From NCBI GenBank assembly GCA_021791415.1, contig JAJYWQ010000044.1, positions 12,401 to 76,400 on the forward strand: a stretch of 64,000 bases of DNA. The letters are read 5' to 3'. A program made the translations under genes and the position numbers. The stretch comes from a bacterium. Its GTDB lineage: Bacteria > Chloroflexota > Dormibacteria > Aeolococcales > Bog-877. This document shows positions 1-64,000 of this stretch, piece after piece. How positions within the stretch are numbered: position 1 is the first letter of the stretch; every line of letters starts with the position of its first letter. Under the pieces are notes generated by a model. That model did not search any database. It was not told the DNA's origin and saw only the letters and a program-made list of their open reading frames with translations.

Positions 1-553
1 CCCAGGTGCAGGCCCCCTCGCACTGGACACTCTGGTCGCACACCCGGCTGCAGATGTCGGGCAGGACGGAGGTCTCGCGCAGGACGGCGTGCGCGCCCTG
101 CAGGTCGCGCTCCCGAATGGCGGCGATGAAGCGCGGGATGTCATTGTGAGCCGGGCATCCTTCGAGGCAGGTCGGGTCAGGGCAGGCGAGGCACCGATCG
201 GCCTCTCGCAAGGCGTCCTTCCAGGTGCTGAACCCGCGCCTGACCTCTGTCGTGTTGCCTCGAAGACGGCTCGGATACAGGGTGAGCGAGACGTGCCGCG
301 GCCCGACCACCGTGGGCCCGCTGACGGAGATGGCGGCATAGGGGCAGACCCGCTGGCACTGCCGGCAACCGACACAGAGGCGGTCGTCGGCTCGGACGAT
401 CCACCGCTCCTGGTCCAGCCCCAGCGCCCCGGTGGGGCAGCGCACGGCGCACTCCTGGCAGCCGACACAGCGCTCGCTGTCAACCCGTACCTCGGCGTGC
501 CGGGCCGGTGCCGCAAGCCCTGGCCCGATCCCCTCGCGGACATCGACACTCAT
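1..553 (-). CDS. Fe-S oxidoreductase. N-terminal 2x[4Fe-4S] ferredoxin domain followed by a glutamate-synthase-small-subunit (GltD)-like Cys-rich domain. The 3' end runs off the window (partial).
   Basis: Reverse-strand translation from ATG near 553 gives MSVDVREGIG... with CVGCQECAVRCP and CVGCRQCQRVCP, then CLACPDPTCLEGCP...IPRF, which is the GltD/NfnB-type N-terminus. The forward ORF 89..688 has non-protein-like composition. Confidence 0.6.
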   Translation of the reverse strand, partial: MSVDVREGIGPGLAAPARHAEVRVDSERCVGCQECAVRCPTGALGLDQERWIVRADDRLCVGCRQCQRVCPYAAISVSGPTVVGPRHVSLTLYPSRLRGNTTEVRRGFSTWKDALREADRCLACPDPTCLEGCPAHNDIPRFIAAIRERDLQGAHAVLRETSVLPDICSRVCDQSVQCEGACTW

Positions 554-584
554 TCCGAGGTCTCCCACACCCTTGCGGCCGACG

Positions 585-2135
585 TCACTGGATTCCGCCC
601 ATGGCCACGTACAGGGCCGCCACGCCAAGGCCGGCAACCACCACGGCGGAGGTGCCGATCAGCCTCAGGCCGGCCAGCCTGGACGTGAGCGGCGCAAGGT
701 CACGGCCGGAGATCCGCCAGGTGGCGTAGGCCGCGCCCAAGGTGCCTATGGCGGTGACCACCACCTGGCTGATGACCACCCCCTGCGGAGTCAGCAGGTG
801 GAGGTTGTAGAGGGAGGAGTGGGCGGTGCCGAACAGATTCCACCCGAAGCCGAAGGGATCCGAGATGGCGGGGATGATCCGCGGCGCGTGATACCAGAAC
901 CTCGGCAGCTGCCGGGCGAGGTAGTCCGCAGCCATGAGGGGGATGAAGCCGTACGCCAGGGGCGCGAACCAGCTGGTGAAGGAGCCCGCTCTTCCCGGCA
1001 CCCGGCGCACGGACCTCACCAGGGCGACGCTGCGCTTGGCCAGGAACTCCCTCACCCCGAAGGCGTAGGCGGCGACCAGGAGGGCGACCACACCGATGAT
1101 CGCCAGGTAGTCGACCGGGTTGGGGTAGCCGGGGAATCCGGTGTGGAGGTTGAGCCAGCGGTCCAGAGGTGCGTAGAAGGGCAGCGCGTTGACCTGCTGG
1201 AAGATCACCAGCCCGAACAGGATGGCCACCGCCCAGGCCACATCTACCCGGCGGCGGACGGGCGCCACGACTGAGGTGAGCGGCTTCTGCACGTACACCC
1301 CGACGTTGTCGTAGGGGCAGTTCTTGATGCACTCGGTGCACAGCCCGCACATCAGGTTGGAGGTGGCGCTGCCCGGCCACTCGTACCAGGGGCAGGGGTA
1401 GCCGCGCTCGCTGCCCCGCATGCAGTCCTTGGTGGGGCAGGTCAGGCAGCGCTCCCGGTCGCGGGTGCGCATCCCGGCCACCATCCCGGTGGACCCCACG
1501 GTCCCGATGAGGGCGGTGAGTGGGCAGAGGTAGCGGCAGAAGGTACGGCGCTCGAAGAGAAGGAAGGTGATCAGCGCCGAGCCGATCACGAAGAAGACCA
1601 GGAAGCTGGTGAACCGGGGGTCGCCGGGACCGGCGATGTTGAAGTACTCCTCGAACCAGGTGAGACCGAGGAACATGGCCACCGAGGGCAGCAACGCCCA
1701 CCGGCTGAGCCACTCCGGCCAGCGCAGGTGCAGCCCGATGGAGATGGCGTGACGCTTCCAGAACGTGTGGCGCTGAACCCACTCGGCGAAGCCACCGAAG
1801 GGACACATGACGCACCAGCCGCGGCCGACGCCCACCATGAGCAGGAACACCGCGCAGAACCAGATGTACCAGGTGATGACGGTGGCGAAGTTGTGAGTGG
1901 GAGCCAGAATCCCCACCAGCCCGGTCACGATCACCAGCCAGAAGATGATCTGGTTGGGCAGGATGAGCATGAACTGGAAGGGGCGGCTGCGGAGCAGGCG
2001 CCGCACCCGGGGATCTCGGGAGATGTCGCGCTGCGGGTCGGTCGGCCCGAAGTGAGCCTCCAGCCCGGCACGAGACGGCTGGCGCACCCGGGTGGGCAGG
2101 TCGCGGACCGGAAGTTCCTTCAGCGGCAGGGCCAT
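585..2135 (-). CDS. NapH/MauN-like membrane-bound polyferredoxin (4Fe-4S binding integral membrane protein)
   Basis: Start MALPLKELPV preceded by AGGAGGTG 9 nt upstream on the coding strand. Several TM helices. CVMCPFGG motif plus CLTCP...CMRG...CPW...CGLCTECIKNCPY ferredoxin motifs. Lies 31 nt upstream of the GltD-like gene on the same strand. Confidence 0.65.
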   Translation of the reverse strand: MALPLKELPVRDLPTRVRQPSRAGLEAHFGPTDPQRDISRDPRVRRLLRSRPFQFMLILPNQIIFWLVIVTGLVGILAPTHNFATVITWYIWFCAVFLLMVGVGRGWCVMCPFGGFAEWVQRHTFWKRHAISIGLHLRWPEWLSRWALLPSVAMFLGLTWFEEYFNIAGPGDPRFTSFLVFFVIGSALITFLLFERRTFCRYLCPLTALIGTVGSTGMVAGMRTRDRERCLTCPTKDCMRGSERGYPCPWYEWPGSATSNLMCGLCTECIKNCPYDNVGVYVQKPLTSVVAPVRRRVDVAWAVAILFGLVIFQQVNALPFYAPLDRWLNLHTGFPGYPNPVDYLAIIGVVALLVAAYAFGVREFLAKRSVALVRSVRRVPGRAGSFTSWFAPLAYGFIPLMAADYLARQLPRFWYHAPRIIPAISDPFGFGWNLFGTAHSSLYNLHLLTPQGVVISQVVVTAIGTLGAAYATWRISGRDLAPLTSRLAGLRLIGTSAVVVAGLGVAALYVAMGGIQ

Positions 2136-2175
2136 TGTGGGATGCACCTCCTGTGGCACTTGAGGGATTCCACGG

Positions 2176-3885
2176 GTGACGGTAGGCGATATCGCGCGGA
2201 AGGGGCAGGGCCGAAGGTCCCGCGAATCTCGGGACCTTCGGCCCCTCTCCCCTGCTACAGTTCTGATCTGTCCAGTGGCCAGCGCCAGCCCCGATCGCCG
2301 TGACCTGCTGCTGGAGGCGGGCCTGGCGCTCACCTCCGAGCTTTCGCTCCCATCGCTTCTGCGGCGGATCGTGAGGCTCGCCTGCCAGCTCACTGACGCG
2401 AGGTATGGGGCGCTCGGCGTCCTCGGTCCCGGGGGCGGGATCTCGCAGTTCGTCACCCACGGCGTCAGCGCCGTTGAACGGGGCCGGATCGGGCGTCTTC
2501 CAGAGGGCCGGGGTATCCTGGGGGCCCTGCTGCGACCCGGTCCGCCGCTGCGCCTGGACGACCTCGGCTCAGATTCCCGATCGGTTGGCTTCCCGCCCCA
2601 TCACCCGCCCATGCGCTCATTTCTGGGAGCGCCGGTGGTGATTCGTCGGACCGTCTTCGGGAGCATCTACCTCACCGAGAAGCAGGGCGGGCTGCCCTTC
2701 ACCGCGGACGACCAGCTGTCACTGGAGGTCCTCGCGGGCCAGGCGGCGGTGGCCGTCGCCAACGCCACCCTGTACCAGAGGGCCGTGTCCCGCCAGCGCT
2801 GGCTGGCAGCGCTCCGGGAGGTGGCCCAGGCCACCATCACCGGAGGCGAGCCGTCCGAGGCTCTGCGGCTGGTGGCCGCGTACAGCCGGGAGCTGATCGG
2901 TGGCGGAGCCGCCCTTTTGGCTCGCACCGACGGCGGCATTCGACAGGAGCCCGAGGTGCTGGCCGCCGCCGGTCCGGGGGCCAGGAGCCTCGCCCGGCGG
3001 CTGGGCGCTGCCACCCGGGATCCCGTCGCCGGGGCGGTCCGGCGGGGGCGGCAGTTGGTGATCCAGGTCCCGGCTGCGACCCGAACCGGACGGAGCCCAG
3101 GGACGGCGCCGCTGGCGGTCCTGCCATTCGGGCAAGGGGGGCCCAATCGAGGCGTCCTGCTGGCCTTGGGAGCGGCGGGAGCGCCGCTGCCCGAAGAGGA
3201 GGCTGTCGAGATGCTCACCGCGCTGGCCGCCCAGACCGCCGTGGCCCTGCAGTTTCAGCAGAGCCAGAGCGAGCGGCAGCGGCTGGCCCTGCTGGACGAG
3301 CGGGAGAGGATCGCCAAAGAGCTCCACGACGGGGTGATTCAGTCCCTGTTCGCCGTCGGCATGGGGTTGCAGGCCGTGGCTCCAGCCACAGACGACGTCA
3401 CCCGCCAGCGGCTCGAACGGGCGGTGCTGGAGCTCGACCAGGTCATCGGCGACCTGCGCCAGTACATATTCGGGCTCCGACCAGGCATCCTGGGATCCAG
3501 CCGGCTGGCTGATGCCATGCGCCGCCTGGGGGAGGATTTCCAGGACCGATGCGGGGTCCACACGGTGGTGGAGGTGGACTCAGAGGTGGAGGCGCGGCTC
3601 GGCGCCCAGGCGGGCGAGCTGCTCCAGCTGACGCGAGAGGCCCTTTCCAACGTCGGCCGGCACGCCCAGGCCACCAGCTGCCGGGTGCGCGCCCGGGCCC
3701 AGGCGAGGTCCACTGTGGTCACCATCTCCGACGACGGTCGGGGCTTCGCCGTCCGCAGGGCCCGCGGCCGGGGCCAGGGCCTGCAGAACATGCGGGACCG
3801 AGCCCGGGGCATCGGTGGCAGGCTGGCGATCACCTCGGCCCCCGGCCGGGGCGCCCGCCTGCGGCTGGTGGTGCCCCATGGCTGA
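2176..3885 (+). CDS. DosS/DosT (DevS)-like sensor histidine kinase with two GAF domains, HisKA_3 and HATPase
   Basis: GAF-A contains GFPPHHPPMRSFLGAPV, as in the DosS/DosT haem pocket. HisKA_3 box ERERIAKELHDGVIQSLF. C-terminal ATPase motifs present. Start uncertain (GTG 2176 or GTG about 2275). The 3' end overlaps the response regulator start by 8 nt. Confidence 0.8.
   Translation: MTVGDIARKGQGRRSRESRDLRPLSPATVLICPVASASPDRRDLLLEAGLALTSELSLPSLLRRIVRLACQLTDARYGALGVLGPGGGISQFVTHGVSAVERGRIGRLPEGRGILGALLRPGPPLRLDDLGSDSRSVGFPPHHPPMRSFLGAPVVIRRTVFGSIYLTEKQGGLPFTADDQLSLEVLAGQAAVAVANATLYQRAVSRQRWLAALREVAQATITGGEPSEALRLVAAYSRELIGGGAALLARTDGGIRQEPEVLAAAGPGARSLARRLGAATRDPVAGAVRRGRQLVIQVPAATRTGRSPGTAPLAVLPFGQGGPNRGVLLALGAAGAPLPEEEAVEMLTALAAQTAVALQFQQSQSERQRLALLDERERIAKELHDGVIQSLFAVGMGLQAVAPATDDVTRQRLERAVLELDQVIGDLRQYIFGLRPGILGSSRLADAMRRLGEDFQDRCGVHTVVEVDSEVEARLGAQAGELLQLTREALSNVGRHAQATSCRVRARAQARSTVVTISDDGRGFAVRRARGRGQGLQNMRDRARGIGGRLAITSAPGRGARLRLVVPHG
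2208..2244. promoter_or_regulatory. Perfect 15 bp inverted repeat with a 7 nt loop, in the divergent intergenic region or 5' leader
   Basis: GGGCCGAAGGTCCCG cgaatct CGGGACCTTCGGCCC. Sits between the NapH-like start (2135, minus) and the DosS-like kinase start (2176 GTG or about 2275 GTG, plus). Confidence 0.4.
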
Positions 3886-4546
3886 GGAACCGCCGCCCAG
3901 CCGGTTGCGGGTGATGCTGGTGGACGACCACGAGCTGGTCCGCGACGGCCTCCGCGCGGTCCTGGGCGCCTCCGGGGAGTTCGACATCGTCGCCGAGGCC
4001 GCGGACGAGGCTGGGGCGATCCGGGAGTTCGAACGCACCAGCCCCGACGTCGTCCTGATGGACGTGCGCCTGGGGTCGGGAAGTGGGATCGAGGCGACCC
4101 GTGAGATGCGGGCCCGCAGGCCCGAAACGAAAGTCCTCATGCTCACCTCCTTCGCCGACGACGAGGCGCTTTTCGCCTCGGTCATGGCCGGCGCGGCCGG
4201 TTACCTCCTGAAGCAGATCCGCGGTGGGGAGATCGTGGCCGCGGTCCGGGCCATCGGAGCCGGTGGAAGCCTGCTGGACCCGGCGCTCACCCGGACCGTC
4301 CTGGACCAGTGGCGAGAGGCCAGAAGCCGGCTCCGCGACGAACGGCTGGCGCGCCTCTCAGCCCAGGAGGAGCGCATCCTGAGCCGGGTGGCCGCAGGGC
4401 GCACCAATCGGGAGATCGCCGCCGAGCTTCACCTGGCCGAAAAGACCGTCAAGAACTACGTCTCCAGCATCCTGGACAAGCTGGAGGTGGCCCGGCGAGC
4501 TGAGGCCGCCGCCTACTTGGCGCGCCACGGGCGGTCCACGTCCTGA
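3878..4546 (+). CDS. NarL/LuxR-family response regulator (DosR/DevR-like)
   Basis: MAEEPPPSRLRVMLVDDHELVRDGL receiver domain. C-terminal LuxR HTH (REIAAELHLAEKTVKNYVSSILDKL). Overlaps the kinase stop (ATGGCTGA). Confidence 0.85.
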   Translation: MAEEPPPSRLRVMLVDDHELVRDGLRAVLGASGEFDIVAEAADEAGAIREFERTSPDVVLMDVRLGSGSGIEATREMRARRPETKVLMLTSFADDEALFASVMAGAAGYLLKQIRGGEIVAAVRAIGAGGSLLDPALTRTVLDQWREARSRLRDERLARLSAQEERILSRVAAGRTNREIAAELHLAEKTVKNYVSSILDKLEVARRAEAAAYLARHGRSTS

Positions 4547-4663
4547 CAGACGCCGGCGCCGGACCGCTCGGTGGCGTCGGCGGCTTAAAGCTCAAGGCAA
4601 CCGAGGCTCAGTTCGTATGAGGTCCTCAGTGACGGCTGCGCTGCGGGCGTGCCCGGCGGCGCC

Positions 4664-5356
4664 TCAGCCCGTCGGCCGGGGCGTCTTCCCACCGTCCCGG
4701 GGCGGAGCCCAAGCCACCGCGGACTCCGCGGCCGCCAACGCAGTCGCGGCGTGGGGGGCGGAGACGCCCCGGTGCGGCTCCAAGACCCGGTCTATGATCC
4801 CGTACTCGACGGCCTCGGTCGCGGTGAGGAAGTAGTCCCGGTCGATGTCCCGCTCGACCTGACCCAGGGGCCGACCGGAGTGGTGGGCGATGATCTCCGC
4901 CATCCGCCGGGTGTTGGCCAGCACCTCGCGCAGCTGGATCTCCATGTCCCGGGGCGCGCCGCGTGTTCCGGCGGTGCCTTGGTGGATCATGATCTTGCTG
5001 CTGGGGAGCGCCATCCGCCTTCCGGCGGCCCCCCCGCACAGAATCATCGCGGCGGCCGACATCCCCATCCCGATACAGGTGGTGGCCACTGGACAGCTCA
5101 CCTGCTGCATCACGTCGTAAATCGCGAAGCCGGCGTATGCCAATCCCCCGGGCGAGTTGATGTAGAGCTGGATCTCGCTCTCCGGGTCCTGGGCCTCCAG
5201 GTACAGCATCTCCGCGACCAGCAGGTTGGCAACCCGGTCGTCGACCTCCTCGCCCAGGAATAGGATGCGCTCCTTCACCAGCAGGGAGTAGATGTCGAAG
5301 GCCCGCTCCCCCCTGGCCGAACTGTCCAGGACCGTCGGCACCAAGCCGGCGGTCAC
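4664..5356 (-). CDS. clpP: ATP-dependent Clp protease proteolytic subunit ClpP (catalytically intact)
   Basis: ERILFLG...YINSPGG...GMGMSAAA...MIHQ...DIDRD carries the Ser-His-Asp triad. GTG start at 5356 has GGAG 8 nt upstream. The AT-rich MIYF... extension in the track has atypical codon usage. About 45 aa C-terminal Ala/Pro-rich tail. Confidence 0.85.
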   Translation of the reverse strand: MTAGLVPTVLDSSARGERAFDIYSLLVKERILFLGEEVDDRVANLLVAEMLYLEAQDPESEIQLYINSPGGLAYAGFAIYDVMQQVSCPVATTCIGMGMSAAAMILCGGAAGRRMALPSSKIMIHQGTAGTRGAPRDMEIQLREVLANTRRMAEIIAHHSGRPLGQVERDIDRDYFLTATEAVEYGIIDRVLEPHRGVSAPHAATALAAAESAVAWAPPRDGGKTPRPTG

Positions 5357-5410
5357 AGCCGGTGCTCCGCTGAGGCCGCACCGCCTGGCGCCGCCCGGTG
5401 AGCCACCCTC

Positions 5411-5427
5411 TTCATATCGTATGAAGT
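5411..5427. promoter_or_regulatory. AT-rich palindrome TTCATA-N3-TATGAA in the clpP/clgR-like divergent promoter region (±2 bp)
   Basis: TTCATATCGTATGAA inside a roughly 45 bp AT-rich patch (ttcatatcgtatgaagtatatcattcaaggtatga) in an otherwise 70% GC sequence. Confidence 0.35.
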
Positions 5428-5470
5428 ATATCATTCAAGGTATGAGACGGCATGGACGGGGAGCCCACGG

Positions 5471-5731
5471 GTGACGGGGCGCAGGCACGAAACCCCCTTC
5501 CCTGGGTTCCAGGAGATGGCGGAGCGGCGCCGGCACCTGGGAGGCCAGCTCGCCGCCCGCCGGCTGGCTGCGGGACTTTCGCAGACGGAGCTCGCTGCCC
5601 GCATGGGCACCTCGCAGTCCGCTGTGGCGCGGCTGGAGGCGGGGAAGGCGGACGTCCGGATTTCCACGGTGACCAGGTACGCGCGGGCCCTGGCGCTCCA
5701 GGTGGAGATCACCCTGGGGGAACGTGGCTGA
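5471..5731 (+). CDS. XRE-family helix-turn-helix transcriptional regulator (ClgR-like)
   Basis: LSQTELAARMGTSQSAVARLEAG HTH. GTG start has GGGGAG upstream. Divergent from clpP. Stop overlaps the downstream ClpP-like gene. Confidence 0.6.
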   Translation: MTGRRHETPFPGFQEMAERRRHLGGQLAARRLAAGLSQTELAARMGTSQSAVARLEAGKADVRISTVTRYARALALQVEITLGERG

Positions 5732-6302
5732 GGAGGGGGCCCCGCCGGTCTGGGCCCTTCTGCAAGAGGAGCTGTCGGCCCGGGGGATGATCCTGATCCA
5801 GGGACACCTGGACCATCAGCTGGCCACCCGCGCGGCTGCCCAGCTGATGGAGTGTGACGCCGTCTCCGACGCGCCCGCTCGCATCCACCTGTTCACCTCG
5901 TCCGGGGAGTTCGGCTGCGCCCTCACGCTCATGGACACGATCACGGCGCTGGGCATACCGACCGAGGTCACGGCGGTGGGGGCGGTGCAGGGCCCTGGCC
6001 TTGGTGTGCTGGCGGTCGCCGACCGCCGGGTGGCAACACCCAACTGCCGGCTCGCCTTCGCCGCCCCTCGACTGCAGTTGGACGGGGACCTGACCGAGCT
6101 GACCGGACTCCTAGACGCCGAGTTGCGAGATCAGCAGCGGTGGACAGAGCAGGTGGCCCAAGCCACCGGGCGGCCGCTCGAGCTCGTGGAGGCGGACCTC
6201 GCCACCGCCCTCACCCTCGCGCCGGAAGCGGCCCTGCGCTACCGGCTGATCGACGAGGTGCTGGCCGCCTCCCCCGGGCCCTCGAGGGGATCGCTGAGGT
6301 AG
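5725..6302 (+). CDS. ClpP-family paralog lacking the catalytic triad (ClpR-like pseudo-protease)
   Basis: LLQEELSARGMILIQGHLDHQLA...LFTSSGEFGCALTLMDTI aligns with the ClpP fold. The active-site Ser, His and Asp positions are replaced (GAVQGPG, RLAFAAP). Overlaps the XRE regulator stop by 7 nt. Confidence 0.6.
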
Positions 6303-6660
6303 GGATCGGGCGGCTCGCCTCCACCGACCGCCAACCGGGCGGGAGGCAGGTCACTGGAGCGCTCCGCCAGGCCGAGGATCTGATCACCGATCCCCTGGTG
6401 GCGGAGCACGTCCCACCCGGCCTCAGGCTCCAGCGGGGTGGTGGCGACGACCTGATCACCCTCGACATGAACGTTCCAACCCAGGTTCTCCAGCCGCCGG
6501 AGCACCGGCGAGAGGATGGCCGCGCGGTCGTGGATCTGCTTGGCGGCGGCGGCTATCCGCACCGAAACCGGGAGGTCCGCGGGGGTGGGCCTGTCGGGGA
6601 AGCCGAAGGAGTGCATCTCCATGTACGTTTCCATGTGCCGGGAGATGGGCTCCCGGGTCA
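6239..6660 (-). CDS. Hypothetical protein, last gene of the bd-like/Rieske-b operon
   Basis: In-frame tail of track ORF 6239..7402 after the CydA-like stop at 6709. GTG about 6660 has GGTGAGGAG 9 nt upstream. High GC3. No recognisable motifs. Confidence 0.3.
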
Positions 6661-6708
6661 CCTCGCGGAGCTCCTCACCCGCCCGCCGGATGGGCCGGAA
6701 GACCAGCC

Positions 6709-8100
6709 TCACGGTCCGGTCCTGGTGGGCACCATGACCCCCAGATTGCTCGCCGGACCATTGAGGGCCGGGCCGCTGGTGGAGGGCGGCGTGTAATTCT
6801 GCTGCTGATTGATGAGCATGTGGTTGGTGATCAGGAAGGGGCCCCGGCTGTCCTCGCGGATGTAACCCATCAGAGCCATGATCAGGGAGATGGCCACCCC
6901 CACGGTGATGAGGGAGATGGCCTGTCCCCGCCCGGCGTCCCCCCAGTGCAGCCGGCCTCGGGAGAGATGGACGGCGTAGACGGTGATCGCGGTGATGGTC
7001 ACCCCGGTGAAGACGATGAGGGCCGTGAGCTTCCAGGGGATCATCTGCCCCCAGGGGATGAGCAGCCCCCCCTGCCAGATGGGGACATTGGCGTTGGCGG
7101 CGAAGACGCTCTCGTAGCTCCAGGCCAGCGACGAAGGGGTGGAGATCAGCAACCAGGCCGCGAAGGAGAGAGCGGTGCACACCGCCAGCGCCGGCGAGCG
7201 GAAGCCGCTGACCCGAACCCGGCGCCAGAGGTAGAAGATCCCCACGGTGAAGATCGCCCCCAGGAGGAACACCTGGAAGAGGAAGGCCACCGACAGCCCG
7301 CCCAGCATCATCTCGTACCAGGAGGCATAGGCGTGGAGCTGGATCTCCTTGGCGTACTCCCACCCGACCAGGGGCTGGGCGATCGTGAACCCCACCGCCC
7401 ACATCAGCCCGTAGTGGCCCATCCAGTCCAGGTAGGCACGATGCAACTGCTGCCGGGAACGCCAGAGCAGGCGGATCCCCGCCACCAGCGCCACCATCGC
7501 CCCGGCGAAGGCGATGTTGCCGACGAAGCGGTGCATCTCCAGAGGGATCTCTGTGGGGTTCATGAGGATGAGCGGCAGGTTGAAGGCCGGACGGGGCGTG
7601 AGCATGTAGGAGGCCACCACGTTGATCATCAGCATCTGGATGCTGGCGTTGATGAAGAGGAGGATCTCCAGCCCCACCCGCAGCCCCCTCACCCGTCCCA
7701 GCCGGTCCCAGCGCGCATAGAGCGGGTAGAGGCAGATGATCTCGCCGACGAAGGCGGCGGCCTCGGCCACGAAGGGCCAGAACAGGATCCTCTCCAGGGT
7801 CACGAAGAAGTGGCTCCAGAGCCCCAGGAAGAGGATCATCACCGCGAAGATCGCCAGGGAGCCTCCCACCGCGAAGGTCGCCCCCAGGACGGTGACCAGC
7901 CCCTTGGAGAAGCGGTCGTAGTGGGGGTTGCGGCGCTTCCAGCCCATGAAGTCCGTGACCGCCAGGATTATGTACCCGCCCTGCTGAAAGGCCGCGAACT
8001 GAATGTGGCCGAGCATCAGCAGGGCGACCAGGGCGGTCGCCACGCCGGTGGAGATCGGGACCGGGGTGAGCTGGGGGGTGGAAGCGAGGATCAAGTGCAT
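6709..8100 (-). CDS. Cytochrome bd-family subunit I (CydA-like) paralog 2
   Basis: Polytopic membrane protein with the CydA signature WDRLG (PLYARWDRLGRVRGL). Start is 1 nt after the cytochrome b stop. Confidence 0.7.
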   Translation of the reverse strand: MHLILASTPQLTPVPISTGVATALVALLMLGHIQFAAFQQGGYIILAVTDFMGWKRRNPHYDRFSKGLVTVLGATFAVGGSLAIFAVMILFLGLWSHFFVTLERILFWPFVAEAAAFVGEIICLYPLYARWDRLGRVRGLRVGLEILLFINASIQMLMINVVASYMLTPRPAFNLPLILMNPTEIPLEMHRFVGNIAFAGAMVALVAGIRLLWRSRQQLHRAYLDWMGHYGLMWAVGFTIAQPLVGWEYAKEIQLHAYASWYEMMLGGLSVAFLFQVFLLGAIFTVGIFYLWRRVRVSGFRSPALAVCTALSFAAWLLISTPSSLAWSYESVFAANANVPIWQGGLLIPWGQMIPWKLTALIVFTGVTITAITVYAVHLSRGRLHWGDAGRGQAISLITVGVAISLIMALMGYIREDSRGPFLITNHMLINQQQNYTPPSTSGPALNGPASNLGVMVPTRTGP

Positions 8101-8101
8101 A

Positions 8102-9310
8102 TCAGAGGTTGAAGAGCCGGTTCACCGCCAGCAGCGCCTCGAAGAGGAGGAACAGCACCACGAAGAGGGCCGGGATCATAACCTCGGGGCGGCGCCAGGG
8201 CTCCCGACCCGGGGTCCGGTCGAGGAAGGGTACCAAGATCAGGAGGGTTGTCCCTATCCCCGGGACGATGAAGACCCCGACCGGGATCATCCAGGCCTGG
8301 GGGAACTGCACCAGCATCTGGTCGAGCGGAAGGAAGAACCACTCAGGGGTGGGGACGTAGTTGAGGGCGGCCGGGTTGGCGGCGCGCTCCAGGGGGGCGC
8401 CCACCACCACCGCCATGACGAAGATGAGCAGCACCAGCCCGAAGCTCACCACCGAGTCCTTGAACACCTGGGAGGGGAAGAACTCGTCGAGGTCCACCGG
8501 CACCGCGTATCCAGGGTCCGAGGGAATGGCCGGATAGGGGTACTCGACATGAGCCATCCGCCGCGCCCTCTCCTCCGCGGTCTCCTCCTCGACTCCCTCG
8601 TAGTTGACCCAGGACCCGTGCTCGCCGTGACGCCGGAGCAAGATCAGGTGCAGCCCGATGAGGGGAACCAGCAGGGCCGGCAGCAGCCAGATGTGGATGG
8701 CGAAGAAGCGTGTCAGGGTGGCCGGCCCCATCTGGGGCCCACCACGGAGGATCTCCTGCAGCTGGGTCCCGAAGATGGGGAAGTACTCGACGACATGGGT
8801 CACCACGGTCGCCGTCCAGTAGGCGGCCTGGTCCCAGGGCAGCATCGCCCCGGTGATCCCCAGCCCCAGGACCAGCAGGAACAGGACCACGCCGACTATC
8901 CAGTTGAGCTCTCGGGGCTTCTTGTAGGAGCCGCTCACGAAGGTGCGAACCATGTGCAGCCCGATGACCACGAACAGCACGTAGGCCCCCCAGAGGTGCA
9001 TCCCCCGGACGATGGCCCCGAACTCGTCGTGCCTCTCGGTGAAGTTGAGACTCTCCCAGGCCTCGGTGGTCGAGGGCACGTAGGTCCAGAGGAGGAACAT
9101 CCCGGTCACTATCTGGTTCACGATCAGGATCAGGGTCGCGCTGCCCAGGGAGTAGGCCCAGGCTCCTCGCCGGGGCACCGCCTCGTAGAGGAGCTGGTGG
9201 ACCAGGTCGGTGACCCCGAGGCGCTCGTCCACCCACCTGTAGGTGGTGGCCATCACCCCGGCGAAGGGCCGGCTCAGGCGACCTGCCAGACGGCTTCTCT
9301 CGGCGGCCAT
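8102..9310 (-). CDS. Cytochrome b (fused b6/subunit IV type) of a Rieske/b quinol oxidoreductase
   Basis: Conserved His pairs in TM helices and the PEWFFLP motif. 402 aa. Alternative start at MATTYRW (about 9253). Confidence 0.85.
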   Translation of the reverse strand: MAAERSRLAGRLSRPFAGVMATTYRWVDERLGVTDLVHQLLYEAVPRRGAWAYSLGSATLILIVNQIVTGMFLLWTYVPSTTEAWESLNFTERHDEFGAIVRGMHLWGAYVLFVVIGLHMVRTFVSGSYKKPRELNWIVGVVLFLLVLGLGITGAMLPWDQAAYWTATVVTHVVEYFPIFGTQLQEILRGGPQMGPATLTRFFAIHIWLLPALLVPLIGLHLILLRRHGEHGSWVNYEGVEEETAEERARRMAHVEYPYPAIPSDPGYAVPVDLDEFFPSQVFKDSVVSFGLVLLIFVMAVVVGAPLERAANPAALNYVPTPEWFFLPLDQMLVQFPQAWMIPVGVFIVPGIGTTLLILVPFLDRTPGREPWRRPEVMIPALFVVLFLLFEALLAVNRLFNL

Positions 9311-9313
9311 CCC

Positions 9314-9832
9314 CTACCCCTCCGTGAGCACGTTGCGGACGTACAGGGTGGTGCCCACCAGCTTGTGCTGGTAGCGGAAGAGCGGCTGCGGGGGAGGTCC
9401 CCCGATGTTGGTCCCGTCGATGCTGTAGAGGCCACCGTGGCAGGGGCAGAGGAAGACGTTGAGGTTGATGTCCCAGTGGACGTCACACTGCATGTGGGTG
9501 CAGACGTTGGACAGAGTGAGGAGCTGCACCTTGCCGTTCAGGTTGAGCTTGACCACGTAAACGGTGCGGGGAACCGGGGGCACCTGCCAGGCGTCCCCGC
9601 CCTGGTCCAACAGGACCACGTAGGCGGTGGGGACCCCGACCGGGACGTGCTGGATGTCGGCCACCATCACCCAGGGGTAGCGACCCTTGTAGAAGGCGGG
9701 GCTGAGGATCGATCCCACGATCGGGGCCCCGATGAGGAGGCCGATCCCCGCACCTGTCACCTGGATGCCCAGGGTCATGAACTTGCGCCGCGACATCCGG
9801 CGCTGTGAGATGGCCAACTCTTGGTCAGGCAC
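9314..9832 (-). CDS. Rieske [2Fe-2S] protein with twin-arginine signal
   Basis: CTHMQC...CPCHGG cluster ligands. SRRKFMTLG Tat motif. GTG start at 9832, alternative ATG about 9796. Confidence 0.85.
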   Translation of the reverse strand: MPDQELAISQRRMSRRKFMTLGIQVTGAGIGLLIGAPIVGSILSPAFYKGRYPWVMVADIQHVPVGVPTAYVVLLDQGGDAWQVPPVPRTVYVVKLNLNGKVQLLTLSNVCTHMQCDVHWDINLNVFLCPCHGGLYSIDGTNIGGPPPQPLFRYQHKLVGTTLYVRNVLTEG

Positions 9833-10058
9833 TTCCGCGCACCACCAGCAGGATCAAGAGGCTGAGGCAGAGGCCAAGGAAGAAGACGAAGGTGAAGAAG
9901 CTGGCGCCCACGGCCAGCCAGCCGGACATGGTGTCCCCGGCCAGGAAGAGCTGGCGGACCCGGCGCATGGCCATCCAGAACCCGGCCAGCATGACCACGA
10001 AGAAGGAGGTGATGATCAGCCCCAGGTACCAGGCCGACTCGAAGTCCTGGTAGTTCAT
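9825..10058 (-). CDS. Small two-TM membrane protein (77 aa), translationally coupled
   Basis: MNYQDFESAWYLGLIITSFFVVMLAGFWMAM...FFTFVFFLGLCLSLLILLVV. Its ATG overlaps the upstream gene stop (ATGA) and its stop overlaps the Rieske start. Confidence 0.5.
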   Translation of the reverse strand: MNYQDFESAWYLGLIITSFFVVMLAGFWMAMRRVRQLFLAGDTMSGWLAVGASFFTFVFFLGLCLSLLILLVVRGSA

Positions 10059-11401
10059 GGGAGGGTCCCCGGCGGAGCGTTGAAGTTCTGCGCCGACTGG
10101 TGCAGGGTGAGCAGGCAGGAGGCCTGGCCGGTGCCAGCGTCTATGCCGCAGGGGAGCTTGGCATTCTCCTTCACGACCCCCATGAAGATGGTGAGGGCCA
10201 GCGCCGCCACGGCCACCGCGCCCATGGCCCGCGGGACCAGGGGCGCGAGCGGGACTGCAGCTCCCCCCCGGCGCACCTCCACGAGGTAGCGGCCAAGGTT
10301 GATCGCGGTGGCGATGAACGCCACGAAGAGTGCCGTGTAGCGCAGCCACACGAGACCTGGAGGGAGGACGGCGGCGGGCAGCGCCGTGCCCGCCATCCCC
10401 AGCAGGGAGATCGCGGTCAACCCGGCGCCCGGCCCGGAGGATGGCCCCCGGTGCAACCAGAAGACGAGGTTCGCCCCCACCACCACCACCGCCAGAAGAC
10501 CCACCTGGCCGATGAACATGCTTCCCGAGTTGAAGACGAAGAGGTTGTCGAAGGCCCCGATAGAGCTGGTCTTGATCGCCTCGGCCAGAAGGAACCCGGA
10601 GATAGGCTGGGCCAGGAGGAAGATCGACCCGATGGCGAAGGTGACCCGGCTCGTCCAGGTGTGGTACTGGCGCTCCTCCTCGGTCTTGGCACGCCTCGCC
10701 CTCCAGACGGCGATCGCCGCCAGCACCAAAGCCGACCAGGAGAGGGTGGCCCCGGCGTAGTGCAGCAGCAGCCAGGGGTAGCTCGGGGAGTACATGGCGT
10801 GGGCCGCGCTGACCGCCGTCCCCGGGGTCAGGGCAAAGCTGTCCAGCTGGACGATCATGAAGAGGAAGAGGTACTGGATCAGGGCGAAGGTGAGCCCCAC
10901 CGCCAAGTGCAGCCTGGGCCCCAGTCGATCCCAGCCGTACACGTAGAGCAGCAGCAGGGGGATGCCCACGAAGAAGCTGGCGAAGGCGATGGTCAGGGGC
11001 AGCAGCAGGAGGTTGAGCAGGGTGCCGATCAGGCGGCCGTAGAGCCCGGTCAGCAGCACCACCGCGAAGACCGCCCAGGTGGCCCCGAAGCTGTACAGAT
11101 AGAGGACCGAGTGCGACAGCCCGCGGGCATAGCGAAGGCAGTTGGGGCTGGCCCCGGGGCGCCTCCCGGCCAGCTCCATGAAGGGGGCGATCCCGGCAGC
11201 CCCGAGGATGTAGCCCACGATGGCGATGTGGATGAGGAAGGTCGCCCCGATGGCGAATTCAGCCCCCAGGGTGCCCAGAGGCAACCGGGGTTGTGGGCTC
11301 GGGAAGGCAGACAGCAGCACTGGAACCCAATGCTGACGGGCTGAGGGGGCCGAAGGCAAGCCGGGAGCGGCGCGGCGATAATCGACAGGTGCCGGAGCCA
11401 T
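10055..11401 (-). CDS. Cytochrome bd-family subunit I (CydA-like) paralog 1
   Basis: YVYGWDRLGPRLHLAVGLTFAL matches the CydA GWDRLG region. Nine or more TM helices. Start uncertain: the 11401 ATG overlaps the holA start, alternative GTG about 11320. Confidence 0.7.
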   Translation of the reverse strand: MAPAPVDYRRAAPGLPSAPSARQHWVPVLLSAFPSPQPRLPLGTLGAEFAIGATFLIHIAIVGYILGAAGIAPFMELAGRRPGASPNCLRYARGLSHSVLYLYSFGATWAVFAVVLLTGLYGRLIGTLLNLLLLPLTIAFASFFVGIPLLLLYVYGWDRLGPRLHLAVGLTFALIQYLFLFMIVQLDSFALTPGTAVSAAHAMYSPSYPWLLLHYAGATLSWSALVLAAIAVWRARRAKTEEERQYHTWTSRVTFAIGSIFLLAQPISGFLLAEAIKTSSIGAFDNLFVFNSGSMFIGQVGLLAVVVVGANLVFWLHRGPSSGPGAGLTAISLLGMAGTALPAAVLPPGLVWLRYTALFVAFIATAINLGRYLVEVRRGGAAVPLAPLVPRAMGAVAVAALALTIFMGVVKENAKLPCGIDAGTGQASCLLTLHQSAQNFNAPPGTLP

Positions 11402-12339
11402 TGGTCCTACTCCACGGAGAGGACCGCTACCTGGTCACCGAGGCCGCGGCGTCCCTCCGCGATCAACTGGTGGCGGAGATGGGGTCCGAACTGGGGCTGG
11501 AGGAGTTCCGGGACCTCTCTGACGGGGACGCCATCGAGAGGAGCCTGGCCAGCCCCCCGTTCCTGGCGCTGCGCCGGGTGGTGGTCCTCTGGGACCCGCA
11601 GGTCGGGCCCCGCGGGTCGCGAGAGACCGAGGACCTACTCCGCGCGATCTCCCACCGGGCAGACACCACGGCGGTGATCGTCGTGGTGCGGGCCCTGGTT
11701 CCGGCCACCAACAACCTGCCTCGCGGCCTGCGCGAGCTCGGAGCGGAGGTGCGGCTGGTCCCGCGGCCCAAGGGCGCCGCGCTCCGGCATCACGTCGATC
11801 AGCGCGTGCGGGCCCACGGCCTCAACCTCGCCGCCCAACTATCGCCGAAGCTGGTGGAGATCGCCGCTGAGAGCCTGGGCCGGCTGGAGATGGAGCTGGA
11901 CAAGCTGGCGCTGTATCCCGACAGGGCCGGGGAGCCGGTCGGCGAGGAGGTGGGCTACCGGCTCCTGACCCCGGTGCCCCCGCGCGAGCTCTACCGGCTG
12001 ACAGATGCGATCTTCGAAGCGCCCAGCCGGGTGGGAAGCCTCCTCTCCGGGCTGCTTTCGCGCCCCGAGGTGCCCCCCCAACTGGTGATCGGTGCGCTGG
12101 CCAGGGCCCTCCGGGACCTCATCGCCGCGGCCGACGGCGGCTCCGGCGCCCTCCCGTCCTGGAAGGCCGAGCGGATGAGTCGCCAGTTGAGACGAGCCGG
12201 GGCACCGCGGCTGCGCCGCTGGCTGGTGGCCCTGGCCGACCTCGACTGGGAGATTCGCGTGGGTCGACTTGACGCCATCCAGGGGCTGGAGACGTTACTG
12301 GCCCACATGGCGGCGGAGCTGTCGCCCCGCGCCGGCTGA
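11389..12339 (+). CDS. holA: DNA polymerase III delta subunit
   Basis: PLVLLHGEDRYLVTEAA N-terminus. Conserved holA-rpsT neighbourhood. Confidence 0.6.
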   Translation: MPEPLVLLHGEDRYLVTEAAASLRDQLVAEMGSELGLEEFRDLSDGDAIERSLASPPFLALRRVVVLWDPQVGPRGSRETEDLLRAISHRADTTAVIVVVRALVPATNNLPRGLRELGAEVRLVPRPKGAALRHHVDQRVRAHGLNLAAQLSPKLVEIAAESLGRLEMELDKLALYPDRAGEPVGEEVGYRLLTPVPPRELYRLTDAIFEAPSRVGSLLSGLLSRPEVPPQLVIGALARALRDLIAAADGGSGALPSWKAERMSRQLRRAGAPRLRRWLVALADLDWEIRVGRLDAIQGLETLLAHMAAELSPRAG

Positions 12340-12341
12340 CC

Positions 12342-12764
12342 TCAGTCGCGCTCCGCTTCGGACCCCGCGCTGCGCCGGCTCCGCTGCGCCGTGCGCACCG
12401 TCTTGGTGACGGGCTTGGCCTTGCCTGCCGCAGTCTTCCGCTGCGAGGCGGTGGACTTGGACCTCGTGCCCTGCGCCGCGCCGCGCCGCGCGCCGCCCGC
12501 AGTCTGAACGGCGGTGGCCGCGGCCAGGGCACGCATCAGCCGCGACTTGCGCCGGGCCACATTGCGCGGGTGGAGCACCCCGTGCTCGGCCGCCTTGTCC
12601 AGCGCCGAGGTGGCGAGACGACCGAGCTCCGGCGCCTCCTCCCCGCCCACGGCGCGGCGAGCCTTGGCCACCGCTGTGCGCACCGCGGAGCGCACGGAGC
12701 GATTCCGATCGTGCTTGCGCTCGGCGGCGCGGACCCGCTTGCGAGCTGAACTGGTGTTGGCCAA
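12342..12764 (-). CDS. rpsT: 30S ribosomal protein S20 with a basic C-terminal extension
   Basis: MANTSSARKRVRAAERKHDRNRSVRSAVRT. TTG start. Confidence 0.85.
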   Translation of the reverse strand: MANTSSARKRVRAAERKHDRNRSVRSAVRTAVAKARRAVGGEEAPELGRLATSALDKAAEHGVLHPRNVARRKSRLMRALAAATAVQTAGGARRGAAQGTRSKSTASQRKTAAGKAKPVTKTVRTAQRSRRSAGSEAERD

Positions 12765-12858
12765 GGCTGTCCCCGTTTAGCGCCCCAGGGGGCGAACTGA
12801 ATCTAGCGCTCGACGCGCCCCGTGCCCGGCCAGTATACGGCAGCGGGGACTGGCGGAA

Positions 12859-13740
12859 GTGGCGGGTAAAGTAGGCCGGATGCTGGACGTCGCCCAGGCC
12901 CCCGCCAAGCTGAACCTGGCCCTGGAACTGGTGGGCCGGCGCGCCGACGGCTTTCACCTCCTGACCGCTGTCTCCCAGACCGTGGCCTGGAGCGACCTGG
13001 TGGCCGCCGAGCTGGACCGCGGTCAGAACACCCCCGGAGAGATCTCGGTGGCGGTCAGGGGGCCCTTCCGGGATGGGGTGCCTGAGGGGCCCGACAACAT
13101 AGTGGCCCGGGCCGCCGCCGCCCTCCACCGCCGCGGGGTGGGCCGCGAGGTGGTGTCGGTGGCGATCTGGAAGCGCATACCCACCAAGAGCGGCCTCGGC
13201 GGCGGGTCGGCCGACGCCGCGGCGGTGCTCCGGCTCGCCGCCGGCGACGACCTGGCCGCGCGTCTCGCCGACGTGGCCCTCGAGTGCGGCGCCGACGTGC
13301 CGTTCGCTCTCCGCGGCGGAGCGGCCCTCCTGGGCGGGGTGGGTGAGGTGCTCACTCCCCTCCCCCATCTGGCACCGACGGTGATCCTGGTGGCGGTGCT
13401 GGGGGCCGTGGAGACCGCCCGGGCTTACTCCTCGGTCCAGAGCGAGGAGATGACGGACGGAAGCCGGGCCGCGGCGGTGGCCCAGGCCCTGAGGAGAGGG
13501 GAGCTGCCATCCCCGGAACTCTTGGGCAGCGCCCTCGAGGCCGCCGCCCTGCGGGTGGCCCCCGAGCTGGAGCCGCGGCTCGAGCGGCTGCGCGCCGCCA
13601 CACCACATCTGAGCTGGGCGATGACCGGAAGCGGCGGGGCGTTCTTCGCGCTTGCCAAGCCCGCCGAGGCGGGGCCGGCGCTGGCCGCCTGCCGGGCCGC
13701 GCTGCCGGGCCTGCCGATTCGCGCCACGGCGCCGGCATGA
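12859..13740 (+). CDS. ispE: 4-diphosphocytidyl-2-C-methyl-D-erythritol kinase
   Basis: APAKLNLALELVGRRADGFHLL and KRIPTKSGLGGGSADAAAVL GHMP kinase motifs. Start GTG 12859 or ATG 12880. Confidence 0.8.
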   Translation: MAGKVGRMLDVAQAPAKLNLALELVGRRADGFHLLTAVSQTVAWSDLVAAELDRGQNTPGEISVAVRGPFRDGVPEGPDNIVARAAAALHRRGVGREVVSVAIWKRIPTKSGLGGGSADAAAVLRLAAGDDLAARLADVALECGADVPFALRGGAALLGGVGEVLTPLPHLAPTVILVAVLGAVETARAYSSVQSEEMTDGSRAAAVAQALRRGELPSPELLGSALEAAALRVAPELEPRLERLRAATPHLSWAMTGSGGAFFALAKPAEAGPALAACRAALPGLPIRATAPA

Positions 13741-15137
13741 GCTGGGCAGACCCCCGGACGAGGCTCGCGCTGCTGGCCGGGAAGGTCACCGCCTGGGCCT
13801 CGCGCGGGCTGAGGATGGGCGGGGGCACAACGCTCCCGGGCGATGTCGCCAGGGCGATCGATCCCCGGGTCCTGCGCAAGCTGGCAGCGTCTCCCAGGCG
13901 GGGCACCGTGCTGGTCACCGGGACCAACGGCAAGACCACCACCGCCGCCCTCCTGCGGCGGATGGCGACCGCGGCAGGGTGGCGCACGGGCGGGAACCAG
14001 AGCGGCTCGAACCTCATCTATGGGCTGACCGCCGCCGCCATCGCCCATGCCGATCTCCGGGGTCGGATGGATGTGGACTGGCTGGTACTCGAGGTCGACG
14101 AGCTGAGCGCGCTGGCGGCAGCAAGGGAGTTGCGGCCAGAGATTCTGGTGGTGCTGAACGCGTTCCGCGACCAGCTGGACCGGTCCTTCGAGGTGGACCA
14201 GGTAGCAGCTCGCCTGGGGGAGGCAGTCGCCGCGCTTCCCGAGACGGCGGTGGCCGTCCTCAACTCTGACGACCCACGCATAGCGGCCCTGGATGGGGCG
14301 GCCAGGACATCCCTCTTCGGGATCGAGGACCGGGAAGCGGACCGCGGAGGACTGCCGGAGTCTGCCGACCGTCCGGTCTGTCCCCGCTGTGGGACTTCGC
14401 TGCATTTCGACGCCGTCTACTACGGTCAGTGCGGGGACTATCGCTGTCCCGCCTGCGGCTGGTCGCGTCCCTCACCAGCGATGCGGGTGATCCGGGTCAT
14501 CGGCGCTGGCCTGGAGCATGTGGAGCTCACCCTGGCAGGCCCGGGCGGAGGTGTCGGGCCCGTGGAGGTCCCGCTGGCCGGTGCCCACAACGCCGCCAAC
14601 GTCGCGGCGGCGGCGGCGGCGGCGCTGGAGATGGGCGCCGATTGGGATCAGATCGAGCACGGGCTGCAGCAGTTCCGCCCCGCCTTCGGCAGGTCCCAGG
14701 TGGTGCGCTGGCGCCAGCGGCAGGTGCGCCTGCTTCTGGCCAAGAACCCGGCGGGAATGCAGGCCAGCCTGGAGGCGGTCCTCGGTGGAGACGCGGGCCC
14801 GGTGCTCGGGCTGGCCCTGAACGACGGGATCGCCGACGGCACCGACATCTCCTGGATCTGGGACGTGGAGTTCGAGAAGCTGGCCACGGTTGGGCCCCGC
14901 TGGATCGTACTGAGCGGCCGCCGGGCGGCAGAGCTGGCCCTGCGTCTCCGCTACGCCGGTCTGGCCGCGTCGCGGCTCTTGGTCCGCCCCGCCCCGGAGG
15001 AGGCCTTGGACGAGCTCGCGGAGAGGGCCGCACCGGGGACGGCGGCCCCGGCCCTCCTCACCTACACGGCGATGCTGGCCTGGCACCGGACAGTGGTCGG
15101 AGCCGGGGGAGCCAAGCCCTTCTGGACCGAGGGCTGA
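13737..15137 (+). CDS. murT: Lipid II isoglutaminyl synthase subunit MurT (Mur ligase family with Zn ribbon)
   Basis: VLVTGTNGKTTTAALL Mur-ligase P-loop. CPRCG...CPACG ribbon. ATGA overlap with ispE. Confidence 0.8.
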   Translation: MSWADPRTRLALLAGKVTAWASRGLRMGGGTTLPGDVARAIDPRVLRKLAASPRRGTVLVTGTNGKTTTAALLRRMATAAGWRTGGNQSGSNLIYGLTAAAIAHADLRGRMDVDWLVLEVDELSALAAARELRPEILVVLNAFRDQLDRSFEVDQVAARLGEAVAALPETAVAVLNSDDPRIAALDGAARTSLFGIEDREADRGGLPESADRPVCPRCGTSLHFDAVYYGQCGDYRCPACGWSRPSPAMRVIRVIGAGLEHVELTLAGPGGGVGPVEVPLAGAHNAANVAAAAAAALEMGADWDQIEHGLQQFRPAFGRSQVVRWRQRQVRLLLAKNPAGMQASLEAVLGGDAGPVLGLALNDGIADGTDISWIWDVEFEKLATVGPRWIVLSGRRAAELALRLRYAGLAASRLLVRPAPEEALDELAERAAPGTAAPALLTYTAMLAWHRTVVGAGGAKPFWTEG

Positions 15138-15952
15138 TGGCCGCCTCCAGTTCGCTGCGGCTGGGCGTGCTGTACCCCCGCGAGATGAACCTGTACGGCG
15201 ACCGCGGCAACGTCCTGGCCCTGGTCCGGCGCGCCGCGCTCCGAGGGGTGGAGTTGGAGGTCATGACCCTCGGCCTCGATGGAGGCCCTCCCCAGGAGAT
15301 CGAGGCATGCTCCGGCTTCCTTATCGGAGGCGGGCAGGACTTGGACCAGCTGGCCCTGGCCCATGATCTGGTGGCCCGAAAGGGACCGGCGCTCCGGGAG
15401 GCGGTGTCCGGAGGCGCCCCCCTCCTGGCCGTCTGCGCCGGCTACCAGCTCCTGGGCAAGCACTACCGGACGGCGACAGGGGATCTCATCCCCGGCCTGG
15501 GCATCCTCCCGCTGCGCACCGAGGCCGGCCCCCGCCGCCTGGTGGGCAACATCCTGGTCGCCGCCAACCCCGGACTCGGCCTGTCCAACCCCCTTCTCGT
15601 CGGCTTCGAGAACCATTCGGGACGGACCATGCTGGAACCAGGGTTGCAGCCCCTGGGGGAGGTGGTCCGGGGCGAGGGGAACGACGGAGACTCAGGTGCC
15701 GAGGGAGCGATTCTGGGGTCGGTGATCGGGACCTACCTGCATGGGCCCCTCCTGCCCAAGAATCCAGCCCTCGCCGACTGGTGGCTGTTCGCCGCCGCCG
15801 ACCGGACCGGTACGACCCTGGACAGATCCCACCTGGACGACTCCGCCGAGGAGGCCGCCCGCCGTGAGGCGATCCAGATCACTCTGCGTGGATCCCGGGC
15901 CCGGGGATACCGCCTCCTGGGACGGCGGGCACGAATCAGGCGAACTGGCTGA
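15137..15952 (+). CDS. gatD: Lipid II isoglutaminyl synthase glutaminase subunit GatD (CobB/CobQ-like GATase)
   Basis: MAASSSLRLGVLYPREMNLYGDRGN...LAVCAGYQLLG...GTYLHGP. TGATG overlap with murT. Confidence 0.8.
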   Translation: MAASSSLRLGVLYPREMNLYGDRGNVLALVRRAALRGVELEVMTLGLDGGPPQEIEACSGFLIGGGQDLDQLALAHDLVARKGPALREAVSGGAPLLAVCAGYQLLGKHYRTATGDLIPGLGILPLRTEAGPRRLVGNILVAANPGLGLSNPLLVGFENHSGRTMLEPGLQPLGEVVRGEGNDGDSGAEGAILGSVIGTYLHGPLLPKNPALADWWLFAAADRTGTTLDRSHLDDSAEEAARREAIQITLRGSRARGYRLLGRRARIRRTG

Positions 15953-16871
15953 GGGAGGACTGCGGCAGTTGAGGCGATCCGGGGAGGATCACCGCCGGCT
16001 TGGAGAGCGCGAAGTCGGCCCCGAAGTGGCTGAAGTCGACCACCATCTGCAGGGCCATGGCCGCGCTGCCGGTCACAGGCGGGGTGCCGCTGGGCGCCAG
16101 CATCGAGAGGGCACCCAGGTCCAGCGTGGCGGAGGAGGACGAGGTGAGGCGCTGGGGAAGATGGTTGGTGGTGGCCACCCATCCGTCCACGGTGGTGGAT
16201 CCAAAGTTGACCAACTGGGGAAGTATGGCGGCACCAGGGGTGGCTCCGGCGGACTTCCCCAGGCTTCCCGTGGCCCCTGCCAACGCAGAAGCGAGCGCCG
16301 AGCCCGGTATCTCGGCGCGCATGCGCTCGGTGGGCAATCCGTTCACAGACCCCCCGCTACCCAAGTCGGTGACCTTGGTGGCCGACCTGAGGCTCGCCAG
16401 GAGCTGCCGTAGCTGGGTCTGGAGCCCCGCCACGCCACCTGGCAGCGCAGCGGCGCCGGCCGACCCGAGCGCATACCACTGGGTTCCGTTGAGGCTCACG
16501 TATCCCGCGCCCCCGACCTCGAGGAGATGGACGGTGCCGGGAAAAAGTGCCGGAAGGCTGTAGGTCAGCTCCTCGGTCCCGCGTGACTGGTAGAGGACTT
16601 CACCGGTGACGGTCGAGCCGGAAAGCTTGGCCGCCTCCTGCTGCAGCTGCTGCAGGGTCGCCGGAGGCAATCCGGAAACTCCATGGAGGGAGAGGCTCAG
16701 GGTCGCTGAGTAGCCGGCCTGGAAGCTGGTGCCAAGGGCCGCCGTCCCGGAGGCGCCCAGGAGGTTGGCAGCCACCGCGGGGTCGCGATGGTGAGACACC
16801 GCCCCACAGCCGGCCAGGAGCACGGTCGCCACCGCCGCCGTGAGAACTCGGCGCCAGCTCATAGGCCGCAT
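15936..16871 (-). CDS. Secreted lipoprotein, function unknown
   Basis: Signal peptide with LLAGCGA lipobox. Ser/Thr/Gly/Ala-rich mature protein. Confidence 0.55.
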   Translation of the reverse strand: MRPMSWRRVLTAAVATVLLAGCGAVSHHRDPAVAANLLGASGTAALGTSFQAGYSATLSLSLHGVSGLPPATLQQLQQEAAKLSGSTVTGEVLYQSRGTEELTYSLPALFPGTVHLLEVGGAGYVSLNGTQWYALGSAGAAALPGGVAGLQTQLRQLLASLRSATKVTDLGSGGSVNGLPTERMRAEIPGSALASALAGATGSLGKSAGATPGAAILPQLVNFGSTTVDGWVATTNHLPQRLTSSSSATLDLGALSMLAPSGTPPVTGSAAMALQMVVDFSHFGADFALSKPAVILPGSPQLPQSSLSQFA

Positions 16872-16948
16872 CCTAGCCCATGGCCGTCGACAGCGCCGCG
16901 CGGCAAGCTGATCGTCACAGGCCAGCCCCGCCGTAGTAGCTTTGCAAG

Positions 16949-19096
16949 GTGCCTGATCCCCTGCCCGCCGCCGTCCGCCCTGAGGTCGGGCGCGAGATCC
17001 CGGCCGATCCCTTGGTGGATCCGGCCAACTACATCAACCGGGAGCTGAGCTGGCTGGACTTCGACTTCCGGGTCCTGGCCGAGGCCCGCGACCCCCGCGT
17101 CCCGCTGCTGGAGCGCCTGCGCTTCCTGGCCATCACCGCGAACAACCTCGACGAGTTCTACATGATCAGGGTGGCGTCCCTCTTGCGCCAGGTCGGTGAG
17201 CCCCTCCAGGCGACCCACCCTGACCGGATGACGCCCAAGGAGCAGCTGGCAGCGATCCGGCGGCGGAGCTCGGAGCTGGCCGCGGCCCAGCTTCACTGCC
17301 TCAGCACGGAGGTGGCCCCGGCGCTGGCCGAGCAGGGGGTCCGGCTCATCCTGGGCGAGGAGCCGCTCTCCGCCGAGGAGCAAGCGGAGTGCTCGCGCTT
17401 CTTCGAGCGCCAGCTCTATCCCCTGCTCACGCCTCTGGCCATCGACCCCGCCCACCCCTTTCCCTATCTCAGCAACCTCTCCCTCTCGATCGGGGTGGTG
17501 CTCGACGACCCTGAAGACCCAGGCGCCCGCGTGGCCCGGGTCAAGGTGCCGTCCGCGGTGCCCCGCTTCCTCCGGGCCGGGCCCCAGGGTCCGTTCGTGC
17601 CCGTGGAGCGGATCATCGCCGAGCGGCTGGACCGCCTCTTCCCGGGAATGCGGATCGTAGCCCGCGGCTACTTCCGGGTCACCCGCGACGCCGACTTCGA
17701 CGTGGACGAGGACGAACCCAACCTGCTCTCAGCCATAGAGGAGGAGCTTCGGGAACGGCGCTTCGGAGCGATCGTCCGGGTGGAGGCCGGGCCACGCCTG
17801 CCTGACGCGGTCGCCGCCATGCTCGAGGCCGAGCTGGGCATCGACGCCGGTGAGATCCAGGCGGTGGACGGGATCCTGGACCTGACAGGGCTGGCCCAGG
17901 TGATCGAGGCGGTCGACCGCCCCGACCTGGCCTACCACGCCTTCAGCGGCACCACCCCTCCCCGGCTGCTCAGCGTCCAGGACCAGGAGCCGGACTTCTT
18001 CGCCGTCCTCCGCGCCGGGGATGTGCTGGTCCAGCACCCCTACGACTCCTTCGCCGCCACCACCGAGCGGTTCATCGAGCAGGCTGCCCGCGACCCCCGG
18101 GTCCTGGCCATCAAGCAAACCCTCTACCGGACCTCTGGGGACACACCCCTAATCGGCGCTCTCACCCAGGCGGCGGAGGACGGCAAGCAGGTGGTGGTGC
18201 TGGTCGAAATCAAGGCCCGGTTCGACGAGCAGAACAACATCCGTTGGGCGCGGCAGCTGGAGCAGGTGGGGGCCCACGTGGCCTACGGCGTCCCCGGCCT
18301 CAAGACGCACGCCAAGCTGGTGCTCGTGGTCCGCCAGGAGGAGGGTACGGTTCGCCAATACGCCCACATCGGGACCGGGAACTACAACGCGGTAACGGCC
18401 CGGGTCTACACCGACTTCGGCCTTCTCACCGCGCGTCGGGAGATCACCGAGGAGGTGGCTGACCTCTTCAACTACCTGACCGGTTACTCCCGCAAGCACG
18501 ACTACCGCCACCTCTGGGTGGCCCCGATCAACGTGGTGGAGCGCTTCGAGGCGCTGCTGGACAGGGAGCTGGAGCATCTCCGGGCGGGCCGGCCGGCTGG
18601 AGTGCTGGGGAAGGTGAACGGGCTAACCGATGAGCGGGCGATCTCGGCGATCTACCACGCCTCGGCCCAGGGTCTCCCCATCCGCCTTCTGGTGCGGGGA
18701 ATCTGCGCGCTGCGCCCGGGCATCCCAGGGGTCAGCGAGACGGTCACGGTGCACAGCGTCATCGGGCGTTTCCTGGAGCACGGCCGCGCCTTCGCCTTCG
18801 AGAACGGCGGCTCCCCCGAGGTCTTCATGGGTTCTGCCGATCTCATGGGCCGCAACCTCTACCGGCGCGTCGAATGCATAGTCCCCCTCCTGGACCCGTC
18901 CTGCCGGAGGGAGGTGCAGGAGGTTCTGGAGCTCACCTGGGCCGACCACCGCCAATCCTGGAAGCTCGAGTCCTCGGCCGCCTGGAGGCGGCTCGACGCG
19001 GCCGGTGACGCCCCGGGGATCCAGGAGCTCTTGATAGAGAGAGCCAGGTCCAGGGCGCCGCGCTGGGTGGGTTCCGGGGAGGCCAGCGATGGGTAG
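16949..19096 (+). CDS. ppk: Polyphosphate kinase 1
   Basis: NRELSWLDFDFRVLAEA...NNLDEFYMIRVA and the C-terminal PLD-like region. Possible later start at GTG about 17015. Confidence 0.85.
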   Translation: MPDPLPAAVRPEVGREIPADPLVDPANYINRELSWLDFDFRVLAEARDPRVPLLERLRFLAITANNLDEFYMIRVASLLRQVGEPLQATHPDRMTPKEQLAAIRRRSSELAAAQLHCLSTEVAPALAEQGVRLILGEEPLSAEEQAECSRFFERQLYPLLTPLAIDPAHPFPYLSNLSLSIGVVLDDPEDPGARVARVKVPSAVPRFLRAGPQGPFVPVERIIAERLDRLFPGMRIVARGYFRVTRDADFDVDEDEPNLLSAIEEELRERRFGAIVRVEAGPRLPDAVAAMLEAELGIDAGEIQAVDGILDLTGLAQVIEAVDRPDLAYHAFSGTTPPRLLSVQDQEPDFFAVLRAGDVLVQHPYDSFAATTERFIEQAARDPRVLAIKQTLYRTSGDTPLIGALTQAAEDGKQVVVLVEIKARFDEQNNIRWARQLEQVGAHVAYGVPGLKTHAKLVLVVRQEEGTVRQYAHIGTGNYNAVTARVYTDFGLLTARREITEEVADLFNYLTGYSRKHDYRHLWVAPINVVERFEALLDRELEHLRAGRPAGVLGKVNGLTDERAISAIYHASAQGLPIRLLVRGICALRPGIPGVSETVTVHSVIGRFLEHGRAFAFENGGSPEVFMGSADLMGRNLYRRVECIVPLLDPSCRREVQEVLELTWADHRQSWKLESSAAWRRLDAAGDAPGIQELLIERARSRAPRWVGSGEASDG

Positions 19097-19499
19097 GCCC
19101 GACGCTCTGGCCTTCATCTCGACCAACCACCGGGCGGTCCTGGCCACCTACCGACGGGACGGCTCGGCCCAGCTGTCCCCCGTGGTGGCGGGGGTGGACG
19201 GGAAAGGCAGGGTAGTGGTGAGCAGCCGTGAGGGAGCGGTGAAGACCCAGAACGTGCGCCGCGATCCCCGGGTGGCGCTCACCGCCTTCACCGACCGCTT
19301 CTTCGGACCCTGGGTGGTGGTGTGGGGCTCGGCCGAGGTGGTGTCCCTTCCGGCAGCCTTGCCCCTCCTGGAGGCGTACTACCGAGTGGTGGTGGGCGAG
19401 CACCCGGACTGGGATGAATACAGAGCCGCCATGGCCGCGGAGCGCCGGGTCCTGCTGCGGATCACGGTGGAGCGGTCGGGCCCGGAGCGCTCCGGCTGA
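19089..19499 (+). CDS. PPOX-class (pyridoxamine 5'-phosphate oxidase-like, probably F420-dependent) protein
   Basis: ALAFISTNHRAVLATYRRDGSAQLSPVV...RVVVSSREGAVKTQNVRRDPRVAL. 8 nt overlap with ppk. Confidence 0.6.
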   Translation: MGRPDALAFISTNHRAVLATYRRDGSAQLSPVVAGVDGKGRVVVSSREGAVKTQNVRRDPRVALTAFTDRFFGPWVVVWGSAEVVSLPAALPLLEAYYRVVVGEHPDWDEYRAAMAAERRVLLRITVERSGPERSG

Positions 19500-19540
19500 C
19501 CGCCCTGCCCGCGGAGCGGCTCCCTACCGCCCTAGCCAAG

Positions 19541-20206
19541 GTGGGAGAGTTCGCCGCCGCCAGAGTGACGCCTGGGATGCGCCTCGGGCTGGGCACGGGG
19601 CGCACCGCCTCGGCGTTCCTGGACGCGCTGGAGCCGCGGGTCCGCCAGGGGCTCGTGGTGTCGGCGGTCTGCACATCTCAGGCCACCGAGCGGCGCGCCC
19701 GTTCGATGGGCATCACCATCCTTCCGGACACCGGTGAAGGGCTGGACCTGGATGTCGACGGTGCCGACGAGGTCACCCGGGAGCTGGACTTGATCAAGGG
19801 GGCGGGCGGTGCCATGGTCCGCGAGAAGATCGTCGCCGAGCGGAGCCGGCGCTTCTGGGTTGTCGCCGATGCGACCAAGAGGGTGGGACGGCTGGGCGAG
19901 CGGGCGGCGCTGCCGATCGAGGTGCTGACCTTCGACTGGGCGGGGACCCAGCGCCGGATCGAGGGCATCTGCCAGCTCAGGACCAGGCTGCGGGGCGGCC
20001 AGGAGCCCTTCATCTCCGACAACGGCAACCTGGTCCTGGATGCGGACCTCGCAGGCTGCTCTGAGCCGTGGCGCGAACTTGCCCAGCGGCTGGCCGAGGT
20101 GCCAGGAGTGGTGGGGCACGGCCTCTTTCTTGGCCTGGCGACGGCGGCCGTCATCTCGGACGGCCTGCGGGTGGAGGTGCTGGGGGACCTGGAGGACTCC
20201 CGCTGA
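19541..20206 (+). CDS. rpiA: Ribose-5-phosphate isomerase A
   Basis: GLGTGRTASAF...LDVDGADEV...IKGAGGAMVREKIVA...DNGNLVLD. Confidence 0.75.
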   Translation: MGEFAAARVTPGMRLGLGTGRTASAFLDALEPRVRQGLVVSAVCTSQATERRARSMGITILPDTGEGLDLDVDGADEVTRELDLIKGAGGAMVREKIVAERSRRFWVVADATKRVGRLGERAALPIEVLTFDWAGTQRRIEGICQLRTRLRGGQEPFISDNGNLVLDADLAGCSEPWRELAQRLAEVPGVVGHGLFLGLATAAVISDGLRVEVLGDLEDSR

Positions 20207-20208
20207 AG

Positions 20209-20697
20209 TCAACGACGGCGGTTGAGGCCGAGAATCAGGGCCAGGGGAATCACCACCCCCAGGAAACCGGTCACCACGGCGATCCCGTTGGGGAGCTGCT
20301 TGGGGTTGGCCATCCCGACATAGGAGAAGAGGGCCGAGAGTACGGCCACCGCCAAGATGATCACGATGGCCGCCACCAGCACCCAGGTTTCGTTCTCCTG
20401 GCGGCTGACCACGAAGTCGGGCCAGCGATTGCGCACATACCGATAGACGCTGAGACCGGTGAGGCTGTTGAGGATGAGGGCACTGACCAAAGCGCTCACC
20501 GCCACTCCCCAGCGAAAGGCGCCCAGCTGGGAGATGACCCAGGCCGAGAAGTTGACCACCAGCAGCCCCACCGGGGTGGCCAGCCCGATGACGGGCAGGA
20601 TGCAGGAGCGCCAGTCCTGAGGCAGAGGGATGTAGATCCCGTTCTGGGCTGGCCACCGCCCGTGGCGACCCCTCCCCTCTGGATCGCCTTCAGGCAT
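20209..20697 (-). CDS. Hypothetical 4-TM membrane protein
   Basis: Only the C-terminal 162 aa of track ORF 20209..21186 is hydrophobic and protein-like. Its ATG has GGAGGAG upstream. Confidence 0.45.
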   Translation of the reverse strand: MPEGDPEGRGRHGRWPAQNGIYIPLPQDWRSCILPVIGLATPVGLLVVNFSAWVISQLGAFRWGVAVSALVSALILNSLTGLSVYRYVRNRWPDFVVSRQENETWVLVAAIVIILAVAVLSALFSYVGMANPKQLPNGIAVVTGFLGVVIPLALILGLNRRR

Positions 20698-20788
20698 CTC
20701 GCTCCTCCAATCCGCCCCTGGCGGGAGCCGAACTTGGCCGCCATTGTGGGGCAACAGTTGGGCCCCGCCGCATGATCGCAGCCGCGCC

Positions 20789-21970
20789 GTGAATCTGGTC
20801 GACCTGGTCATCGTCCTGGCCCTGGCCATCACCGGGGTCGCTGGGTACCGGCGTGGGCTCACCTTCTCGGTCCTGTCGATGGCCGGGCTTCTGGGCGGGC
20901 TCCTTCTCGGCTCCTGGCTGGCCACCCTGCTGCCGGCACGACTGCACGGATTCTCCAGCGCTGAGCGCACGGCGCTGGCCATCGCCGTGGTCTTGGCCGT
21001 CGGCTTCCTGGGCAACGCCCTGGGCGGTCTCCTGGGGGCAAGGTTGCGCCTCACGGCCCTCCGGAGCCGGATCGGTGGGGGCCTGGACTCGCTGGCCGGG
21101 CTGGCCTGGAGCCTGATAGTCACCCTGGCGGTGAGCTGGTACCTGGGCCTGATCTTCGCCGCCGGGCCAATACCACAGCTCTCCAATCAGATTCAGGGCT
21201 CCTCAATCCTCCGTGCCCTGGCGCGGACCCTCCCCGCCGGACCGGCCTGGATGGGAGACCTTCAGCACCTTCTCAGCGCCGTACCGTTCCCTGAGGTCTT
21301 CGCCACCCTGGTGCCGCCCCTGCCCGGGCCGGTGGCGATCCCCCAGGACCTGGCCTCCCACCCTCAGGTGGACCAGGTCGCCGCGGAGACCGTGAAGGTG
21401 ATCACCAGCGGTTGTGGTGGCCTCATCGAAGGGAGCGGCTTCCCCGTCGGTCCCCAGGTCGTGGTGACCAACGCCCATGTGGTCGCGGGCGGCCAGTCGG
21501 TCCAGGTCCAGGTGCCCGGCTCCGCGGCGACTCTGGCTGCAGAGGTGGTGTACTTCAATCCCCAGGTCGACCTGGCCCTGCTGCGGGTCCCCGCGCTGCG
21601 CCTGCCCCCGCTCGCCTTCAGCGAGACCTCTCCACGGGGGACCGAGGGCGCGGTCATCGGATACCCCGAAGGAGGACCGGAGCAGGTGGTGGGTGGGGCG
21701 GTCCGGGGCACGGTCGAGGCCGTGGGCCGCGACATCTACTCCCAGGGGCTGGTCACGAGGCAGATCCTGGTCCTGCAGGCGGACGTCATCCCCGGCAACT
21801 CCGGTGGGCCCTTCGTCAACCTCTCCGGGCAGGTGCTGGGGATCGTGTTCGCCAAGTCGCTGGTGACCACCAACGAGGGGTACGCTCTCAGCGCGGCCGA
21901 GGTGCTGCCCGAGATCTCCCATAACCTGGCCGACACCACGCGTGCCGGGACCGGGGCCTGCGTCTCCTGA
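20789..21970 (+). CDS. MarP-like membrane-anchored serine protease (CvpA-family TM domain plus trypsin-like S1C domain)
   Basis: N-terminal 4 TM (LVDLVIVLALAITGVAGYRRG). C-terminal VVTNAHVV...DLALLRV...GNSGGP catalytic triad context. Confidence 0.7.
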   Translation: MNLVDLVIVLALAITGVAGYRRGLTFSVLSMAGLLGGLLLGSWLATLLPARLHGFSSAERTALAIAVVLAVGFLGNALGGLLGARLRLTALRSRIGGGLDSLAGLAWSLIVTLAVSWYLGLIFAAGPIPQLSNQIQGSSILRALARTLPAGPAWMGDLQHLLSAVPFPEVFATLVPPLPGPVAIPQDLASHPQVDQVAAETVKVITSGCGGLIEGSGFPVGPQVVVTNAHVVAGGQSVQVQVPGSAATLAAEVVYFNPQVDLALLRVPALRLPPLAFSETSPRGTEGAVIGYPEGGPEQVVGGAVRGTVEAVGRDIYSQGLVTRQILVLQADVIPGNSGGPFVNLSGQVLGIVFAKSLVTTNEGYALSAAEVLPEISHNLADTTRAGTGACVS

Positions 21971-22006
21971 GTTTACTTAGGCGCCCTAATTAGGTAGACT
22001 AACTAT
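21971..22006 (+). promoter_or_regulatory. Sigma-70-like promoter (TTTACT-17-TAGACT) with embedded palindrome CTAATTAG. Probable leaderless start for the MarR gene.
   Basis: gTTTACTtaggcgccctaattaggTAGACTaactatGTG. AT-rich. GTG start lies 6-7 nt after the -10. Confidence 0.35.
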
Positions 22007-22468
22007 GTGAGCGCGCTGGCGGCCCGCGACCGGGGAATCGAGGCGGTGGGAGCAGAGCTGGGAGAGAGGCTCCCGGGGATTGCCAGCCGGCTGTCCAAGG
22101 GTTTGCGCCAGGCGCACGACCCAATAGGTCTCAGACCGGGCGAGTTCCCCGTCCTGTCGTTCCTCCTGAGGCGCCCTGGCGCGACTGTCTCCGAGCTGGC
22201 CCAGGCCGAAGGGGTTCGCACCCCGTCCATGACGGCCATCCTTGCCCAGATGGAGGCGGGGGGCCTGATCTCCAAGGCGGGAGACAGATCTGACCGCCGC
22301 TGCGTGCGAGTGGGGCTCACGGCCCGGGGCGACGAGCTGGCCAGGGCCGCCGTTGCGGCCCGGAAGGCGTGGTTTGAGGCCAGGCTCGCCCGCCTCTCCA
22401 GGGCGCAGATCGTGGCCCTCGACAGGGCGATGGAGGCACTGGAGCGGCTCACCGAGGTGGAGCCTTGA
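22007..22468 (+). CDS. MarR-family transcriptional regulator
   Basis: Winged-helix region GEFPVLSFLLRRPGATVSELAQAEGVRTPSMTAILAQMEAGGLISK...DRRCVRVGLT. Confidence 0.75.
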   Translation: MSALAARDRGIEAVGAELGERLPGIASRLSKGLRQAHDPIGLRPGEFPVLSFLLRRPGATVSELAQAEGVRTPSMTAILAQMEAGGLISKAGDRSDRRCVRVGLTARGDELARAAVAARKAWFEARLARLSRAQIVALDRAMEALERLTEVEP

Positions 22469-23754
22469 TCCGTGCCCCTCGGGCCATCACCCAGCGCACC
22501 TTCCAGGCGCTTTCGACGCGCAACTACCGGCTGTTCTTCGGGGGGCAACTGGTCTCGGTGACGGGCAGTTGGCTGCAGTCCACAGCCCAGGCCTGGTTGA
22601 TCCTGCAGCTCACCCACTCAGCGTTCATGCTCGGGCTCCTGGTCATGGTCCAGTTCCTGCCCAATCTGCTCCTCCAGCCGTTGGGGGGGGTGATCGCCGA
22701 CCGCTTCCCCAAGCGTCGGATGCTGATCGGCACCCAGAGTTCGTTCGCTGTGGTGGCTGGGGCCCTGGGGATCCTGGTGGGGCTGCATCAGGTGCAGACG
22801 TGGGAGGTGTTCCTGGTGGTGACGGCTTTCGGGCTCATCAACGTGGTGGACGGGCCGACCCGGCAGGCGTTCGTCCCCGAGATGGTCGGCAGCGACCAGC
22901 TCCCCAACGCAGTCGCCCTCAACTCCACGGTGTTCAACGGGGCCCGCGTGGTGGGCCCTGCCCTGGGGGGGATCCTCATAGCCACCGTGGGAACGGCCCT
23001 CTGCTTCGACCTCAACGCCATCTCGTATCTGGCGGTGATCGGAGCCCTCTGGCTGATGCGGCCCCAGGACCTGCACCTGAGCCGAAGGCCCCGGTCAACC
23101 GAGAATGCCCTGGCCCAGATCCGAGAAGGCGCCGCGTACGCCCGGCGCACTCCGGAGGTGCTCATGGTGATCCTCCTCATGCTGGTTGTCGGGACCTTCT
23201 CCTACAACCTCTCCGTGATGGTCCCGGCGCTCGCCCGCAATGGCCTCCACGTAGGCGCCACCGGTTTCGGCCTGCTCTCCGCATCCCTGGGCGTGGGGGC
23301 CCTCCTCGGAGCTCTGGGGGTCGCCTATGCGGGCCGCGCGGCGGTCCCCGCGCTGCTGGTCGGCTGTGCCGTGTTCGGGATCTTCCTCGCCGGCGCGGGG
23401 CAGATGGACAGCATCGTTCCGGCCATGGCCCTGCTGGCGGTCGCCGGGGCGGGGATGATCGTCTACTCGGCGATGTCCAACAGCATCATCCAGCTGCACA
23501 CCCCGGCCCACCTGCGCGGCCGAGTGATGGCGCTGTACCTCTGGGTCTTCCTGGGCACGACCCCCTTCGGCAGCCCTCTCGCGGGCTGGGTGGAGCAGAA
23601 CTTCGGCAGCCGGACCACCCTGGCGGTGGCGGGCTTGGTGGCGCTTCTGACCGCCGCCGTCGGCGCGGCCCTCTGGGCCCGGCGCCGGCCACGGGGAGAC
23701 TACTCCTCCTCGGCGGGGTCTCCGGGCAAGCTGGTGGACGTCCCCACGGCGTGA
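22465..23754 (+). CDS. MFS transporter (EntS/efflux-like)
   Basis: 12 predicted TM helices. MFS motif GGVIADRFPKRRML. 4 nt overlap with marR. Confidence 0.75.
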   Translation: MIRAPRAITQRTFQALSTRNYRLFFGGQLVSVTGSWLQSTAQAWLILQLTHSAFMLGLLVMVQFLPNLLLQPLGGVIADRFPKRRMLIGTQSSFAVVAGALGILVGLHQVQTWEVFLVVTAFGLINVVDGPTRQAFVPEMVGSDQLPNAVALNSTVFNGARVVGPALGGILIATVGTALCFDLNAISYLAVIGALWLMRPQDLHLSRRPRSTENALAQIREGAAYARRTPEVLMVILLMLVVGTFSYNLSVMVPALARNGLHVGATGFGLLSASLGVGALLGALGVAYAGRAAVPALLVGCAVFGIFLAGAGQMDSIVPAMALLAVAGAGMIVYSAMSNSIIQLHTPAHLRGRVMALYLWVFLGTTPFGSPLAGWVEQNFGSRTTLAVAGLVALLTAAVGAALWARRRPRGDYSSSAGSPGKLVDVPTA

Positions 23755-24503
23755 TATCCGCCGTCCACGTGGACGATCTCGCCAGTGGTGGCGGGGAAGT
23801 AGTCGGAGAGCAGGGCGACCACGGCCTTGCCCACTGGGCCGGTATCCCGGGCGTCCCACCCAAGTGGGGCCTGCCGCTCGAAGGCCCTGGGAAACTCGGA
23901 GAAGCCCGGGATACCCTTGGCGGCCACCGTGAAGGTGGGGCCGGCGGAAACCGCGTTGACGCGGACCCGGCGGGGCCCCAGGTACTGGGCCAGGTAGCGG
24001 ACCACTGCCTCCAGAGCGGCCTTGGAGACCCCCATCCAGTCATACCCCGGCCACGCCTGGGAGGCGTCAAAGTCCAGCGTCACGACCGAGGCGCCGCTGG
24101 GATTGAGCAGCGGCAAGAGGGAGACCACCAGCTGGCGGAGGGAGTAAGCCGAGATGCGCAGCGCGGTGGCGGCCGACTCCCAAGGGGTGTCGAGGAAGGC
24201 CCCACCCAGCGCGTCCGTGGGAGCGAACGCCACCCCATGGACGATCCCGTCCAGCTGCCACCTCCGCCGCGCCAGCTCGCCGGCGAGCCTCTCGAAGTCC
24301 GCGTCCAGGGAGACGTCCAGCTCCAAGACTTCCGGCACCGGGTCCAGGCGCTGGGCGCTGCGCTCGGTGAGCCGCATGGGCCTGCCGAAGGATGTGAGGA
24401 CAACCTCGGCACCGTCCTCCTGAGCCTGCCTGGCGACGGCGAAAGGCAGGGAGGCGGGGGTGAGGACCCCGGTGACCAGGATCCGCTTACCTTGGAGCAG
24501 CAT
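23700..24503 (-). CDS. fabI: NADH-dependent enoyl-[acyl-carrier-protein] reductase (FabI/InhA type)
   Basis: MLLQGKRILVTGVLTPASLPFAVA...YDWMGVSKAALEA (Tyr/Lys). Start at the internal Met of the track ORF. Confidence 0.8.
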   Translation of the reverse strand: MLLQGKRILVTGVLTPASLPFAVARQAQEDGAEVVLTSFGRPMRLTERSAQRLDPVPEVLELDVSLDADFERLAGELARRRWQLDGIVHGVAFAPTDALGGAFLDTPWESAATALRISAYSLRQLVVSLLPLLNPSGASVVTLDFDASQAWPGYDWMGVSKAALEAVVRYLAQYLGPRRVRVNAVSAGPTFTVAAKGIPGFSEFPRAFERQAPLGWDARDTGPVGKAVVALLSDYFPATTGEIVHVDGGYHAVGTSTSLPGDPAEEE

Positions 24504-24579
24504 CGCGCCGTAGGTTAGCGGCTTGGGGGCGGAGTTGGCTGGACGGGCTGGCCGTCGGCGTCGGCTACAATCCCGGCAC

Positions 24580-25617
24580 ATGGCCGCCGGGACCAGGCCT
24601 AGGCGCCGCCGCGCCGGGCTCTCGACCCACAGATCGTCCTTCTCATGGGGCCGGCACCCAGCCCTGCTGGCGTTCCTCCTCCTTGTCGGCTTCGGTGTGT
24701 CCGGGGTGAGCGGGGTGGTCGCCTATTTCCTGCCTGCGGTCACCACGGCTCTGCACGTCACGGGCCAGAAGACGACCGGAAACGGGGGCAAGGCGACCCA
24801 CCCGGGCGCCACCGTCACCCCTCCCCCGCCGGGCCAGCCGTTCACGGTGCTCCTTCTGGGTTCCGACAACGACACCAAGTTCTCACCCAGCAGCGTGCTG
24901 ACCCAGACCATGATCCTGGTGCGGGTGGACCCCGCCACCCACCACGCGGTCATGCTCTCCATCCCCAGGGACCTCTGGGTGCCCCTCTCCACCGGCGGCA
25001 GCGCCAAGATCGACGCGGCCTACGCCTATGGGGGGGCGGCGGCGGCGATCCAGACGGTGGAGAACAACTTCAACGTCACCGTCAACTATTGGGCGTGGAT
25101 CGGCCTCGGGGGGCTGGTGGGGCTGGTGAATCAACTGGGAGGGGTGGACGTCCTCGCCCAGATGCCCATCCTGGACGTCCAGTATCCCTACGACCTCACC
25201 GGCAGCAACCCGTACGCCAACCAGCGGATCGCCATCCTCCCGGGCCCCCAGCGGCTCGACGGGGTGAACGCCCTAACCTACGTCCGCTCCCGCCACGGTG
25301 ACATCCTGGAGGACATAGCCCGGGGCCAGAAGCAGCAGCAGCTGCTGGTGGACATCAAGGACGCCGCCAAGCTGATGAGCCTCGCCGACATCCCCCGGAT
25401 CGCCAGCAGCCTGGCCGGTGAGGTGCGCACCAACCTGAGCCTCACCCAGATCAGCTCGGTGGCGGCGCTGGCCCACGACTTCAGCAACGGGGACGTCACC
25501 CAGATCGTGATGCTGGGGACCGACTACCGCGGCGCGAACATCAACGGGCAGTCCGCTCTGGTCCCCAAGTGGCCAGCGATCAACTCCCTGATCGCCCAGA
25601 ACTTCCCCCCGGGATGA
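24580..25617 (+). CDS. LytR-CpsA-Psr (LCP) family cell-wall polymer transferase
   Basis: N-terminal TM, then VLLLGSDND...MILVRVDP...SIPRDLWVPL...DAAYAYGG. Divergent from fabI. Confidence 0.75.
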   Translation: MAAGTRPRRRRAGLSTHRSSFSWGRHPALLAFLLLVGFGVSGVSGVVAYFLPAVTTALHVTGQKTTGNGGKATHPGATVTPPPPGQPFTVLLLGSDNDTKFSPSSVLTQTMILVRVDPATHHAVMLSIPRDLWVPLSTGGSAKIDAAYAYGGAAAAIQTVENNFNVTVNYWAWIGLGGLVGLVNQLGGVDVLAQMPILDVQYPYDLTGSNPYANQRIAILPGPQRLDGVNALTYVRSRHGDILEDIARGQKQQQLLVDIKDAAKLMSLADIPRIASSLAGEVRTNLSLTQISSVAALAHDFSNGDVTQIVMLGTDYRGANINGQSALVPKWPAINSLIAQNFPPG

Positions 25618-26642
25618 GTTCGCGACAGCTCCTGGCCAGCCTCGCCACGGTCGCCCTCATGGCGCTCTTCGGGTACGGCGTTTGGGCGGTTCTGGGAACC
25701 CTGCAAAGCCGGGCGAATCACGTTGTCGACCCGGTCCAGTCCCAAGCCCTGCTGGCCCTCCCGGGGACCATCTACCTCGCCCAGGGAGGCTCGCTGTACA
25801 GCCTCCAGGGGCTGCACTTCACCAGGCTCAGCACCCCGCCAGGCGACTGGGTGCAGGTGGCTCCCGCCACCGGTGGGGACCTGCTGGCGGTGGACAAGGG
25901 CAACGGCTACAGCAACCTCTACCTCCTCAGCCCGGGGGGCCAGGTCATCCGCACCCTGCTCCAGGAGAGCTCCCCCAAATACTTCGACAACCACTTCGTC
26001 TACTACCCCCGGGTGAGCCCCAATGGGCAGAGCCTCTTCTACGCCTGGAACTGGATCGATCCGTACGCCAACTACAACGTCGACTTCGAGATCCTCTCGG
26101 CTCCGCTCTCCAATCCAGGGTCAGGTCCCACGGTTTGGAGCCTCTCCAACCTCTACTACCAGGGAGGGGACGTGGAGCCACTGCCCCTGGCCAACGGGTC
26201 TCTCATCTACGTCAAGTACGCCACCGACACCAGCACCGGTGCCGTCTACTCCCAGCTGGCGTACGTCACCTCGCCAGGAGCGGAGCCCCAGTTCCTCACC
26301 ACCCCGGCGCAGAACTGCAGTGAGCCCGCCCTCAACCCCCAGGGCACCGAGATCGCCATGATCTGTTCCAACAATCAACTCCAGACCTCAACCCTCGACG
26401 TCGCCAGCTGGAACGGCAGCACACTCGGGCCTCTGGCGGAGCTCTCCACCGGCCCCATGGCGGCGATGCCCACATGGTCACCGAACGGACAGAGCCTAGT
26501 CTTCATGAACGTCCCGCAGCGGGCGCTACCCTTCCAGCTCTACTGGGTACCGAAGGCAGGCAGCGCCAAGCCCGGGGCCCCTCAGCAGGTGACCCAGGAT
26601 CTGTCCCTGACGGCGACTTCGGCCCCCGTGTGGTATTCCTGA
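25614..26642 (+). CDS. Membrane-anchored beta-propeller (TolB/WD40-like) protein
   Basis: N-terminal TM. Repeated SPDG/SPNGQS-like blade motifs. ATGA overlap with the LCP gene. Confidence 0.5.
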   Translation: MSSRQLLASLATVALMALFGYGVWAVLGTLQSRANHVVDPVQSQALLALPGTIYLAQGGSLYSLQGLHFTRLSTPPGDWVQVAPATGGDLLAVDKGNGYSNLYLLSPGGQVIRTLLQESSPKYFDNHFVYYPRVSPNGQSLFYAWNWIDPYANYNVDFEILSAPLSNPGSGPTVWSLSNLYYQGGDVEPLPLANGSLIYVKYATDTSTGAVYSQLAYVTSPGAEPQFLTTPAQNCSEPALNPQGTEIAMICSNNQLQTSTLDVASWNGSTLGPLAELSTGPMAAMPTWSPNGQSLVFMNVPQRALPFQLYWVPKAGSAKPGAPQQVTQDLSLTATSAPVWYS

Positions 26643-26761
26643 CAGCGGAGCGGCTCTGAGCTAGTCAAGGCGCTGCCGGGGCTACGGCCTCTGCTCTGGT
26701 TGCGAAGAACGGACCACCGGCTGGCCCTCGGCGATGCATAGAGCGAGCCCACCCTCTGCGG

Positions 26762-29386
26762 CTAGCTCCTCCGGCCAGGAGCTCCGGGCACCTGAGGCGG
26801 CTGCCAGGGGCGCCCCAGCTCGTCCACCAGAAGGGCGATCAGAGCCGACCACCCGGTCTGGTGCGAAGCCCCCTGGCCGCTGCCGTCCTCGGCGTGGAAG
26901 TACTCGTGGAAGAGCAGGCAATCCCGCCAGGTGGGATCGTCCTGGAACTTGGAGTACCCGCCAAAGACGGGACGGCGCCCGTCCGCGCCGCGGCGCAGGA
27001 TGGAGACCGTGCGCCCCGCCAGCCGGTCGGCCACCTCAGTCAGGTTCAGGGCAGGGCCACCCGGGGCGGGGAACTCGTGGGTGAAGCCGGCGCCCAGGCC
27101 GACCCCCAGGAGGCGCAGCGCCTGGATCAGCAGGTATCCCGTGGGCAGCCAGATCGGTCCCCGCCAGTTGGAGTTGCCACCCATGATCCGCTCCTCCGCC
27201 GGCCCAGGCTCGTAGCGGACAGCAGGCATATCGGGGACCAGTTGGGACTGGAAGGGCTCGCGCAGGTGAGCCTTGGACAGGGACCGCAGCCCGAAGTCCG
27301 AGAGGAACTCCGAGGGGCTCAGGAGCCGGTCCAGGAGGCGGTGGAGCCTCTCCGGGCCGAGCAGGGAGAGGACCGCGTAGGGATCGTCCCCGGCCGCCCG
27401 GTAATGGAAGGCGCGCTGCTCCTGGTGGGCAGTCAGCTGGCGCTCCAGCCGAGGCAGGCGGTCTAGGGTGTGCTGGTGCACAACCTCGGTGGCCGCCAGC
27501 GGCAGCAGGCCCACCAGGCTGCGAACTCGTAGCACCTCGCTGCGGCCGTCGGCCAGCCTGAGCCGGTCGTAGTAGAAGCCTTCGGTCTCGTCCCAGAGCC
27601 CGGGCTGGCCGTCGTCGCCGTTGAGCGCCTGGGCGATGTGGGCGAAATGGTTGAAGAAGCGGATGGCCATGTCTTCGTACTGCGGCTCCTCCACTGCCAG
27701 CTCGGCGGCGATCCGGAACATCTTCACCGCGAACATCCCCACCCAGGCGGTGGCGTCCGCTTCCCAAATCTCCGCCCCAGAAGGGAGGTGGCTACGGTCC
27801 ACCGCGGAGATGTTGTCCAGGCCAAGAAACCCGCCGGCGAAGATGTCGTGGGCGCTGACATCCCGACGGTTCACCCACCAGCCGTAGTTGAACAAAAGGG
27901 CCAGGAACGCCCGCTCCAAGAACCCCCGGTCGGGCCGGCCGGTGCGGTTGCGCTCGCGGACGTAGATCTGCCACACCGCGGCGGCGTGCACCGGCGGGTT
28001 GGAGTCGGAGAAGCTCCACTCGTAGGCGGGAAGCTGTCCATCCTCCCGCGTGTAGTCGGGCCGCAGCAGCAGCATCACCTGGCGCTTGGCCAGCTCGGGA
28101 TCGAATGGCTGCAGCGCCAGAGCATGGAAGGCCAGATCCCAGGAGGCGAACCAGGGGTACTCCCAGCTGTCCGGCATGACGACCACGTCCGCCGCCCGCA
28201 AGCCCCGCCAACCGGAGTTCCGGCCCTCGAGGCGTGAAGCTGGGGGCGGAGGCTGGGCAGGGTCTCCGTCCAGCCACCGGCCCACGTCGTACTCGTAGTA
28301 CTGCTGGGTCCATATCAGCCCGGCCAGCCCCTGTCGGAGGATCAGCCGGTCGTCGTCGTCGCAGCCCTGGGGGGCAGCGCGGAGGTGATAGGCGGTGGCC
28401 GCAGCCCGCCGGCGCTCGCACACTCCGTCGACCATCGTGGACGAGAGCCCCTCCAGGTCTCCCCAGACCCAGCGCACCACCCGGCTCTCCCCTGCTCCCA
28501 GCTCGAGGACGAACTGGGCGGCGGCCCGGGTCCCCACCATGGCGGGATTGCACAGGCTGGGCTCCTGACGCACCACCGCATCCCCTATGGCCCCCTTGGG
28601 GTACAGCGTGGTGGCCGGAGCCCCGAAGAGCTGGGCCACGTCGGTCTCGTTGTCGCAGAAGAGGAAGGTTGCGCCGGGGTCGACGGCCAGCCGATAGCCC
28701 GGGAAGTCGGGGTGATCGAGGGTGACAACGCCGCCCCGCAGGGCTAGCTTCGGCGGGGGCGTCCCGGACCATGACCAGGTGTTGCGCAGCCACACCTGGG
28801 AGAGCAGGTGGAGCCGCGCCGGCGCCGAGCTGCGGTTGCTGACGGTCACCCGGCAGCAGACCACGGTGGGTGAGTCCTGGGCGTACTCGACCTGCACGTC
28901 GAAGTAGCGGCCATCCTCGAAGAAGCCCAGGTCCAGGAGCTTCAGCTCCGGACCGGGCTGCCGATTGCGTACCCGGAGCTCTTGATAGGGGAAGGCCGCC
29001 ATCGGGTAGCGGTAGACAGCGGCGAGGTAGCTGGAGTCCGGCAGGGCGTCCAGGTAGTGCCAGTACTCCTTGACGTCCTCACCGTGGTTGCCCTCGGCGT
29101 TGGTGAGGCCGAAAAGCCTCTCCTTGAGGATCTCGTCTACCCCGTTCCACAGACCCAGCCCCAGGCACACCGTCTGCCGGCGATCGGAGATGCCCAGCAG
29201 CCCGTCCTCCCCCCATCGGTACGCCCTAAGGCGGCTGTGCTCGAAGGGGAAGTAGGCCCAGGCGTCCCCATCCTCGCTGTAGTCCTCCCGGACCGTGCCC
29301 CACTGGCGGAGGGAGAGGTAGGGTCCCCAGGGCCTCCCGGGATCCTCCGGCGATGCGTCTTGGTGCGGGGGGAGGTCGGGGGGCAC
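26762..29386 (-). CDS. GH63-family glycoside hydrolase (glucosylglycerate/mannosylglycerate hydrolase-like)
   Basis: WGPYLSLRQWGTVREDYS...YRWGEDG N-terminus and VVVMPDSWEYPWFASWDLAFH catalytic-domain motif. Confidence 0.75.
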   Translation of the reverse strand: MPPDLPPHQDASPEDPGRPWGPYLSLRQWGTVREDYSEDGDAWAYFPFEHSRLRAYRWGEDGLLGISDRRQTVCLGLGLWNGVDEILKERLFGLTNAEGNHGEDVKEYWHYLDALPDSSYLAAVYRYPMAAFPYQELRVRNRQPGPELKLLDLGFFEDGRYFDVQVEYAQDSPTVVCCRVTVSNRSSAPARLHLLSQVWLRNTWSWSGTPPPKLALRGGVVTLDHPDFPGYRLAVDPGATFLFCDNETDVAQLFGAPATTLYPKGAIGDAVVRQEPSLCNPAMVGTRAAAQFVLELGAGESRVVRWVWGDLEGLSSTMVDGVCERRRAAATAYHLRAAPQGCDDDDRLILRQGLAGLIWTQQYYEYDVGRWLDGDPAQPPPPASRLEGRNSGWRGLRAADVVVMPDSWEYPWFASWDLAFHALALQPFDPELAKRQVMLLLRPDYTREDGQLPAYEWSFSDSNPPVHAAAVWQIYVRERNRTGRPDRGFLERAFLALLFNYGWWVNRRDVSAHDIFAGGFLGLDNISAVDRSHLPSGAEIWEADATAWVGMFAVKMFRIAAELAVEEPQYEDMAIRFFNHFAHIAQALNGDDGQPGLWDETEGFYYDRLRLADGRSEVLRVRSLVGLLPLAATEVVHQHTLDRLPRLERQLTAHQEQRAFHYRAAGDDPYAVLSLLGPERLHRLLDRLLSPSEFLSDFGLRSLSKAHLREPFQSQLVPDMPAVRYEPGPAEERIMGGNSNWRGPIWLPTGYLLIQALRLLGVGLGAGFTHEFPAPGGPALNLTEVADRLAGRTVSILRRGADGRRPVFGGYSKFQDDPTWRDCLLFHEYFHAEDGSGQGASHQTGWSALIALLVDELGRPWQPPQVPGAPGRRS

Positions 29387-29398
29387 CGGGAGATTCTC

Positions 29399-29653
29399 TC
29401 AGCCGGAGGGTGTCCCGGGCCCTTGCTCGTCCCGGCGTGCCCTGCGGCCCGGGGTGCCGTCCAGGGTGAGGGCCAGCGCCGGGCATGCCCCCACGCTGCG
29501 ACGAACCCGCCGCCCAAGGTCATGTGGCAGTGGGTCGGGGGAGATGATCGGGTAGCCGAAGTCGTCCAGGGTCACGAGCTCAGGCAGCATCTCGGCGCAA
29601 AGCCGGTGGCCCACGCAGAGGGTGGGATCCACGTGCAGATAATGGCGGCTCAC
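29399..29653 (-). CDS. Small [3Fe-4S]/[4Fe-4S] ferredoxin
   Basis: VDPTLCVGHRLCAEMLPELVTLDDFGYP. GTGA overlap with the NuoF-like stop. Confidence 0.6.
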   Translation of the reverse strand: MSRHYLHVDPTLCVGHRLCAEMLPELVTLDDFGYPIISPDPLPHDLGRRVRRSVGACPALALTLDGTPGRRARRDEQGPGTPSG

Positions 29654-30948
29654 CGCGGATGCGCTACGGGCGGCAGCGGCAGCGACGACTGCCGGTGGCC
29701 CCCGCAAGCTCCCTTCCGGTGGCGCTGCAGCTCCTCTGGGAAGGCCACCGCCGCCGAGCGGGCGAGGTTCACCGCACCGTCCGGGTGGCGGCAGGCACCT
29801 CTTCCCTCGATCTGGTCGCCCCACCGTTGCAGCTGCGCCAGCGCCTCTACAGACCCGTTGTCGGCCACCTCGTTCAGCGCCGAGGCCATGGCCGGAAGAC
29901 CGAAGGCACACGGCCCACACTGGCGGGCTCCCTGCGCCGCCAGCCAGGCCAGGACCCGCCCTGACTCCCGCAGCCCGCACGTACCCCGGGGAAGGAGGTG
30001 GAGGACCCCGGCACCGGGAGTCGCCCCGGCCGGACGGAGGCTCGCCCGGGACAGAGCGAGGCCCTGGACCTCCGGCGCTCTGAGCCAGGAGCCGAAGTAG
30101 CCGCCCACCAGCAGCGCGACCGCCTCCGGGTCGGCACCGGCCACCTGGAGGATTTGCGGAAGCGGGGTGCCGATGGGCACCTCGTAGACCCCGGGCCCCT
30201 CCACCGCACCGCTGAGGGTTACGAGCATGGTGCCGGGCTCATCGGCGAGCCCTAACCCCCGGAACCAATCCGGGCCGAGCCGGAGCACCAAGCCGAGGTG
30301 GGCGAGGGTCTCGACGTTCTGCACCAGGGTGGGCTGCCCCCGCCAGCCCCGGTCGACCACCCGGGGCGGCTGGTACCGGGGGAGGGCTGGCCCGCCCTCC
30401 AGCCAGCGAATCAGAGCGGACTCCTCGCCGCCCACGAAGTTCGCCGGCCCGCGCACCACGTCGACTGGGAGAGTGAGGTCCTGGCGCTCTCGCATAGCCG
30501 TCCGCACCGCGGCCAGCGCCGGAGCTGAGTGGGCGACCAGGAAGGCCTGCCGGGCTCCGAGGATCCTGGTGACCGCCAGCAACCCGTCCAGGACCAGATG
30601 CGGCCGGAGGCGGAGGAGAAGATCATCCTTGCCCGCCACCGGTTCGGTCTCCGACCCGTTCACCACTACCACAGATCCCGGTCCATGGCGGCGCACGGCG
30701 GCCAGCTTGTCAGAGGTCGGGTAACCGCCCCCTCCCCGTCCGCGCAGCCCGGAGCGCCGCAACCGATCGAGGAGCTGATCGGGCCCCGCCCTTCCCGTCC
30801 AGTCGGTGATGTCTCCCCCCAGCCTGCTCACGTGGTGGACCAGCGGCTCAGCCCCGCCCAGCCTGGATCCGGCCAGGAGGCGCTTGGTCCACGGGCCGCT
30901 CCGGGGCAGATCGAGGTCCAACTCCGCCGCCGTGGCCAGCAGGCTCAC
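29650..30948 (-). CDS. NuoF (complex I 51 kDa subunit)-like NAD(H)-binding Fe-S flavoprotein, stand-alone
   Basis: GRGGGGYPT nucleotide-binding motif. C-terminal CGPCAFG...C 4Fe-4S motif. ATGA overlap with the upstream gene. Confidence 0.65.
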   Translation of the reverse strand: MSLLATAAELDLDLPRSGPWTKRLLAGSRLGGAEPLVHHVSRLGGDITDWTGRAGPDQLLDRLRRSGLRGRGGGGYPTSDKLAAVRRHGPGSVVVVNGSETEPVAGKDDLLLRLRPHLVLDGLLAVTRILGARQAFLVAHSAPALAAVRTAMRERQDLTLPVDVVRGPANFVGGEESALIRWLEGGPALPRYQPPRVVDRGWRGQPTLVQNVETLAHLGLVLRLGPDWFRGLGLADEPGTMLVTLSGAVEGPGVYEVPIGTPLPQILQVAGADPEAVALLVGGYFGSWLRAPEVQGLALSRASLRPAGATPGAGVLHLLPRGTCGLRESGRVLAWLAAQGARQCGPCAFGLPAMASALNEVADNGSVEALAQLQRWGDQIEGRGACRHPDGAVNLARSAAVAFPEELQRHRKGACGGHRQSSLPLPPVAHPR

Positions 30949-32057
30949 GAGTCCTGGCCTCCGTCCCCGCCGGCTGGGCCGGCGGCGACACTGCCCAAGT
31001 ACAGCAGCCCCGAGACCGAGGAGGCGGGCACCGGGCCGTTCATCGTCAGCTCGGCCGGCATTGCGGCACCTCCACGGGGGGCGAGCCTGAAGATCAGGGA
31101 GCCCGGCCCAACCGACACGACCGCGCCCGTGTAGATCTGCGACCCCGTGGCCGGCCGGTAGGTGACAGCGCCCCGGTCAACCGCGAGGGATCCGCCCGGG
31201 AGCTGATTGGCGACCAGAGAGACCATCAGCTGGCCTCCGGCTCCCCCCTGCACCCTGCCGGAGATGCTGATCGTCTCCACCTGGCCACTCGGGGAGGAGG
31301 TCGCCGAGCCCAGGAAGCTGGCAGTGAATGGAGCCAGGGCGGGCGGCCTTCCCCGGGCTCCGGCGGCGGTGGGCGCTCCCGAGGCAAGTGCGGTGGTGGG
31401 AGTCCCCGCTCGACGGGCCCAGCCGCTCTGCAACGGCCCGGCCGCCGACCAGACCAGGACGGCCATGGGAGTGGCCGCGGCGGCCGCCATGAGAAGGACC
31501 CGCACTCCAGCACGGTACCGGTTGGCCCGGCCAACTCGGAAGATAACGGTCGCCGCCACCAGTCCCACGCACCCCACCTCGAACCCGAAGACCCAGGTGA
31601 GCCTGGTGTCAGTACCGGTGCCGAGGGAATGGAGGACGGCAACGGGCCAGGAGAGATAGGTCAGCCAGTGGATCACCCGCCACCAACGGAGCCGCAGGTG
31701 GGATCGCAGGAGGCTGGTGACCACCACAGCGGCAATGAGGTCCAGGCTCAGGCTGCCGAGCCCCAGCCAGAACGGCCGGTAGGGACTCACGAACGGCACC
31801 AGCGCCGCCCACCAGCCGACCGGGACGAACGGGTCCAGCTCGATGGTGACTACGTGGATGACCAGGAGCACCACCGCCAGCAGGGCAAGGTTGCGATGCA
31901 CCGCCTGGACGGCGAACCGCGGCCAGGCCCCGGGGTGCCACCCCCCCTGGATGGCGATCCCCAGGACGAGATTGGCCGTGAGCACCGCCAGCAGCACCAG
32001 CCCGCTGCCGCGGGCCAGGTACCAGAGCGTCATCGGTCCACCGAGGGCTGCGGCCAT
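30945..32057 (-). CDS. Ferric-reductase-like transmembrane haem protein (MsrQ/FRD-type, six TM with paired His) plus an extracytoplasmic C-terminal domain
   Basis: MTLWYLARGSGLVLLAVLT...HRNLALLAVVLLVIHVV...HWLTYLSWPVAVLHSL. C-terminal roughly 180 aa is Ser/Thr/Gly-rich and non-membrane. Confidence 0.5.
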   Translation of the reverse strand: MAAALGGPMTLWYLARGSGLVLLAVLTANLVLGIAIQGGWHPGAWPRFAVQAVHRNLALLAVVLLVIHVVTIELDPFVPVGWWAALVPFVSPYRPFWLGLGSLSLDLIAAVVVTSLLRSHLRLRWWRVIHWLTYLSWPVAVLHSLGTGTDTRLTWVFGFEVGCVGLVAATVIFRVGRANRYRAGVRVLLMAAAAATPMAVLVWSAAGPLQSGWARRAGTPTTALASGAPTAAGARGRPPALAPFTASFLGSATSSPSGQVETISISGRVQGGAGGQLMVSLVANQLPGGSLAVDRGAVTYRPATGSQIYTGAVVSVGPGSLIFRLAPRGGAAMPAELTMNGPVPASSVSGLLYLGSVAAGPAGGDGGQDS

Positions 32058-32059
32058 CC

Positions 32060-33040
32060 TCAGCGTCCAGCCTGGCCAGCCAGGGGTACGAGCTCCTCAC
32101 CCTGGGAGGGCCAGCCGCCGCAGTGGACGACCCGACCATCCGCGGACACCAGCCGGGCCGCGGCGCGAAACCTGGCCAGGAGAGCCTCAGCGAGCTCACC
32201 TCCGACCAGGGCTGCGGTGGACAGGGCATTGGCCCGCAGGCAGCTGTCGGCGACCACGGTGGCCGTCTGCCAGCGACCTCGGGCCGGACGCCCCGTGCGG
32301 GGATCGATCAGATGGTGCATGGACATCCCCTGACGGAGCCAGCGCCGGACTGCGGTCGAGGAGGTCGCCAGGCCGCGGGCGAAAAGGCTGACCGTCTGCC
32401 CCGGCTCGTCCTCGCCCCCCAGATGGTCGTCGGCGATCCGGACCGTCCAGCCACCGGCAGGCACCGGGCCCGAGGTGGCGATATCCCCTCCCAGGCTCAC
32501 CAGGCAGGCGGCTCCCGCGGCCGCCCCGGCCAGCGTGGCGGCGCGATCTGCGGCCCAGGCCTTGGCCGTCGCACCAAGGTCCAGCAGCAGGCCGGGGGGG
32601 CGAGTGAGGACCTGACCCTCGAGCTGTACCCGGTGCCAACCGGGAGCCGGCCCTGAGGGAGCGACAGGTGCGCTGGCGCGCTCCTGGAGCTGGGAGAAGT
32701 CGCGGTCGTACCCTGCTGCCAGGAGCGCGGCGCCGACGGTGGGGTCGAAAAGACCGCCGGTCTCTCGCGACCAGTGGAGGGCATCGGCCAGCAAGCCAGC
32801 CAGCTCGCGGCTAACAAAGATCCTGAACCGGGGATCCGAGTTGACCCGGGAGAGTTCGGAGCCCGGCTTGAACCGGCTGGCCAGGTCGTCGACCCGGGCG
32901 ATCACCCGGTCGGCCTCCGTCAACGCCGGAGCCAGCTGGTGCCCGCCGGCCACCAGGACCCGTGCCGTGGTGCCGAGCGCGGGCCGCCACGCACCGGCGA
33001 CACCGGGGATGTTGGCCAGGCGGGCCCAACCCCCGTCCAC
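32060..33040 (-). CDS. apbE: FAD:protein FMN transferase (ApbE)
   Basis: LDLGATAKAWAAD and SLGGDIA...HHLIDPRTGRP motifs. Start overlaps the upstream small ORF stop (TGAGTG). Confidence 0.75.
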   Translation of the reverse strand: MDGGWARLANIPGVAGAWRPALGTTARVLVAGGHQLAPALTEADRVIARVDDLASRFKPGSELSRVNSDPRFRIFVSRELAGLLADALHWSRETGGLFDPTVGAALLAAGYDRDFSQLQERASAPVAPSGPAPGWHRVQLEGQVLTRPPGLLLDLGATAKAWAADRAATLAGAAAGAACLVSLGGDIATSGPVPAGGWTVRIADDHLGGEDEPGQTVSLFARGLATSSTAVRRWLRQGMSMHHLIDPRTGRPARGRWQTATVVADSCLRANALSTAALVGGELAEALLARFRAAARLVSADGRVVHCGGWPSQGEELVPLAGQAGR

Positions 33041-33343
33041 TCAGGACCCGCCGGAGGTGACCACCGGCGGGGCGGTCGCCGGAGCAGGGGCGACGCCGCC
33101 ACCGGAGGTCGCTCCCCCACTTGGAGAGCCGGATGTCGCCCCTCCAGCGGAGGAGCCGGACGCCGGCGTGGAAGCCGCAGGACTGGTCACGTGGGCGCTC
33201 CGGCCCGGGATGGCGTTGGCCACGGCAGCCGCCACCGCCCCTGTCCCGGCCATGGCCGCCAGGGTGAGCCACACGGTGGCCCGCCTCACCCTGGCTTCGC
33301 CCCGGCTCCGCTCTTGCTGGCTGAAGCGAGGTGTGTATGCCAT
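33041..33343 (-). CDS. Small membrane-anchored Ser/Gly/Thr/Ala/Pro-rich protein (100 aa) with tandem SGGATSG motifs
   Basis: N-terminal anchor VWLTLAAMAGTGAVAAAVANA, then ...GSSAGGATSGSPSGGATSGGG.... High GC3. Coupled to apbE. Confidence 0.4.
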   Translation of the reverse strand: MAYTPRFSQQERSRGEARVRRATVWLTLAAMAGTGAVAAAVANAIPGRSAHVTSPAASTPASGSSAGGATSGSPSGGATSGGGVAPAPATAPPVVTSGGS

Positions 33344-33365
33344 GGGGCGATGGTGCCATTAGAAG

Positions 33366-33440
33366 CTGGGATTCGATCCCAGAGAACGCTGGGAGTATCC
33401 TGGGCCGAGTTAACGCAAGCCAGTTGCGCAACCGGCTTGC
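33366..33440. promoter_or_regulatory. Two palindromes in the divergent promoter between the ApbE operon and the Fur-family gene (±2 bp)
   Basis: CTGGGATtcgATCCCAG (about 33366-33382) and GCAAGCC-AGTTGCGCAACC-GGCTTGC (about 33415-33440, contains the 10 bp palindrome GTTGCGCAAC). Candidate -35 TTGCGC, 17 bp, then TATGAT. Confidence 0.35.
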
Positions 33441-33443
33441 TTT

Positions 33444-33884
33444 ATGTATGATGTGGCCATGGGCAGAAGGCCGAAGATCGCGGGAGCGGTTCAGGAACTT
33501 ATGGCGGCGCGGGGCCGGCACACCTGGACGCTGGAGGAACTCCGGCAGGCTCTGGCCGCCAAGGGAATCCGCGCCGACTTCTCTTCGGTGTTCCGGGCCA
33601 CCGCGCGACTGGAGACCGAAGGAGCGCTCCGCCGGGTGGAGTTGGACGATGGCCGCACTCATGTCGAGATCCAGGACGAGCACCATGACCACTTCCGGTG
33701 CGAGCTGTGCGGCGAGGTCCTGGCAGTCCCCTGCGAAGCTTCGGGGGCGGCCATGCGAGCCCTGGAGGACGCCACCGGCCTCAAGATTCATGACCATCAC
33801 CTGGTCCTGACCGGTATCTGCCAGGCCTGTCGGGGTGGGCCTTCGGTGCAGATGGTGCCGAGCGCGGCGGGTGCGGCATCGTGA
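33444..33884 (+). CDS. Fur-family metalloregulator (Zur/Nur/Fur-like)
   Basis: HTWTLEELRQAL...HHDHFRCELCGEVLAV...C...C. Possible leaderless start at the second ATG (about 33459). Confidence 0.75.
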   Translation: MYDVAMGRRPKIAGAVQELMAARGRHTWTLEELRQALAAKGIRADFSSVFRATARLETEGALRRVELDDGRTHVEIQDEHHDHFRCELCGEVLAVPCEASGAAMRALEDATGLKIHDHHLVLTGICQACRGGPSVQMVPSAAGAAS

Positions 33885-34816
33885 TCGGGGCGGTGGTCAA
33901 CCTATGGGACCCGGTGCACGTCACCGGGGTGGCGATCTTCGTGACCGCGCTGATCCTGGGCATGGTCCATGGGATCACCCCGGACGAGCACACCTGGCCG
34001 ATCACCTTCAGCTACGCCATCGGCAGCTACTCCACCAAGCGGGGCTTCCGATCGGGCCTGATCTTCTCGCTCGCCTTCACGCTGCAGCGGGCAATCGCCG
34101 CCGAGCTGGCCTACCTGGGCTTCACCCGGATCCTCACCCTGGCGGGCGCCGACTATGCGATCTACGTAGTCGTAGGGATACTCATGGCCTGGGCGGGGCT
34201 GATGATCGTCAGGCGGGGCCGGCTACCCTTCCACTTCCACCTGCACATCCCCTGGCTGCAGAAGGACGCCGCCTTGGTGCACTCGGGGCAGGAGTTCCCC
34301 ACCCCCGGCTGGGTGCAGGACCCGCGGCCCTGGATGCCCGCCGTCCATGGCTTCGTGGCCGGATGGGGCTTCGGTGCCTTCGCCATCATCATCTACACGG
34401 TGCTGGCTCCGGCGATGCCCTCGCCGTTACTGGGGTGGGTGCCAGGGGCACTCTTCGGGATCGGGACAACCATCGTCCAGGTGCTGGCCGGCGCCGCCTT
34501 CGGCCGTTACGCCTCCCGGCGCGGACTTCCTCCGGAGGCCGTCCGGCAAGTGGCCCTCACGGTCGCGGGACGGACGCTCACCTGGGGAGGGCTGGCCTTC
34601 ATCGTGGGGGGCGTCTTCGGCCTGAGCTTTCCCCAGATCGCCAACCTCAGCTTCGCAACCGGCGTCCAGGTCCACAACCTGGATCAGATCGGCATGCCGC
34701 TCTTCCTGGTGGTGTTCGCCGTGGTCGGAGTGGGCCTCACATCCCTGATCCGGGAGACCAGGTCCTGGTCTCGGAGGCAGGCGGCCCAGGTGGCTTCCGC
34801 CTCGCATCCGGCCTGA
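33881..34816 (+). CDS. Polytopic membrane protein, putative metal-cation transporter (NicO/HupE-UreJ-like)
   Basis: 8 TM. His-rich loop motifs VHGITPDEHTW and HFHLHIP. GTGA overlap with the Fur-family gene. Confidence 0.45.
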   Translation: MIGAVVNLWDPVHVTGVAIFVTALILGMVHGITPDEHTWPITFSYAIGSYSTKRGFRSGLIFSLAFTLQRAIAAELAYLGFTRILTLAGADYAIYVVVGILMAWAGLMIVRRGRLPFHFHLHIPWLQKDAALVHSGQEFPTPGWVQDPRPWMPAVHGFVAGWGFGAFAIIIYTVLAPAMPSPLLGWVPGALFGIGTTIVQVLAGAAFGRYASRRGLPPEAVRQVALTVAGRTLTWGGLAFIVGGVFGLSFPQIANLSFATGVQVHNLDQIGMPLFLVVFAVVGVGLTSLIRETRSWSRRQAAQVASASHPA

Positions 34817-34839
34817 CGGACGGGCGGGACCGCCGCCTG

Positions 34840-36306
34840 TCACCCAGCGGGGCTGACCGGCAACCCGACCGCCCGGTCCACCTGGTCGGCGGCCGGCTCC
34901 TGCGTCAGCGGGCGTTGGACGGGGATGCGCACCTCGAAGGTCGCCCCCCCTCCCTCGGTCGGCCGGTACTGCACGGTGCCCTGGTGGGCGGTGACGATGG
35001 CGCTCACAATCGAAAGGCCGAGTCCCGTGCCCCCGGTCGCCCTCCCCCTGGACCGATCGCCTCGATAGAAGCGCTCGAAGATGCGCGCCGCCAACTCGTC
35101 AGGAATCCCCGGGCCGTGGTCAATCACCTGCACCACTCCCTGGTCTCCGACCAGCCGGGCGTCGATCTCCACCGCGGTTCCCTCCGGGGTGTGGACCACG
35201 GCGTTGCGCACCAAGTTGGTGACCACCTGCCGGAGCCGCGCCTCGTCCCCCTGGACGATCACCGGCGACCCCGCGTGAACGCGAATCCGGTGGCGGCGGT
35301 CGGCGGCTGACTGGTCAGCCGCCGCGTCCACCGCCAGCTCGGCCAGGTCGACCGGCTTGCGGTCCAGGGGCCGACCCCGATCCAGGCGGGCGAGAAGGAG
35401 CAGGTCATCCACCAGAAGGCCCATCCGCGTGGCTTCGCTTTCGATCCGGCTCATCGCCTTGTCCAGGTCATCGGGGTTGGAGCGAGCCCCGCGCCGGAAC
35501 AGCTCGGCGTAGCCTCGAATCGAGCTGAGGGGAGTGCGCAGCTCGTGGGACGCATCCGCGGCGAACTGCCGTAGACGCGCTTCGGATGCCTGGCGCTCGG
35601 CGAAGGCGCTCTCGATCTGGGCCAGCATCTCGTTGAGGCTGATGGCCAGCTGGCCGATCTCAGTCCGTTCGTCCACCCCCTGGACCCGTTGACTGAGATC
35701 GCCCCCGGCGATCTTTCGCGCCGTGTCCCGGATTTGCCGCAGCGGGCGGAGGCCGAGGTCCACCAGCCACCAAGCCGCCAGGCCCAGGGCCACCAGGACC
35801 ACTGCCCCCACGAGTATCTCAAGGGTCTGGAGCTGGCTCAAGGTCGCCTCCACCGACGTGAGGGGCATGGCCACCACGAAGGGCTCGGCCGGCCCGCCGG
35901 CAACCTGGACGCCGACCAGCAGGCCACGGAACGTGACCCCGTCACGGTTGCCCGCCGCCGTGAAGAAGTAGGGGGACGGAGGAATGTTGCCCGCGGTGAC
36001 CGAGGCCGGCAGGACCGGCCGCGGGGTGGTCTGAGCCGAGCCCCAGACCACCCCCTCCTGGCTCCCCCCGGGTCCAATGAAGGCGGCGTAGCTGCCCTCC
36101 GGGAGAGCGGTGCTGGTGGGGCAGTCGTTGTGGGTTACCTGGGAGATCACGCAGGCTCTGGCCGAGTCCACGGACTGCAGGAGTGCCTGCTCCAGCCGAT
36201 TCCAGAGGGACGACTGGAGCGCCAGATAGGTGACAGCGTCGGTGGCGACCAAGCCCGCCGCCACCAGGGCGATCAGGGCCAGCAGGAGCCGTAGGCGGAG
36301 GGTCAT
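34840..36306 (-). CDS. Sensor histidine kinase (HAMP, HisKA, HATPase), OmpR-partner type
   Basis: Two TM flanking a periplasmic domain. ADASHELRTPLSSIRGYAELF H-box. N, G1, G2 boxes. Confidence 0.8.
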   Translation of the reverse strand: MTLRLRLLLALIALVAAGLVATDAVTYLALQSSLWNRLEQALLQSVDSARACVISQVTHNDCPTSTALPEGSYAAFIGPGGSQEGVVWGSAQTTPRPVLPASVTAGNIPPSPYFFTAAGNRDGVTFRGLLVGVQVAGGPAEPFVVAMPLTSVEATLSQLQTLEILVGAVVLVALGLAAWWLVDLGLRPLRQIRDTARKIAGGDLSQRVQGVDERTEIGQLAISLNEMLAQIESAFAERQASEARLRQFAADASHELRTPLSSIRGYAELFRRGARSNPDDLDKAMSRIESEATRMGLLVDDLLLLARLDRGRPLDRKPVDLAELAVDAAADQSAADRRHRIRVHAGSPVIVQGDEARLRQVVTNLVRNAVVHTPEGTAVEIDARLVGDQGVVQVIDHGPGIPDELAARIFERFYRGDRSRGRATGGTGLGLSIVSAIVTAHQGTVQYRPTEGGGATFEVRIPVQRPLTQEPAADQVDRAVGLPVSPAG

Positions 36307-36308
36307 GG

Positions 36309-37001
36309 TCAGCCCCGGGGCAGTCGCAGAACGTACCCCATGCCCCTCACGGTGTGGATGAGCGGCGGATCGAAGGCGTCCACCTTCTTGCGCAGGTAGC
36401 TGATGTAGGTCTCCAGGATCCCGGCGTCGCCGCCGAAGTCATAACTCCACACGTGGTCGAGGATCTGGGCCCTTGTCAGCACGCGGCGGGCGTTGATCAG
36501 CAGGTAGCGGAGGAGCCGATACTCGGTGGCCGTGAGCTCGATCGGGTGCTCGCCCCGGCGCACCTCGCGCAGGTCCTCGTCCATCTCCAAGTCCGCGAAG
36601 GTGAGGATGTTGCGGCTCTCTTGGCGGTGCCCGCTGCGTCTGAGGATGACCCTAACACGGGCGATCAGCTCGTCAAGGCTGAAGGGCTTGGTGACGTAGT
36701 CGTCCCCCCCTACCGTGAGCCCGCGGACCTTGTCCTCCGTCGCGTCCTTGGCGGTCAGGAAGAGGATCGGCACGTCTATCCCGGTCGCCGCCACAGTCCG
36801 GGCCACCTCGAAGCCGTCCTGATCCGGGAGCATGACGTCCAGGATCACCAGGTGGGGCTTGAACTGACGGACCTTTTCCAGGGCCTCTCTGGCGCTCCGC
36901 GCCGTCTCGGTGTCGAAGTCGGCGTAGCGGAGCGCGGTGGAGACCAGTTCGACCAGGTTGAGCTCGTCGTCCACCACCAGCACCCGAGTGCGCTCACCCA
37001 C
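36309..37001 (-). CDS. OmpR-family response regulator
   Basis: RVLVVDDELNLVELV...ILDVMLPDQDG receiver. Winged-helix C-terminus (HTVRGMGYVL). ATGA overlap with the kinase. Confidence 0.85.
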   Translation of the reverse strand: MGERTRVLVVDDELNLVELVSTALRYADFDTETARSAREALEKVRQFKPHLVILDVMLPDQDGFEVARTVAATGIDVPILFLTAKDATEDKVRGLTVGGDDYVTKPFSLDELIARVRVILRRSGHRQESRNILTFADLEMDEDLREVRRGEHPIELTATEYRLLRYLLINARRVLTRAQILDHVWSYDFGGDAGILETYISYLRKKVDAFDPPLIHTVRGMGYVLRLPRG

Positions 37002-37191
37002 GCGCGAATTGTGGCCCCATTTGCTGAGAGTTGGCTGGGCGACATCTGAGCCGGCTGCGTGGGTACTCCGAGCAAATTCTCAGGCCGATCACAGCGCCCC
37101 CCCAGCTCTGGGGATCAGAGTGGCAGCTGTCGCCGGCACGGGCCCTGCGGGCCGGTCCGGCGGCAGCCCTATCCTTCCCTCCCCGCAGCGG

Positions 37192-37220
37192 CCCGGCACC
37201 AGCCGGGTCGCTGTATTTTT
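37192..37220 (+). terminator. Plus-strand intrinsic-terminator-like element: GC hairpin followed by a T-tract
   Basis: CCCGGCaccaGCCGGGtcgctgTATTTTTgtg. A T5 run is rare at this GC content. Lies in a 480 bp non-coding gap (37002-37485) upstream of the OmpR-type regulator. Confidence 0.3.
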
Positions 37221-37485
37221 GTGCCCTGTTCGACGCCCCGGCACGGGTCGAAGCGCCCTCCAGGGGCGCGGGGGATCGCCGGGGAGTCCGCCGCTCGAGG
37301 CTCCTTGGCTGGAGTTGGGGGGCGGCCCCGCCACCCACCAACGGGGAAGGCACGTACTGCTGATCTGGCCGCTCCCGTTGCCGGCCGTGACCGTCCACGA
37401 GTGAAGCCACTTCGTCGTCCTGCGCCGCCTCGCGGCGCGGCCACTTCCCGCCATGGGCCTCCTCGACCCAGGCTGGGCTGGATCG

Positions 37486-38211
37486 TCAAGCGGATCCTCC
37501 GGCAACTCCAAGCTGCACTGTCAAGACATGCCTTGCCAACAATGTGCCCGTCAGCTCCGTCTGGCACCTGACTATGCTCCCGAACTCTCGGCCGATCAGC
37601 GCAGTCCACACGTCTCCGCAGGGATGGACGATGGCAGCGTAGTAGGTGGTCACCACTGCCAGCGGCCGAGGTTTGGCACGAATGAACCATCCTTCCGGCT
37701 TGGCCTCGACTGAGTCCATCTCCACCGACGACAGGACCATGGCGGGATCTAGCATCTCTCGAAAATGTGGATCGCGGCAGATGTCTCCGTCATGGAGCCA
37801 CCCCGCTCCGCGATCCCTCGGCCCGAGGTGGTTGTACGGATCCTCCACCTCCTCTGAGCGGCCACTGTGCCGTACGACGTTCCACCCGTTGCGGGTGGCA
37901 CTCAGTTTCTCCTCGCACGACCACTCAACCGCCCCGCCGTACCCAGGGTCCTCAATCCACTGCTCCAAGGTTTGGGACGCCCCACCAGGGTGGCCGAAGA
38001 GCCGGCAACCGGAGATTGCTGCCCAGGGGTTCCTCCATGCGGGAGGAGGGAGCGGGAATCGGCCCCGGGCCACCAACAGGCCTTCCCTCTCATACCTCAC
38101 CCGGACCTGCGCTCGAAACCGGGCTCCTTCCCACCCTTGACCTGACTCGAGCATCCGTTCGACCACGTCTTCCCAAGTCAGGTCGACCTCCGAAACAGGT
38201 GGCCTTTCCAC
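37486..38211 (-). CDS. Hypothetical protein (241 aa, Trp/acidic-rich) on a lower-GC island
   Basis: Protein-like composition (MERPPVSEVDLTWEDVVERMLESGQGWEGARF...). Local GC about 60% and reduced GC3 versus neighbours. 5 nt downstream of the preceding ORF. Confidence 0.45.
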   Translation of the reverse strand: MERPPVSEVDLTWEDVVERMLESGQGWEGARFRAQVRVRYEREGLLVARGRFPLPPPAWRNPWAAISGCRLFGHPGGASQTLEQWIEDPGYGGAVEWSCEEKLSATRNGWNVVRHSGRSEEVEDPYNHLGPRDRGAGWLHDGDICRDPHFREMLDPAMVLSSVEMDSVEAKPEGWFIRAKPRPLAVVTTYYAAIVHPCGDVWTALIGREFGSIVRCQTELTGTLLARHVLTVQLGVAGGSA

Positions 38212-38216
38212 TGCAG

Positions 38217-38798
38217 TCAGTGCCGTCTCTGAGTTGGCGCAGACAGCCAGTCCAACGTGCTACGCAGCCCGCCCCACGCTTCCGATCGCGTCTCCACGTC
38301 AACAAGGGCTCCGAGATGCCAATCCAGGGTTGCCAGCCAGTTGTCAGCGTCACAGTCGACGACACGGCACGAATCGTGGTCACAGGTCCGGGGCCTCGGC
38401 CGGGCTCGAAGCCTCACTCGTTCTCCCGACGCCTCAGCCGAGAAGTCACACAGGAACGCGAGGAAGAGCGCGGGGTCGAGGTGTTCTACCACCGTCCGCG
38501 CCTCATGACTCTCCCACCAGGCGCCACCTCCACCACCTCGACTGGGCCTCCCCGGCCGAGGGTCCTCAACCACCTCCCATGACCCGCCCTTAACCGATAG
38601 CGTCATCGTTCGTACCCACGGCTCAACCCTTGCCAATGCGGGTCCCGGAACTCCGCGCTGGTCGCGATATTGGGTGACTCGCGCGACAAAGTCCATCTCC
38701 CGCAGCAGTCGTGGGGCGATCAACAACCTAGCCACCACGGCTCCGGCCGCCATGGGGCGCCACTCCCGAATCGCGTCTGCAGGCCGCGCCGACGGCAT
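38217..38798 (-). CDS. Hypothetical protein (up to 193 aa) on the lower-GC island. Start uncertain (internal Met MDFVARV possible).
   Basis: Contains CDHDSCRVVDCDADNW Cys/Asp cluster. No recognisable family. Confidence 0.4.
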   Translation of the reverse strand: MPSARPADAIREWRPMAAGAVVARLLIAPRLLREMDFVARVTQYRDQRGVPGPALARVEPWVRTMTLSVKGGSWEVVEDPRPGRPSRGGGGGAWWESHEARTVVEHLDPALFLAFLCDFSAEASGERVRLRARPRPRTCDHDSCRVVDCDADNWLATLDWHLGALVDVETRSEAWGGLRSTLDWLSAPTQRRH

Positions 38799-38984
38799 CT
38801 AGTGGCAGCCAGCTACCAGCCCGCTGGCGTGCGGGCCATCGACGAGTCCTTGTCGATGCGGATGGCCAGCACGGCGGGCCCCGGCTCGACCGTCATGACC
38901 ACCTCACCACCTGCAAGACGGCGATCCAGTGCCTTAGTGCCTATTCGCACCGACCCCGGGTCCAAGCGGCCTGACCGGCCAAAG

Positions 38985-39899
38985 TCATCCCCAGAGCGCC
39001 TCCACCGAGAGGTAGCGCTCGCCGCTGTCGTACGTGAAGGTGAGTACCCTGGCGCCGTCCGCCATCTGCGGCTCCAACGACGCCACAGCCGCCAGCGACG
39101 CGCCGGAAGAGATCCCCACCAGAACCCCCTCCTCCCGAGCCGACCGGCGGGCATAAGCGAACGCCTCATCTGCGGACACCTGGATCACTCCGTCCAGAAG
39201 GTCCTGACGCATAATCCCCGGCACGAACCCGGCACCGATCCCCTGGATTGGATGCGGGCTGTGGGTGCCCCCAGACAAGACCGGGGACAGCTCCGGCTCG
39301 ACCGCGTACACCTTGAGCGCGGGCCATCTCTTTTTCAGCACCTCGGCACACCCGGAGAGGTGCCCTCCGGTGCCCACTCCTGTGACCAGGTAGTCCAGCC
39401 CCTCGGGGAAGTCCGCGGCGATCTCCTCGGCGGTGGTCCGGCGGTGGATGTCGACGTTGGCGGGGTTGTCGAACTGCATGGGCATCCAGGCTCCCGGGGT
39501 CTCCTCGACCAGCTCCCGGGCCCGGGCGATGGCCCCCCTCATCCCCAGCTCTCTCGGGGTGAGGTCGATCTCGGCCCCGTAGGCCGCCATCAGCTTGCGC
39601 CGCTCCACCGAGAACGACTCGGGCATCACCAGGATCAGGCGGTACCCCTTGACGGCGGCCACCATGGCGAGACCCACACCGGTGTTCCCCGAGGTGGGTT
39701 CGACGATGACCGACCCTGAATTGAGGATCCCACCCCGCTCAGCGTCTTCCACCATGGCGAGGGCGATCCTGTCCTTGATGCTGCCCCCGGGGTTGACCCT
39801 CTCCTGCTTGAACCAGACCGTGACCCGGCGGTCGAAGAGGTGGTTGATCCGCACCACCGGAGTTCTGCCGATGGTCTCAAGGATGCTCTCGGCTCTCAC
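38985..39899 (-). CDS. cysK: Cysteine synthase A (O-acetylserine sulfhydrylase)
   Basis: [13 protein letters not shown]...[16 protein letters not shown]...[14 protein letters not shown] fold. Confidence 0.85.
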
Positions 39900-39933
39900 G
39901 TTGCCTCCCGGGGCCGGGTTCCGGCCCTGCTCA

Positions 39934-40770
39934 TCAGATGACGAAGTCGGGAGGGTCCAGCATCTCCCCCACTTGGCGGACCCGCACCTGACTGGAATGG
40001 TAGACGAGGGAGTAGGGGCCGACGCTGCTGGTCAGCCAGACGTTGCCGCCGACAACGCTGTCGTGCCCGACCACGGTCTCGCCGCCGAGGACGGTGGCGT
40101 TGGCATAGATCACAACCCGGTCCTCGATGGTGGGATGGCGCTTGGTGCCGCTGGCGCCCTTGGCGACGCTGAGGGCGCCCAGGGTGACCCCCTGATAGAG
40201 CTTGACGTCGTCGCCGATGACCGCGGTCTCGCCCACCACGATCCCTGTCCCGTGGTCGATGCAGAGGGCTCGCCCGATCGAGGCGCCGGGATGGATGTCG
40301 ATTCCGGTCCGAGCGTGCGCCACCTCGGCGAAAAGCCGAGGGAGCACGGGAAGGCCCTGATGGTGGAGGTGGTGGGCAACCCGGTGAGTGGCCATGGCCA
40401 GGAAGCCGGGATAGGCGGAGATCACCTCGTCCAAACTCTCCGCGGCGGGATCCCCCGCCAGGATCGCCTCAGCGTCCCGGGCCACCTGCTCCCGGATCAC
40501 CCCCAGGGAGGACAACAGCTGCTCGGACACCGTCCGGCCCTGCCGCTCATCCACGATCCCCCGCACCAGTTCGCACAGGCGGCCCTGAAGGTCCCGGAGG
40601 CCAGCCAGAATGTCTCCTGGCTCGCGGATGACCGTAGATGCCAGCTGGGGGAAGAGGAGCCCCAGGAGGTCGTCCATCCAGCCTTCGACCTCCCGGCGCA
40701 GCGGTATCGCGCGGCTTCCTCCGCGGTGGGCGGCGGCTAGTTCCCTGACGAGGTCGGGAGCTTGGTCCAC
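39934..40770 (-). CDS. cysE: Serine O-acetyltransferase
   Basis: [43 protein letters not shown] hexapeptide repeats. The N-terminal roughly 60 aa of the track ORF is the antisense read-through of a tRNA, so the start was moved to GTG about 40770 (uncertain). Confidence 0.75.
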
Positions 40771-40884
40771 ACTCCGATTCTCCCAGCAGCGGCCGTCCCG
40801 GCGGCCGTGGGGATCGGTCCCTTCGGATGGCCCGACCCAGACTGGGAACCGGATCGGACCGGCTATCATCGACCAGGACGACTT

Positions 40885-40957
40885 GGGGCCGTGGCGCAGC
40901 GGCAGCGCGCTTCCTTGGCATGGAAGAGGTCGCGGGTTCAATTCCCGCCGGCTCCAC
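40885..40957 (+). tRNA. tRNA-Ala (anticodon GGC)
   Basis: Cloverleaf: acceptor GGGGCCG/CGGCTCC with G3:U70. Anticodon stem CTTCC/GGAAG, loop ttGGCat. T-loop TTCAATT. Confidence 0.8.
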
Positions 40958-41037
40958 TTCACGCCCTCACTCGAAACCTCGACATGGAGTCTGCCGGTTC
41001 GGCCGGGGAATCGCTCTCGATCCGGCCGGTTGCCGAG

Positions 41038-41517
41038 CTAGCGGGGCCGATACTCGCCGGGTAGAAGGCGCGCAGTCACCGCAACTCGGTTCCAGGCGTT
41101 TATGACCACGATCGCCCAGATCAGCTGCGCCAACTCCTCCTCAGCGAAGTGCTGGCGAGCCACCTCGTAGGCCTCGAGAGGGACTCGGGTCTGGGCAACG
41201 TTGGTCACCGCGTCGGTGAGCTGCAACGCCGCCCGCTCGCGATCGGTGAAAAACGGCGCCTCATGCCAGGCCGCCACGGCATGGAGACGCTGCTGGCTCT
41301 CACCCCGAGCGGCGGCCTCCATGGTGTGCATGTCAACACAGTAGGCGCACCCATTGAGAATGGAAGCTCGTAGGCTGACCAGGTCGCGCAGCCCGGAGTC
41401 CAGCTCGACGCAGCCGTCGAGGACCACCATCGCCCGGTAGAGCGCGGGGGCCTGCTCGGACAAATTGATCCTCGGTCGCTCGAAGCCGATCGTGGCATCC
41501 TGGCAGTCCACCTGCAT
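41038..41517 (-). CDS. Carboxymuconolactone decarboxylase-family protein (AhpD-like)
   Basis: ILNGCAYCVDMH core motif. ATG at MQVDCQD has GAGGAG 7 nt upstream. Confidence 0.65.
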   Translation of the reverse strand: MQVDCQDATIGFERPRINLSEQAPALYRAMVVLDGCVELDSGLRDLVSLRASILNGCAYCVDMHTMEAAARGESQQRLHAVAAWHEAPFFTDRERAALQLTDAVTNVAQTRVPLEAYEVARQHFAEEELAQLIWAIVVINAWNRVAVTARLLPGEYRPR

Positions 41518-41589
41518 ATCGATCTCCTCATTCTCGGTAGCGACTTGACTCGGGGCCAGCCTAGCTCCAAGATGGCGCAGTGCCAAGGG

Positions 41590-43022
41590 CCAATCCGCCA
41601 TTAGAATCATGGGCCAATACGCCTGGTTCGGGACTCGACCTCTTCCTAGACCTCGCCGCGGCCCCATCGGGCGGCCCGGGGCTGAGAGCCCGTATCGAGC
41701 GGGGGCTGCGGGAGGCGATCCGATCGGGGCGCCTCTCCGTGGGCAGCCGGCTGCCCCCGACCCGGGAGCTGGCTCGGGATCTCGGGGTGTCCCGTGGCAC
41801 CGTCCTTCAGGCTTACGAGCAGCTCACCGCTGAGGGCTGGCTGGAAGCGAGGCCGGGCTTCGGCACGGTGGTGCGCCTCGAATACAAAGGTGAGCCGACG
41901 ACACCATCGGTGGGCGACGCTCAGCCCGTCCGCTGGCACTTCGACTTCCGGCCGGGGCGGCCTGACCCGAGCTCCTTTCCGCGCCGCGCCTGGCTGCGGG
42001 CGGCACGCCAAGCGATCGGGGCGGCGCCGAACCACGCCTTCTCCATCGGCGACCCCCAGGGCCACCTGGCCCTTCGGTTGGAGCTCGGTGCCTACCTCAG
42101 CCGGGCCCGAGGCCTGCAGGCGCCGCCCACCAGGGTGGTGGTGACCACGGGATTCATCCAGAACCTTGGGCTCATCGTCCGAAGCCTGGGGACGGGGGCG
42201 GGTAGGGTCGCCATGGAGGACCCGTGTCTGCCGCTCCACCGAGCGGTCGTCCAGGCCCACGGCCGTGATCCCATCCCCATAGCAGTGGACGGTGACGGGC
42301 TCCAGGTGTCAGACCTGGAGGGACGCGAGGACGTCTCCCTGGTCGTCGTCACCCCCAACCGGCAGCATCCCACCGGAGTCGTGCTCATCCCTGAGCGGCG
42401 GGCTCGGCTCTTGGCCTGGGCACGCCGGACAGGGGCGCTGGTCCTCGAAGACGACTACGACGGCGAGTTCCGGTACGACCGCCATCCCGTGAGTGCCCTC
42501 CAGAGTCTGGACCCGGAGGTGGTGGCCTACGCCGGCACCGTCTCCAAGACGCTGTCGCCCGCCGTCCGCCTCGGCTGGCTGGTGCTCCCGCAGGCTCGAG
42601 TTACAGCGGTGGTGGAGCAGAAGGCATACTCGGACTGGCAGAGTGGCGTCCTCGAGCAGCTGACCTTCGCCGAGTTCCTGCGGAGCGGCGCCTTCGACCG
42701 CCACGTGCGCCGAATGCGCCTCGTCTACCGCCACCGACGGGATGCGGTGATCCGCTCGCTGGCGAGGGTTCGACCCGACCTCCAGGTGGCCGGTGCCGAG
42801 GCCGGGCTCGACCTCTTGGTCCCGATGTCCGCGCCCACGGTCGAGGCGTCGGCCCTGGCCGCGGCGGCGGCCGCGGGCATCGGCCTCGGCGGGCTGTCGG
42901 GCGGCGGGTACTACCACCACGGGACAAGCTCCGGGGTGATGGTCGGCTACGGCGCCACCATGGAGTCCACCTTTGCCCGCGGAGTCGAGGCTCTTGCTGT
43001 CACATTCGCGCACCTGAGGTGA
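41590..43022 (+). CDS. MocR/GabR-family regulator (GntR HTH fused to a PLP-dependent aminotransferase-like domain)
   Basis: LPPTRELARDLGVSRGTVLQAYEQLTAEGWLEARPGFGTVV HTH. C-terminal fold-type I domain with VSKTLSPAVRLGWLV (Lys). Confidence 0.75.
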
Positions 43023-43281
43023 GCCGGCTGGGAGGATTGGCCCCACCTGCGACCGCCGTTTGACGCTCGAGCCGGCCAGCCCCCGCTCGGAGGTGAGCCC
43101 AGTCAGTGCTCCCACCTGGTCAGGATGTGGCCCGGCCCGGCCAACCAGTTGAGGCCTCCGGCTGCTGGCGGCGACGGATCGAGCATGGGAGTGAGGCCAA
43201 GGGAACCAGGTGGTCGGCGCCGCCTCCTCCCTGTCCAGGCGCTCAGCCGGCCCTGGAGATTCGAAGTTGGACTGGCCCGCG

Positions 43282-43782
43282 CTATCCGTCGCGGGAGGCC
43301 GCGAAGGCGCTGCTCAACTTCTCCCAGGTGGCGTCGAGGTGCTCGGGAACCACCTTCACGTCGGCCAACACCGGCATGAAGTTGGTGTCCCCGGACCAGC
43401 GCGGGACCAGGTGGAAATGGAGGTGGGTGTCGATCCCCGCCCCGGCCACACGTCCCTGGTTCCAGCCACCGTTGAAGCCGTCGCAGCCCAGTTCGGCCTC
43501 CAGGACTCGGGTCGCCAGCTGAAGCTGCCCCACCACGTCCGCCAGCTCGGCGGCATCCAGGACCGCCAGGTCGCCACCATGCGAACGGGGAGCCACCATG
43601 AGGTGCCCGGGGTTGTACGGGAAGCGATTGAGCATGACCAGGGAGAGCGCGCCCCGGTGCACCACAAGGGACTCCCGGTCGCCGGCCCCCAGGGCCCGGC
43701 AGAAGATGCACTCAGCGGGCGGCTGGGAGTCGGTCACCCTGTCGATGTAGGCCATCCGCCACGGCGCCCAGAGGGTCTCCAT
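43282..43782 (-). CDS. HIT-family (histidine triad) nucleotide hydrolase
   Basis: CIFCR...GIDTHLHFHLVPR histidine triad. Confidence 0.75.
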   Translation of the reverse strand: METLWAPWRMAYIDRVTDSQPPAECIFCRALGAGDRESLVVHRGALSLVMLNRFPYNPGHLMVAPRSHGGDLAVLDAAELADVVGQLQLATRVLEAELGCDGFNGGWNQGRVAGAGIDTHLHFHLVPRWSGDTNFMPVLADVKVVPEHLDATWEKLSSAFAASRDG

Positions 43783-43807
43783 GCGCTCCTCCCCAATTCG
43801 CCCGAAG

Positions 43808-43851
43808 TTGACGCGCTGCCCGGCGCCCCCTTAGACTACCGGGGTCCCCGG
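43808..43851 (+). promoter_or_regulatory. Candidate promoter TTGACG-18-TAGACT followed by palindrome CCGGGGTCCCCGG, upstream of the bS22 ORF
   Basis: cgaagTTGACGcgctgcccggcgcccccTTAGACTaCCGGGGtCCCCGG. Confidence 0.3.
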
Positions 43852-43941
43852 GCAGCCGCGTGGAGGGCTGTCCCAGATCCGCCTGCGGGCGCTTGTGAGG
43901 TGCTCTTCTTCGTGGGTTCGGTGATCAAGAAGCGGCGCAAG

Positions 43942-44007
43942 AAGATGCGCAAGCACAAGCACAAGAAGATGCTCAAGAAGACCCGCTGGCAGCGCCGCGG
44001 GAGCTGA
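43942..44007 (+). CDS. Ribosomal protein bS22 (AURKAIP1/DUF1713-type basic peptide, 21 aa)
   Basis: GTG start. MGSVIKKRRKKMRKHKHKKMLKKTRWQRRGS matches the actinobacterial bS22 pattern. GAGGTG 8-13 nt upstream. Confidence 0.6.
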   Translation, partial: KMRKHKHKKMLKKTRWQRRGS

Positions 44008-44063
44008 GCCTCTCCCCTTTTTCTTCGAGCTGGCAGCGACGGGGCGGGTCTATACTGCCCCCG

Positions 44064-44139
44064 GGGGCGATAGCTCAGCTGGCAGAGCGCTGCTTTCGCA
44101 CGGCAGAGGTCAGGGGTTCAAGTCCCCTTCGCTCCACCA
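44064..44139 (+). tRNA. tRNA-Ala (anticodon CGC), CCA encoded
   Basis: Acceptor GGGGCGA/TCGCTCC with G3:U70. D-arm GCTCAGCTGGCAGAGC. Anticodon loop ttCGCac. T-loop TTCAAGT. Followed by the GGTCGCCgcgGGCGACC hairpin. Confidence 0.8.
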
Positions 44140-44281
44140 CGGTCGCCGCGGGCGACCTTCGGGTCGGGACCCCGCGGAGCGAGCGGTCCCAGCGATCGCC
44201 CACACCTGCGGACGCCGACGTGGGTGCCCGAGGAGCAGAAGGCGCCCGGCGAAGTCGACCCGGCGCCAGGGGCTGGGGAGA

Positions 44282-45598
44282 CTACTCCCCTTCCAGGTTG
44301 GCGAAGTAGGCGGAGACGGCGTGGTCGAGCAGTTCCGGGGTCAGCCTCGGCTCGACGCCGAAATAGGCGGCGGCGTGGATCAGGTGATCCAGGATGTCCC
44401 GGGGCTCGCACCCATGCAACGGCCGCCCGGACTTGCGGTAGTGCTCCTCCACCAGGTAGCTCACGGCCTCCGGATCGTAGGTGAGACCCATGCTCTCGCA
44501 GGCCCGTCGGAAGATCCGCCCGTATTCGATCACTGAGGGGTTGGGGACCTCCACCTTGTAGCGGATCCGGCGGAGGAAGGCCTCGTCCACCAGGTCCTTC
44601 GGCTTTAGGTTGGTGGATAGGATGAGGATCTCGGTGAACGGCACCTGGACGGTGGTCCCAGCCCTGGAGATGTTCAGGTAGTCGTATCCCGCCTCCAGGG
44701 GCACGATGAGCCGGTTGAGGAGGTCCTGCGGCGAGAGCTGCTGCCGGCCGAAGTCGTCGACCACAAAGAGCCCCCCGTTGGCCTTCAGCTGCAAGGAGGC
44801 CTCATAGAAGCCCATTCGGGGGTCGAAGCTCAGCTCCAGCTCCCGACCCGTGAGCTCGCCACCCGCCATCACCACCGGGCGGGTGCAGAAGGCCCACCTC
44901 GTGTCATGGGGCGGGAGCTCGGCGGGCACCGGCTTGTGGTGCACTGGGTCGAAGATGCGGATCACCTCACCCTTGACATAGATGGCGTGGGGCACGAACA
45001 GGGGATCGCCCAGGAGTGAGGCGCAGGCCTGGGCGATGGTGCTCTTGCCATTGCCGGGCGGGCCGTACAGGAAGATCGACTGGCGCGAGCTGAGGGCCGG
45101 ACCGAGGCGGTTGAGCACGCTCGGCGGAAGCACCAGCTTGTCCAGGGCGGCCCGCAGGAGCTGATGGGTCACCATCGGGCCGGTGCGCCCCTGATAGCGA
45201 GCCACCGCCACGTACACCTCGAGGGGAACCGGAGCGGGCCCGGCGTACTGGCTCACCTCGATCAGCTCACGGGCACGCTCCCGTCCGGTGCGGCTGATGG
45301 CGTACTGCAGCCCCTCGGCGAAGCCGGCATCGCTGTCCACGGTGCCCCGGATGCCGGTGGTGCCGCAGTAGCCCTCGTCGGAGAGGAACTTCAGGGCGTC
45401 CGAAACCATGTTCCAGGGCAGACACACGTGACGCGCCAGGTCCCGACCCAGCATCCCGCCGTTGAAATAGAGGACCTTCAGGGCCAGGTCGCAGATGAAA
45501 TTGAACGGCAGGCCGGCCTCCTTGGGGCTCTGGGGAACCGGGGGGAAGCCGATCTGGCTACGGGAACTGGACGGCGAGCTGACGGTGGCTGCAGACAT
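44282..45598 (-). CDS. AAA+ ATPase of unknown function with an N-terminal roughly 190 aa domain
   Basis: Walker A LYGPPGNGKSTIA. Walker B LFVVDDFG. Sensor-2-like DEAFLRRI. Start chosen at MSAATVSS. Confidence 0.6.
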   Translation of the reverse strand: MSAATVSSPSSSRSQIGFPPVPQSPKEAGLPFNFICDLALKVLYFNGGMLGRDLARHVCLPWNMVSDALKFLSDEGYCGTTGIRGTVDSDAGFAEGLQYAISRTGRERARELIEVSQYAGPAPVPLEVYVAVARYQGRTGPMVTHQLLRAALDKLVLPPSVLNRLGPALSSRQSIFLYGPPGNGKSTIAQACASLLGDPLFVPHAIYVKGEVIRIFDPVHHKPVPAELPPHDTRWAFCTRPVVMAGGELTGRELELSFDPRMGFYEASLQLKANGGLFVVDDFGRQQLSPQDLLNRLIVPLEAGYDYLNISRAGTTVQVPFTEILILSTNLKPKDLVDEAFLRRIRYKVEVPNPSVIEYGRIFRRACESMGLTYDPEAVSYLVEEHYRKSGRPLHGCEPRDILDHLIHAAAYFGVEPRLTPELLDHAVSAYFANLEGE

Positions 45599-45828
45599 TC
45601 TCTGTGCTTCGAACTCCTTTGGGAGGTGGCGCGTCACCCCGGCTGACTGGCGCCAGTCTCCCACCGAACCCGCCGGATTCATCCCCTGCCACCAGCAGTT
45701 TGCAGAGCCGTGAGGCGATCGCCACCGGTCTGTGACCGGCCCCACCAACTCCCTCAATCCGGGGACGGCTGCCCGGAGACTGGCATAATCGCCGAACGGA
45801 TGGCAGCCTTAAGGACCCGGCCCCACCC

Positions 45829-47961
45829 ATGCAGGAGATAGAGCTCCCGGCCGGCAAGCGGCGCCGTTCCAGTTCCGGACGCCGTCGTGGGGGCCGGGGG
45901 GGGCGGGAGGCCAGCTTCTGGCACCGGCACGGATTCCTGCGCCACAGCGCCCTGGCCCTGGTGGTCCTGGTGCTGGCCGGGTGCGCCGGCCTGGGGACCG
46001 GGTTCATAGTTCTCGCCGCCTTCCAGGTCGGACTCCCGTCAGTCACCGACCTCCCCAACCTGGGGCCTCCGCAGAACAGCTACCTGCTGGCCAGCGACGG
46101 GACACTCCTCACGGTGCTCCACGAGCCCGGGGAGCAGCACATCCACGTCGGCATCTCGCAGGTCAGCCCCTGGGTGATCAAGGCCACAGTCTCAGTCGAG
46201 GACCGCCACTTCTTCCAGGACGCCGGCTCGGTGGATCTTCCGCGCATCATCTCCGCCGGGCTGCACGACATCGTCCACCACAACTCGCTGCAGGGAGCCA
46301 GCACCATCACCGAGCAGCTGGCCAAGATCTCCTTCCTCACCCCGGCCCAAACCATCACCCGCAAGATCCGGGAGCTGCTCCTGGGCTTCGAGATCTCCAA
46401 GACATTCAAGCCCGACCAGATCCTGCAGATGTACCTCAACCGGATCGACTACGGCAACCAGGCCATCGGCATCGGCACCGCTGCCGAGCTCTACTTCCAC
46501 ATCCCGGCCAACAAGCTGGACCTGGCCCAGGCCAGCATGCTGGCGGGGATCCCCGATGCCCCCTCCGCCTTCGACCCCCTGGCCTACGTGGGAGTCAAGG
46601 GCCCCAACTACGCCAAGCTGCGCCAGCAGGTGGTCCTGGAGGCGATGGTGGCCAATCACTACATCACCCAGTCCCAGGCCGACGCCGCCTACAAGGAGCA
46701 GCTCACCTACTACCCCTGGCAGGACAGCAGCCCCCTGCTGGCCCCCAACTTCGTGACCTACGTCGAGAGCGAGCTGCAGCAGCGGTTCGGCGACGCCTAC
46801 CTCAACCCGGGCGGCTGGACCATCTACACCACCCTGAACATGGCTGACCAGCAGGCGGCGGAGCAGACCCTCCAGAACCCTGCCAACAACGCCAGGCTGC
46901 TCCGCGAGTACAACATCGGGGACTCTGCCCTGGTCTCCCTCGACCCCAGGGACGGGGAGATCCTCGCCATGGTGGGCACCAGCAACTATGGCGGCCCGGT
47001 GGGCCAGATCAACATGACAGTGGAGCCGCGCCGCCCGGGGTCGAGCTTCAAGATCTTCACCTACACCGCCGCCATCGCCTCCGGCAAGTTCACCATGACC
47101 ACCCCGGTCCTCGACGCGCCCATCAACATCAACGGCTACCAACCCCAGAACTACGAGCACTACTTCAGCGGCATCTGCCAGCTGCAGGTCTGCCTGGGCA
47201 ACTCCATCAACATCCCGGCCGTCAAGGTGGAGATGATCACGGGGCTGCCCAACGTGGTGGCCATGGCAGAGCGGATGGGAGCCTCCCTGCTGCTGAACCC
47301 CCAGAACACCTACGGTGACGCCCTCACCCTGGGGGGGCTGTCCATCGGGGTCACCGAGCTGCAGGTGGCGACCGGGGCCTCGGTGCTGGCCAGCGGCGGG
47401 GTGCTACATGAGCCCACCTCGATCCTCAAGGTGGTCCAAGGGGGGAAGACCATCTATCAGTACAACGTGGCCAACAACTCGGTCCAGGTGGTGCCACCGG
47501 ACGTGGCCTTCATCATGAACGCCATGCTCTCCAACAACAACAACCGGCTTCGGGATTTCGGTCCCTACGCCCACCTGACCCTCCCCGGCCGCCCGGTCTC
47601 GGCCAAGACCGGCACCTCCGACGCCCAGTACGCCAACGGCGCCTACTCCAACAACATCGAGGACAACTGGACATTCGGCTGGACCCCGCAGCTGGTGACC
47701 GGCGTCTGGGTGGGCAACCCGGACGGGCAGACGCTGAGCAACGTCACCTCGGGGATCTCCGGGGCTGCCCCCCTCTGGCAGAGCTACATGGAGCGGGTCC
47801 TCTCCGGGCAGCCGGTGCTCTGGTACACCAAGCCGGCCGATGTCGTCCAGGTCGGTTCCGGCCCCTACCCCTACTACTATCTGCCCAACACGGTGAGCTA
47901 CGCCAACCAGGTCGTGAACTGCCCCCCGGCCTACCGCTCGGGCTGGAACGGCACCTGCTGA
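45829..47961 (+). CDS. Class A penicillin-binding protein (transglycosylase plus transpeptidase)
   Basis: GT51 motifs (SVEDRHFF, GASTITEQLAK). Transpeptidase SSFK, SxN, KTGT. Confidence 0.85.
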   Translation: MQEIELPAGKRRRSSSGRRRGGRGGREASFWHRHGFLRHSALALVVLVLAGCAGLGTGFIVLAAFQVGLPSVTDLPNLGPPQNSYLLASDGTLLTVLHEPGEQHIHVGISQVSPWVIKATVSVEDRHFFQDAGSVDLPRIISAGLHDIVHHNSLQGASTITEQLAKISFLTPAQTITRKIRELLLGFEISKTFKPDQILQMYLNRIDYGNQAIGIGTAAELYFHIPANKLDLAQASMLAGIPDAPSAFDPLAYVGVKGPNYAKLRQQVVLEAMVANHYITQSQADAAYKEQLTYYPWQDSSPLLAPNFVTYVESELQQRFGDAYLNPGGWTIYTTLNMADQQAAEQTLQNPANNARLLREYNIGDSALVSLDPRDGEILAMVGTSNYGGPVGQINMTVEPRRPGSSFKIFTYTAAIASGKFTMTTPVLDAPININGYQPQNYEHYFSGICQLQVCLGNSINIPAVKVEMITGLPNVVAMAERMGASLLLNPQNTYGDALTLGGLSIGVTELQVATGASVLASGGVLHEPTSILKVVQGGKTIYQYNVANNSVQVVPPDVAFIMNAMLSNNNNRLRDFGPYAHLTLPGRPVSAKTGTSDAQYANGAYSNNIEDNWTFGWTPQLVTGVWVGNPDGQTLSNVTSGISGAAPLWQSYMERVLSGQPVLWYTKPADVVQVGSGPYPYYYLPNTVSYANQVVNCPPAYRSGWNGTC

Positions 47962-48935
47962 CGCTCCTCGGGGCGCCCGGCCAGGACGGCGGAGGCCAGC
48001 CTCTCCGGCGAGTCGGACTCCAGGGCGTCGGGAAAGTGGCAGCAGACCTCGCTGACACCTAGGTCCAGGTAGGCCTGGAGCTGTTGGGCACAGCCTTCAG
48101 GTGTTCCCACCAGCCGCCTGGCCCGGAACTTGGCGCGTTCCTCTCCGTGGCGGTTGAACCGCTCCACCAGCCGGTCCGCCTGGACCTCCGTCTCCCCCAC
48201 CAGGCAGTCCAGCACCACCGCGACACGCACGCTGTGAAGCGGCCGTCCGACCTGGCGGCAGTGCTCCGCGAGGACATCCAGCTTGCGGGAGACTCTCTCG
48301 GGAGGGCCGAAGAGGCTGCAGCCGTCGGCGTGCCGGGCCACCTGCCACAGGGTGAGCCGCTCACCCCCGCCGGCGATCCAGATCGGAGGAAAAGGTTGCT
48401 GCAACGGTCGGGGGATCACGGCGGCACCGTCGATCACCGTGTAACGGCCTTCGAAGTGGGTGGGCTCCCCGGTCCAGCACGCCCGCAGAAGCTCGGCGGC
48501 TTCGCCGGCGGCCAGGATCCGCTCCCTCAGAGCTGGGGTCGGCAGCCCGAACGCCCTCAGCTCCCGGGCGTCGGAGCCGGCACCGAGCCCCACCTCCAGC
48601 CGGCCCCCACTCAACACGTCGAGGTTCGCCAGCTGGTGTGCGAGCGGCCCGAGGTGGTGCCGGGGTAGCGCCAGGCACATCGTCCCCACCCGCACCTGGG
48701 TCGTGGCCCAGGCGACCACCGCCAGGGCGATCAGGGGATCCAGGATCGGGCCCGGCGGCCCGGGGTCCGCCGACCGCAGGTGGTCGTACACCCAGACCGC
48801 GCCGAAGCCAGCTCTCTCCGCCCTCAGGGCCACTCCCACCATGGTCTCGAAGTAGCGCTCCGGCACCTCGGGCGGTAGATCGTGCCGCCAGCCCTGGGGT
48901 AAAAAGCATCCCAGGCGAAGCTGCGAGCCGGTCAC
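47931..48935 (-). CDS. Luciferase-like monooxygenase family oxidoreductase (probably F420-dependent)
   Basis: LGCFLPQG...GFGAVWVYDHL TIM-barrel LLM signature. Convergent 30 nt overlap with the PBP. Confidence 0.7.
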   Translation of the reverse strand: MTGSQLRLGCFLPQGWRHDLPPEVPERYFETMVGVALRAERAGFGAVWVYDHLRSADPGPPGPILDPLIALAVVAWATTQVRVGTMCLALPRHHLGPLAHQLANLDVLSGGRLEVGLGAGSDARELRAFGLPTPALRERILAAGEAAELLRACWTGEPTHFEGRYTVIDGAAVIPRPLQQPFPPIWIAGGGERLTLWQVARHADGCSLFGPPERVSRKLDVLAEHCRQVGRPLHSVRVAVVLDCLVGETEVQADRLVERFNRHGEERAKFRARRLVGTPEGCAQQLQAYLDLGVSEVCCHFPDALESDSPERLASAVLAGRPEERQQVPFQPER

Positions 48936-49303
48936 CTGGGAGCCGCAGCCACCCGCTCAAGGGGCCGCGGCCGCACCCGTCGGGCCGGCCCCCAGAGGCC
49001 CTCGAGATCGTAATAGGCGCGCTCCCCGGGGAGGAATATGTGAGCGATCACCGAGTCGAAGTCGAGGCAGACCCAGGAGCCCTCCTCCATCCCCGCCCGG
49101 CTCAGCGGATGCTGCCCCGCAAGCGCCGCAGCCTCGTCCATGGCGTCGGCGACGGCACGGACCTGGCGGTCGGTGTCGCCCTCGCAGATCACCAGGTAGT
49201 CGGCCATCGTCGTCTTGCCCCTGAGGTCGACCCGCACCACGTTGCGGGCCTTGCGCGAGAGCGCGGCGTCGGCGATCAGCCGGCTCAATTGCAGAGGCGT
49301 CAT
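48932..49303 (-). CDS. rsfS: Ribosomal silencing factor RsfS (Iojap)
   Basis: DLRGKTTMADYLVICEG...SWVCLDFDSVIAHIF. Confidence 0.8.
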   Translation of the reverse strand: MTPLQLSRLIADAALSRKARNVVRVDLRGKTTMADYLVICEGDTDRQVRAVADAMDEAAALAGQHPLSRAGMEEGSWVCLDFDSVIAHIFLPGERAYYDLEGLWGPARRVRPRPLERVAAAPR

Positions 49304-49959
49304 CTGGGGGCGATTATCCCATCGGCAACGGGCGCGGCCGGCGCCGACTCCCGGTAGAGCCCGCGCTCCCGGATGTACCGGAGGACCGGGGCCGCCAGGA
49401 GCCCCTCGGCAACCTCGCCGCGACGCAGTCTGGCCCGGACTCTGCTGGCCTCCACCTCCGGCGCCGTCAGGGAGACCAGCTCAGGCTCCCGGCCCAACCA
49501 GCCGTGGCCCTTCAGCTCCTCGACCGCCGCCCCCGCTCCGATCCTGGCTCCGGGTCGGTCGAACACCACCAGACGGGCCAGTTCCGCGACCAAGTCGGGG
49601 CGGTGCCAGCGCCAGAGGCTCCGCGCGGCGTCGGACCCCACGGCCAGCAGGAGCGTCCGCTCAGGGTCACCATCGAGCAAGCGCGCCAGGGTGTCGGAAG
49701 TGTAGGAGGGGCCGGGGCGCCCCACCTCCAGGTCGGACACGGACACCAGGGGGTCCCCGACCTCCTGCACCATGAGCTGGGCCATGCGCAGCCGGTCCTC
49801 CGGGCTGGCGCTCGGGGTCCGGCGGTGGACGGGGTGCCCATTGGGAATCACCATCAGAGGCAGCCGGAGGGTGCTGCGCAATCCCACGATCACCTGCTGA
49901 TGGCCCAGGTGGGGAGGGTCGAAGGTTCCCCCGAAGACCACCAGCGGCTGAGCCGTCAC
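49300..49959 (-). CDS. nadD: Nicotinate-nucleotide adenylyltransferase
   Basis: VVFGGTFDPPHLGHQ. Confidence 0.8.
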   Translation of the reverse strand: MTAQPLVVFGGTFDPPHLGHQQVIVGLRSTLRLPLMVIPNGHPVHRRTPSASPEDRLRMAQLMVQEVGDPLVSVSDLEVGRPGPSYTSDTLARLLDGDPERTLLLAVGSDAARSLWRWHRPDLVAELARLVVFDRPGARIGAGAAVEELKGHGWLGREPELVSLTAPEVEASRVRARLRRGEVAEGLLAAPVLRYIRERGLYRESAPAAPVADGIIAPR

Positions 49960-51242
49960 CTGGCCGGGGACTCTGGGATGAAGGTGAACTCCACGTCCCC
50001 GATCTCCACGACGTCTCCCTCAGACGCTCCTGAGGCCGAGAGCTGGGACTCCACCCCGAGCCGCCGGAGCTGCCTCTGCAGCCGGGTGACCTCTTCTGGG
50101 TCGTCCAGGTCCGCCGCCGCCACGAGCCGCAGTACCCGTTCGCCGACTACCCGATAACGGCCCGCGCCCCCCTCCACCACGACCTCCTGCCGCGTCGGAC
50201 GGGGACCGGGATAGAGGCGGAACCCGCCAGGGTCAAGTGGCTCCCGGCCCCTCGCCAGCCCGAGGGACTCCTGCAGGAGCCCATCCAGCCCCTCTCCAGT
50301 CAGGGCCGAGACCTGGAGGACCGCAGACGCCGCTCCGGCTGCCTCCCGCAGCGCCTTTACGACCCTGGCACGGTCCCGCCCCACCATGAGGTCCACCTTA
50401 TTGGCGGCTACCACCCGCGGGCGGGCGGCCAGCTCTTCGTCCCATGCCCTCAACTCCCGGTGGACCTCGGAGTACGCCTGCACGGCGGCCTCCGGGCCGG
50501 AGCTGGCATCGACCACCTGCACCAGGGACCTCGTCCTCTGCAAATGACGCAGGAAGCCGATGCCCAAGCCGGCCCCGAGGTGGGCACCCTCGATCAGGCC
50601 GGGGACATCAGCCACCGTGATGGTGCGACCGCCCTCCAATTCCGCGACCCCGAGATTGGGGGTCAACGTGGTGAAGGGATAGTCGGCCACCTTCGGGCGG
50701 GCTCCGGTGAGGCGGGCCAGGAGGCTGGACTTGCCGGCATTGGGCAGGCCAACCAGGCCCAGGTCCGCAATCAGCCGGAGCTCGAGCCTGACCACCGCCA
50801 CCGCCCCGGGGTCCCCGAGCTCCCGGTGGCGGGGCGTCTGGGCCACCGGGGTGGCGAAGTGGGTGTTGCCCCAGCCCCCCCTGCCGCCGGCGGCCACCAC
50901 CAGGGTCGCTCCCGGGCTGTCCAGGTCGGCAAGGAGTCGGCCCGTGCCTGAGTCGAACACCATGGTGCCCACGGGGACCGCGAGTCGGACCGCCTCGCCA
51001 TCGGCCCCGTGGCGCCGGGAGGGTCCCCCAGGCCCACCGGCCGCGGCCTTGAATCGGCGCTCCGTTTGGAATCGCTGCAGGGAGGCCTCGCTGGAATCGG
51101 CCACCAGCACCACGTCTCCGCCGCGCCCTCCATCCCCGCCGTCCGGCCCCCCCCGGGGCACGAACTTCTCTCGACGGAGGCTGTTGGACCCCGCTCCGCC
51201 CCTGCCGCCGCTCAGGTGGAGCTCGACTTCGTCAAGGAACAT
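49956..51242 (-). CDS. obg: GTPase Obg/CgtA
   Basis: MFLDEVELHLSGGRGGAG...RREKFVPRGGPDGGDGGRGGDV Obg fold. G1-G4 boxes. Confidence 0.85.
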   Translation of the reverse strand: MFLDEVELHLSGGRGGAGSNSLRREKFVPRGGPDGGDGGRGGDVVLVADSSEASLQRFQTERRFKAAAGGPGGPSRRHGADGEAVRLAVPVGTMVFDSGTGRLLADLDSPGATLVVAAGGRGGWGNTHFATPVAQTPRHRELGDPGAVAVVRLELRLIADLGLVGLPNAGKSSLLARLTGARPKVADYPFTTLTPNLGVAELEGGRTITVADVPGLIEGAHLGAGLGIGFLRHLQRTRSLVQVVDASSGPEAAVQAYSEVHRELRAWDEELAARPRVVAANKVDLMVGRDRARVVKALREAAGAASAVLQVSALTGEGLDGLLQESLGLARGREPLDPGGFRLYPGPRPTRQEVVVEGGAGRYRVVGERVLRLVAAADLDDPEEVTRLQRQLRRLGVESQLSASGASEGDVVEIGDVEFTFIPESPAR

Positions 51243-51272
51243 CAGGACCGGCTGGCGGCGGCCGGCGCTAAC

Positions 51273-51542
51273 TTAGCCGGCGTCGGCAGTAACGGGATGT
51301 ATGGCGACCCGGGTGCGGTCGGTGCGGTACGGCTGGTAGACCACCTGGCCGGGAGTGAGCGCGAATAGGGTGTGGTCTCGACCAACCCCGACCCCGGTAC
51401 CAGCCAGGATCCGAGTGCCGCGCTGGCGCACCAGAACGGCCCCGGCCAGGACCTGCTCGCCGCCGTAGACCTTCACGCCCAGCCTCTGAGACTGGCTGTC
51501 CCGCCCGTTCCGGCTGCTCCCACCACCCTTCTTATGAGCCAT
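51273..51542 (-). CDS. rpmA: 50S ribosomal protein L27
   Basis: [24 protein letters not shown]. Confidence 0.85.
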
Positions 51543-52125
51543 CGCCACCTCCCCCGTCCCCTTCCGCGACGGTCTCAGCCTTGGCCTCGCCGGCGGGGGC
51601 TCGACGGCGCCGAGGCGCCTTCCCTGCCTTGGCAGTCGCGCCCGCAGCCCCCACGACCTCCGGATTCTCCTCGGGCGCCTCGACCTCGGCGACCTCAGCC
51701 GGCACCGCCTGCGCAGGAGCCTCCTCCGCGGCTGCCGGGGCCGCCGCCCGAGATGACCTGCGGGTGGCCGGCGCTCGGCGCTGCCCAGCGGGCGCCTGGC
51801 CCGGCCCCAGGACCTCCTCGATCCGCAGCTCAGTCAGCTCGGCCCGGAACCCCATGGTGCGCCGGTAGCGCTTCTTGGGCTTGTATTTGAACACCACCAC
51901 CTTGGGGCCGCGAAGGTGGCTGACCGCGGTGGCGGTGACCCTCGCGCCCTCCACCCTGGGCCGTCCGACGGCGGTCTCCAGGCTGTCCCCGGGCTCGGCC
52001 ACCAGCATGCGCACGTCGCCCAGCTCCACGGCCTGACCCTCGGCCACGGCCATGCGGTCCACCACCATCCTCTCACCGGGCCGCGCCCGATACTGGCGTC
52101 CCCCCACCTGGACTACGGCGTACAT
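51532..52125 (-). CDS. rplU: 50S ribosomal protein L21 with a roughly 100 aa acidic Ala/Glu/Pro-rich C-terminal extension
   Basis: [18 protein letters not shown]...[27 protein letters not shown]. Start at the internal Met of the track ORF. Confidence 0.85.
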
Positions 52126-52231
52126 GCGAACTCCCGAATCGAGGCTGGAGCCGGGGCTCCACAGCCCAGGCGGAAGCAGCCGCCCCAAGGCGCGCTCAGT
52201 TGGGGAGTTTACCAGACCGCCCGCGAGCGGA

Positions 52232-53161
52232 TCAGGGACCGGTGACCGCCACCGGTGCCAGCGCCGAGTAGTTGGTCTGGATCTCGTTCTGGTTGCTCGA
52301 TCCGGTCCCGGTGACCACCGTGGCCGAGGCCTGGTACACCCCGGCGCCAACATCGGGCAGGACTCGGACCTTGAAGGTGATGCTGAGGACCCCCGGTCCG
52401 GCGGTGCTCGAGCCGGGGATGTCGAAACCGACCCAGTTGGGAATCACCGAGCCGACCACCGGGGTGGCGGCGCCCCCCGTGCTGGCGTTGCCGGAGGTGG
52501 AGATGGTGGACTGGTAGTCGAAGTCCGACGGCAGGGTGATGCTGAGAGTAGTGCCCATGCCGGCCCCACTTCCGGTGTTGGTCAAGGTGGCCACGTAGGT
52601 CAGGGTGGACCCCGCGGTCACGGTGGACGGGCTGGCGCGGAGGCTGAGGGCGATGTCGGGGGCCGGAGTCACCTGGAGGGCCAGGGGCGCGGCGGTGAGG
52701 GTCCCCGAGTACCCGGTGGCAAACACCTGGGGAACAAGGGTCGCCGACCCACTTCCACCGGTGGCCTCGAACTGCGCGGTCACGATCACCTGGCTGGGAA
52801 GCCCCGGCGCTCCCACCCCAATGGTCCAGGAGCCCCAGGTGAGGGTCGCCTGCCGGGACACCGGAGAGATGTCGGCCGAGCGCACCGAATCCCCGTTCTC
52901 CGTGACCGAGACCGTGTTGGTGTAGGTGAACCCGTTGGGAACCGCCACCCGCAGGGTTACCCCCTGGAGTGAGCTGCTCCCCACGTTGGTGATGGTGACC
53001 TGCACGTCGGTGGAGGATCCCTGCGCCACCTGGTTGGAGGCGGCGTTGCCCCCCAGGGCGACCACCTGGGTTTGAACCTTCAGCCCGGCGATGGCCGGTG
53101 CGGAGCCGCAGCCCCCCAGAGCGCCACCCGCCAGCACGAGCGCCGGAGCGGCGACCGCCAA
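52232..53161 (-). CDS. Lipoprotein with DUF11-like repeated beta-domains (cell-surface)
   Basis: LAGGALGGCGS lipobox. Repeated VTITNVGSSS / TLTYVATLTNTGSGAG units. TTG start uncertain. Confidence 0.5.
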   Translation of the reverse strand: MAVAAPALVLAGGALGGCGSAPAIAGLKVQTQVVALGGNAASNQVAQGSSTDVQVTITNVGSSSLQGVTLRVAVPNGFTYTNTVSVTENGDSVRSADISPVSRQATLTWGSWTIGVGAPGLPSQVIVTAQFEATGGSGSATLVPQVFATGYSGTLTAAPLALQVTPAPDIALSLRASPSTVTAGSTLTYVATLTNTGSGAGMGTTLSITLPSDFDYQSTISTSGNASTGGAATPVVGSVIPNWVGFDIPGSSTAGPGVLSITFKVRVLPDVGAGVYQASATVVTGTGSSNQNEIQTNYSALAPVAVTGP

Positions 53162-53178
53162 CCCCCCCAGCCGTGCCT

Positions 53179-53862
53179 TCAGCGCCCGCCCCCGGCGTGG
53201 TTGCTGCTGGCCAAGGGGCGCCTGGTGTTGGCGTACTTCCCCACCGGCACCGAGCGGTCCGGGGCCGTGGGCAGCGGATCGGGGTAGCCGACCTCACCCA
53301 GAAGCCGCATGGCCAGCTGGCAGTCGAGGCCGATCACGGTGTCCGTCCGGCCGCCAATCGCCTCCACCAGGCCACCTCCCAACCCCTGCACCGCATATCC
53401 TCCGGCCTTGTCCAGGGGTTCGCCGCCCGCCAGGTACTGCTCCAGCTCATCCAGGCTGAAGTCCCGCATCCGCACCGCCGATCGCGACACCCCGATACGC
53501 TCCTCGCCGGTGGCCGGGGCGAGGGCGCACACACCGGAGAGGACCACGTGGCGCTGCCCGCGCAGCTCCAAGAGCATCTCGCGCGCTCGCTGGACGGTCC
53601 CCGGCTTCCCCAGCGGGCCAGAGGACCCGACGACGATGGTGTCGGCGGCCAGGATGCAGACCGGGCCGGGGCCGACCGAGGCCGCCACGGCGTGGGCTTT
53701 GGCTCGGGCGATCAGCTGGACCGCGAGGTCGGCGCAGACCCCCGGCGGCAGGGACTCGTCAATGTCCGGAGCCACGGTGCGGATGCGGAGACCCAACCGC
53801 TGCAGGAGCTCTCTCCGACGCGGGGAGCTGGAAGCGAGGACCAGTTCGGTCAAAGACGCTTC
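53179..53862 (-). CDS. maf: Maf-like nucleoside triphosphate pyrophosphatase
   Basis: LVLASSSPRRRELL...ILAADTIV...GKP...LSG..H.V.SGV...EPLDKAGGYAVQG. TTG start has GAGGAAG upstream. Confidence 0.7.
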   Translation of the reverse strand, partial: EASLTELVLASSSPRRRELLQRLGLRIRTVAPDIDESLPPGVCADLAVQLIARAKAHAVAASVGPGPVCILAADTIVVGSSGPLGKPGTVQRAREMLLELRGQRHVVLSGVCALAPATGEERIGVSRSAVRMRDFSLDELEQYLAGGEPLDKAGGYAVQGLGGGLVEAIGGRTDTVIGLDCQLAMRLLGEVGYPDPLPTAPDRSVPVGKYANTRRPLASSNHAGGGR

Positions 53863-53920
53863 CTCGGGTCCCGGCCCCTCGAGCCGGCCTCCCCCATGGC
53901 ACAGGTCGACGAGGTCGGGT

Positions 53921-54634
53921 TCACGGGATCCATATTCTACCAGCGCGCGAGACGAGCGCCCGTCCCCAGCCGGTGTCGGCGGCCCGTCCGGCGACGCCGG
54001 CGGCGCCGCCCAGCACCAGCGCGCCCGACCCCCACACCGCCAGCCCCACCACCACCGGCCACCCCGCCATGGCCGGAATGAGGAGGAAGGCGCAGGCGCC
54101 GCCGAGTGACGTCCAGCGGAGTGCCCCGGAGGGAGAGCCCGGGCTCCCCGCCCAGAGGGGAAGGGAGCCCAGGATGGCGACACCCACCGCGACCCGGCCG
54201 ACCTCGGCTCCGGCGCCCCGTGCGGAGAGCACCTCCGCCCATCCGGGGCTGCGCAGGATCAGGGCGAGGCCCAGGAGCACCAGAGAGACAAGGACGGGGT
54301 ACAGGACGTCACGGCCCGAGCGGACGGCCGCACCTTCACCTGTACGCCCCCAGAGCACTCCCAAGACCGTCATCGGCAGCGACGCCAGCGGGGCCGCCGC
54401 CAGCCCCAGGCTCCCAAGCTGCAGCAGGGGACTGCCCGGCCAGGGCAGGGCCAGCGCCACAAGCTCCGCGCCGGTGAGCACCGCCATCGAGGGGACGGGT
54501 GCGGATGCCAGTCGACGTCCCCGCCCGAGGTGGAAGGCCAGGAGGGAGGCGGCCGACGCCCCCAGCAGGCTGACTCCCGCGGGATAGATGACGAGCCCGG
54601 CCAGAAGAGCGAGCAAGAAAAGGAGGTGACTCAC
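53921..54634 (-). CDS. Hypothetical polytopic membrane protein (Ala/Leu/Gly-rich)
   Basis: Uniformly hydrophobic TM-like segments. The antisense frames are non-protein-like. 4 nt overlap with the upstream gene. Confidence 0.4.
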   Translation of the reverse strand: MSHLLFLLALLAGLVIYPAGVSLLGASAASLLAFHLGRGRRLASAPVPSMAVLTGAELVALALPWPGSPLLQLGSLGLAAAPLASLPMTVLGVLWGRTGEGAAVRSGRDVLYPVLVSLVLLGLALILRSPGWAEVLSARGAGAEVGRVAVGVAILGSLPLWAGSPGSPSGALRWTSLGGACAFLLIPAMAGWPVVVGLAVWGSGALVLGGAAGVAGRAADTGWGRALVSRAGRIWIP

Positions 54635-56531
54635 AGGTGAACCCCGAACACCGCGGACAGCGTCTGCTGGGGAACCACCCCGATCACCAGCGTGGCGACC
54701 GCCACCAGCAGCGCCACCCCCTCCCGGATCCGCCCCCCCGAGGGACGGCGAGGGGCCTGCGTGGCTGCCCTCATCCCGAGCGCAGAACCAGCAAGCTGCA
54801 GACCCATCACCACCAGCAGCCAGGTGGCGAGGGTCGAGCTCACGGGCGCGGCCGCCAGCACCAGCAGAAGACGTCCGCTGAATCCTCCGAACGGAGGTGT
54901 GCCAGATACCCCTACCCAGGCCACCAGCTGCGACCGGCGGCCCACGTCCTCACTCAGCACCGCGCCGCTGAGCCAGTGCGCCAGCAGCAGTAACAGGACC
55001 GCCCCCAGGGCGGTGACGCTGCCGAGGCCTACAGCCGTCGCCACCAGGCCGGCATCGGCCGCGGCCACGCTCCAGTAGCGGGACTCCGGGTCAGCCACCA
55101 GCCCGTGCAGCGACCAGAACACCGCCCCGGCGACCCCCAGGCCCACGAGGAGCTCCTGGAGTGGCAGCCCAATCGCGTGGGGCGACGCAGCCACCAGGCG
55201 GAGGCCCAAGACCGCGCCGACGGGAAGGAGCCACACCCGCCACAGGGACGCCTCGGCGGCGCCCACCCGCCGGGAAGCCCCCGGGATGAGAGAGAAAGGG
55301 ACGACGCCCATCAGGCTGGTGACAGCTCCGGCATAGAGGATCGCCACCAGGATGCCCGGGGCCGCGCCCTGCTCCACCGACGGGGTGATCACCGCTCCCA
55401 CGAGCAGGGCGCCCATCGCCAGCAGCGCCTGGCGCGCCAGGCTCCTCACCGGCAGCTGCGGGCCGGCCGAGCGGGACCAGCGCACCCAGACTACCCCCAG
55501 GACGGCACCGCACCCCAGGGCCACCGACACCAGGCCGGTGGCCGTGAGCACCACCACCGCCGGCACCGCCAGCAGCACCGACGTGGCGGCCAGCCCGGGG
55601 GTGGCCCCCTCACCGATGGCCACCTCCAGGACCTGGGCGGCGAGGGCGGCCACGACAACGCCAGCAGCCAGGCGGGTCGGGGCCAGCACCCCGATCTGCA
55701 GATCCGCCAGCGGCCTGGGGAGGACAGGTGCCACGGCGGCGGCCACGGTGGAGAGGGCGACCACCGCAGTCGCCCCGGCCAGGACCACGGCCAGCCGAGT
55801 TCGCGGACCGGCCCCCAGCCTCCACACCACCAGGGCCAGCGGCACTGGGAGCAGGAAGGATGCGGCGAGCGCCAGGCTCACCCCTGGACCTCCCACGGCT
55901 GGGCGTGGGCGAAGAATCCCAGGAGGACCGCCGGTCCGCCCGCAGCCAGGGCGGCCGCCTGCCAGGCACCGCCCCCTGAGCCCAGCAGGATGAAGGTGCA
56001 TGCCCCCATGCCGATCGCCAGTGCACCGAGAGCCAGGTCCGACGGCCCACGACCAGTCCCGATCCGAATGGCCCCCACCTCCCAGGCGAACAGGCAGGCG
56101 AAGGCCGGGCCCTGCGTGCTGATGGTGCCCGCGCCCAGATGTCCTGAGAGCAGGCGAGCTGCCAGCAGCCCGCCCAGGCCCAGAAGCAACCGGAAGCTGC
56201 GCTCGCTGAACACCCGGGGCCGGCCCACGACCGGAGCTTTGCCCAGCAGCCAGACCAGGGACCCGAGCCGGGCTCCCAGCCCTCCCGCCCAGATCATCAG
56301 CGCGCACACGATCCCGAGGAGAAGGGGCACCGCCAGGCTTGTCGCTCCGCCAGCGAGGTAGGCGACCCCGCCGAAGCCCGCCCCCAGGCAGATGGCGCTG
56401 ACCAGGGCCCCCCTGGTGCCGCTGGCCAGCAGCGCCACCGCGGCCGCCAGGAAGCCCCCCGCGGCCAGCAGCGACGGGCCCATCAGCGCTGCACCAGCAG
56501 CCAGGACACCGCCAGCGAGGCGGCCAGCCAC
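54631..56531 (-). pseudogene. Large membrane protein of the NuoL/M/N-MrpA/D-like superfamily, interrupted by a frameshift near 55878
   Basis: Track ORF 55878..56531 (217 aa, TM-like) ends exactly where the TM-like part of ORF 54631..56670 begins (residue about 265, VSLALAASF...). C-terminal GTPPFGGFSGRL resembles the GxPPxxGF motif. The first roughly 260 aa of the long ORF are Arg/Gly/Pro junk. Confidence 0.35.
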
Positions 56532-58174
56532 ATCCAGACTGGGCGCTCGGCCATCTCCCGGGCCGATATCCGCAGTCCCGCCGAGAGAGCTCGCCGAACC
56601 GTGCCGGCGACCACCAGCCCCTGCTCCCAGCGGGGAGGGCGCCAGGATTCAGACCGCTGGGACGCGGCAACCGGGCTCTCGTCCTGAGCCGAGCGGCCCA
56701 GGACCTCCCGCACGCCCCAGTACCCGCCGGCCAAGACCACCGCCACCAGGGCGAGGTAACCCCCCGGCCAGAGCAGGCCGGGGAGCTGCAGAGAGAGCGG
56801 ATCTGGCGCGGTGAGCACCGGCAGGCCGGTCGCCGCGTCGGTCGTCACCGGCGCCGCGATCCCTTGGAGCACCCCGCCGGGGAGGAGGGCGGCAGCGGCA
56901 AGAAGTAGGCCCGGGACGATGAGGGGCCAGGGAAGTGGGCGGCACGGCGCCCGGAGCAATCTGGATCCCCCCACCGCCAGTCCTGCCAGCGCCACCAGGA
57001 ACCCCAGGGCCGGCAGCGCTCCATCCACGAGGCCGGTGGTGAGGCCCAGGGCCAGCCCTGCCACGCCGGCTGTCACCGCCGCGGAGACGGGGAGCGCCAG
57101 TGGCACGAGGAGAGCTTTGGACGCTCCTGGACGCAGGGCCCAGGTGGCCGCTGGCTGGTCGGACAACAGCAGCCGCGGCCCGAGGAGGGCTGTCAGCTCC
57201 AGTGATATCCCGGCCACCACTGAGAGGGCGGTCCCAGAGGCTGAGTCGGCCCCGAAGCCGAGCAGAACCAGCGCCGCCATCACCATCAGCAGGGAGCGCA
57301 TCCCCGTCCCGGCGGGCTCCCTGACCTGCAGCAGGAGAGCGCCCAGCCCGAGGATGAGGGCGACTCCGTCCAGCGCTGTGCCCAGGGCTGGGTGAGGCCA
57401 GGTCCCACCTGCCAGCTCCTGCACCCGGAGCAGGACCGAGAGCCCGGTGGGGACAGCGACGACGGCCAGAAGGTCTCCGAGGTCTGCGGCCCGGGCCGAG
57501 CTGTATCGGTCGGGTAGGAAGGATGCCCCACAGAGCCGCGCCACCCCGGGGATCACCAGCACCCCGGCCAGCGGCAGCGATATGGCCGCCGTGGGGATCC
57601 CGGCGAAGACCAGTGTTCCTGTCGTCAGGTTGAGGCCCACGACCGCCCCCAACCAGATCAGTGAGACCGCCTGGTCCCCGACGGCGGCGGCTACCAGCCG
57701 ACCACTCGGCGCCCGGGGGAGGCGGGCGTAGCTGAGGCCGATCCCGCCCACCGCCGACAGCTGAAGTCCGATGTACATCGCCAAGAGCCCCCCGGCAAGC
57801 CCGGCGAACATGGCGCCCAGCGCCGCGGTGCCGAGAGCCGCGCTGGCCAAGGGCCCGTCCCGAGTTGCGAAACTGATCACCAGGGCGGCAGTGGCTGCCG
57901 CGATGGCCAGGGCCAGGCCGGCATAGTCCACCTGCAGCGTCACCGGCAGGTTGGGAGTGATCCGCCAGAGGGTCACCGCCAGGACGCCACCGGGGGGCAA
58001 GGCGAGCACGACGTAGACCAGGTCCGCCACGGCGCCCAGAAGGGCCAGCCTCAACAAGACCCGCCCAGTCCCCGCAGCCCGGGCGGGGAGAACCTCACCC
58101 AGGACCCCGGCGGCCAGTGCCGTGACCGCCACCGCCAGCAGTGCCAGCGCCGGCAGGTGCTGGAGGGTTAGCAC
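56483..58174 (-). CDS. Hypothetical polytopic membrane protein (possibly antiporter-like/proton-conducting family, degenerate)
   Basis: 563 aa, more than 12 TM-like segments, Ala/Leu/Gly-rich. Starts 17 nt after valS. Confidence 0.4.
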   Translation of the reverse strand: MLTLQHLPALALLAVAVTALAAGVLGEVLPARAAGTGRVLLRLALLGAVADLVYVVLALPPGGVLAVTLWRITPNLPVTLQVDYAGLALAIAAATAALVISFATRDGPLASAALGTAALGAMFAGLAGGLLAMYIGLQLSAVGGIGLSYARLPRAPSGRLVAAAVGDQAVSLIWLGAVVGLNLTTGTLVFAGIPTAAISLPLAGVLVIPGVARLCGASFLPDRYSSARAADLGDLLAVVAVPTGLSVLLRVQELAGGTWPHPALGTALDGVALILGLGALLLQVREPAGTGMRSLLMVMAALVLLGFGADSASGTALSVVAGISLELTALLGPRLLLSDQPAATWALRPGASKALLVPLALPVSAAVTAGVAGLALGLTTGLVDGALPALGFLVALAGLAVGGSRLLRAPCRPLPWPLIVPGLLLAAAALLPGGVLQGIAAPVTTDAATGLPVLTAPDPLSLQLPGLLWPGGYLALVAVVLAGGYWGVREVLGRSAQDESPVAASQRSESWRPPRWEQGLVVAGTVRRALSAGLRISAREMAERPVWMWLAASLAVSWLLVQR

Positions 58175-58190
58175 GCCTTCCCCGCTGGGG

Positions 58191-60806
58191 TCAGTCGGCC
58201 AGGGTTCGGCGGAGCAGTTCCAGGCGCCTCACGGCCGCCGCCAGCCGCTCCCTCTCCCGGGCCACGACCTCATCGGGAGCCCGAGCGGAGAACTGCGAGG
58301 CCAGCTTGGCGTCCAGCCGCTGTCGGGTGGCCTCCAGGTCGGTCAGCTCCCTCTCCAGCCGCCGGCGCACGTCTGAGTGCCGAGCCGCGGCCGCCCCCAG
58401 GTGGACGGAGCTTCCGCCCACGGCCAGGGAGGCGAAGTTCTCCTCCGCGCCCTCTCCGCCGGTCTCGAAGCTCACCGGAGCGATCTGGGCAAGATAGGTG
58501 GGAACCTCGGGGAAGCGGAGATCCTCACCGAGTTCGGCCAGGCGCACCGGCACCCTGGGCGCGCTCCGGCTGCCGCCCACCCCCAGCTCTTGCAGCCAGC
58601 TGCGCAGCTCGCCCGCGAGCTCCTGGAAGGCGGCCATCGTCCGCTCTGCCGCGGCGTCCTCGGGGAGCCCTTTGGTGGTGGGCCAGGCCGCGAAGTCCAG
58701 GGTGGGAGGGGTTCCGGAGAACTGCTGCGCCAGCTCGTCGGTCACAAAGGGCATGACCGGGTGGAGCAGGTGCAACGTGGTCAGCAGCACCTCCCGGGCC
58801 ACCCAGAGGGCCGCTGGGTCGTGACGCTCCATCCTTGCCTTCACAAGTTCCAGGTACCAGTCGGCGACCTCGTCCCAGCTGAAGCGCCGCACGGACTCCA
58901 CGGCATCACCCAGGGCGAAGGTGTCATAGGCGGTGGTGACCTCGTCCACGAGGGTGCGCAGGCGGGAGAGAATCCAGCGGTCGGCGAGCTCCAACTGGGC
59001 CGGCGGAGGGGGGTCGGCCGCGGGTATGCGTCCGGTGCCCTCAGGGAAGTGAGCCAGGTGGAGCAGCCGCACCATGTTCCAAAGCTTGTTGGCGAACCGC
59101 GCAAAGCCGTCGAGCCTGGTCTCGTCGAAGCGGGCGTCCTGGGTGCCCATGGCCACGGCGGCCCCCCACCCCCTGAGGGCGTCGGCCCCATGTCGCTCCA
59201 CCATCTCCAAGGGGTCGACGACGTTGCCGCGGGACTTGGACTGGCGGGCGCCGTCGGCCCCCAGGATGGTGGCGTGGAAGATGACGTCCGGGAAGGGAAG
59301 GTCGTCGGTGAAGCGCAAGCCCATGATCACCATCCGCGCCACCCATAGATAGATGATGTCGCGCGCCGTGCTCAGCACCGAGGTCGGGTAGAACCGCGCC
59401 ATCTCCGGCGTTGGGTCGGGCCAGCCGAGGATGGCAAAGGGCCAGAGGGAGCTGGAAAACCAGGTGTCGAGGACATCGGGGTCGAACGTCAAGTCGGAGT
59501 CGAGACACTCGGGACACCGTTGCGGATCGTCGACGAAGGCAAACACGTGCCCCCGCCCACAGGTGGCGACCGGGATGCGGTGGCCCAGCCAGAGCTGACG
59601 GCTGATGCACCAGTCGCGCAGCCCGTCCAGCCATCCGAGGTACTGGGACTCGAAGTGGGGAGGGTGGAAGCGGATACGACCTTCCCGAGCCGCCGCAGCG
59701 GCAGGAGCCGCCAGCTCGGCCATCCTCATCCACCATTGCGGCGTGACCAAGGGCTCGATGACGGCCCCGCAGCGGTCGCAGTGGCCGACCTGGTGGGTGA
59801 TGGGGTCGGCGCGCACCAGGGCGCCTGCCGCCTCCAGGATCTCCACCGACCGCTGCCGAGCATCCGCCACCGGCAGGCCGTCCAGAGCGGGCACCTCGGG
59901 CACCCTCATCCGCCCCTTCAGGTCGATCACCGTCAGCACCGGCAGGTGGTGCCGGAGCCCAATCTCGAAGTCCTCGGGGGCGTGCCCGGGGGTGATCTTG
60001 AGAGCCCCAGTACCGATCTCCGGGCGCACTGCCGGATCCGAGATCACGGGCAGGTTGCGGCCGGAGATCGGCTCCCGAACCACCTTGCCCACCAGGCCGG
60101 CAAACCGGGGGTCGTCGGGGGACACCGCCACGGCCACGTCGGCCACGATGGTCTCCGGGCGGGTGGTGGCCACCACCACCTCTCCCTCCTCCCCCACCAA
60201 CCGGTAGCGGACCTGGTAGAAGACGTCAACCTGCTCCTGATACTCCACCTCCTCGTCCGAGATGGCGCTCTCGCAGCGGGGGCACCAGTTGACGATCCGT
60301 GGGCCCCGGTAGATCAGTCCCTGGTCGAAGAGCTCCTTGAAGGCGATGCGGATCACCCGGACGTAGGCGGGGTCCAGCGTGAAGCGCTCCCGGGTCCAGT
60401 CGCAGCTTGCCCCCATCCCCCGCAGCTGGGTGACGATCCGTCCCTGGTACTCCGCGTACCACCGCTCGACCCGCCGTCCGAACTCCTCCCGGCCGATCTC
60501 CTCCTTCGAGGTTCCCTCGGCCGCCAGCTGGCGCTCGATCACGTTCTGAGTGGCGATGGCGGCATGGTCGGTGCCCGGCACCCACAGAACCTCGTAACCG
60601 CGCATGCGGTGGTAGCGGCAGAGGCTGTCCTGGATCACCGCGTTGAGCGCGTGGCCCATGTGCAGGGCGCCGGTGATGTTGGGCGGCGGGAGGGCGATGG
60701 AGAAGGCGGGCTTGGGGCTGGCGGGGTCGGCCACCCCGAGCTTCAGCTCCGCCCACCGCTCTCCCCAGCGCCTCTCGGTGGGCTTGGGCTGGTAGGCCGT
60801 CTCCAC
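58191..60806 (-). CDS. valS: Valyl-tRNA synthetase
   Basis: HIGH (PPNITGALHMGHA) and KMSKS (SKSRGNVVDP) motifs. C-terminal coiled coil. Confidence 0.9.
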   Translation of the reverse strand: METAYQPKPTERRWGERWAELKLGVADPASPKPAFSIALPPPNITGALHMGHALNAVIQDSLCRYHRMRGYEVLWVPGTDHAAIATQNVIERQLAAEGTSKEEIGREEFGRRVERWYAEYQGRIVTQLRGMGASCDWTRERFTLDPAYVRVIRIAFKELFDQGLIYRGPRIVNWCPRCESAISDEEVEYQEQVDVFYQVRYRLVGEEGEVVVATTRPETIVADVAVAVSPDDPRFAGLVGKVVREPISGRNLPVISDPAVRPEIGTGALKITPGHAPEDFEIGLRHHLPVLTVIDLKGRMRVPEVPALDGLPVADARQRSVEILEAAGALVRADPITHQVGHCDRCGAVIEPLVTPQWWMRMAELAAPAAAAAREGRIRFHPPHFESQYLGWLDGLRDWCISRQLWLGHRIPVATCGRGHVFAFVDDPQRCPECLDSDLTFDPDVLDTWFSSSLWPFAILGWPDPTPEMARFYPTSVLSTARDIIYLWVARMVIMGLRFTDDLPFPDVIFHATILGADGARQSKSRGNVVDPLEMVERHGADALRGWGAAVAMGTQDARFDETRLDGFARFANKLWNMVRLLHLAHFPEGTGRIPAADPPPPAQLELADRWILSRLRTLVDEVTTAYDTFALGDAVESVRRFSWDEVADWYLELVKARMERHDPAALWVAREVLLTTLHLLHPVMPFVTDELAQQFSGTPPTLDFAAWPTTKGLPEDAAAERTMAAFQELAGELRSWLQELGVGGSRSAPRVPVRLAELGEDLRFPEVPTYLAQIAPVSFETGGEGAEENFASLAVGGSSVHLGAAAARHSDVRRRLERELTDLEATRQRLDAKLASQFSARAPDEVVARERERLAAAVRRLELLRRTLAD

Positions 60807-60815
60807 GTCAGCCCC

Positions 60816-63140
60816 TCAGCGCACGCTGGCGGACGCGGGTTCCAGCTCCCCTGCCACCTGGCGCGCTGCCGCGACCAGATGGCGCAGGGAGGGATCGACC
60901 TCGGGCCACGTCCTGGTCTTGAGGCCGCAGTCGGGGTTGGCCCAGAGCCGTTCTGCGGGGATCACCCGGGCGGCCGCCCGGAGCCGCTCCGCCATCTCTT
61001 CCACCGAGGGGACCAGGGGGGAGTGGATGTCGTACAGCCCCGGTCCCACCGGCCCCGGGTATCCGGAGTCGGCCAGGGAGCGAAGCAGGGTCATCCCCGA
61101 TCGGGCGGCCTCGATGTAGAGGGCATCGGCCTCCATCTCCTCGATGCCCTCCATGATGTCGGAGAACTCCGCATAGCACATGTGGGTATGGACCTGCGCC
61201 GAGCTCGGCGCTCCGCCGGCGGCCAGCCGGAACGAGTCGACTGCCCAGCGGAGGTAGGCCGCGTGGTCGGCACGGCGCAGGGGCAAAGCCTCGCGCAGTG
61301 CCGGCTCATCTATCTGCACCACCCTGATCCCGGCTGCGACCAGGTCTGCCACCTCGTCCCTGAGCGCCAGGGCGATCTGCTTGCAGCTGGTGGCTCGATC
61401 CAGATCCTCGCGGGGGAAGGACCACTGCAGGATGGTCACCGGCCCGGTGATGACCCCCTTAACCGGCCGGTCGGTCAGCCCCTGGGTGAACGTGGTCCAG
61501 GCCACGGTCATCGGCGATCGCCTCCAGACGTCCCCCAGGACTATGGGCGGCTTGGCACACCTGGAGCCATACGACTGGACCCAGCCTCGGGCGGTGGTCA
61601 CCATTCCCTCGAGCCGCTCTGCGAAGTACTCCACCATGTCATTGCGCTCGGGCTCCCCGTGGACCAAGAGGTCCAGCCCCGCCTCCTCCTGGAAGCGCAC
61701 GACCCTGGTGATCTCCTGGCGAATCACCTCTTCGTAGCCCGCGACGTCCAGCTCTCCCCGGCGCAGCCGGGCCCGGGCCTGGCGCAGCTCCGAACGCTGC
61801 GGGAAAGAGCCGATGGTGGTGGTGGGGATGAGGGGCCATTGGAGGCTCCTGGCAAACTCCCGCCGCTGGTCCTGGGTCTGTCCCCGACGCAGATCCGAGG
61901 GGGAGACCTCGCCGAGCCTGGCGGCGACCTCGGGGCGGTGGCGTCGCGGAGAGGTGCGCCGGCCCTCGACGGAGGCCCGGGCCGCCTCCAACTCTGAGCG
62001 GACGTCCTGCCCGCCGGCCGCCTTGGCCAGCAGCGCCACCTCCTCCAGCTTCTCCTCGGCGAAGGCCAGCCAGGAGAGGAGCTCGTGGTCCAGACCCGAA
62101 GTCTCGCCCCGGGTGGTCCAGGGCAGGTGCATGAGGGAGCACGAGGGGGCGATCATCACCCGCGACGGCCCCAGCTTGGATGTCGCCCTGGCGATGGCGG
62201 CCATCGCCGGGTCGGGGTCCATCCGCCACACATTGCGGCCATCCACCAGACCCAGCGACAGGCTCAAAGACTCCGGGGCCGCGCTCAGCGCGCGCTCCAG
62301 GTCCTCGGGTCCGCGCGCGAGGTCCAGATGGACGGCGTCGACGGGCAGTCCCACCACGCTCTCCAGGTTCGGCCCGAGGCCGCCGAAGTAGGAGGCGAGG
62401 AGGATCTTGAGCCCGGGCGCCGACTGCCGCAGCTGGAGGTAGGCGCGCTCCATCCCCTCCAGCAGGGAGACCGGGGCGTCCTGAGCCAGGCAGGGCTCGT
62501 CCAGCTGCACCCACTCGGCCCCGGCAGCCCCCAGCCGGCGCAGAAGCTCCTGATAGACCGGGACCAGCTCGTCCAGCAGCCGCAGAGGGGACCTGGAACT
62601 TCCCGGGATCTTGCTGAGACAGAGGAAGGTCAGGGGGCCGAGCAGCGTCGGCCTGGTTTCGAACCCCGCCGCCCGAGCCTCTTGGAACTCGTCCACGACG
62701 CGGCTGGAGCTGAGGGCGAAGGTCTGATCGGGCTCCAGCTCCGGCACCAGGTAGTGGTAGTTGGTGTCGAACCACTTGGTCATGTCCAGAGGAGCGACCT
62801 CACCGCCTGGTCCCTCGGCCCCACGGGCCATGGCGAACGTCAGGTCGAGCTCGGACTCCAGCCCCAGCCGCCGAAAGCGAGCCGGGATCGCGCCGACCAT
62901 GAGGGCGGTGTCCAACACGTGGTCATAGAGGGAGAAATCACCACTGGGGAAGATGTCGATCCCGGCCTTGCTCTGGGTGCTCCAGCGCATCCGGCGAATC
63001 TCCCGGGCGGCCTGGAGAAGCGCCGCCTGGCCGATGCGACCGGCCCAGTGCGCCTCCAGCGCGCGCTTCAGCTCGCGGTCCGGGCCGATGCGGGGAAAGC
63101 CGAGGCTGCTGGTTGTGACCCGGCCGTTGTTGTCAGGCAT
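60816..63140 (-). CDS. metE: Cobalamin-independent methionine synthase
   Basis: N-terminus SSLGFPRIGPDRELKRALEAHW. Duplicated UroD-like barrels. C-terminal His/Cys/Glu Zn site context. Confidence 0.9.
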   Translation of the reverse strand: MPDNNGRVTTSSLGFPRIGPDRELKRALEAHWAGRIGQAALLQAAREIRRMRWSTQSKAGIDIFPSGDFSLYDHVLDTALMVGAIPARFRRLGLESELDLTFAMARGAEGPGGEVAPLDMTKWFDTNYHYLVPELEPDQTFALSSSRVVDEFQEARAAGFETRPTLLGPLTFLCLSKIPGSSRSPLRLLDELVPVYQELLRRLGAAGAEWVQLDEPCLAQDAPVSLLEGMERAYLQLRQSAPGLKILLASYFGGLGPNLESVVGLPVDAVHLDLARGPEDLERALSAAPESLSLSLGLVDGRNVWRMDPDPAMAAIARATSKLGPSRVMIAPSCSLMHLPWTTRGETSGLDHELLSWLAFAEEKLEEVALLAKAAGGQDVRSELEAARASVEGRRTSPRRHRPEVAARLGEVSPSDLRRGQTQDQRREFARSLQWPLIPTTTIGSFPQRSELRQARARLRRGELDVAGYEEVIRQEITRVVRFQEEAGLDLLVHGEPERNDMVEYFAERLEGMVTTARGWVQSYGSRCAKPPIVLGDVWRRSPMTVAWTTFTQGLTDRPVKGVITGPVTILQWSFPREDLDRATSCKQIALALRDEVADLVAAGIRVVQIDEPALREALPLRRADHAAYLRWAVDSFRLAAGGAPSSAQVHTHMCYAEFSDIMEGIEEMEADALYIEAARSGMTLLRSLADSGYPGPVGPGLYDIHSPLVPSVEEMAERLRAAARVIPAERLWANPDCGLKTRTWPEVDPSLRHLVAAARQVAGELEPASASVR

Positions 63141-63293
63141 CTTCGACGACTCCTCTTGGCACCGGCCGCCTCCGCCATGGGCGGAGGACCGTGCATGGAC
63201 CCGGCCGCGGGCGCGCGCCCCGGACGCAGCCCGCCTCCCAGGACGGCCCGTGCCGCTGGACCCAGTTTACCCGCCCCGGCCACCGCCGAGGGA
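63141..63293 (-). ncRNA. Candidate cobalamin (B12) riboswitch in the metE 5' leader
   Basis: Minus-strand leader contains GCACGGTCCTCCGCCCATGG (compare the B12-element core GCACGGTCCCGCCACTG) and a downstream AGGCGGCCGGTGCC B12-box-like segment ahead of an AGAGGAG SD. Confidence 0.3.
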
Positions 63294-64000
63294 TCAGGCC
63301 GAGGCCGCCTCCTCCTCGACCACCAGCTCCGGGTCGGTGGCTTCCAGGATGGCGCTCTCGGTGATGATGCAGCGCTTCACCTCGGGACGGGAGGGCACCT
63401 CGAACATGCTGCTGAGGAGAGCGGCCTCGAGGATGCTCTTCAGCCCCCGGGCCCCGGTCCCCAGCGACAGCGCCTTGTGGGCGATGGCCCGCAGCGCCGC
63501 CTCCTCGAAGACCAGCTCGACATCGTCCAGAGCGAAGAACTTCTCGTACTGCTTGACAAAGGCGTTCTTGGGCTCGGTGAGGATGTGGAGGATGTCCTCC
63601 TCGTCCAGGCTCTCCAGCGAGACCACCACAGGCAGCCGCCCGACGAACTCTGGGATCAGGCCGTAGCGGAGCAGGTCCTGGGCCTGGAGATGGTGGAGGA
63701 TCTGAGTGCTCTCCTTGGTCCTCGGGCCCCCAGGCTCGCTGGAGAAGCCGATGGTCCGGTGGCCCACGCGCTGCTCGATGATCCTCTCCAGCCCCTCGAA
63801 GGCCCCCCCGCAGATGAAGAGGATGTTGGCGGTGTTGATCTGGATGAAGTCCTGGTGGGGGTGCTTGCGGCCTCCTTGGGGAGGGACGTTGGCCACCGTC
63901 CCCTCAAGGATCTTGAGGAGCGCCTGCTGGACGCCCTCGCCGGAGACATCCCGGGTGATCGAGGGGTTGTCGGACTTGCGGGAGATCTTGTCGATCTCGT
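63294..64000 (-). CDS. clpX: ATP-dependent Clp protease ATP-binding subunit ClpX (C-terminal part; 5' end lies beyond the window)
   Basis: ...[43 protein letters not shown]...[18 protein letters not shown]. Confidence 0.85.

Follow-up and report, generated by a model that had tools for sequence, protein, structure and literature searches.

A two-component system of the DosS/DosT-DosR type lies back to back with two genes for a putative membrane redox enzyme, near one end of the 64 kb of DNA analysed here (the window), in an uncultured Dormibacterota-like lineage. Does the first pair of genes control the second, and where would the electrons handled by such an enzyme go? A sequence-only reading of the window had suggested hypoxia, NO or CO control of an alternative NAD(P)H-to-quinone or extracytoplasmic electron route, and we examined both parts of this proposal.

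Results

The four genes were all found in the order and orientation claimed, a kinase-regulator pair divergent from a polyferredoxin-flavoprotein pair. On the minus strand, positions 1-553 hold the start of a gene, 184 codons as far as the edge of the window, for a 608-aa flavoprotein that joins a ferredoxin domain to an NfnB/GltD-like part, and positions 585-2135 encode a 516-aa integral-membrane polyferredoxin, recognised by its open reading frame, its ATG start at 2135 (preceded by GGAGGTG) and a Fer4_5 domain. On the plus strand, a 536-aa DosT-like soluble sensor histidine kinase (2275-3885; Pfam, PDB matches and public gene calls) is followed by a 222-aa DosR/DevR-like response regulator with REC and GerE HTH domains (3878-4546; Pfam and DevR 3c3w). 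Kinase and regulator genes overlap by 8 bp, and 139 bp separate the divergent polyferredoxin and kinase genes. The Pfam assignments of all four genes reflect strong homology, beyond what chance would give.

The kinase open reading frame spans 2176-3885, and the GTG at 2275, used in public gene calls, is its likely start. Pfam recognises GAF_2/GAF (3.9e-22, GAF_2 in 2 stretches), HATPase_c (1.5e-10) and the HisKA_3 domain that had been announced (7.5e-14), in the order GAF-A (haem type), GAF-B, HisKA_3, HATPase_c, as in DosS and DosT. No transmembrane or hydrophobic segment was found in the sequence, which points to a soluble protein. The closest solved relatives are the GAF-A domains of DosT (2vzw, 2.3e-43) and DevS (2w3d, 1.5e-39), with 53% identity to M. 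tuberculosis DosT and 49% to DevS over GAF-A. The sequence-only reading had recognised a DosS/DosT haem pocket in the peptide GFPPHHPPMRSFLGAPV, which is indeed part of the translation, and would have given up the idea had a proper alignment revealed GAF domains devoid of haem-binding residues. Alignment to 2vzw and 2w3d placed HHPPM (proximal His) and YLTEK (distal Tyr) on the DosT/DosS motifs, and both residues are kept in 12 Dormibacterota homologues. They correspond to the proximal haem ligand, H149 of DosS or H147 of DosT, and to the distal Tyr, Y171 or Y169, respectively (PMC4082495). At the position of DosS Glu87 and DosT Gly85, the kinase has Gly (YGALGV), the residue of the DosT subtype; the functional effect of this difference is debated even in M. 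tuberculosis (PMC4082495). We conclude from homology that the protein is a DosS/DosT-type haem-GAF sensor kinase, with haem binding predicted.

The regulator matches Response_reg (8e-25) and GerE (2e-16), and its best solved relative is DevR (3c3w, 1.6e-47), with 43% identity to DosR. Its recognition helix, AEKTVKNYVS, is identical to that of DosR, including K179, K182 and N183, which we take to be the base-contacting residues in the DosR-DNA structure. Equivalents of the phospho-acceptor Asp54 (DVRL) and of Thr82 (LTS) are aligned as well. The kinase-coupled NarL-family regulator proposed for this locus is thus, judging from its sequence, a DosR/DevR/OsdR-like REC plus GerE response regulator.

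If the DNA-reading helix is that of DosR, where are its sites? Operators of this class have the form GGGMC-N4-GKCCC, as in GGGAC-N4-GTCCC. A scan for DosR-box-like motifs, which had been proposed as a check, yielded two exact copies in the whole 64 kb, both in the divergent promoter region: a promoter-proximal box, GGGCCGAAGGTCCC, at 2208-2221, and a distal one, GGGACCTTCGGCCC, at 2231-2244, with centres 23 bp apart. Both fit AGGGCCGATCGGCCCT, the consensus of the validated OsdR/DevR motif (PMC5069765). The two DosR/OsdR-type boxes in the 139-bp intergenic region are new here, and the double box is conserved in 13 Dormibacterota loci despite diverged flanks.

On the polyferredoxin side, a -10-like hexamer, TACCGT, lies at 2179-2184 (minus strand). 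A TAnnnT is present at this place in 13 of the 13 Dormibacterota loci, always 23 nt from the proximal box, and downstream of it come a ribosome-binding site and the polyferredoxin ATG. The box centres would then stand ~42 and ~65 nt upstream of the transcription start deduced for this gene. On the other side, the putative -10-like element of the kinase-regulator operon, TACAGT (2256-2261, plus strand), belongs to a conserved TAGAnT/TACAGT block of the alignment. Its distance from the boxes varies between species, from ~11 to ~80 nt, and is 11 nt in the window. As TACAGT is found 13 nt before the GTG start, the kinase-regulator mRNA is probably near-leaderless. A simple sigma-70 scan of the region called no promoter and found no consensus -35, whose absence upstream of the polyferredoxin -10 is explained if the promoter is activator-dependent, as expected.

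To see how far this arrangement extends, 80 related genome loci are informative. In 71 of them, from several phyla, the flavoprotein gene is next to the polyferredoxin gene, and the remaining 9 include contigs that stop before the flavoprotein gene. DosR-type boxes are ~48-fold enriched upstream of the pair: 30 perfect boxes were counted in 19.8 kb upstream of the polyferredoxin gene, compared to 33 in the other 1,036 kb. Leaving out Dormibacterota, 13 were observed for 0.38 expected. As the loci are phylogenetically related, the Poisson enrichment overstates their independence. In Bacillota, polyferredoxin, flavoprotein, a haem-type GAF kinase and a DosR-like regulator follow one another within the operon, with GGGACTTTAGTCCC in front, and in Chloroflexota loci boxes precede the polyferredoxin gene with no two-component system nearby. 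About 25 loci of Acidimicrobiia and Actinomycetes combine the same pair with a different system, in which a PAS kinase goes with a regulator whose helix reads RTVEG, and have no GGGAC boxes, so that DosR-type control is lineage-specific rather than universal. In most Actinomycetes the partner conserved with the pair is the PAS kinase, not the GAF kinase, and in 31 loci the pair adjoins a three-Cys Rrf2 regulator, of the type sensing Fe-S status or NO, fused to SRPBCC. Many carriers of the gene pair come from acid-mine, metal-rich samples, a bias which may merely mirror relatedness to the query.

The same wiring of sensor, regulator, boxes and redox pair thus recurs, as far as gene content and motifs indicate, in several bacterial phyla. 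The regulatory link that had been suggested gains from these comparisons a conserved double box at an activator-like position and an enrichment across phyla; the sensor-regulator pair very probably switches on the neighbouring polyferredoxin-flavoprotein module.

What this module is was approached through its two proteins. The polyferredoxin matches a single Pfam family, Fer4_5 (8.8e-9). It had been called NapH/MauN-type, which holds at the level of the superfamily but not of the family: it reaches 23.1 bits with the NCBIfam model TIGR02163, for a cut-off of 213, and has extra helices and a CX2CP motif. This weak NapH match was the only one among NCBIfam hits at E<=0.001, with no CcoG/FixG/RdxA model. 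About 9 transmembrane helices are predicted, a NapH-like four-helix module followed by about five C-terminal helices, for which no family or fold match was found. The AF2 model (pLDDT 71.7, pTM 0.76) had no match in a PDB fold search. The Cys-Pro motifs are CX2CP (C108/C111) and CX3CP (C200/C204), and two four-Cys cluster motifs lie at C230-C248 (CxxCx4Cx9CP) and C263-C273. By positive-inside analysis, the loops that bear the two Cys-Pro motifs and the eight cluster Cys are rich in Lys/Arg and predicted to be cytoplasmic. In an alignment of 19 sequences, from which invariant residues were taken, there is no invariant His, hence no obvious haem wire, and no conserved metal-binding Cys/His motif outside the cluster ligands; acidic and polar residues E162, E163, Q314 and N316, near the outer ends of helices, are invariant. 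Since its conserved Cys are all predicted to face the cytoplasm and no His is invariant, the polyferredoxin is unlikely to serve the extracytoplasmic route offered as one option by the sequence-only reading. Neither in the window nor in the 80 related loci did we find a NapG-type periplasmic ferredoxin or nap or mau partner genes.

The in-window part of the flavoprotein comprises a 2x[4Fe-4S] ferredoxin domain and, as the proposed search for PF14691 confirmed, a Fer4_20 domain (1.6e-27); the FAD/NAD(P)H domain is encoded beyond the window. The full 608-aa protein, read from identical public contigs (L006, 11583-13409), matches Fer4_20 (1.8e-33) and Pyr_redox_2 (1.9e-28), and its lack of any hydrophobic segment indicates a cytoplasmic location. 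The term GltD-like is therefore right as to these domains, but among solved structures (NfnB, NfnI and GltD, 6.9e-71 to 5e-49) the protein is closer to NfnB (best, 4ylf_B, 6.9e-71), and it stays below every NCBIfam curated cut-off (TIGR01316, 286 versus 472 bits; PRK12771, 254 versus 516). NfnB binds the phosphate of NADPH with a pair of Arg residues, which the flavoprotein lacks at the aligned position. On the source contig, a second kinase (four transmembrane helices, PAS, HisKA_3) and an SRPBCC-like protein gene come after the flavoprotein gene; both had been missed because of the window edge. No nap, nos, rdh or cbb3 oxidase assembly genes were found near the locus, and no NfnA or GltB partner gene adjoins the flavoprotein gene.

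Discussion

We give about one chance in two to the following model, in which a DosT/DosR-type gas-sensing system directly controls a membrane redox enzyme encoded by two conserved genes. By homology, the soluble kinase would hold a haem in its first GAF domain, be active with deoxy, NO or CO haem, and then phosphorylate the DosR-like regulator. Sequence conservation and position suggest that the phosphorylated regulator binds both GGGMC-N4-GKCCC boxes, from where it would activate the operon of polyferredoxin, flavoprotein, second kinase and SRPBCC-like genes. Going by domains and topology, the flavoprotein would oxidise NAD(P)H at its FAD, and electrons would travel along the four [4Fe-4S] clusters of this protein to the two that the polyferredoxin turns towards the cytoplasm; the NapH-like four-helix module of the polyferredoxin would deliver them to menaquinone at an assumed quinone site. 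The membrane module common to NapH and NosR is a proposed quinol/quinone site (PMC5928378). The most likely function of the enzyme is to pass electrons from NAD(P)H to menaquinone, on induction by low O2, NO or CO, and it would offer an alternative NAD(P)H:quinone respiratory entry when oxygen is scarce or respiration poisoned. More speculatively, the co-induced second kinase may sustain or tune the response, like DosS after DosT in M. tuberculosis.

The regulatory half of this model could fail if the double box only autoregulated the kinase-regulator operon, or bound another factor, the polyferredoxin operon being controlled otherwise, e.g. by its own PAS kinase. The region is common to two divergent promoters, autoregulation is usual in DosR-type systems, the distal box is close to the kinase-side -10-like element in the window, and in most Actinomycetes it is the PAS kinase that stays with the pair. 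We nevertheless hold this to be improbable, since the boxes keep a fixed spacing to the polyferredoxin-side -10 and a loose one to the kinase side, precede the polyferredoxin gene in Bacillota, where kinase and regulator are downstream in the same operon, and occur in Chloroflexota without a nearby two-component system. The two boxes jointly form a perfect 15-bp inverted repeat with GC-rich arms and a 7-nt loop, and the same 16-base core is widespread in metagenomes as terminator-like hairpins, which would suit an attenuator, terminator or processing site in RNA. Covariation of the arms is at the level of chance, however (score 0.072; the shuffles average 0.071, and 203 of the 500 reach the observed score), changes at the arm centres are not compensatory and break the pairing in three loci (L011-L013), so that the element reads as a protein site. 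There is moreover neither U-tract nor terminator call, and the repeat separates the start codons of the divergent genes and precedes both presumed -10 elements; we give a transcribed hairpin very little credit.

As to the enzyme, the same regulation might serve, rather than a respiratory entry, a reductase that uses NAD(P)H to reduce something other than quinone on the cytoplasmic face of the membrane. The acceptor could be a metal ion, Cu2+ or Fe3+, as with CcoG/FixG of the Fer4_5 superfamily, or else a nitro compound or small nitrogen oxide. Some Fer4_5 superfamily members have non-quinone roles, CcoG being a cupric reductase under FixLJ-type haem-sensor control, and the mine-derived carriers, the three-Cys Rrf2-SRPBCC regulator beside the pair in other lineages and the invariant E162, E163, Q314 and N316 would all fit. 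Against this, no CcoG/FixG model was hit, the cluster ligands are the only conserved metal-binding motifs, and the mine-site bias may come from relatedness alone; this reading seems unlikely to us. More doubtful still is a three-way Fix/Nfn-like enzyme. Its NfnB-type FAD would split or merge pairs of electrons exchanged with NAD(P)H, with quinones reached through the polyferredoxin, and with ferredoxin or flavodoxin as low-potential carrier; alternatively, the enzyme would run in reverse, from quinol to NAD(P)+. Among solved structures the bifurcating subunits NfnB and NfnI-L come nearest, the flavoprotein has an additional N-terminal ferredoxin domain, and many homologues from actinobacteria reach ~730 aa, with a flavodoxin domain added at the C terminus; yet GltD shares the fold without bifurcation, the 608-aa version of this organism has no flavodoxin domain, no NfnA equivalent is encoded nearby, and simply driving electrons back from menaquinol to NAD(P)+ is, by established thermodynamics, strongly uphill.

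We suggest only tentatively that the pair may be a membrane NAD(P)H dehydrogenase of a type not recognised before (possibly coupled to flavodoxin or ferredoxin in some lineages, and so electron-bifurcating). Haem-based DosR-type hypoxia/NO switches might also act on it directly, as a core target, in several phyla of the Gram-positive type (Dormibacterota, Bacillota, Chloroflexota, some Actinomycetota); in Acidimicrobiia, a PAS kinase and an Rrf2 regulator of the Fe-S type would have taken over its control.

Parts of this system have known counterparts. With NapH (the menaquinol dehydrogenase that serves the periplasmic nitrate reductase), NosR, RdhC/PceC and MauN, the polyferredoxin shares the four-helix Fer4_5 module and two Cys-Pro motifs at cytoplasmic helix ends, followed by two four-Cys motifs, features described for the NapH-type family (PMC5928378). 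It differs from them by its first Cys-Pro motif, CX2CP where the NapH/MauN family has CX3CP twice, an atypical first cluster motif, CxxCx4Cx9CP, the extra C-terminal helices and its partner, a cytoplasmic NAD(P)H flavoprotein instead of periplasmic NapG. The flavoprotein has the Fer4_20 two-cluster domain and the FAD and NAD(P)H Rossmann domains of NfnB, the NfnI large subunit, GltD (the glutamate synthase small subunit) and the N-terminal module of DPD, but also an extra N-terminal 2x[4Fe-4S] domain, an insertion of ~85 aa, and a membrane polyferredoxin as constant partner in place of NfnA or GltB. A possible analogy for the whole is FixL-FixJ control of fixGHIS, in which a haem O2-sensing kinase and a FixJ/NarL-class regulator are upstream of a Fer4_5 membrane polyferredoxin, FixG/CcoG. 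That control is indirect, via FixK, and its sensor is a PAS-haem and not a GAF-haem protein; the locus studied here lacks both a CcoG model hit and cbb3 assembly genes.

The nearest relatives are DosS(DevS)/DosT-DosR(DevR) of M. tuberculosis and OsdK-OsdR of Streptomyces coelicolor. They have in common with this locus a soluble GAF-A/GAF-B/HisKA_3/ATPase kinase with haem His and distal Tyr, a REC plus GerE regulator with an identical recognition helix, tandem GGGMC-N4-GKCCC operators about two helical turns apart, and a second kinase. The host here is not an actinobacterium, however, and the second kinase is a membrane PAS kinase inside the target operon rather than another haem-GAF kinase. 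To our knowledge, a polyferredoxin plus NfnB-like flavoprotein is not among the described members of the DosR or OsdR regulons, and no paper in the library searched links the two. The conserved and apparently direct target is a widespread and uncharacterised two-gene membrane redox enzyme. Should it prove to be an NAD(P)H:quinone oxidoreductase of an alternative kind, or a bifurcating version of one, soil and mine bacteria would have a new component in their respiratory chains under hypoxia, and its single operator and single operon would make a simple regulon for the study of DosR-type signalling outside pathogens. DosRST has been studied almost only as a mycobacterial dormancy switch, whereas the same logic of sensor, regulator and operator appears here in an uncultured phylum and in Bacillota.

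The sensor pair and the polyferredoxin operon

The window is chromosomal DNA with a G+C content of about 70%, and the four genes listed by the sequence-only reading are all present and supported by Pfam. On the forward strand, the kinase gene lies in an ORF open from 2176, with a likely start at the GTG at 2275, as in public gene calls (2275-3885, 536 aa; GAF/GAF_2, HisKA_3 and HATPase_c). It overlaps by 8 bp the response regulator gene (3878-4546, + strand, 222 aa; Response_reg and GerE). The polyferredoxin gene, on the reverse strand, runs from 2135 down to 585 (516 aa; Fer4_5), with GGAGGTG before its ATG. After a gap of 31 nt come the first 184 codons of the flavoprotein gene (553 down to 1, − strand), which runs past the window start; this part matches Fer4 families and Fer4_20 (PF14691, 1.6e-27).

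By exact protein match, the locus was also located on 15 metagenome contigs, the longest of 131 kb. The nearest genomes, which include FK3.bin63 and YP2.bin62, are MAGs at 97-98% protein identity, followed by Candidatus Dormiibacterota MAGs at 83-87%; many related MAGs apparently originate from acid-mine sediment surveys. On contigs carrying the locus the complete flavoprotein has 608 aa (2x[4Fe-4S], Fer4_20, Pyr_redox_2). Its gene is overlapped by 4 bp by that of a second kinase of 514 aa, with four N-terminal hydrophobic (TM) helices, PAS, HisKA_3 and HATPase_c (L001, the same contig beyond the window start; the second kinase and next gene occupy 13406-15479). The next gene encodes a 175-aa protein with no family match, whose homologues in Acidimicrobiia make up the SRPBCC (Polyketide_cyc2) half of a protein fused to Rrf2. 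Based on the gene order of contigs reaching beyond the window, the polyferredoxin operon is four genes long, and the window covers just the first one and a third. No second regulator is encoded near the second kinase, whose partner may therefore be the DosR-like regulator.

Among solved structures, the first kinase is closest in sequence to the haem-binding GAF-A domains of DosT (2vzw, 2.3e-43, 53% identity) and DevS/DosS (2w3d, 1.5e-39, 49% identity). In these proteins the proximal haem ligand is H149 of DosS or H147 of DosT, and the distal tyrosine is Y171 or Y169 (PMC4082495). The HHPPM motif of the kinase aligns with the proximal histidine, its second His being the predicted haem ligand, and YLTEK with the distal tyrosine, which bears out the proposed haem-pocket signature; the lack of haem-binding residues, named beforehand as an observation that would count against it, was not seen. 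The residue at the position of DosS Glu87 and DosT Gly85 is a glycine, as in DosT, and no hydrophobic segment was found in the kinase. The regulator is closest to DevR/DosR among solved structures (3c3w, 1.6e-47, 43% identity). The two have the same recognition helix, AEKTVKNYVS, including K179, K182 and N183, which we take to be the base-contacting residues in the DosR-DNA structure. At the sequence level, the two proteins came out as members of the DosS/T and DosR families in every comparison made, and haem binding and gas switching of the kinase are predicted from homology.

A putative double DosR-type operator in the intergenic region

The 139 bp between the divergent genes contain a perfect 15-bp inverted repeat, GGGCCGAAGGTCCCG-cgaatct-CGGGACCTTCGGCCC, at 2208-2244. 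Both arms are boxes of the form GGGMC-N4-GKCCC (proximal, 2208-2221; distal, 2231-2244), 23 bp apart centre to centre. The M. tuberculosis DosR box has the same form, as does the Streptomyces OsdR consensus, AGGGCCGATCGGCCCT, which has been validated by experiment (PMC5069765). The two arms are the sole exact copies in the 64-kb window, and matches with up to 3 mismatches, or to the core pattern, occurred there at chance level. These additional matches were all GC-only and intragenic, and were rejected as evidence of extra regulon members in the window. A metagenome scan for other double-box promoters with AAGGTCCC-N8/9-GGGACCTT was uninformative, its matches being mostly terminator-like hairpins of generic type in unrelated organisms.

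In 13 Dormibacterota loci with diverged flanks, five blocks of the intergenic region are retained: a kinase-side TAGAnT/TACAGT, the two boxes, a TAnnnT, the ribosome-binding site and the polyferredoxin ATG. The TAnnnT sits exactly 23 nt beyond the proximal box in these loci, whereas the spacing between boxes and kinase-side element ranges from ~11 to ~80 nt across Dormibacterota loci, which indicates that the boxes are positioned for the polyferredoxin promoter. In the window, −10-like elements are predicted at 2179-2184 (− strand) and 2256-2261 (+ strand). Taking transcription to start ~7 nt after the predicted −10, the centre of the proximal box falls near −42 relative to the polyferredoxin start, the usual position of an activator standing in for a −35 element; a consensus −35 is absent from this promoter.

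The repeat could also be read as an RNA hairpin, given its perfect symmetry. Base changes at the arm centres of the 13 loci are not compensatory, and the covariation pair count does not exceed that of shuffles (0.072 vs 0.071), so this reading is essentially excluded and the repeat is a predicted protein site. No Rfam family was found in the region.

Polyferredoxin and flavoprotein

The polyferredoxin family is highly conserved, at 54-85% identity between phyla (740 matches scored) and carries only generic database annotation. Its invariant cysteines form CX2CP (C108/C111) and CX3CP (C200/C204) motifs at the ends of helices 2 and 4, and two additional four-cysteine motifs (C230/233/238/248 and C263/266/269/273). 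An AlphaFold model has about nine helices (pLDDT 71.7, pTM 0.76), and by the positive-inside rule all motif cysteines are predicted to be cytoplasmic. The first four helices with their motifs correspond to the module common to NapH, NosR and RdhC, which has been proposed to interact with quinol (PMC5928378). The label "NapH-like" holds at superfamily level only: against the curated NapH model the protein scores 23 bits, far below the cut-off of 213. For the C-terminal half no family or fold match was obtained; a PDB fold search with the model returned nothing at E<0.001, and a profile search of PDB sequences gave one marginal ferredoxin-motif match. The alignment contains no invariant histidine, hence no sign of a transmembrane haem wire, which argues against the extracytoplasmic electron route suggested earlier.

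The flavoprotein is predicted to be cytoplasmic. Its nearest solved relative is NfnB (4ylf_B, 6.9e-71), with NfnI-L and GltD also related; it differs from all three by an added N-terminal ferredoxin domain. Its likeness to NfnB exceeds that to GltD, and no curated family cut-off was reached. At the position aligned with the NfnB arginine pair, which presumably binds the NADPH phosphate, arginine is absent, a weak hint that the flavoprotein uses NADH. Many actinobacterial homologues, of ~730 aa, end in an additional flavodoxin domain (PF00258 or PF12641; homologues P0201, P0227 and P0232, and locus L061, 9509-11713), pointing to a third redox partner in these lineages.

Occurrence of the gene pair in other phyla

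Scanning one genome per species with a profile gave 289 related loci, and the analysis covered the best 80. Represented among these are Dormibacterota, Chloroflexota, Bacillota and Actinomycetes/Acidimicrobiia, as well as Ferrithrix thermotolerans, a cultured species. In 71 of the 80 the polyferredoxin gene has the flavoprotein gene as its direct neighbour; among the remaining 9 are contigs ending short of the flavoprotein gene. From this, the pairing of a cytoplasm-facing polyferredoxin with an NAD(P)H flavoprotein appears obligate.

Two types of wiring were found among the best 80. Class A combines a haem-type GAF kinase, His and Tyr kept, with a regulator bearing the EKTVKN helix (12 Dormibacterota, 10 Bacillota-labelled and 2 Actinomycetes loci); in Bacillota all four genes form one operon. 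One homologue carries the annotation of a Sulfobacillus sp. MAG. Class B, in ~25 Acidimicrobiia/Actinomycetes loci, combines a TM-PAS kinase homologous to the second kinase with a regulator bearing an RTVEG/S helix. Perfect DosR-type boxes number 30 in the 19.8 kb formed by the 250 nt upstream of polyferredoxin genes, against 33 in 1,036 kb elsewhere, and 13 against an expected 0.38 once Dormibacterota are left out; since the loci are related, the probability of this enrichment is indicative only. A Bacillota example is GGGACTTTAGTCCC, and Chloroflexota loci have double boxes 23 bp apart, with no two-component system nearby. In class B loci no such boxes precede the polyferredoxin gene. Its promoter there is instead of consensus type, TTGACA-N17-GTGATAGTAC (L048-L086; e.g. 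L061 7545-8000), and is followed by a leader in which an AT-rich repeat, AGTAGTTCTACGGTAATACTTAAGTA, is conserved amid otherwise GC-rich DNA (L048-L086). A convergent gene in 31 Acidimicrobiia/Actinomycetes loci encodes a three-Cys Rrf2 (C-x7-C-x5-C) fused to SRPBCC (e.g. L061 11765-12685); this may be a second layer of control over the enzyme, acting by repression. We conclude from wiring and promoters of both classes that the gene pair is tightly regulated everywhere via redox- or gas-type sensors, with lineage-dependent wiring.

Further perfect GGGACTTTAGTCCC boxes lie 3′ of the regulator gene in Bacillota (L024 13558-13571; L022 14747; L035 10521 and 10544). The L024 box lies ~90 nt before the gene of a ferritin-like di-iron protein, which matches AurF and aldehyde decarbonylase weakly and, judging from this site, is likely an additional regulon member. 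The carboxyltransferase, methylmalonyl-CoA mutase, Zn-dehydrogenase, thiolase, DnaX and RecR genes beside the Acidimicrobiia pair were set aside as lineage-specific housekeeping without functional clue. A plasmid collection yielded just distant Fer4_5 proteins (22-32% identity).

Neighbouring genes

An operon-like cytochrome cluster (6239-11401, − strand) is conserved beside the sensor pair in several Dormibacterota loci. It encodes a cytochrome bd subunit-I-like (CydA-like) protein (10055-11401, 448 aa), a 77-aa protein, a Rieske protein (9314-9832), a cytochrome b6-like protein (8102-9310), a 463-aa membrane protein with no family match (6709-8100) and, last, a 157-aa protein. The CydA-like and 463-aa proteins are paralogues (25% identity, 2e-12), and a Rieske/cytochrome b pair between two CydA-like proteins is an unusual combination. 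No DosR-type box lies upstream of the cluster. The stretch between the cluster and the sensor pair, 4664-6302, holds genes for ClpP (4664-5434, −), a small XRE-type HTH protein (5471-5731, +) and a weak, probably degenerate ClpP-like protein (5724-6302, +; Pfam 1.3e-13). All three occur together in the window and L019 only; L007 and L008 have ClpP fragments, and more distant Dormibacterota loci have none of them. The rest of the window (11293-64000) is ordinary chromosome, with a MurT-like ligase (13737-15137), polyphosphate kinase (16949-19096), class A PBP (45829-47961), ValRS (58191-60806), MetE (60816-63140) and two tRNA-Ala genes (40885 and 44064).

Discussion

As read from sequence, the core of the system has three parts: a kinase and regulator of DosT/DosR type; a conserved double operator of DosR type, positioned for the polyferredoxin promoter; and a membrane polyferredoxin paired with an NAD(P)H flavoprotein. 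Low O2, NO or CO would activate the kinase, and the phosphorylated regulator would switch on the operon. Electrons would then pass from NAD(P)H via FAD and six [4Fe-4S] clusters to menaquinone. More speculatively, the co-induced PAS kinase could feed back on the same regulator, in the manner of DosS following DosT.

Several rivals bear on parts of this scheme. The acceptor might be not a quinone but, for instance, a metal or nitrogen oxide. A three-way or reverse Nfn/Fix-like reaction is another candidate, NfnB being the closest solved relative and the flavodoxin domain being found in actinobacterial homologues. Finally, the boxes might be purely autoregulatory, as they also lie upstream of the kinase gene; their fixed spacing is to the polyferredoxin-side element.

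Compared with known systems, sensor and regulator belong by sequence to the DosS/T-DosR kind, in an unusual host phylum, and the regulatory logic is ordinary. The enzyme parts resemble NapH and NfnB/GltD, yet in family searches they fall outside both. Literature searches found no paper linking a polyferredoxin with DosR, and nothing relevant for NapH-like with glutamate synthase or Sulfobacillus with polyferredoxin. The novelty lies in a target of respiratory type that is conserved yet uncharacterised, and in its link to DosR boxes across phyla.

Follow-up and report, generated by a model that had tools for sequence, protein, structure and literature searches.

Organization of the locus

The DNA analyzed here is a stretch of 64 kb (the window in the following) with a G+C content of 69.8%. 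Near its start two genes diverge from a common AT-rich region, and one of them overlaps with a third gene downstream:

4664-5356, minus strand: active clpP gene, 230 aa, GTG start, Ser/His/Asp intact
5409-5446, no strand: AT-rich control region common to clpP and xre, seen in the sequence and in the A+T profile
5471-5731, plus strand: XRE-family HTH regulator gene (xre), 86 aa, HTH_31 and HTH_3 matches
5724-6302, plus strand: gene of a ClpP-fold protein without catalytic triad (pseudo-ClpP), 192 aa, GTG start, PF00574 match

An earlier note on this DNA had described an active clpP divergent from an XRE gene across an AT-rich palindromic region, and every one of these elements was found in its place. 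The overlap between xre and the pseudo-ClpP gene, given there as 7 nt, is actually 8 nt long (GTGGCTGA, 5724-5731), the GTG start of pseudo-ClpP lying within the end of xre. The locus is single-copy, chromosomal and syntenic with its relatives. No second clpP is present within the 64-kb window, and an Rfam scan of the whole window returned two tRNA-Ala genes and nothing else. An actinobacterial origin of the DNA, as had been assumed, is unproven: beyond the syntenic relatives the closest named genomes are those of Candidatus Dormibacterota.

The clpP product matched PF00574 with 230.5 bits and the NCBIfam model NF001368 with 258.6 bits against a cut-off of 249. Its nearest solved relatives are ClpPs of about 200–210 residues (7m1m, 9ndj, 6hwm, 1tyf), scoring 215–225 bits. 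The catalytic triad ascribed to it was confirmed by the motifs GMGMS-AA, IMIHQ and ERDIDRDYF, and the canonical residues of the N-terminal axial loop are present. A relative (L001) has ATG at the homologous codon, in support of the GTG start at 5356; an alternative longer ORF from an ATG, extending to 5434, would cross the AT-rich control region. Together with other ClpPs linked to cassettes of this type, the window ClpP forms a distinct and highly conserved subclade (64–92% identical) with the sequence GM[GA]MSAA around the catalytic Ser. For the ClpP-fold protein downstream of xre, a prophage head-maturation protease was rejected as a candidate, the context being non-phage and the NCBIfam phage ClpP models matching the active ClpP alone.

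A ClpP fold without catalytic residues

The protein encoded downstream of xre matched PF00574 with 51.7 bits (cut-off 20.2, E = 1.3e-13). We mapped its triad positions by MAFFT alignment with the window ClpP and E. coli ClpP as well as by phmmer against PDB ClpPs. Ser is replaced by Gly90 (GAVQ-G-PG), His by Ala113 (LAF-A-AP) and Asp by Ala162 (DLAT-A-LTL). The match to PF00574 and the agreement of both alignments bear out the earlier claim of a second ClpP-fold protein with all three triad residues substituted, and since MAFFT and phmmer arrive at the same Gly and two Ala residues, the misalignment that had been feared for GAVQGPG and LAFAAP is ruled out.

The fold itself is intact. An AlphaFold2 model of pseudo-ClpP has a mean pLDDT of 92.4, keeps the handle helix (residues 123–148) and compares with solved ClpPs at a TM score of 0.77–0.84 and about 2 Å rmsd (Foldseek). 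Profile and single-sequence searches of the PDB returned catalytic ClpPs of many phyla first, at about equal scores of 105–135 bits for the family profile. No entry described as ClpR occurred among the 60 PDB matches listed, and the PDB searches gave no solved structure within the pseudo-ClpP family. Weak matches to enoyl-CoA hydratase models of NCBIfam stayed below threshold.

The N-terminal axial hairpin is missing, about 11 residues being absent in the alignment. At the positions of E. coli Y60, Y62, F82 and F112, which from the literature on ClpP and ADEP or IGF binding we take to be the residues of the hydrophobic pocket, pseudo-ClpP carries R, H, A and V; in the family these positions are variable or Arg, the Y62 position being Arg in 85 of 127 members and His in the window copy. 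Owing to the missing hairpin and the loss of the pocket aromatics the protein looks unfit for docking AAA+ partners.

Values of dN/dS for pseudo-ClpP were 0.41–0.44 in comparison with three relatives, and 0.07–0.20 for clpP and xre. Identity to the Dormibacterota copies is 40–44% for pseudo-ClpP, 72–78% for ClpP and 61–65% for XRE. Pseudo-ClpP is a real gene under purifying selection and no chance ORF, and it evolves faster than would be expected of a core protease subunit.

The XRE regulator

The 86-aa regulator matched HTH_31 with 50.6 bits and HTH_3 with 49.3 bits. Relatives fall into 4728 clusters at E ≤ 1e-8. In front of helix 1 it carries RRHETPFPGF, an instance of the subfamily signature RRHxxxFPGF: [FL]PG[FV] occurs in 120 of the 120 best-ranked homologues, and R4, H6, P11 and G12 are invariant across this set. 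In the AF2 model residues 1–10 form a non-helical arm with a pLDDT of 56 and the first helix begins at residue 13. Invariant residues in a non-helical arm of low model confidence fit a binding motif. The C-terminus reads ..LGERG, the commonest ends among the top 120 homologues being GR, KR, EP and RG. Among NCBIfam models the best match was to a Y4mF/HipB-type antitoxin, with a score under the cut-off, and PADLOC gave only generic HTH matches, including the CapH model at E = 2e-7.

The regulator had been called ClgR-like. This description holds at the level of the XRE superfamily only; the protein belongs to a separate subfamily, lacks the ClgR site CGC-N5-GCG at its promoter and ends in ..GERG, not Ala-Ala. 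ClgR and PopR, which control clpP1P2 and clpP3P4 in Actinobacteria, are likewise XRE-family HTH proteins dedicated to clp genes. They reportedly bear a C-terminal Ala-Ala degron and are degraded by ClpP. The window XRE is without this end and is set apart from them by operator, N-terminal motif and C-terminus. In the literature on ClgR and PopR we found no counterpart of the RRHxxxFPGF signature or of an obligatory pseudo-protease partner. In Streptomyces, an XRE-family clp regulator forms a feedback loop via the protease under its control (PMC9765437; PMC3613350).

The shared control region

The intergenic region between clpP and xre (5357-5470) contains a single AT-rich stretch, 5409-5446, with 60–75% A+T. 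No other A/T-rich DNA lies between the two start codons, and both promoters must therefore overlap with it. Within it lie the palindrome TCATATCGTATGA (5412-5424) and a second ATATC box (5428-5432). Even when one mismatch is tolerated the palindrome has no further match in the 64 kb, chance predicting 0.10 matches. Palindrome and second box together make up CATATCGTATGAAGTATATCAT (5413-5434), the local form of a family-wide inverted repeat ATATCTC-N4-6-GAGATAT. Homologous inverted repeats of the ATATCTC/GAGATAT type are conserved upstream of xre in most of the related loci examined, including four without clpP. A scan of 5250-5800 for sigma-70 promoters and terminators gave no match, the consensus being probably unsuited to an organism of 70% G+C.

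The core site of ClgR is CGC-N5-GCG (PMC3613350). It is missing from 5357-5470 and occurs 65 times elsewhere in the window. ClgR activates from this site, whereas the putative operator in the window is an A/T-rich inverted repeat of the ATATC type over the promoter region, where repression is more likely. We infer that this A/T-rich inverted repeat is the operator to which XRE binds; repression rather than activation as its mode is suggested by the operator position alone. That the same type of repeat precedes xre even at loci without clpP argues for autoregulation, and XRE is predicted to be an autoregulator as well as a regulator of the divergent clpP.

Distribution and gene context of the family

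The pseudo-ClpP family comprises at least 216 clusters at 50% identity and is found in Dormibacterota MAGs and in many Actinomycetota, among them Rhodococcus, Pseudonocardia, Nonomuraea and Acidimicrobiales. Its members are annotated everywhere as ordinary ClpP. In 123 of 127 members Gly stands in place of the catalytic Ser; the His position still holds His in only 2 of 127 and the Asp position holds Asp in none. Instead Gly, Arg (76/127) and Gly are kept family-wide at the old active site, and the alignment has invariant columns.

We sampled 15 distinct gene contexts by look-ups starting from pseudo-ClpP and from XRE, and the same pairing was obtained either way. In all 15, xre lies directly 5' of pseudo-ClpP, usually overlapping by 4–20 nt. 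In 11 of them an active clpP diverges from the pair; the other four, without adjacent clpP, are Rhodococcus opacus B4, a Pseudonocardiaceae MAG, L026 and Nonomuraea. The R. opacus B4 pair lies at about 5.07 Mb of AP011115.1. Since the pair persists without an adjacent clpP, the constant partner of pseudo-ClpP is the regulator and not clpP, and judged by gene context its tie to the regulator is closer than that to ClpP. No metabolic neighbors recurred across the sampled contexts; the recurrent neighbor is clpP. Neither the window protein nor the R. opacus member gave a tblastn match in 72,556 plasmids.

In the Nonomuraea sequence NZ_JBEYZF010000009.1 XRE and pseudo-ClpP form a single ORF of 284 aa, in which the FPGF motif is degenerate (LPEV). 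This fusion is one case and may be an assembly error.

Family members differ in their Pro-rich N-terminal extensions, which measure between 0 and about 70 aa. At the C-terminus 61 of 293 members (~21%) share a conserved tail, ..LPGPP[IM]GFRPRR, that resembles the IGF loop of Clp ATPases. Seven of the sampled loci carry this tail and an eighth, L023, a PGFSF variant; clpP is divergent in 8/8. This coincidence of IGF-like tails with a divergent clpP suggests contact with ClpP in the tail-bearing lineages. The link between motif and adjacent clpP is not clean, as the clpP-less L026 has an IGF-like motif at its N-terminus. The IGF-like tail is absent from the window copy.

Proposed function and alternative explanations

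The xre-pseudoClpP unit is widespread in soil bacteria and may well be a feedback switch of the protease. The mechanism that we favor, tentatively and at somewhat less than an even chance, is an autorepressor with a pseudo-protease partner that controls clpP. XRE would bind the A/T-rich inverted repeat between clpP and xre and most likely repress its own operon and the divergent clpP. Translational coupling would keep the production of pseudo-ClpP in step with that of XRE. Pseudo-ClpP would be an obligate partner of XRE, acting as a sensor or co-regulator without catalysis of its own. It could bind ClpP or imitate it and in this way tie the activity of XRE to the state of the Clp protease, and clpP would come under feedback control. 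Physical contact between XRE and pseudo-ClpP, perhaps via the flexible FPGF arm, is a presumption of this scheme, as is any contact with ClpP. In a more specific form, which is conceivable and which we rate as rather doubtful, a ring resembling the protease would be the sensor of the HTH repressor, reading free ClpP or the docking capacity of Clp ATPases via IGF-like or FPGF motifs and setting clpP transcription. Several observations speak against the feedback reading. The full ClpP fold is kept together with the handle helix, as a ring-forming structural subunit needs; the FPGF arm could equally contact DNA; and a two-subunit protease would also show co-regulation of clpP and its paralog from one operator.

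These points lead to a structural subunit comparable to ClpR, a ClpP homologue without catalytic triad that occurs alongside active ClpP (PMC7966870). Pseudo-ClpP and the divergently encoded ClpP would then assemble into the working protease core, sharing heptamers or stacking a dead ring on an active one, and XRE would merely co-regulate the two. We regard this as unlikely, yet it carries appreciable weight. The complete fold includes the long handle helix for ring-ring contact, an active clpP of one conserved subclade is divergent in 11 of 15 contexts with an operator region in common, the IGF-like tails of cassette members suggest contact with ClpP, and hetero-tetradecamers of the ClpP3/R and ClpP1P2 type are precedents (PMC7966870; PMC9765437). 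However, pseudo-ClpP is never found in a clpP operon, its translation is coupled in every case to that of a DNA-binding protein, and in four contexts the pair does without an adjacent clpP. Pseudo-ClpP is under weaker constraint than ClpP, lacks the axial hairpin and has a remodelled pocket, and its N-terminal extensions are variable and Pro-rich, with one HTH fusion. The label ClpR-type used in the earlier note is apt as a description of the absent triad and fails for the gene arrangement, an operon with a regulator.

A small HTH gene, a gene downstream that overlaps with it and an operator with a palindrome also make up the layout of type II toxin-antitoxin operons, and the best, sub-cut-off NCBIfam match of XRE is to an antitoxin model. 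Pseudo-ClpP might accordingly poison or cap ClpP as a dominant-negative subunit or as a lid held in place by IGF-like tails, which could block ATPase docking, while XRE would be neutralizer and autorepressor. We consider this improbable: the locus is single-copy, chromosomal and syntenic, plasmid copies number 0 in 72,556, PADLOC has no match for pseudo-ClpP or ClpP, the fold is not among known toxin folds and the window copy has no IGF-like tail. Still less probable is a neofunctionalized enzyme that reuses the ClpP/crotonase fold for non-proteolytic chemistry or ligand binding under a pathway regulator. The weak enoyl-CoA hydratase matches and the new residues kept at the old active site would be in line with it, but the best profile matches are all ClpPs and it is clpP, not any metabolic gene, that recurs as neighbor. 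A ClgR/PopR-type activator beside a decaying, functionless clpP duplicate has the least to recommend it; the conservation data go most of the way to refuting it. Actinobacteria do have XRE regulators of clp genes, popR controlling clpP3clpP4 (PMC9765437), and pseudo-ClpP does evolve faster than its neighbors; nevertheless the ClgR site is absent and the XRE subfamily a different one, and the gene is intact, with a dN/dS of 0.42, Gly at the Ser position in nearly all members, invariant columns and a confident structure model. Pseudogenes do not last in this way across phyla.

Comparison with known systems and significance

ClpRs of cyanobacteria, plastids and apicoplasts share with pseudo-ClpP the ClpP fold, the loss of Ser/His/Asp and the coexistence of an active ClpP. 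Unlike ClpR, pseudo-ClpP is encoded with an HTH regulator and not in a clpP operon, has no axial N-terminal hairpin, replaces Ser almost invariably by Gly and belongs to a lineage of Dormibacterota and Actinomycetota. The heteromeric ClpP1/ClpP2 cores of Listeria, Mycobacterium, Streptomyces, Pseudomonas and Chlamydia are similar in that two paralogs divide the labor and one is weak or inactive alone; these paralogs, however, retain both Ser and His. As a rule they are co-transcribed or regulated independently, and none is known to be coupled to a regulator gene.

In ImmR/ImmA, DdrO/IrrE and CapH/CapP an HTH repressor is paired with an active metalloprotease that cleaves it. The putative feedback switch resembles these pairs in that a small XRE autorepressor shares its transcript with a partner of protease fold, which would govern its activity. 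It differs in that this partner has the fold of an S14 serine protease and no catalytic residues, an active ClpP being encoded separately on the opposite strand. With type II toxin-antitoxin modules the locus shares the small overlapping HTH gene and the palindromic operator; a recognised toxin fold is absent, and the PADLOC and plasmid searches and the syntenic chromosomal context give no sign of mobility or of an association with plasmids or defence islands.

Clp proteases have a central role in bacterial proteostasis and serve as targets of antibiotics (ADEPs; mycobacterial ClpP1P2). Dead ClpP paralogs have so far been treated as a cyanobacterial or organellar trait. The present family is a second, independent and large one. 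Its members occur in phyla of the soil as well as in genera that can be cultivated (Rhodococcus, Pseudonocardia, Nonomuraea), always tied to one HTH subfamily. The earlier note was aware of no regulator-coupled inactive ClpP in actinobacteria, and our full-text literature searches likewise found neither such a report nor a published description of the xre-pseudoClpP module. If the feedback reading is true, the module represents a new mode of clpP regulation, distinct from ClgR, CtsR and sigma-32, in which a pseudo-enzyme serves as the partner of a regulator, and hundreds of entries annotated 'ATP-dependent Clp protease proteolytic subunit' need correction. Should the sensor ring exist as proposed, thousands of Actinomycetota and Dormibacterota genomes would contain an unrecognised proteostasis regulator that is mis-annotated as ClpP.

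A triad-less ClpP-fold protein is encoded next to a regulator and an active clpP

The cassette consists of a regulator-pseudo-protease pair and a divergent active clpP:

4664-5356, minus strand: clpP (PF00574 at 230.5 bits; NCBIfam NF001368 above cut-off)
5471-5731, plus strand: XRE gene (xre), small HTH regulator of 86 aa with HTH_31 and HTH_3 matches
5724-6302, plus strand: pseudo-ClpP, triad-less ClpP-fold protein of 192 aa with GTG start (PF00574 at 51.7 bits versus a cut-off of 20.2)

In clpP the catalytic Ser, His and Asp are intact within GMGMS, IMIHQ and ERDIDRDYF, as the earlier note had stated. Its claim that all three are lost in the paralog was confirmed by three independent alignments (a phmmer comparison with ClpPs in the PDB, and MAFFT alignments to the ClpP of the window and to that of E. 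coli), which agree in placing Gly90, Ala113 and Ala162 at the respective positions. The proposed overlap between the xre stop and the GTG start of pseudo-ClpP exists as well, with a length of 8 nt (5724-5731) instead of 7 nt. The closest solved structures to the window ClpP are 7m1m, 9ndj, 6hwm and 1tyf (about 200-210 residues, 215-225 bits), and its GTG start (5356) is matched in alignment by the ATG of the related locus L001.

The AlphaFold2 model of pseudo-ClpP, built on 127 homologues, reached a mean pLDDT of 92.4 and superimposed on solved ClpPs with TM 0.77-0.84 and an rmsd often around 2 Å. The long handle helix (123-148) is predicted to be kept, and the alignment shows no counterpart of ClpP's N-terminal axial hairpin. 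Compared with three relatives, dN/dS was 0.41-0.44 for pseudo-ClpP, 0.07-0.20 for clpP and 0.07-0.18 for xre; pseudo-ClpP is thus under purifying selection, looser than that on clpP or xre. The confident model, its TM values and the purifying dN/dS rule out a decaying gene. A small convergent gene (about 6239-6660, minus strand; 139 aa without Pfam hit in L001) overlaps the 3' end of pseudo-ClpP by about 60 nt.

Pseudo-ClpP belongs to a family with probably independent triad loss

A word-indexed search returned just nine close relatives of pseudo-ClpP. With a profile, 216 of 1.84 billion cluster representatives were found at E<=1e-10 (764 at E<=1e-3), and Ser, His and Asp were present in only one of the 149 best representatives. 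The 249 clusters of a second profile search (E<=1e-10) include Rhodococcus opacus, R. ruber and Pseudonocardia bannensis as well as MAGs of Pseudonocardiaceae, Mycobacteriales and Actinomycetota; members named by source are all labelled "ATP-dependent Clp protease proteolytic subunit" or "ClpP family protease". Of 127 aligned members, 123 have Gly in place of Ser and 106 have Gly in place of Asp; instead of His there is Arg in 76, Cys in 18, Gly in 9 and Lys in 9, and only 2 retain His. PF00574 was the sole Pfam match of these members, save one weak Peptidase_S49 hit, and NCBIfam holds no specific model for the window protein.

Against the PDB the family profile matched catalytic ClpPs from many phyla about equally (105-135 bits); no solved structure found is a family member, and none of the 60 matches listed is described as ClpR. 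We read the family as a ClpP offshoot whose triad was probably lost in a separate event, rather than as orthologous to ClpR. Of the former label "ClpR-type" the missing triad stands; a specific affinity to ClpR is not apparent among the matches listed. Protein P0009 (187 aa) aligns at both ends and is unlike all relatives in its middle third (GRASGCWPWPGAGWQLATARWPLPPIDCRWRGQWGG), probably owing to a frameshifted gene call.

The xre-pseudoClpP pair is the invariant unit

The whole window neighbourhood is syntenic in unclassified MAGs (71-83% protein identity). The layout with clpP leftward and xre followed by pseudo-ClpP rightward recurs in Candidatus Dormibacterota MAGs (40-44% identity) and in seven further, unrelated flanking contexts, which were reached in four cases from pseudo-ClpP and in three by look-ups begun independently from XRE homologues; the latter led to two syntenic loci and one distinct locus. 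The pair was present in all 15 contexts sampled and clpP as third member in 11, the pair standing without neighbouring clpP in Rhodococcus opacus B4, a Pseudonocardiaceae MAG, L026 and Nonomuraea sp. Since it persists in these four, regulator and pseudo-protease make up the invariant unit. As a rule, start and stop overlap by 4-20 nt.

The cassette-linked ClpPs (L001-L025) share 64-92% identity with the window ClpP across very different genomic contexts, and GM[GA]MSAA around the catalytic Ser is common to all of them. Because of this they appear to form a distinct conserved subclade co-inherited with the pair.

In Nonomuraea sp. NPDC046570 both partners are fused:

L012 5659-6513 (NZ_JBEYZF010000009.1): XRE HTH and triad-less ClpP domain in one 284-aa ORF

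The domains are joined by a Pro-rich linker and no clpP lies nearby; as a single case, the fusion could be an assembly error. In R. opacus B4 (L017 5917-6570, AP011115.1) the annotated pseudo-ClpP start (6001) probably truncates the gene: beginning at 5917 instead, it overlaps the xre stop by 4 nt and gains a WPP..PWQPD N-terminal motif also seen in other actinobacterial members.

The regulator and its putative operator

The XRE subfamily comprises 4728 clusters at E<=1e-8, some members being named from Acidimicrobiales, and is marked by an N-terminal RRH[ED]xxFPGF motif. [FL]PG[FV] was found in all of the top 120 homologues, among which R4, H6, P11 and G12 are invariant. In the AlphaFold2 monomer, residues 1-10 are modelled at a pLDDT of 56 and helix 1 starts at residue 13, so the invariant residues are predicted in or beside a flexible arm, as is usual for motifs that bind another protein or DNA. 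The motif is retained as FPGL or FPGV in clpP-less pairs and degenerate (LPEV) in the fused Nonomuraea protein, which would be weakly compatible with FPGF tethering the regulator to pseudo-ClpP.

Between the start codons of clpP and xre (5357-5470) a single island with 60-75% A+T (5409-5446) interrupts otherwise G+C-rich sequence (window-wide G+C is 69.8%). This island contains the palindrome TCATATCGTATGA (5412-5424), which is unique in the window, with 0.10 matches expected by chance. An ATATCTC-N4-6-GAGATAT-type inverted repeat precedes xre in most of the related loci read:

L013: perfect 22-nt arms
L015: TATGATATCTC/GAGATATCATA
L019: ATTATCTCATA/TATGAGATAAT
L022: CATATCTCATTAGTGAGATATCAT
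Rhodococcus: TCGAGATACCATC/GATGGTATGTCGA
Nonomuraea: TTATCTCGCCAATGAGATAC

The window repeat CATATCGTATGAAGTATATCAT (5413-5434) has the same architecture with a shorter spacer. Across 23 loci, matches to a loose repeat pattern were almost confined to these intergenic regions. As the repeat is found in the four clpP-less loci and abuts the xre start in several, we infer that XRE acts on its own gene through it, most simply by repression; in the window this putative operator must overlap the clpP promoter as well.

The core site of ClgR is CGC-N5-GCG (PMC3613350). It occurs 65 times in the window and is absent from the clpP/xre intergenic region. ClgR and PopR are activators degraded by ClpP1P2 (PMC9765437), and only the XRE superfamily is common to them and the window regulator; the description "ClgR-like" holds at that level, not for the binding site. 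Two loci (L020 1870-2235, L022 2087-2323) have another small HTH gene some 2 kb upstream of the cassette. In L022 it is preceded by the ATATC..GATAT repeat also found at the cassette (here 1926-1943), and its product may be a paralogue of the regulator that uses the same kind of operator.

Sequence clues to contact with ClpP

At positions 60/62/82/112 of E. coli ClpP, which we take to be the aromatics of the hydrophobic pocket, pseudo-ClpP has R/H/A/V. These aromatics are not conserved in the family, where the Y62 position is Arg in 85 of 127 members. Their loss, together with the missing hairpin, suggests that pseudo-ClpP does not itself dock AAA+ partners.

About a fifth of the family (61 of 293) ends in a conserved tail, ..LPGPP[IM]GFRPRR, resembling the IGF loop that Clp ATPases use for docking to ClpP (IGF motif mentioned in PMC7966870). 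[ILMVF]GF occurs in an N-terminal extension of six further members and inside the domain in just three. Sampled loci with the tail are:

L013 5001-5636
L015 5001-5639
L019 6001-6594
L020 4261-4896
L022 4261-4896
L025 4001-4621

L018 is a seventh after frame correction, and L023 carries a PGFSF variant. A divergent active clpP is present in all eight of these loci, and the C-terminal tail is absent from all four clpP-less ones; L026 has the motif N-terminally. Neither the window pseudo-ClpP nor its close relatives or the Dormibacterota copies contain an IGF-like motif, so this clue concerns the family and only indirectly the window locus.

The long C-terminal extension called in L018 (6001-7056; P0198, 351 aa) looks like a frameshift artefact, the alternative frame ending in ..GQPPMGFRPLR and stop, the family's IGF-like tail. 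In L026 the stretch 3761-4000, which separates xre from the called pseudo-ClpP start, shares the latter's reading frame and encodes a Pro-rich segment with the end ..RPSIGFRPDETA; P0216 and P0238 carry this IGF-like motif at their N-termini as well.

Possible function of the cassette

Our preferred reading, held tentatively and at somewhat less than even confidence, is a module controlling clp. An XRE autorepressor would act on an operator shared by the xre operon and the divergent clpP, the non-catalytic, translationally coupled pseudo-ClpP would link regulator and protease, and both would jointly control clpP. The main rival is that pseudo-ClpP serves, like ClpR, as a structural component of a mixed core, which would fit the intact handle helix and a clpP subclade co-regulated and co-inherited with the pair. 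We regard it as less likely, however, given the operon structure, the pairs without clpP, the relaxed constraint on pseudo-ClpP and the lost docking features. The two are not mutually exclusive. Less likely still are a TA-like inhibitor, a decaying duplicate or a new enzyme: the locus is chromosomal and syntenic, neither PADLOC nor a search of 72,556 plasmids gave a hit for pseudo-ClpP, conservation is strong, and no metabolic neighbours recur across contexts.

The earlier note knew of no regulator-coupled inactive ClpP in actinobacteria. Openly accessible full texts, searched for catalytically dead ClpP paralogs, for ClpR in non-phototrophs and for XRE genes coupled to clpP, gave only known work on ClpR, ClpP1/P2 and ClgR/PopR. 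Non-catalytic ClpP paralogs and XRE control of clp genes are already known kinds; there is a realistic chance that the pair represents a new type of regulatory device.

Neighboring genes

Convergent with clpP, 2176-4546 (plus strand) encodes a GAF/HisKA_3 sensor kinase and a LuxR-type (Response_reg + GerE) response regulator, an arrangement kept in L001. Also kept there is a respiratory-looking cluster (6709-9310 and beyond, minus strand) that encodes a membrane protein of 463 aa lacking Pfam matches, cytochrome b, a Rieske protein, a short ORF of 77 aa and a protein resembling Cyt_bd_oxida_I. The sole Rfam hits in the window are two tRNA genes:

40885-40957, plus strand: tRNA-Ala, anticodon GGC
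44064-44139, plus strand: tRNA-Ala, anticodon CGC

Follow-up and report, generated by a model that had tools for sequence, protein, structure and literature searches.

What kind of respiratory complex is encoded by a locus in which genes for a Rieske protein and a cytochrome b lie between genes for two CydA-like proteins? The locus occupies positions 6239-11401 on the minus strand of the window (the whole 64-kb stretch of DNA that was analysed) and consists of six tightly packed genes, which lie in the order and at the coordinates given by an earlier reading of the sequence alone (hereafter the sequence-only reading). In the direction of transcription they are as follows.

10055..11401, minus strand: OR-N5b-type CydA paralog (N5b), 448 aa, the 'b' partner (PF01654, E 5.4e-13)
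9825..10058, minus strand: small membrane protein, 77 aa, two TM helices predicted from hydropathy; its start overlaps the N5b stop (ATGA)
9314..9832, minus strand: Rieske [2Fe-2S] protein with a twin-arginine signal/anchor, 172 or 160 aa (PF00355, E 2.1e-7)
8102..9310, minus strand: cytochrome b, a b6-like and subunit-IV-like fusion, 402 aa, seven predicted TM helices (PF00033, E 9e-47)
6709..8100, minus strand: OR-N5a-type CydA paralog (N5a), 463 aa, 10 TM helices, presumed catalytic 'a' subunit (assigned by profile, fold and residues)
6239..6712, minus strand: soluble protein, 157 aa, translationally coupled to N5a by a GTGA overlap

The ATGA overlap between the N5b and 77-aa genes lies at 10058/10055, and the 157-aa gene starts at GTG 6712 within the N5a stop. 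Gaps of 3 nt and 1 nt separate the Rieske gene from that of cytochrome b and the latter from N5a. The Rieske gene overlaps the 77-aa gene by 8 nt if it starts at GTG 9832 (172 aa) and follows it after 28 nt if it starts at ATG 9796 (160 aa), the start used in public gene calls. The tight or overlapping junctions of the sequence-only reading (ATGA, 8 nt, 1 nt) are thus present, the 8-nt overlap for the GTG 9832 start only. The six genes probably form one transcript. A scan of 5900-11800 returned no promoter-like site and one terminator-like site, located inside the N5b coding region and uninformative, being below the shuffle mean of 1.7. A GAF-sensor kinase and LuxR-type regulator pair of DosS/DosR-like architecture is encoded close to the operon.

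The locus is not a classical cydAB(X) operon, in which CydB is encoded with CydA: the interval is taken up by the six genes, which overlap or lie at most 3 nt apart, and PF02322 (CydB) was found neither among their products nor among eight alternative-frame ORFs, which match no Pfam family. No CxxCH motif is present in the six frames of 6100-11600 or in any coding-like ORF of the window. A CydB or cytochrome c concealed in another frame is rejected because of this lack of CxxCH motifs and of Pfam families in the long alternative ORFs; the absence of both, asserted from the sequence alone, withstood these checks. The c-type subunit (c1, f or di-haem c) that accepts electrons from the Rieske protein in bc1, b6f and bcc complexes is likewise missing, and neither the operon nor the rest of the window has a gene for a cupredoxin or a c-type cytochrome.

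Both large membrane proteins carry the WDRLG region, as had been noted, and the proposal of two CydA homologs holds, with Pfam recognizing one of them. The 448-aa protein matches PF01654 (Cyt_bd_oxida_I) with 48.7 bits (cut-off 26.2) and the PDB CydA sequence 9r2g_A with an E value of 9e-6. The 463-aa protein alone has no Pfam match, and a position outside the CydA family was rejected on profile, fold and paralogy. Its 19-sequence family profile matches six CydA sequences from the PDB, the best being Geobacillus CydA (5doq_A, E 2.8e-14), and BLASTP aligns it with its 448-aa paralog at 26% identity over 418 aa (E 1e-19). The AF2 model (pLDDT 76.5, pTM 0.79) contains 10 long helices, and the best 10 Foldseek matches in the PDB are all CydA chains with a probability of 1.00, followed by CydB. 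The 463-aa protein is a CydA homolog, with the sequence match, fold and His19 equivalent in TM1 of a bd-superfamily subunit I. Profile alignments of its family with CydA, including that of E. coli, end before the Q-loop, and the loop between TM6 and TM7 of the model spans ∼30 residues, so N5a has no Q-loop.

The residues of the bd active site are largely retained in N5a. The His19 equivalent, H32, aligns with H21 of 5doq_A and is kept in 65 of 66 orthologs, while E113 (Glu99), Q155 (Ser140 position) and H190 (His186) are found in all 66. E416 (Glu445) is present in 64, the other two being gaps, and hence in every complete ortholog. E120 (Glu107) is more variable (48/66, with Q, M or T in the other 18), and the His126 position is occupied by Arg. 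An invariant methionine just before TM7, M265, might replace Met393, the sixth ligand of haem b558. In N5b, H58 and H214 (the His19 and His186 equivalents) and M407 are kept in 52 of 52 orthologs and H165 in 49, and both glutamate sites of the proton channel are lost: the Glu99 site holds a small residue, which is A139 in this protein and A or G in the mapped orthologs, and the Glu107 site G146 (G, T or L in orthologs). The Glu445 position, E412 here, is E in 41, T in eight and S in three of the 52. Both histidine ligands are thus kept in both paralogs. Compared with canonical CydAB(X) (PDB entries 5doq, 6rko and 7nkz), the subunit I fold and the His19, Glu99, Glu107, His186 and Glu445 equivalents are shared, whereas CydB and the Q-loop are missing, a tenth helix is added and, according to the published scoring, there is no Met393 equivalent. 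The presumed electron donor also differs, being the Rieske centre rather than a quinol bound to CydA.

The sequence-only reading did not recognize this arrangement and suggested that it might represent a family new to the bd superfamily. It has been known since 2021. Murali, Gennis and Hemp (bioRxiv 10.1101/2021.01.16.426971, supplement) defined the subfamilies OR-N5a and OR-N5b of the cytochrome bd superfamily, both with 10 TM helices, described their cluster with petA, petB and petD, and marked OR-N as present in Dormibacterota in their phylum table. Their reference proteins from Rubrobacter xylanophilus (WP_143528031.1 and WP_143528035.1) have accessions four apart, which implies three genes between the paralogs. 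The 463-aa protein has the OR-N5a residues of their Table S6 (the Glu99, Glu107, His186 and Glu445 equivalents and Gln at Ser140), and its model has the 10 TM helices and lacks the Q-loop, as expected of this subfamily. The 448-aa protein agrees with OR-N5b in keeping His19 and His186, losing the channel glutamates and having S, E or T at the Glu445 position. N5a columns H32/E113/E120/Q155/H190/E416 correspond to H24/E104/E111/Q146/H183/E406 in Rubrobacteraceae orthologs, the numbers published for the OR-N5a reference, and the Rubrobacteraceae N5b orthologs have A/G, T, W, D, S and Y at the columns listed for the OR-N5b reference. The operon with petA, petB and petD occurs in the window and in 53 complete related loci. 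Our placement of the two proteins rests on these shared residues, the shared synteny and the Rubrobacteraceae orthologs.

A previously unrecognized family or arrangement might have been suspected from the failure of the Pfam CydA model on the 463-aa protein and from the small size of its sequence family (206 cluster representatives at E<=1e-3 among 1.84 billion). That suspicion retains almost no probability and is already refuted: the 2021 preprint contains the subfamilies, their a/b pairing, the diagnostic residues (which agree position by position) and the pet context, and proteins identical to those of the locus are deposited in NCBI, JGI and ENA. A cytochrome-c-independent quinol:O2 complex, also proposed from the sequence, is the inference already published there for the OR-N5 family. 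It had been allowed that the neighbourhood might prove to be already annotated and functionally characterized; it has been described and classified but not biochemically characterized. No functional study was found in the literature on Dormibacterota cytochrome bd, OR-N5 or bd-like oxidases with a Rieske protein, and no OR-N chain was found in the PDB.

The window shares with the OR-N5a/b reference two 10-TM CydA paralogs (an 'a' protein with the His19, Glu99, Glu107, His186 and Glu445 equivalents and the Gln, and a 'b' protein with His19 and His186 and without the channel glutamates), the lack of a Q-loop, CydB and haem c, and the Rieske and cytochrome b genes between the paralogs. It differs in the fusion of petB and petD into one gene, in a 2-TM ORF between N5b and the Rieske gene that Rubrobacteraceae loci lack, in the coupled 157-aa gene after N5a and in the Arg at the His126 equivalent; N5a is only ∼33% identical to its Rubrobacteraceae orthologs. 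The 2-TM ORF fills its slot in 49 of 53 complete loci and is absent from the three Rubrobacteraceae loci. Neither the 77-aa nor the 157-aa product matches a Pfam or NCBIfam family. A word-based homolog search with the 157-aa protein, whose N-terminal 26 residues are kept in homologs, returned only close, unnamed Dormibacterota relatives. The available parts of Murali et al. (2021; bioRxiv 10.1101/2021.01.16.426971) name neither protein. Our additions to the published family are the conserved 2-TM subunit, the coupled 157-aa protein, the strictly conserved gene order and one more example.

The proposed Tat-dependent Rieske protein and fused cytochrome b are confirmed by PF00355 and PF00033, the latter matching the N-terminal half of cytochrome b; PF00032 at the C-terminus falls just short of its cut-off (19.6 versus 20.7 bits, E 1.1e-3). 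The Rieske protein has one predicted TM anchor, and its best NCBIfam partial matches are to b6f PetC, below cut-off. R15-R16, C111-x-H113-x2-C116 and C129-P-C131-H132-G-G-x-Y136 are kept in 56-59 of 59 orthologs, and the cluster ligands and disulfide cysteines (C111, H113, C116, C129, C131 and H132) are intact in all 59. Cytochrome b scores 221 bits with NCBIfam cytochrome b6, also below cut-off, and matches cytb6_f_IV with an E value of 2e-4. Its haem histidines, H105/H119 and H206/H221, are present in 59 of 59 orthologs, and the Qo motif is P322-E323-W324-F325 (PEWY-type). The Rieske boxes, four haem histidines and Qo motif of the bc1, b6f and bcc complexes are therefore all present. As in b6f and the Firmicute b6c (QcrABC) menaquinol:cytochrome c reductases, cytochrome b is of the b6 type, the helix-D histidines being separated by 14 residues, its C-terminal part resembles subunit IV, and the Rieske protein has CTHxxC...CPCHG boxes and a Tat anchor. 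Unlike these complexes, it encodes no cytochrome f or c subunit, the CxGG site of the haem-ci cysteine is replaced by (S/T)LGS and all NCBIfam scores fall below the family cut-offs. The same cysteine replacement was reported for the short cytochrome b of Rubrobacter xylanophilus (Dibrova et al., 2017). In one Rubrobacteraceae locus (L063) the cytochrome b gene is split into two ORFs.

A synteny search for CydA-Rieske-cytochrome b neighbourhoods, suggested by the sequence-only reading, recovered the same gene order in 53 complete loci from Dormibacterota, Chloroflexota-labelled and Rubrobacteraceae genomes, with N5a identities down to 33%. None of the four core genes is missing from any locus with enough flank, and the median intergenic distances in the complete loci are 4 nt from Rieske to cytochrome b and -1 nt from cytochrome b to N5a. 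In Nitrospira, an N5-type paralog pair directly follows the genes of Alternative Complex III (ACIII), without Rieske or cytochrome b genes, in agreement with PMC12342949. The Nitrospirales CydAA' pair described there is homologous (27-31% identical) and likewise adjoins a quinol-oxidizing module; its donor is ACIII with c-type cytochromes (ActA and ActE) rather than a Rieske/cytochrome b unit, and its two paralogs are adjacent rather than flanking the donor genes.

The Nitrospira pair, together with the OR-N3a/b and OR-N4a/b pairs that occur alone in genomes according to the 2021 preprint (bioRxiv 10.1101/2021.01.16.426971), could suggest two independent enzymes that are merely co-transcribed, namely a Rieske/cytochrome b complex with a carrier encoded elsewhere and a CydAA'-type oxidase with its own donor, and co-transcription by itself is no proof of a physical complex. 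We consider this improbable. N5a/b have neither a Q-loop nor a quinol site and so need a donor, and the Rieske/cytochrome b unit comes without an acceptor subunit. Throughout three phylum-level lineages the pet genes always lie between the paralogs, with overlapping stops and starts, and where they are missing ACIII, another quinol oxidase module, stands in. Archaeal CydAA' (qOR4a/qOR4b) of Caldivirga maquilingensis similarly has two CydA-superfamily paralogs in place of CydAB and is a haem-b-only enzyme for which O2 reduction was shown; it differs in that qOR4a retains the quinol-binding site and oxidizes quinol itself, has eight TM helices and has no Rieske/cytochrome b partner.

On balance we favor a Dormibacterota OR-N5a/OR-N5b member in its usual petA-petBD operon, working by the mechanism outlined here. 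Judged from its sequence, it is most likely a quinol:O2 oxidoreductase that works without cytochrome c and whose Rieske protein feeds the bd-like haems. Quinol, probably menaquinol, would be oxidized at the Qo site (PEWF) of cytochrome b, with one electron passing to the Tat-exported Rieske centre and the other reaching the Qi site by way of haems bL and bH, which would complete a Q cycle. With neither c1, f nor another c-type cytochrome among the products, the Rieske head would directly reduce the haem of the bd-like pair that faces the periplasm; this haem would correspond to b558, with H190 of N5a and/or H214 of N5b as ligands. We know of no characterized precedent for direct transfer from a Rieske centre to haem b. 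Electrons would continue to the di-haem site of N5a (H32 and E416), where O2 would be reduced with protons delivered through an E113/E120 channel; we assume O2 reduction only because the bd active-site residues are conserved. N5b may take the structural place of CydB, the 2-TM protein is likely to be an extra membrane subunit and the 157-aa protein an accessory or assembly factor in the cytoplasm. In sum, a bd-type oxidase would have the charge separation of a Q cycle added to its own. Counting against this explanation, besides the missing precedent, are the replacement of E120 in 18 of 66 orthologs, the Arg at the His126 position and the absence of the Met393-type ligand in OR-N5a, as scored in the preprint (bioRxiv 10.1101/2021.01.16.426971).

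In a rival reading, N5a/N5b are not an oxygen reductase but a haem-b module that replaces cytochrome c1 or f and passes electrons from the Rieske protein to a periplasmic acceptor, such as a cupredoxin or a separate terminal oxidase or reductase. Both paralogs keep His19- and His186-type ligands, which makes more than the canonical three haems possible, and the quinol site and, by the published scoring, the Met393 ligand are absent; with the histidines kept and the sixth ligand and quinol site gone, the pair could be an electron wire. One N5a homolog, furthermore, carries a C-terminal plastocyanin/azurin-type domain (PF00127, E 9.5e-10), which suggests that a copper carrier may take part in some lineages, and the 10 TM helices place the N5a C-terminus on the same predicted side as the periplasmic N-terminus. 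Set against this are the invariance of E113, the presence of E416 in every complete ortholog and the retention of E120 in most, all of which fit O2 chemistry, the lack of a cupredoxin or c-type cytochrome in the operon and window, and the origin of the fusion from a single short contig. We regard this reading as unlikely, and no more probable its specific form in which the pair is a multi-haem-b wire, transmembrane or periplasm-facing, with the 2-TM and 157-aa proteins as specific subunits or assembly factors. An apparent 615-aa N5a in locus L041 was rejected as a second cupredoxin fusion; that length runs past an internal stop, and the true protein is of ordinary length and has no extra domain.

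Still less probable, in our judgement, is the use of, for example, NO, H2O2 or a different small oxidant as terminal acceptor in place of O2, or a mainly protective scavenging role. Reactive oxygen and nitrogen species are known substrates for side activities of canonical bd oxidases, a DosS/DosR-like pair is encoded nearby and no functional report on OR-N enzymes was found in the literature; yet there is no sequence sign of a different substrate, and the residues that have been conserved belong to the bd O2 site.

The quinol:O2 oxidoreductase that we favor resembles, in concept only, the actinobacterial bcc-aa3 supercomplex, in which a Rieske/cytochrome b complex is hard-wired to its terminal oxidase without a soluble carrier. 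There a di-haem cytochrome cc provides the connection to a haem-copper oxidase, whereas this operon lacks haem c and its oxidase is of the bd-like kind. Questions about this wiring were already raised in 2021, and the remaining problem is experimental rather than one of discovery. If the mechanism is true, it would add a third type of connection between a Rieske/cytochrome b complex and its terminal oxidase, using neither a c-type cytochrome nor a copper oxidase, and the added Q cycle would bring charge separation to about twice that of an ordinary bd oxidase. It would then bear on the evolution of bc-type complexes and on energy conservation by Dormibacterota, soil Chloroflexota and Rubrobacter in nutrient-poor, oxic soils.

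The oxidase operon consists of six genes on the minus strand of a window with a G+C content of about 70%. In the direction of transcription the features are as follows:

10055–11401, minus strand: 448-aa membrane protein (N5b), PF01654
9825–10058, minus strand: 77-aa protein with two predicted transmembrane helices
9314–9832, minus strand: Rieske protein with a transmembrane anchor and a twin-arginine motif
8102–9310, minus strand: 402-aa cytochrome b, b6-like with a fused subunit-IV-like half
6709–8100, minus strand: 463-aa membrane protein (N5a), a CydA homolog by profile, fold and paralogy
6239–6712, minus strand: 157-aa soluble protein

All six frames have a GC3 of 0.90–0.94 and a GC2 of 0.41–0.51, the coding signature of the genome. 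The 448-aa and 77-aa genes overlap in an ATGA, and the 463-aa and 157-aa genes in a GTGA. With a Rieske start at GTG 9832 the 77-aa and Rieske genes overlap by 8 nt; with a start at ATG 9796, the one favored in public gene calls, they are 28 nt apart. Spacings of 3 and 1 nt separate cytochrome b from the Rieske and 463-aa genes, respectively. The start of the 157-aa gene was placed at 6712 because its first 26 residues are conserved in distant homologs; an internal methionine is not. A promoter scan found no sigma-70-like promoter within the operon interval, and the single terminator-like hairpin there, a count below chance expectation, lies inside a coding region. The divergent upstream gene starts at 11479 by public annotation, so that some 77 nt are available to a promoter. 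The following genes lie past the operon's 3′ end:

2275–3885, plus strand: sensor kinase with GAF, HisKA_3 and HATPase domains (precomputed Pfam matches on the identical public contig)
3878–4546, plus strand: regulator with receiver and GerE/LuxR domains (precomputed Pfam matches on the same contig)
4664–5356, minus strand: ClpP-family gene
5471–5731, plus strand: small HTH_31 gene, flanked by ClpP-family genes
5724–6302, plus strand: second ClpP-family gene

The second ClpP-like gene converges on the 157-aa gene, their 3′ ends overlapping by 64 nt. The kinase and regulator, about 1.7 kb past the operon, resemble DosS/DosR in architecture; that they control the operon by oxygen or redox state is only a guess.

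Both large membrane proteins belong to the CydA family, as the sequence-only reading had claimed. The 448-aa protein is recognized by the Pfam CydA model PF01654 (E = 5.4e-13) and matches the solved CydA 9r2g_A (E = 9e-6). The 463-aa protein by itself has no Pfam or NCBIfam match, and its membership is established by paralogy, profile, predicted fold and the WDRLG stretch common to both proteins. It is plainly paralogous to the 448-aa protein (E = 1e-19), and its family profile (19 homologs) matches six solved CydA sequences, the best being 5doq_A (E = 2.8e-14). In the profile alignment H32, E113 and E120 of N5a align with H21, E101 and E108 of Geobacillus CydA. The AlphaFold model (pLDDT 76.5, pTM 0.79) shows ten long helices, and CydA chains take the first ten places among its PDB matches. 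An identical copy of this protein is already present in NCBI, JGI and ENA, with homologs mostly from Candidatus Dormibacterota MAGs.

Murali, Gennis and Hemp (bioRxiv 10.1101/2021.01.16.426971, later ISME J) distinguish qOR, OR-C and OR-N within the bd superfamily. They describe the OR-N subfamilies OR-N5a and OR-N5b as ten-helix proteins that arose when a gene was duplicated; E99 and E107 are retained in the 'a' members and missing from the 'b' members. The OR-N5 reference proteins listed there for Rubrobacter xylanophilus (WP_143528031.1 and WP_143528035.1) are four accessions apart, as are those of a 'Chloroflexi bacterium' (TMC48000.1 and TMC47996.1), and Dormibacterota is scored positive in the last column of the phylum table, which we read as OR-N. 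We aligned orthologs from 67 related loci. In N5a, E113, Q155 and H190 are each conserved in 66/66 sequences, H32 in 65/66, E416 in 64/66 and E120 in 48/66 (otherwise Q, M or T), with R (44) or H (22) at the His126 position. In N5b, H58, H214 and M407 are invariant (52/52) and H165 nearly so (49/52); neither channel position carries a glutamate, and the Glu445 position is E, T or S. In three Rubrobacteraceae N5a orthologs these columns are H24, E104, E111, H132, Q146 and H183 (with E406 in L067, a Rubrobacteraceae locus), exactly the numbers given for the OR-N5a reference in that study; the N5b columns (A/G, T, W, D, S and Y) have the residue types given there for the OR-N5b reference. Because these positions match the published references, we assign the 463-aa protein to OR-N5a and the 448-aa protein to OR-N5b. 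That work scores OR-N5a as lacking the Met393 ligand; the invariant M264/M265 of N5a lie just before TM7, in the topological place of Met393. The loop that replaces the Q-loop (residues 240–269) has invariant or near-invariant Q242, P243, G246, Y249, K251, E252, H256, M264, M265 and G267 and may form a docking site or a ligand region for the b558-type haem.

Scanning one genome per species turned up 79 loci, the first 67 of which were used for the four-gene count. The core genes occur in the order N5b, Rieske, cytochrome b, N5a in 53 of these 67; in two more N5b was missed by ORF extraction and recovered by tblastn, and the others run into contig ends. The median gap is 4 nt from Rieske to cytochrome b and −1 nt from cytochrome b to N5a. 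The loci come from Dormibacterota, Chloroflexota-labelled MAGs, Rubrobacteraceae and a few oddly labelled bins, with N5a identity down to 33%. A two-helix ORF of 74–112 aa with a conserved aromatic N-terminal motif fills the N5b–Rieske gap in 49 of the 53 loci; it is missing from Rubrobacteraceae, where the gap is 15–18 nt. N5a is followed by the 157-aa gene throughout the Dormibacteria clade, and a few other loci show a weak counterpart. The contribution of the present analysis is limited: a gene order that hardly varies among three lineages, the petB–petD fusion in the window and the small size of the sequence family. That the operon encodes two independent enzymes is quite unlikely. Loci L012, L022, L024, L025, L034, L039 and L041, which are near-identical or syntenic, carry the MAG labels Micrarchaeaceae, Acidiferrales, Nanopelagicaceae, Verrucomicrobiia, Angelobacter, Eisenbacteria or Binatus; their operons are 40–77% identical to those of Dormibacterota, and these labels seem to reflect wrongly assigned bins or taxonomy. 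The family is a small one, with 206 cluster representatives among 1.84 billion at E ≤ 1e-3.

The six-gene anatomy of the sequence-only reading, with two CydA-family paralogs and neither CydB nor CxxCH, is confirmed, and the chemistry it envisaged is likely. Its suggestion of a new family is refuted: OR-N5a/OR-N5b were published in 2021, the residues match, and the arrangement with the Rieske and cytochrome b genes is already known, having been catalogued by Murali et al.

The Rieske protein has a conserved twin-arginine motif, one transmembrane anchor and invariant boxes (C-T-H-M-Q-C and C-P-C-H-G-G-x-Y), the second with Gly in place of the Ser of high-potential Rieske proteins. This replacement suggests a Rieske center of lower potential and of the menaquinol type. 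Cytochrome b, in which petB and petD are fused, is b6-like, with four invariant haem histidines (13 and 14 intervening residues) and the Qo motif P-E-W-F. At the CxGG haem-ci site of b6-type proteins it has (S/T)LGS; a TLGS replacement has been reported for the short cytochrome b of R. xylanophilus (Dibrova et al., 2017). No CxxCH occurs in any frame of the operon interval or in the coding-like ORFs of the 64-kb window, and the long alternative-frame ORFs of the interval match no Pfam family; hence CydB and c-type cytochromes are truly absent rather than hidden in another frame.

Twelve loci of the Nitrospira type have the paralogs side by side and no pet genes. In the Nitrospira MAG locus L069 (884–9299) the N5b-like/N5a-like pair directly follows actA, actB1, actB2, actC and actD/E, encoding a multihaem c protein, molybdopterin-like and FeS subunits, an NrfD-like ActC and an ActD fused to cytochrome c, in agreement with the report of an N5-type pair after Alternative Complex III (ACIII) in Nitrospirales (PMC12342949). 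The donor module there is ACIII, whereas in the window it is Rieske/cytochrome b. With pet or ACIII genes beside it, the bd-like pair is thus repeatedly joined to some quinol-oxidizing module. A 2.7-kb public contig (P0052) encodes an OR-N5a homolog (42% identical) that ends in a cupredoxin domain of the plastocyanin/azurin type (PF00127, E = 9.5e-10) and whose His, Cys, His and Met residues are possible type-1 copper ligands, which hints that a blue-copper carrier may work with OR-N5a-type oxidases in some lineages. This one fusion would fit a bd-like pair that substitutes for cytochrome c1/f and feeds an external acceptor, an unlikely reading of the operon.

The operon has intact cofactor motifs and strict co-linearity, and it encodes no c-type cytochrome, CydB or Q-loop. 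From these sequence features, OR-N5a/b and Rieske/cytochrome b probably constitute a cytochrome-c-free quinol:O2 oxidoreductase with a Q cycle. Quinol would be oxidized at the Qo site of cytochrome b, the Rieske center would hand one electron straight to the periplasm-proximal haem of N5a/N5b, O2 would be reduced at the di-haem site of N5a with protons arriving through the E113/E120 channel, and the bL/bH chain would complete the Q cycle; use of an oxidant other than O2 is very unlikely. Literature searches yielded no experimental report on OR-N5 enzymes, and the PDB contains no OR-N chain. The proposal is further weakened by the Met393 ligand being scored as absent and by the homolog fused to a cupredoxin. 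Textbook potentials (menaquinone about −75 mV, low-potential Rieske centers about +100 to +150 mV and E. coli bd haems about +170 to +260 mV) would make the path of the proposed quinol:O2 oxidoreductase downhill, and its expected charge yield would be about two per electron, versus one for a plain bd oxidase.
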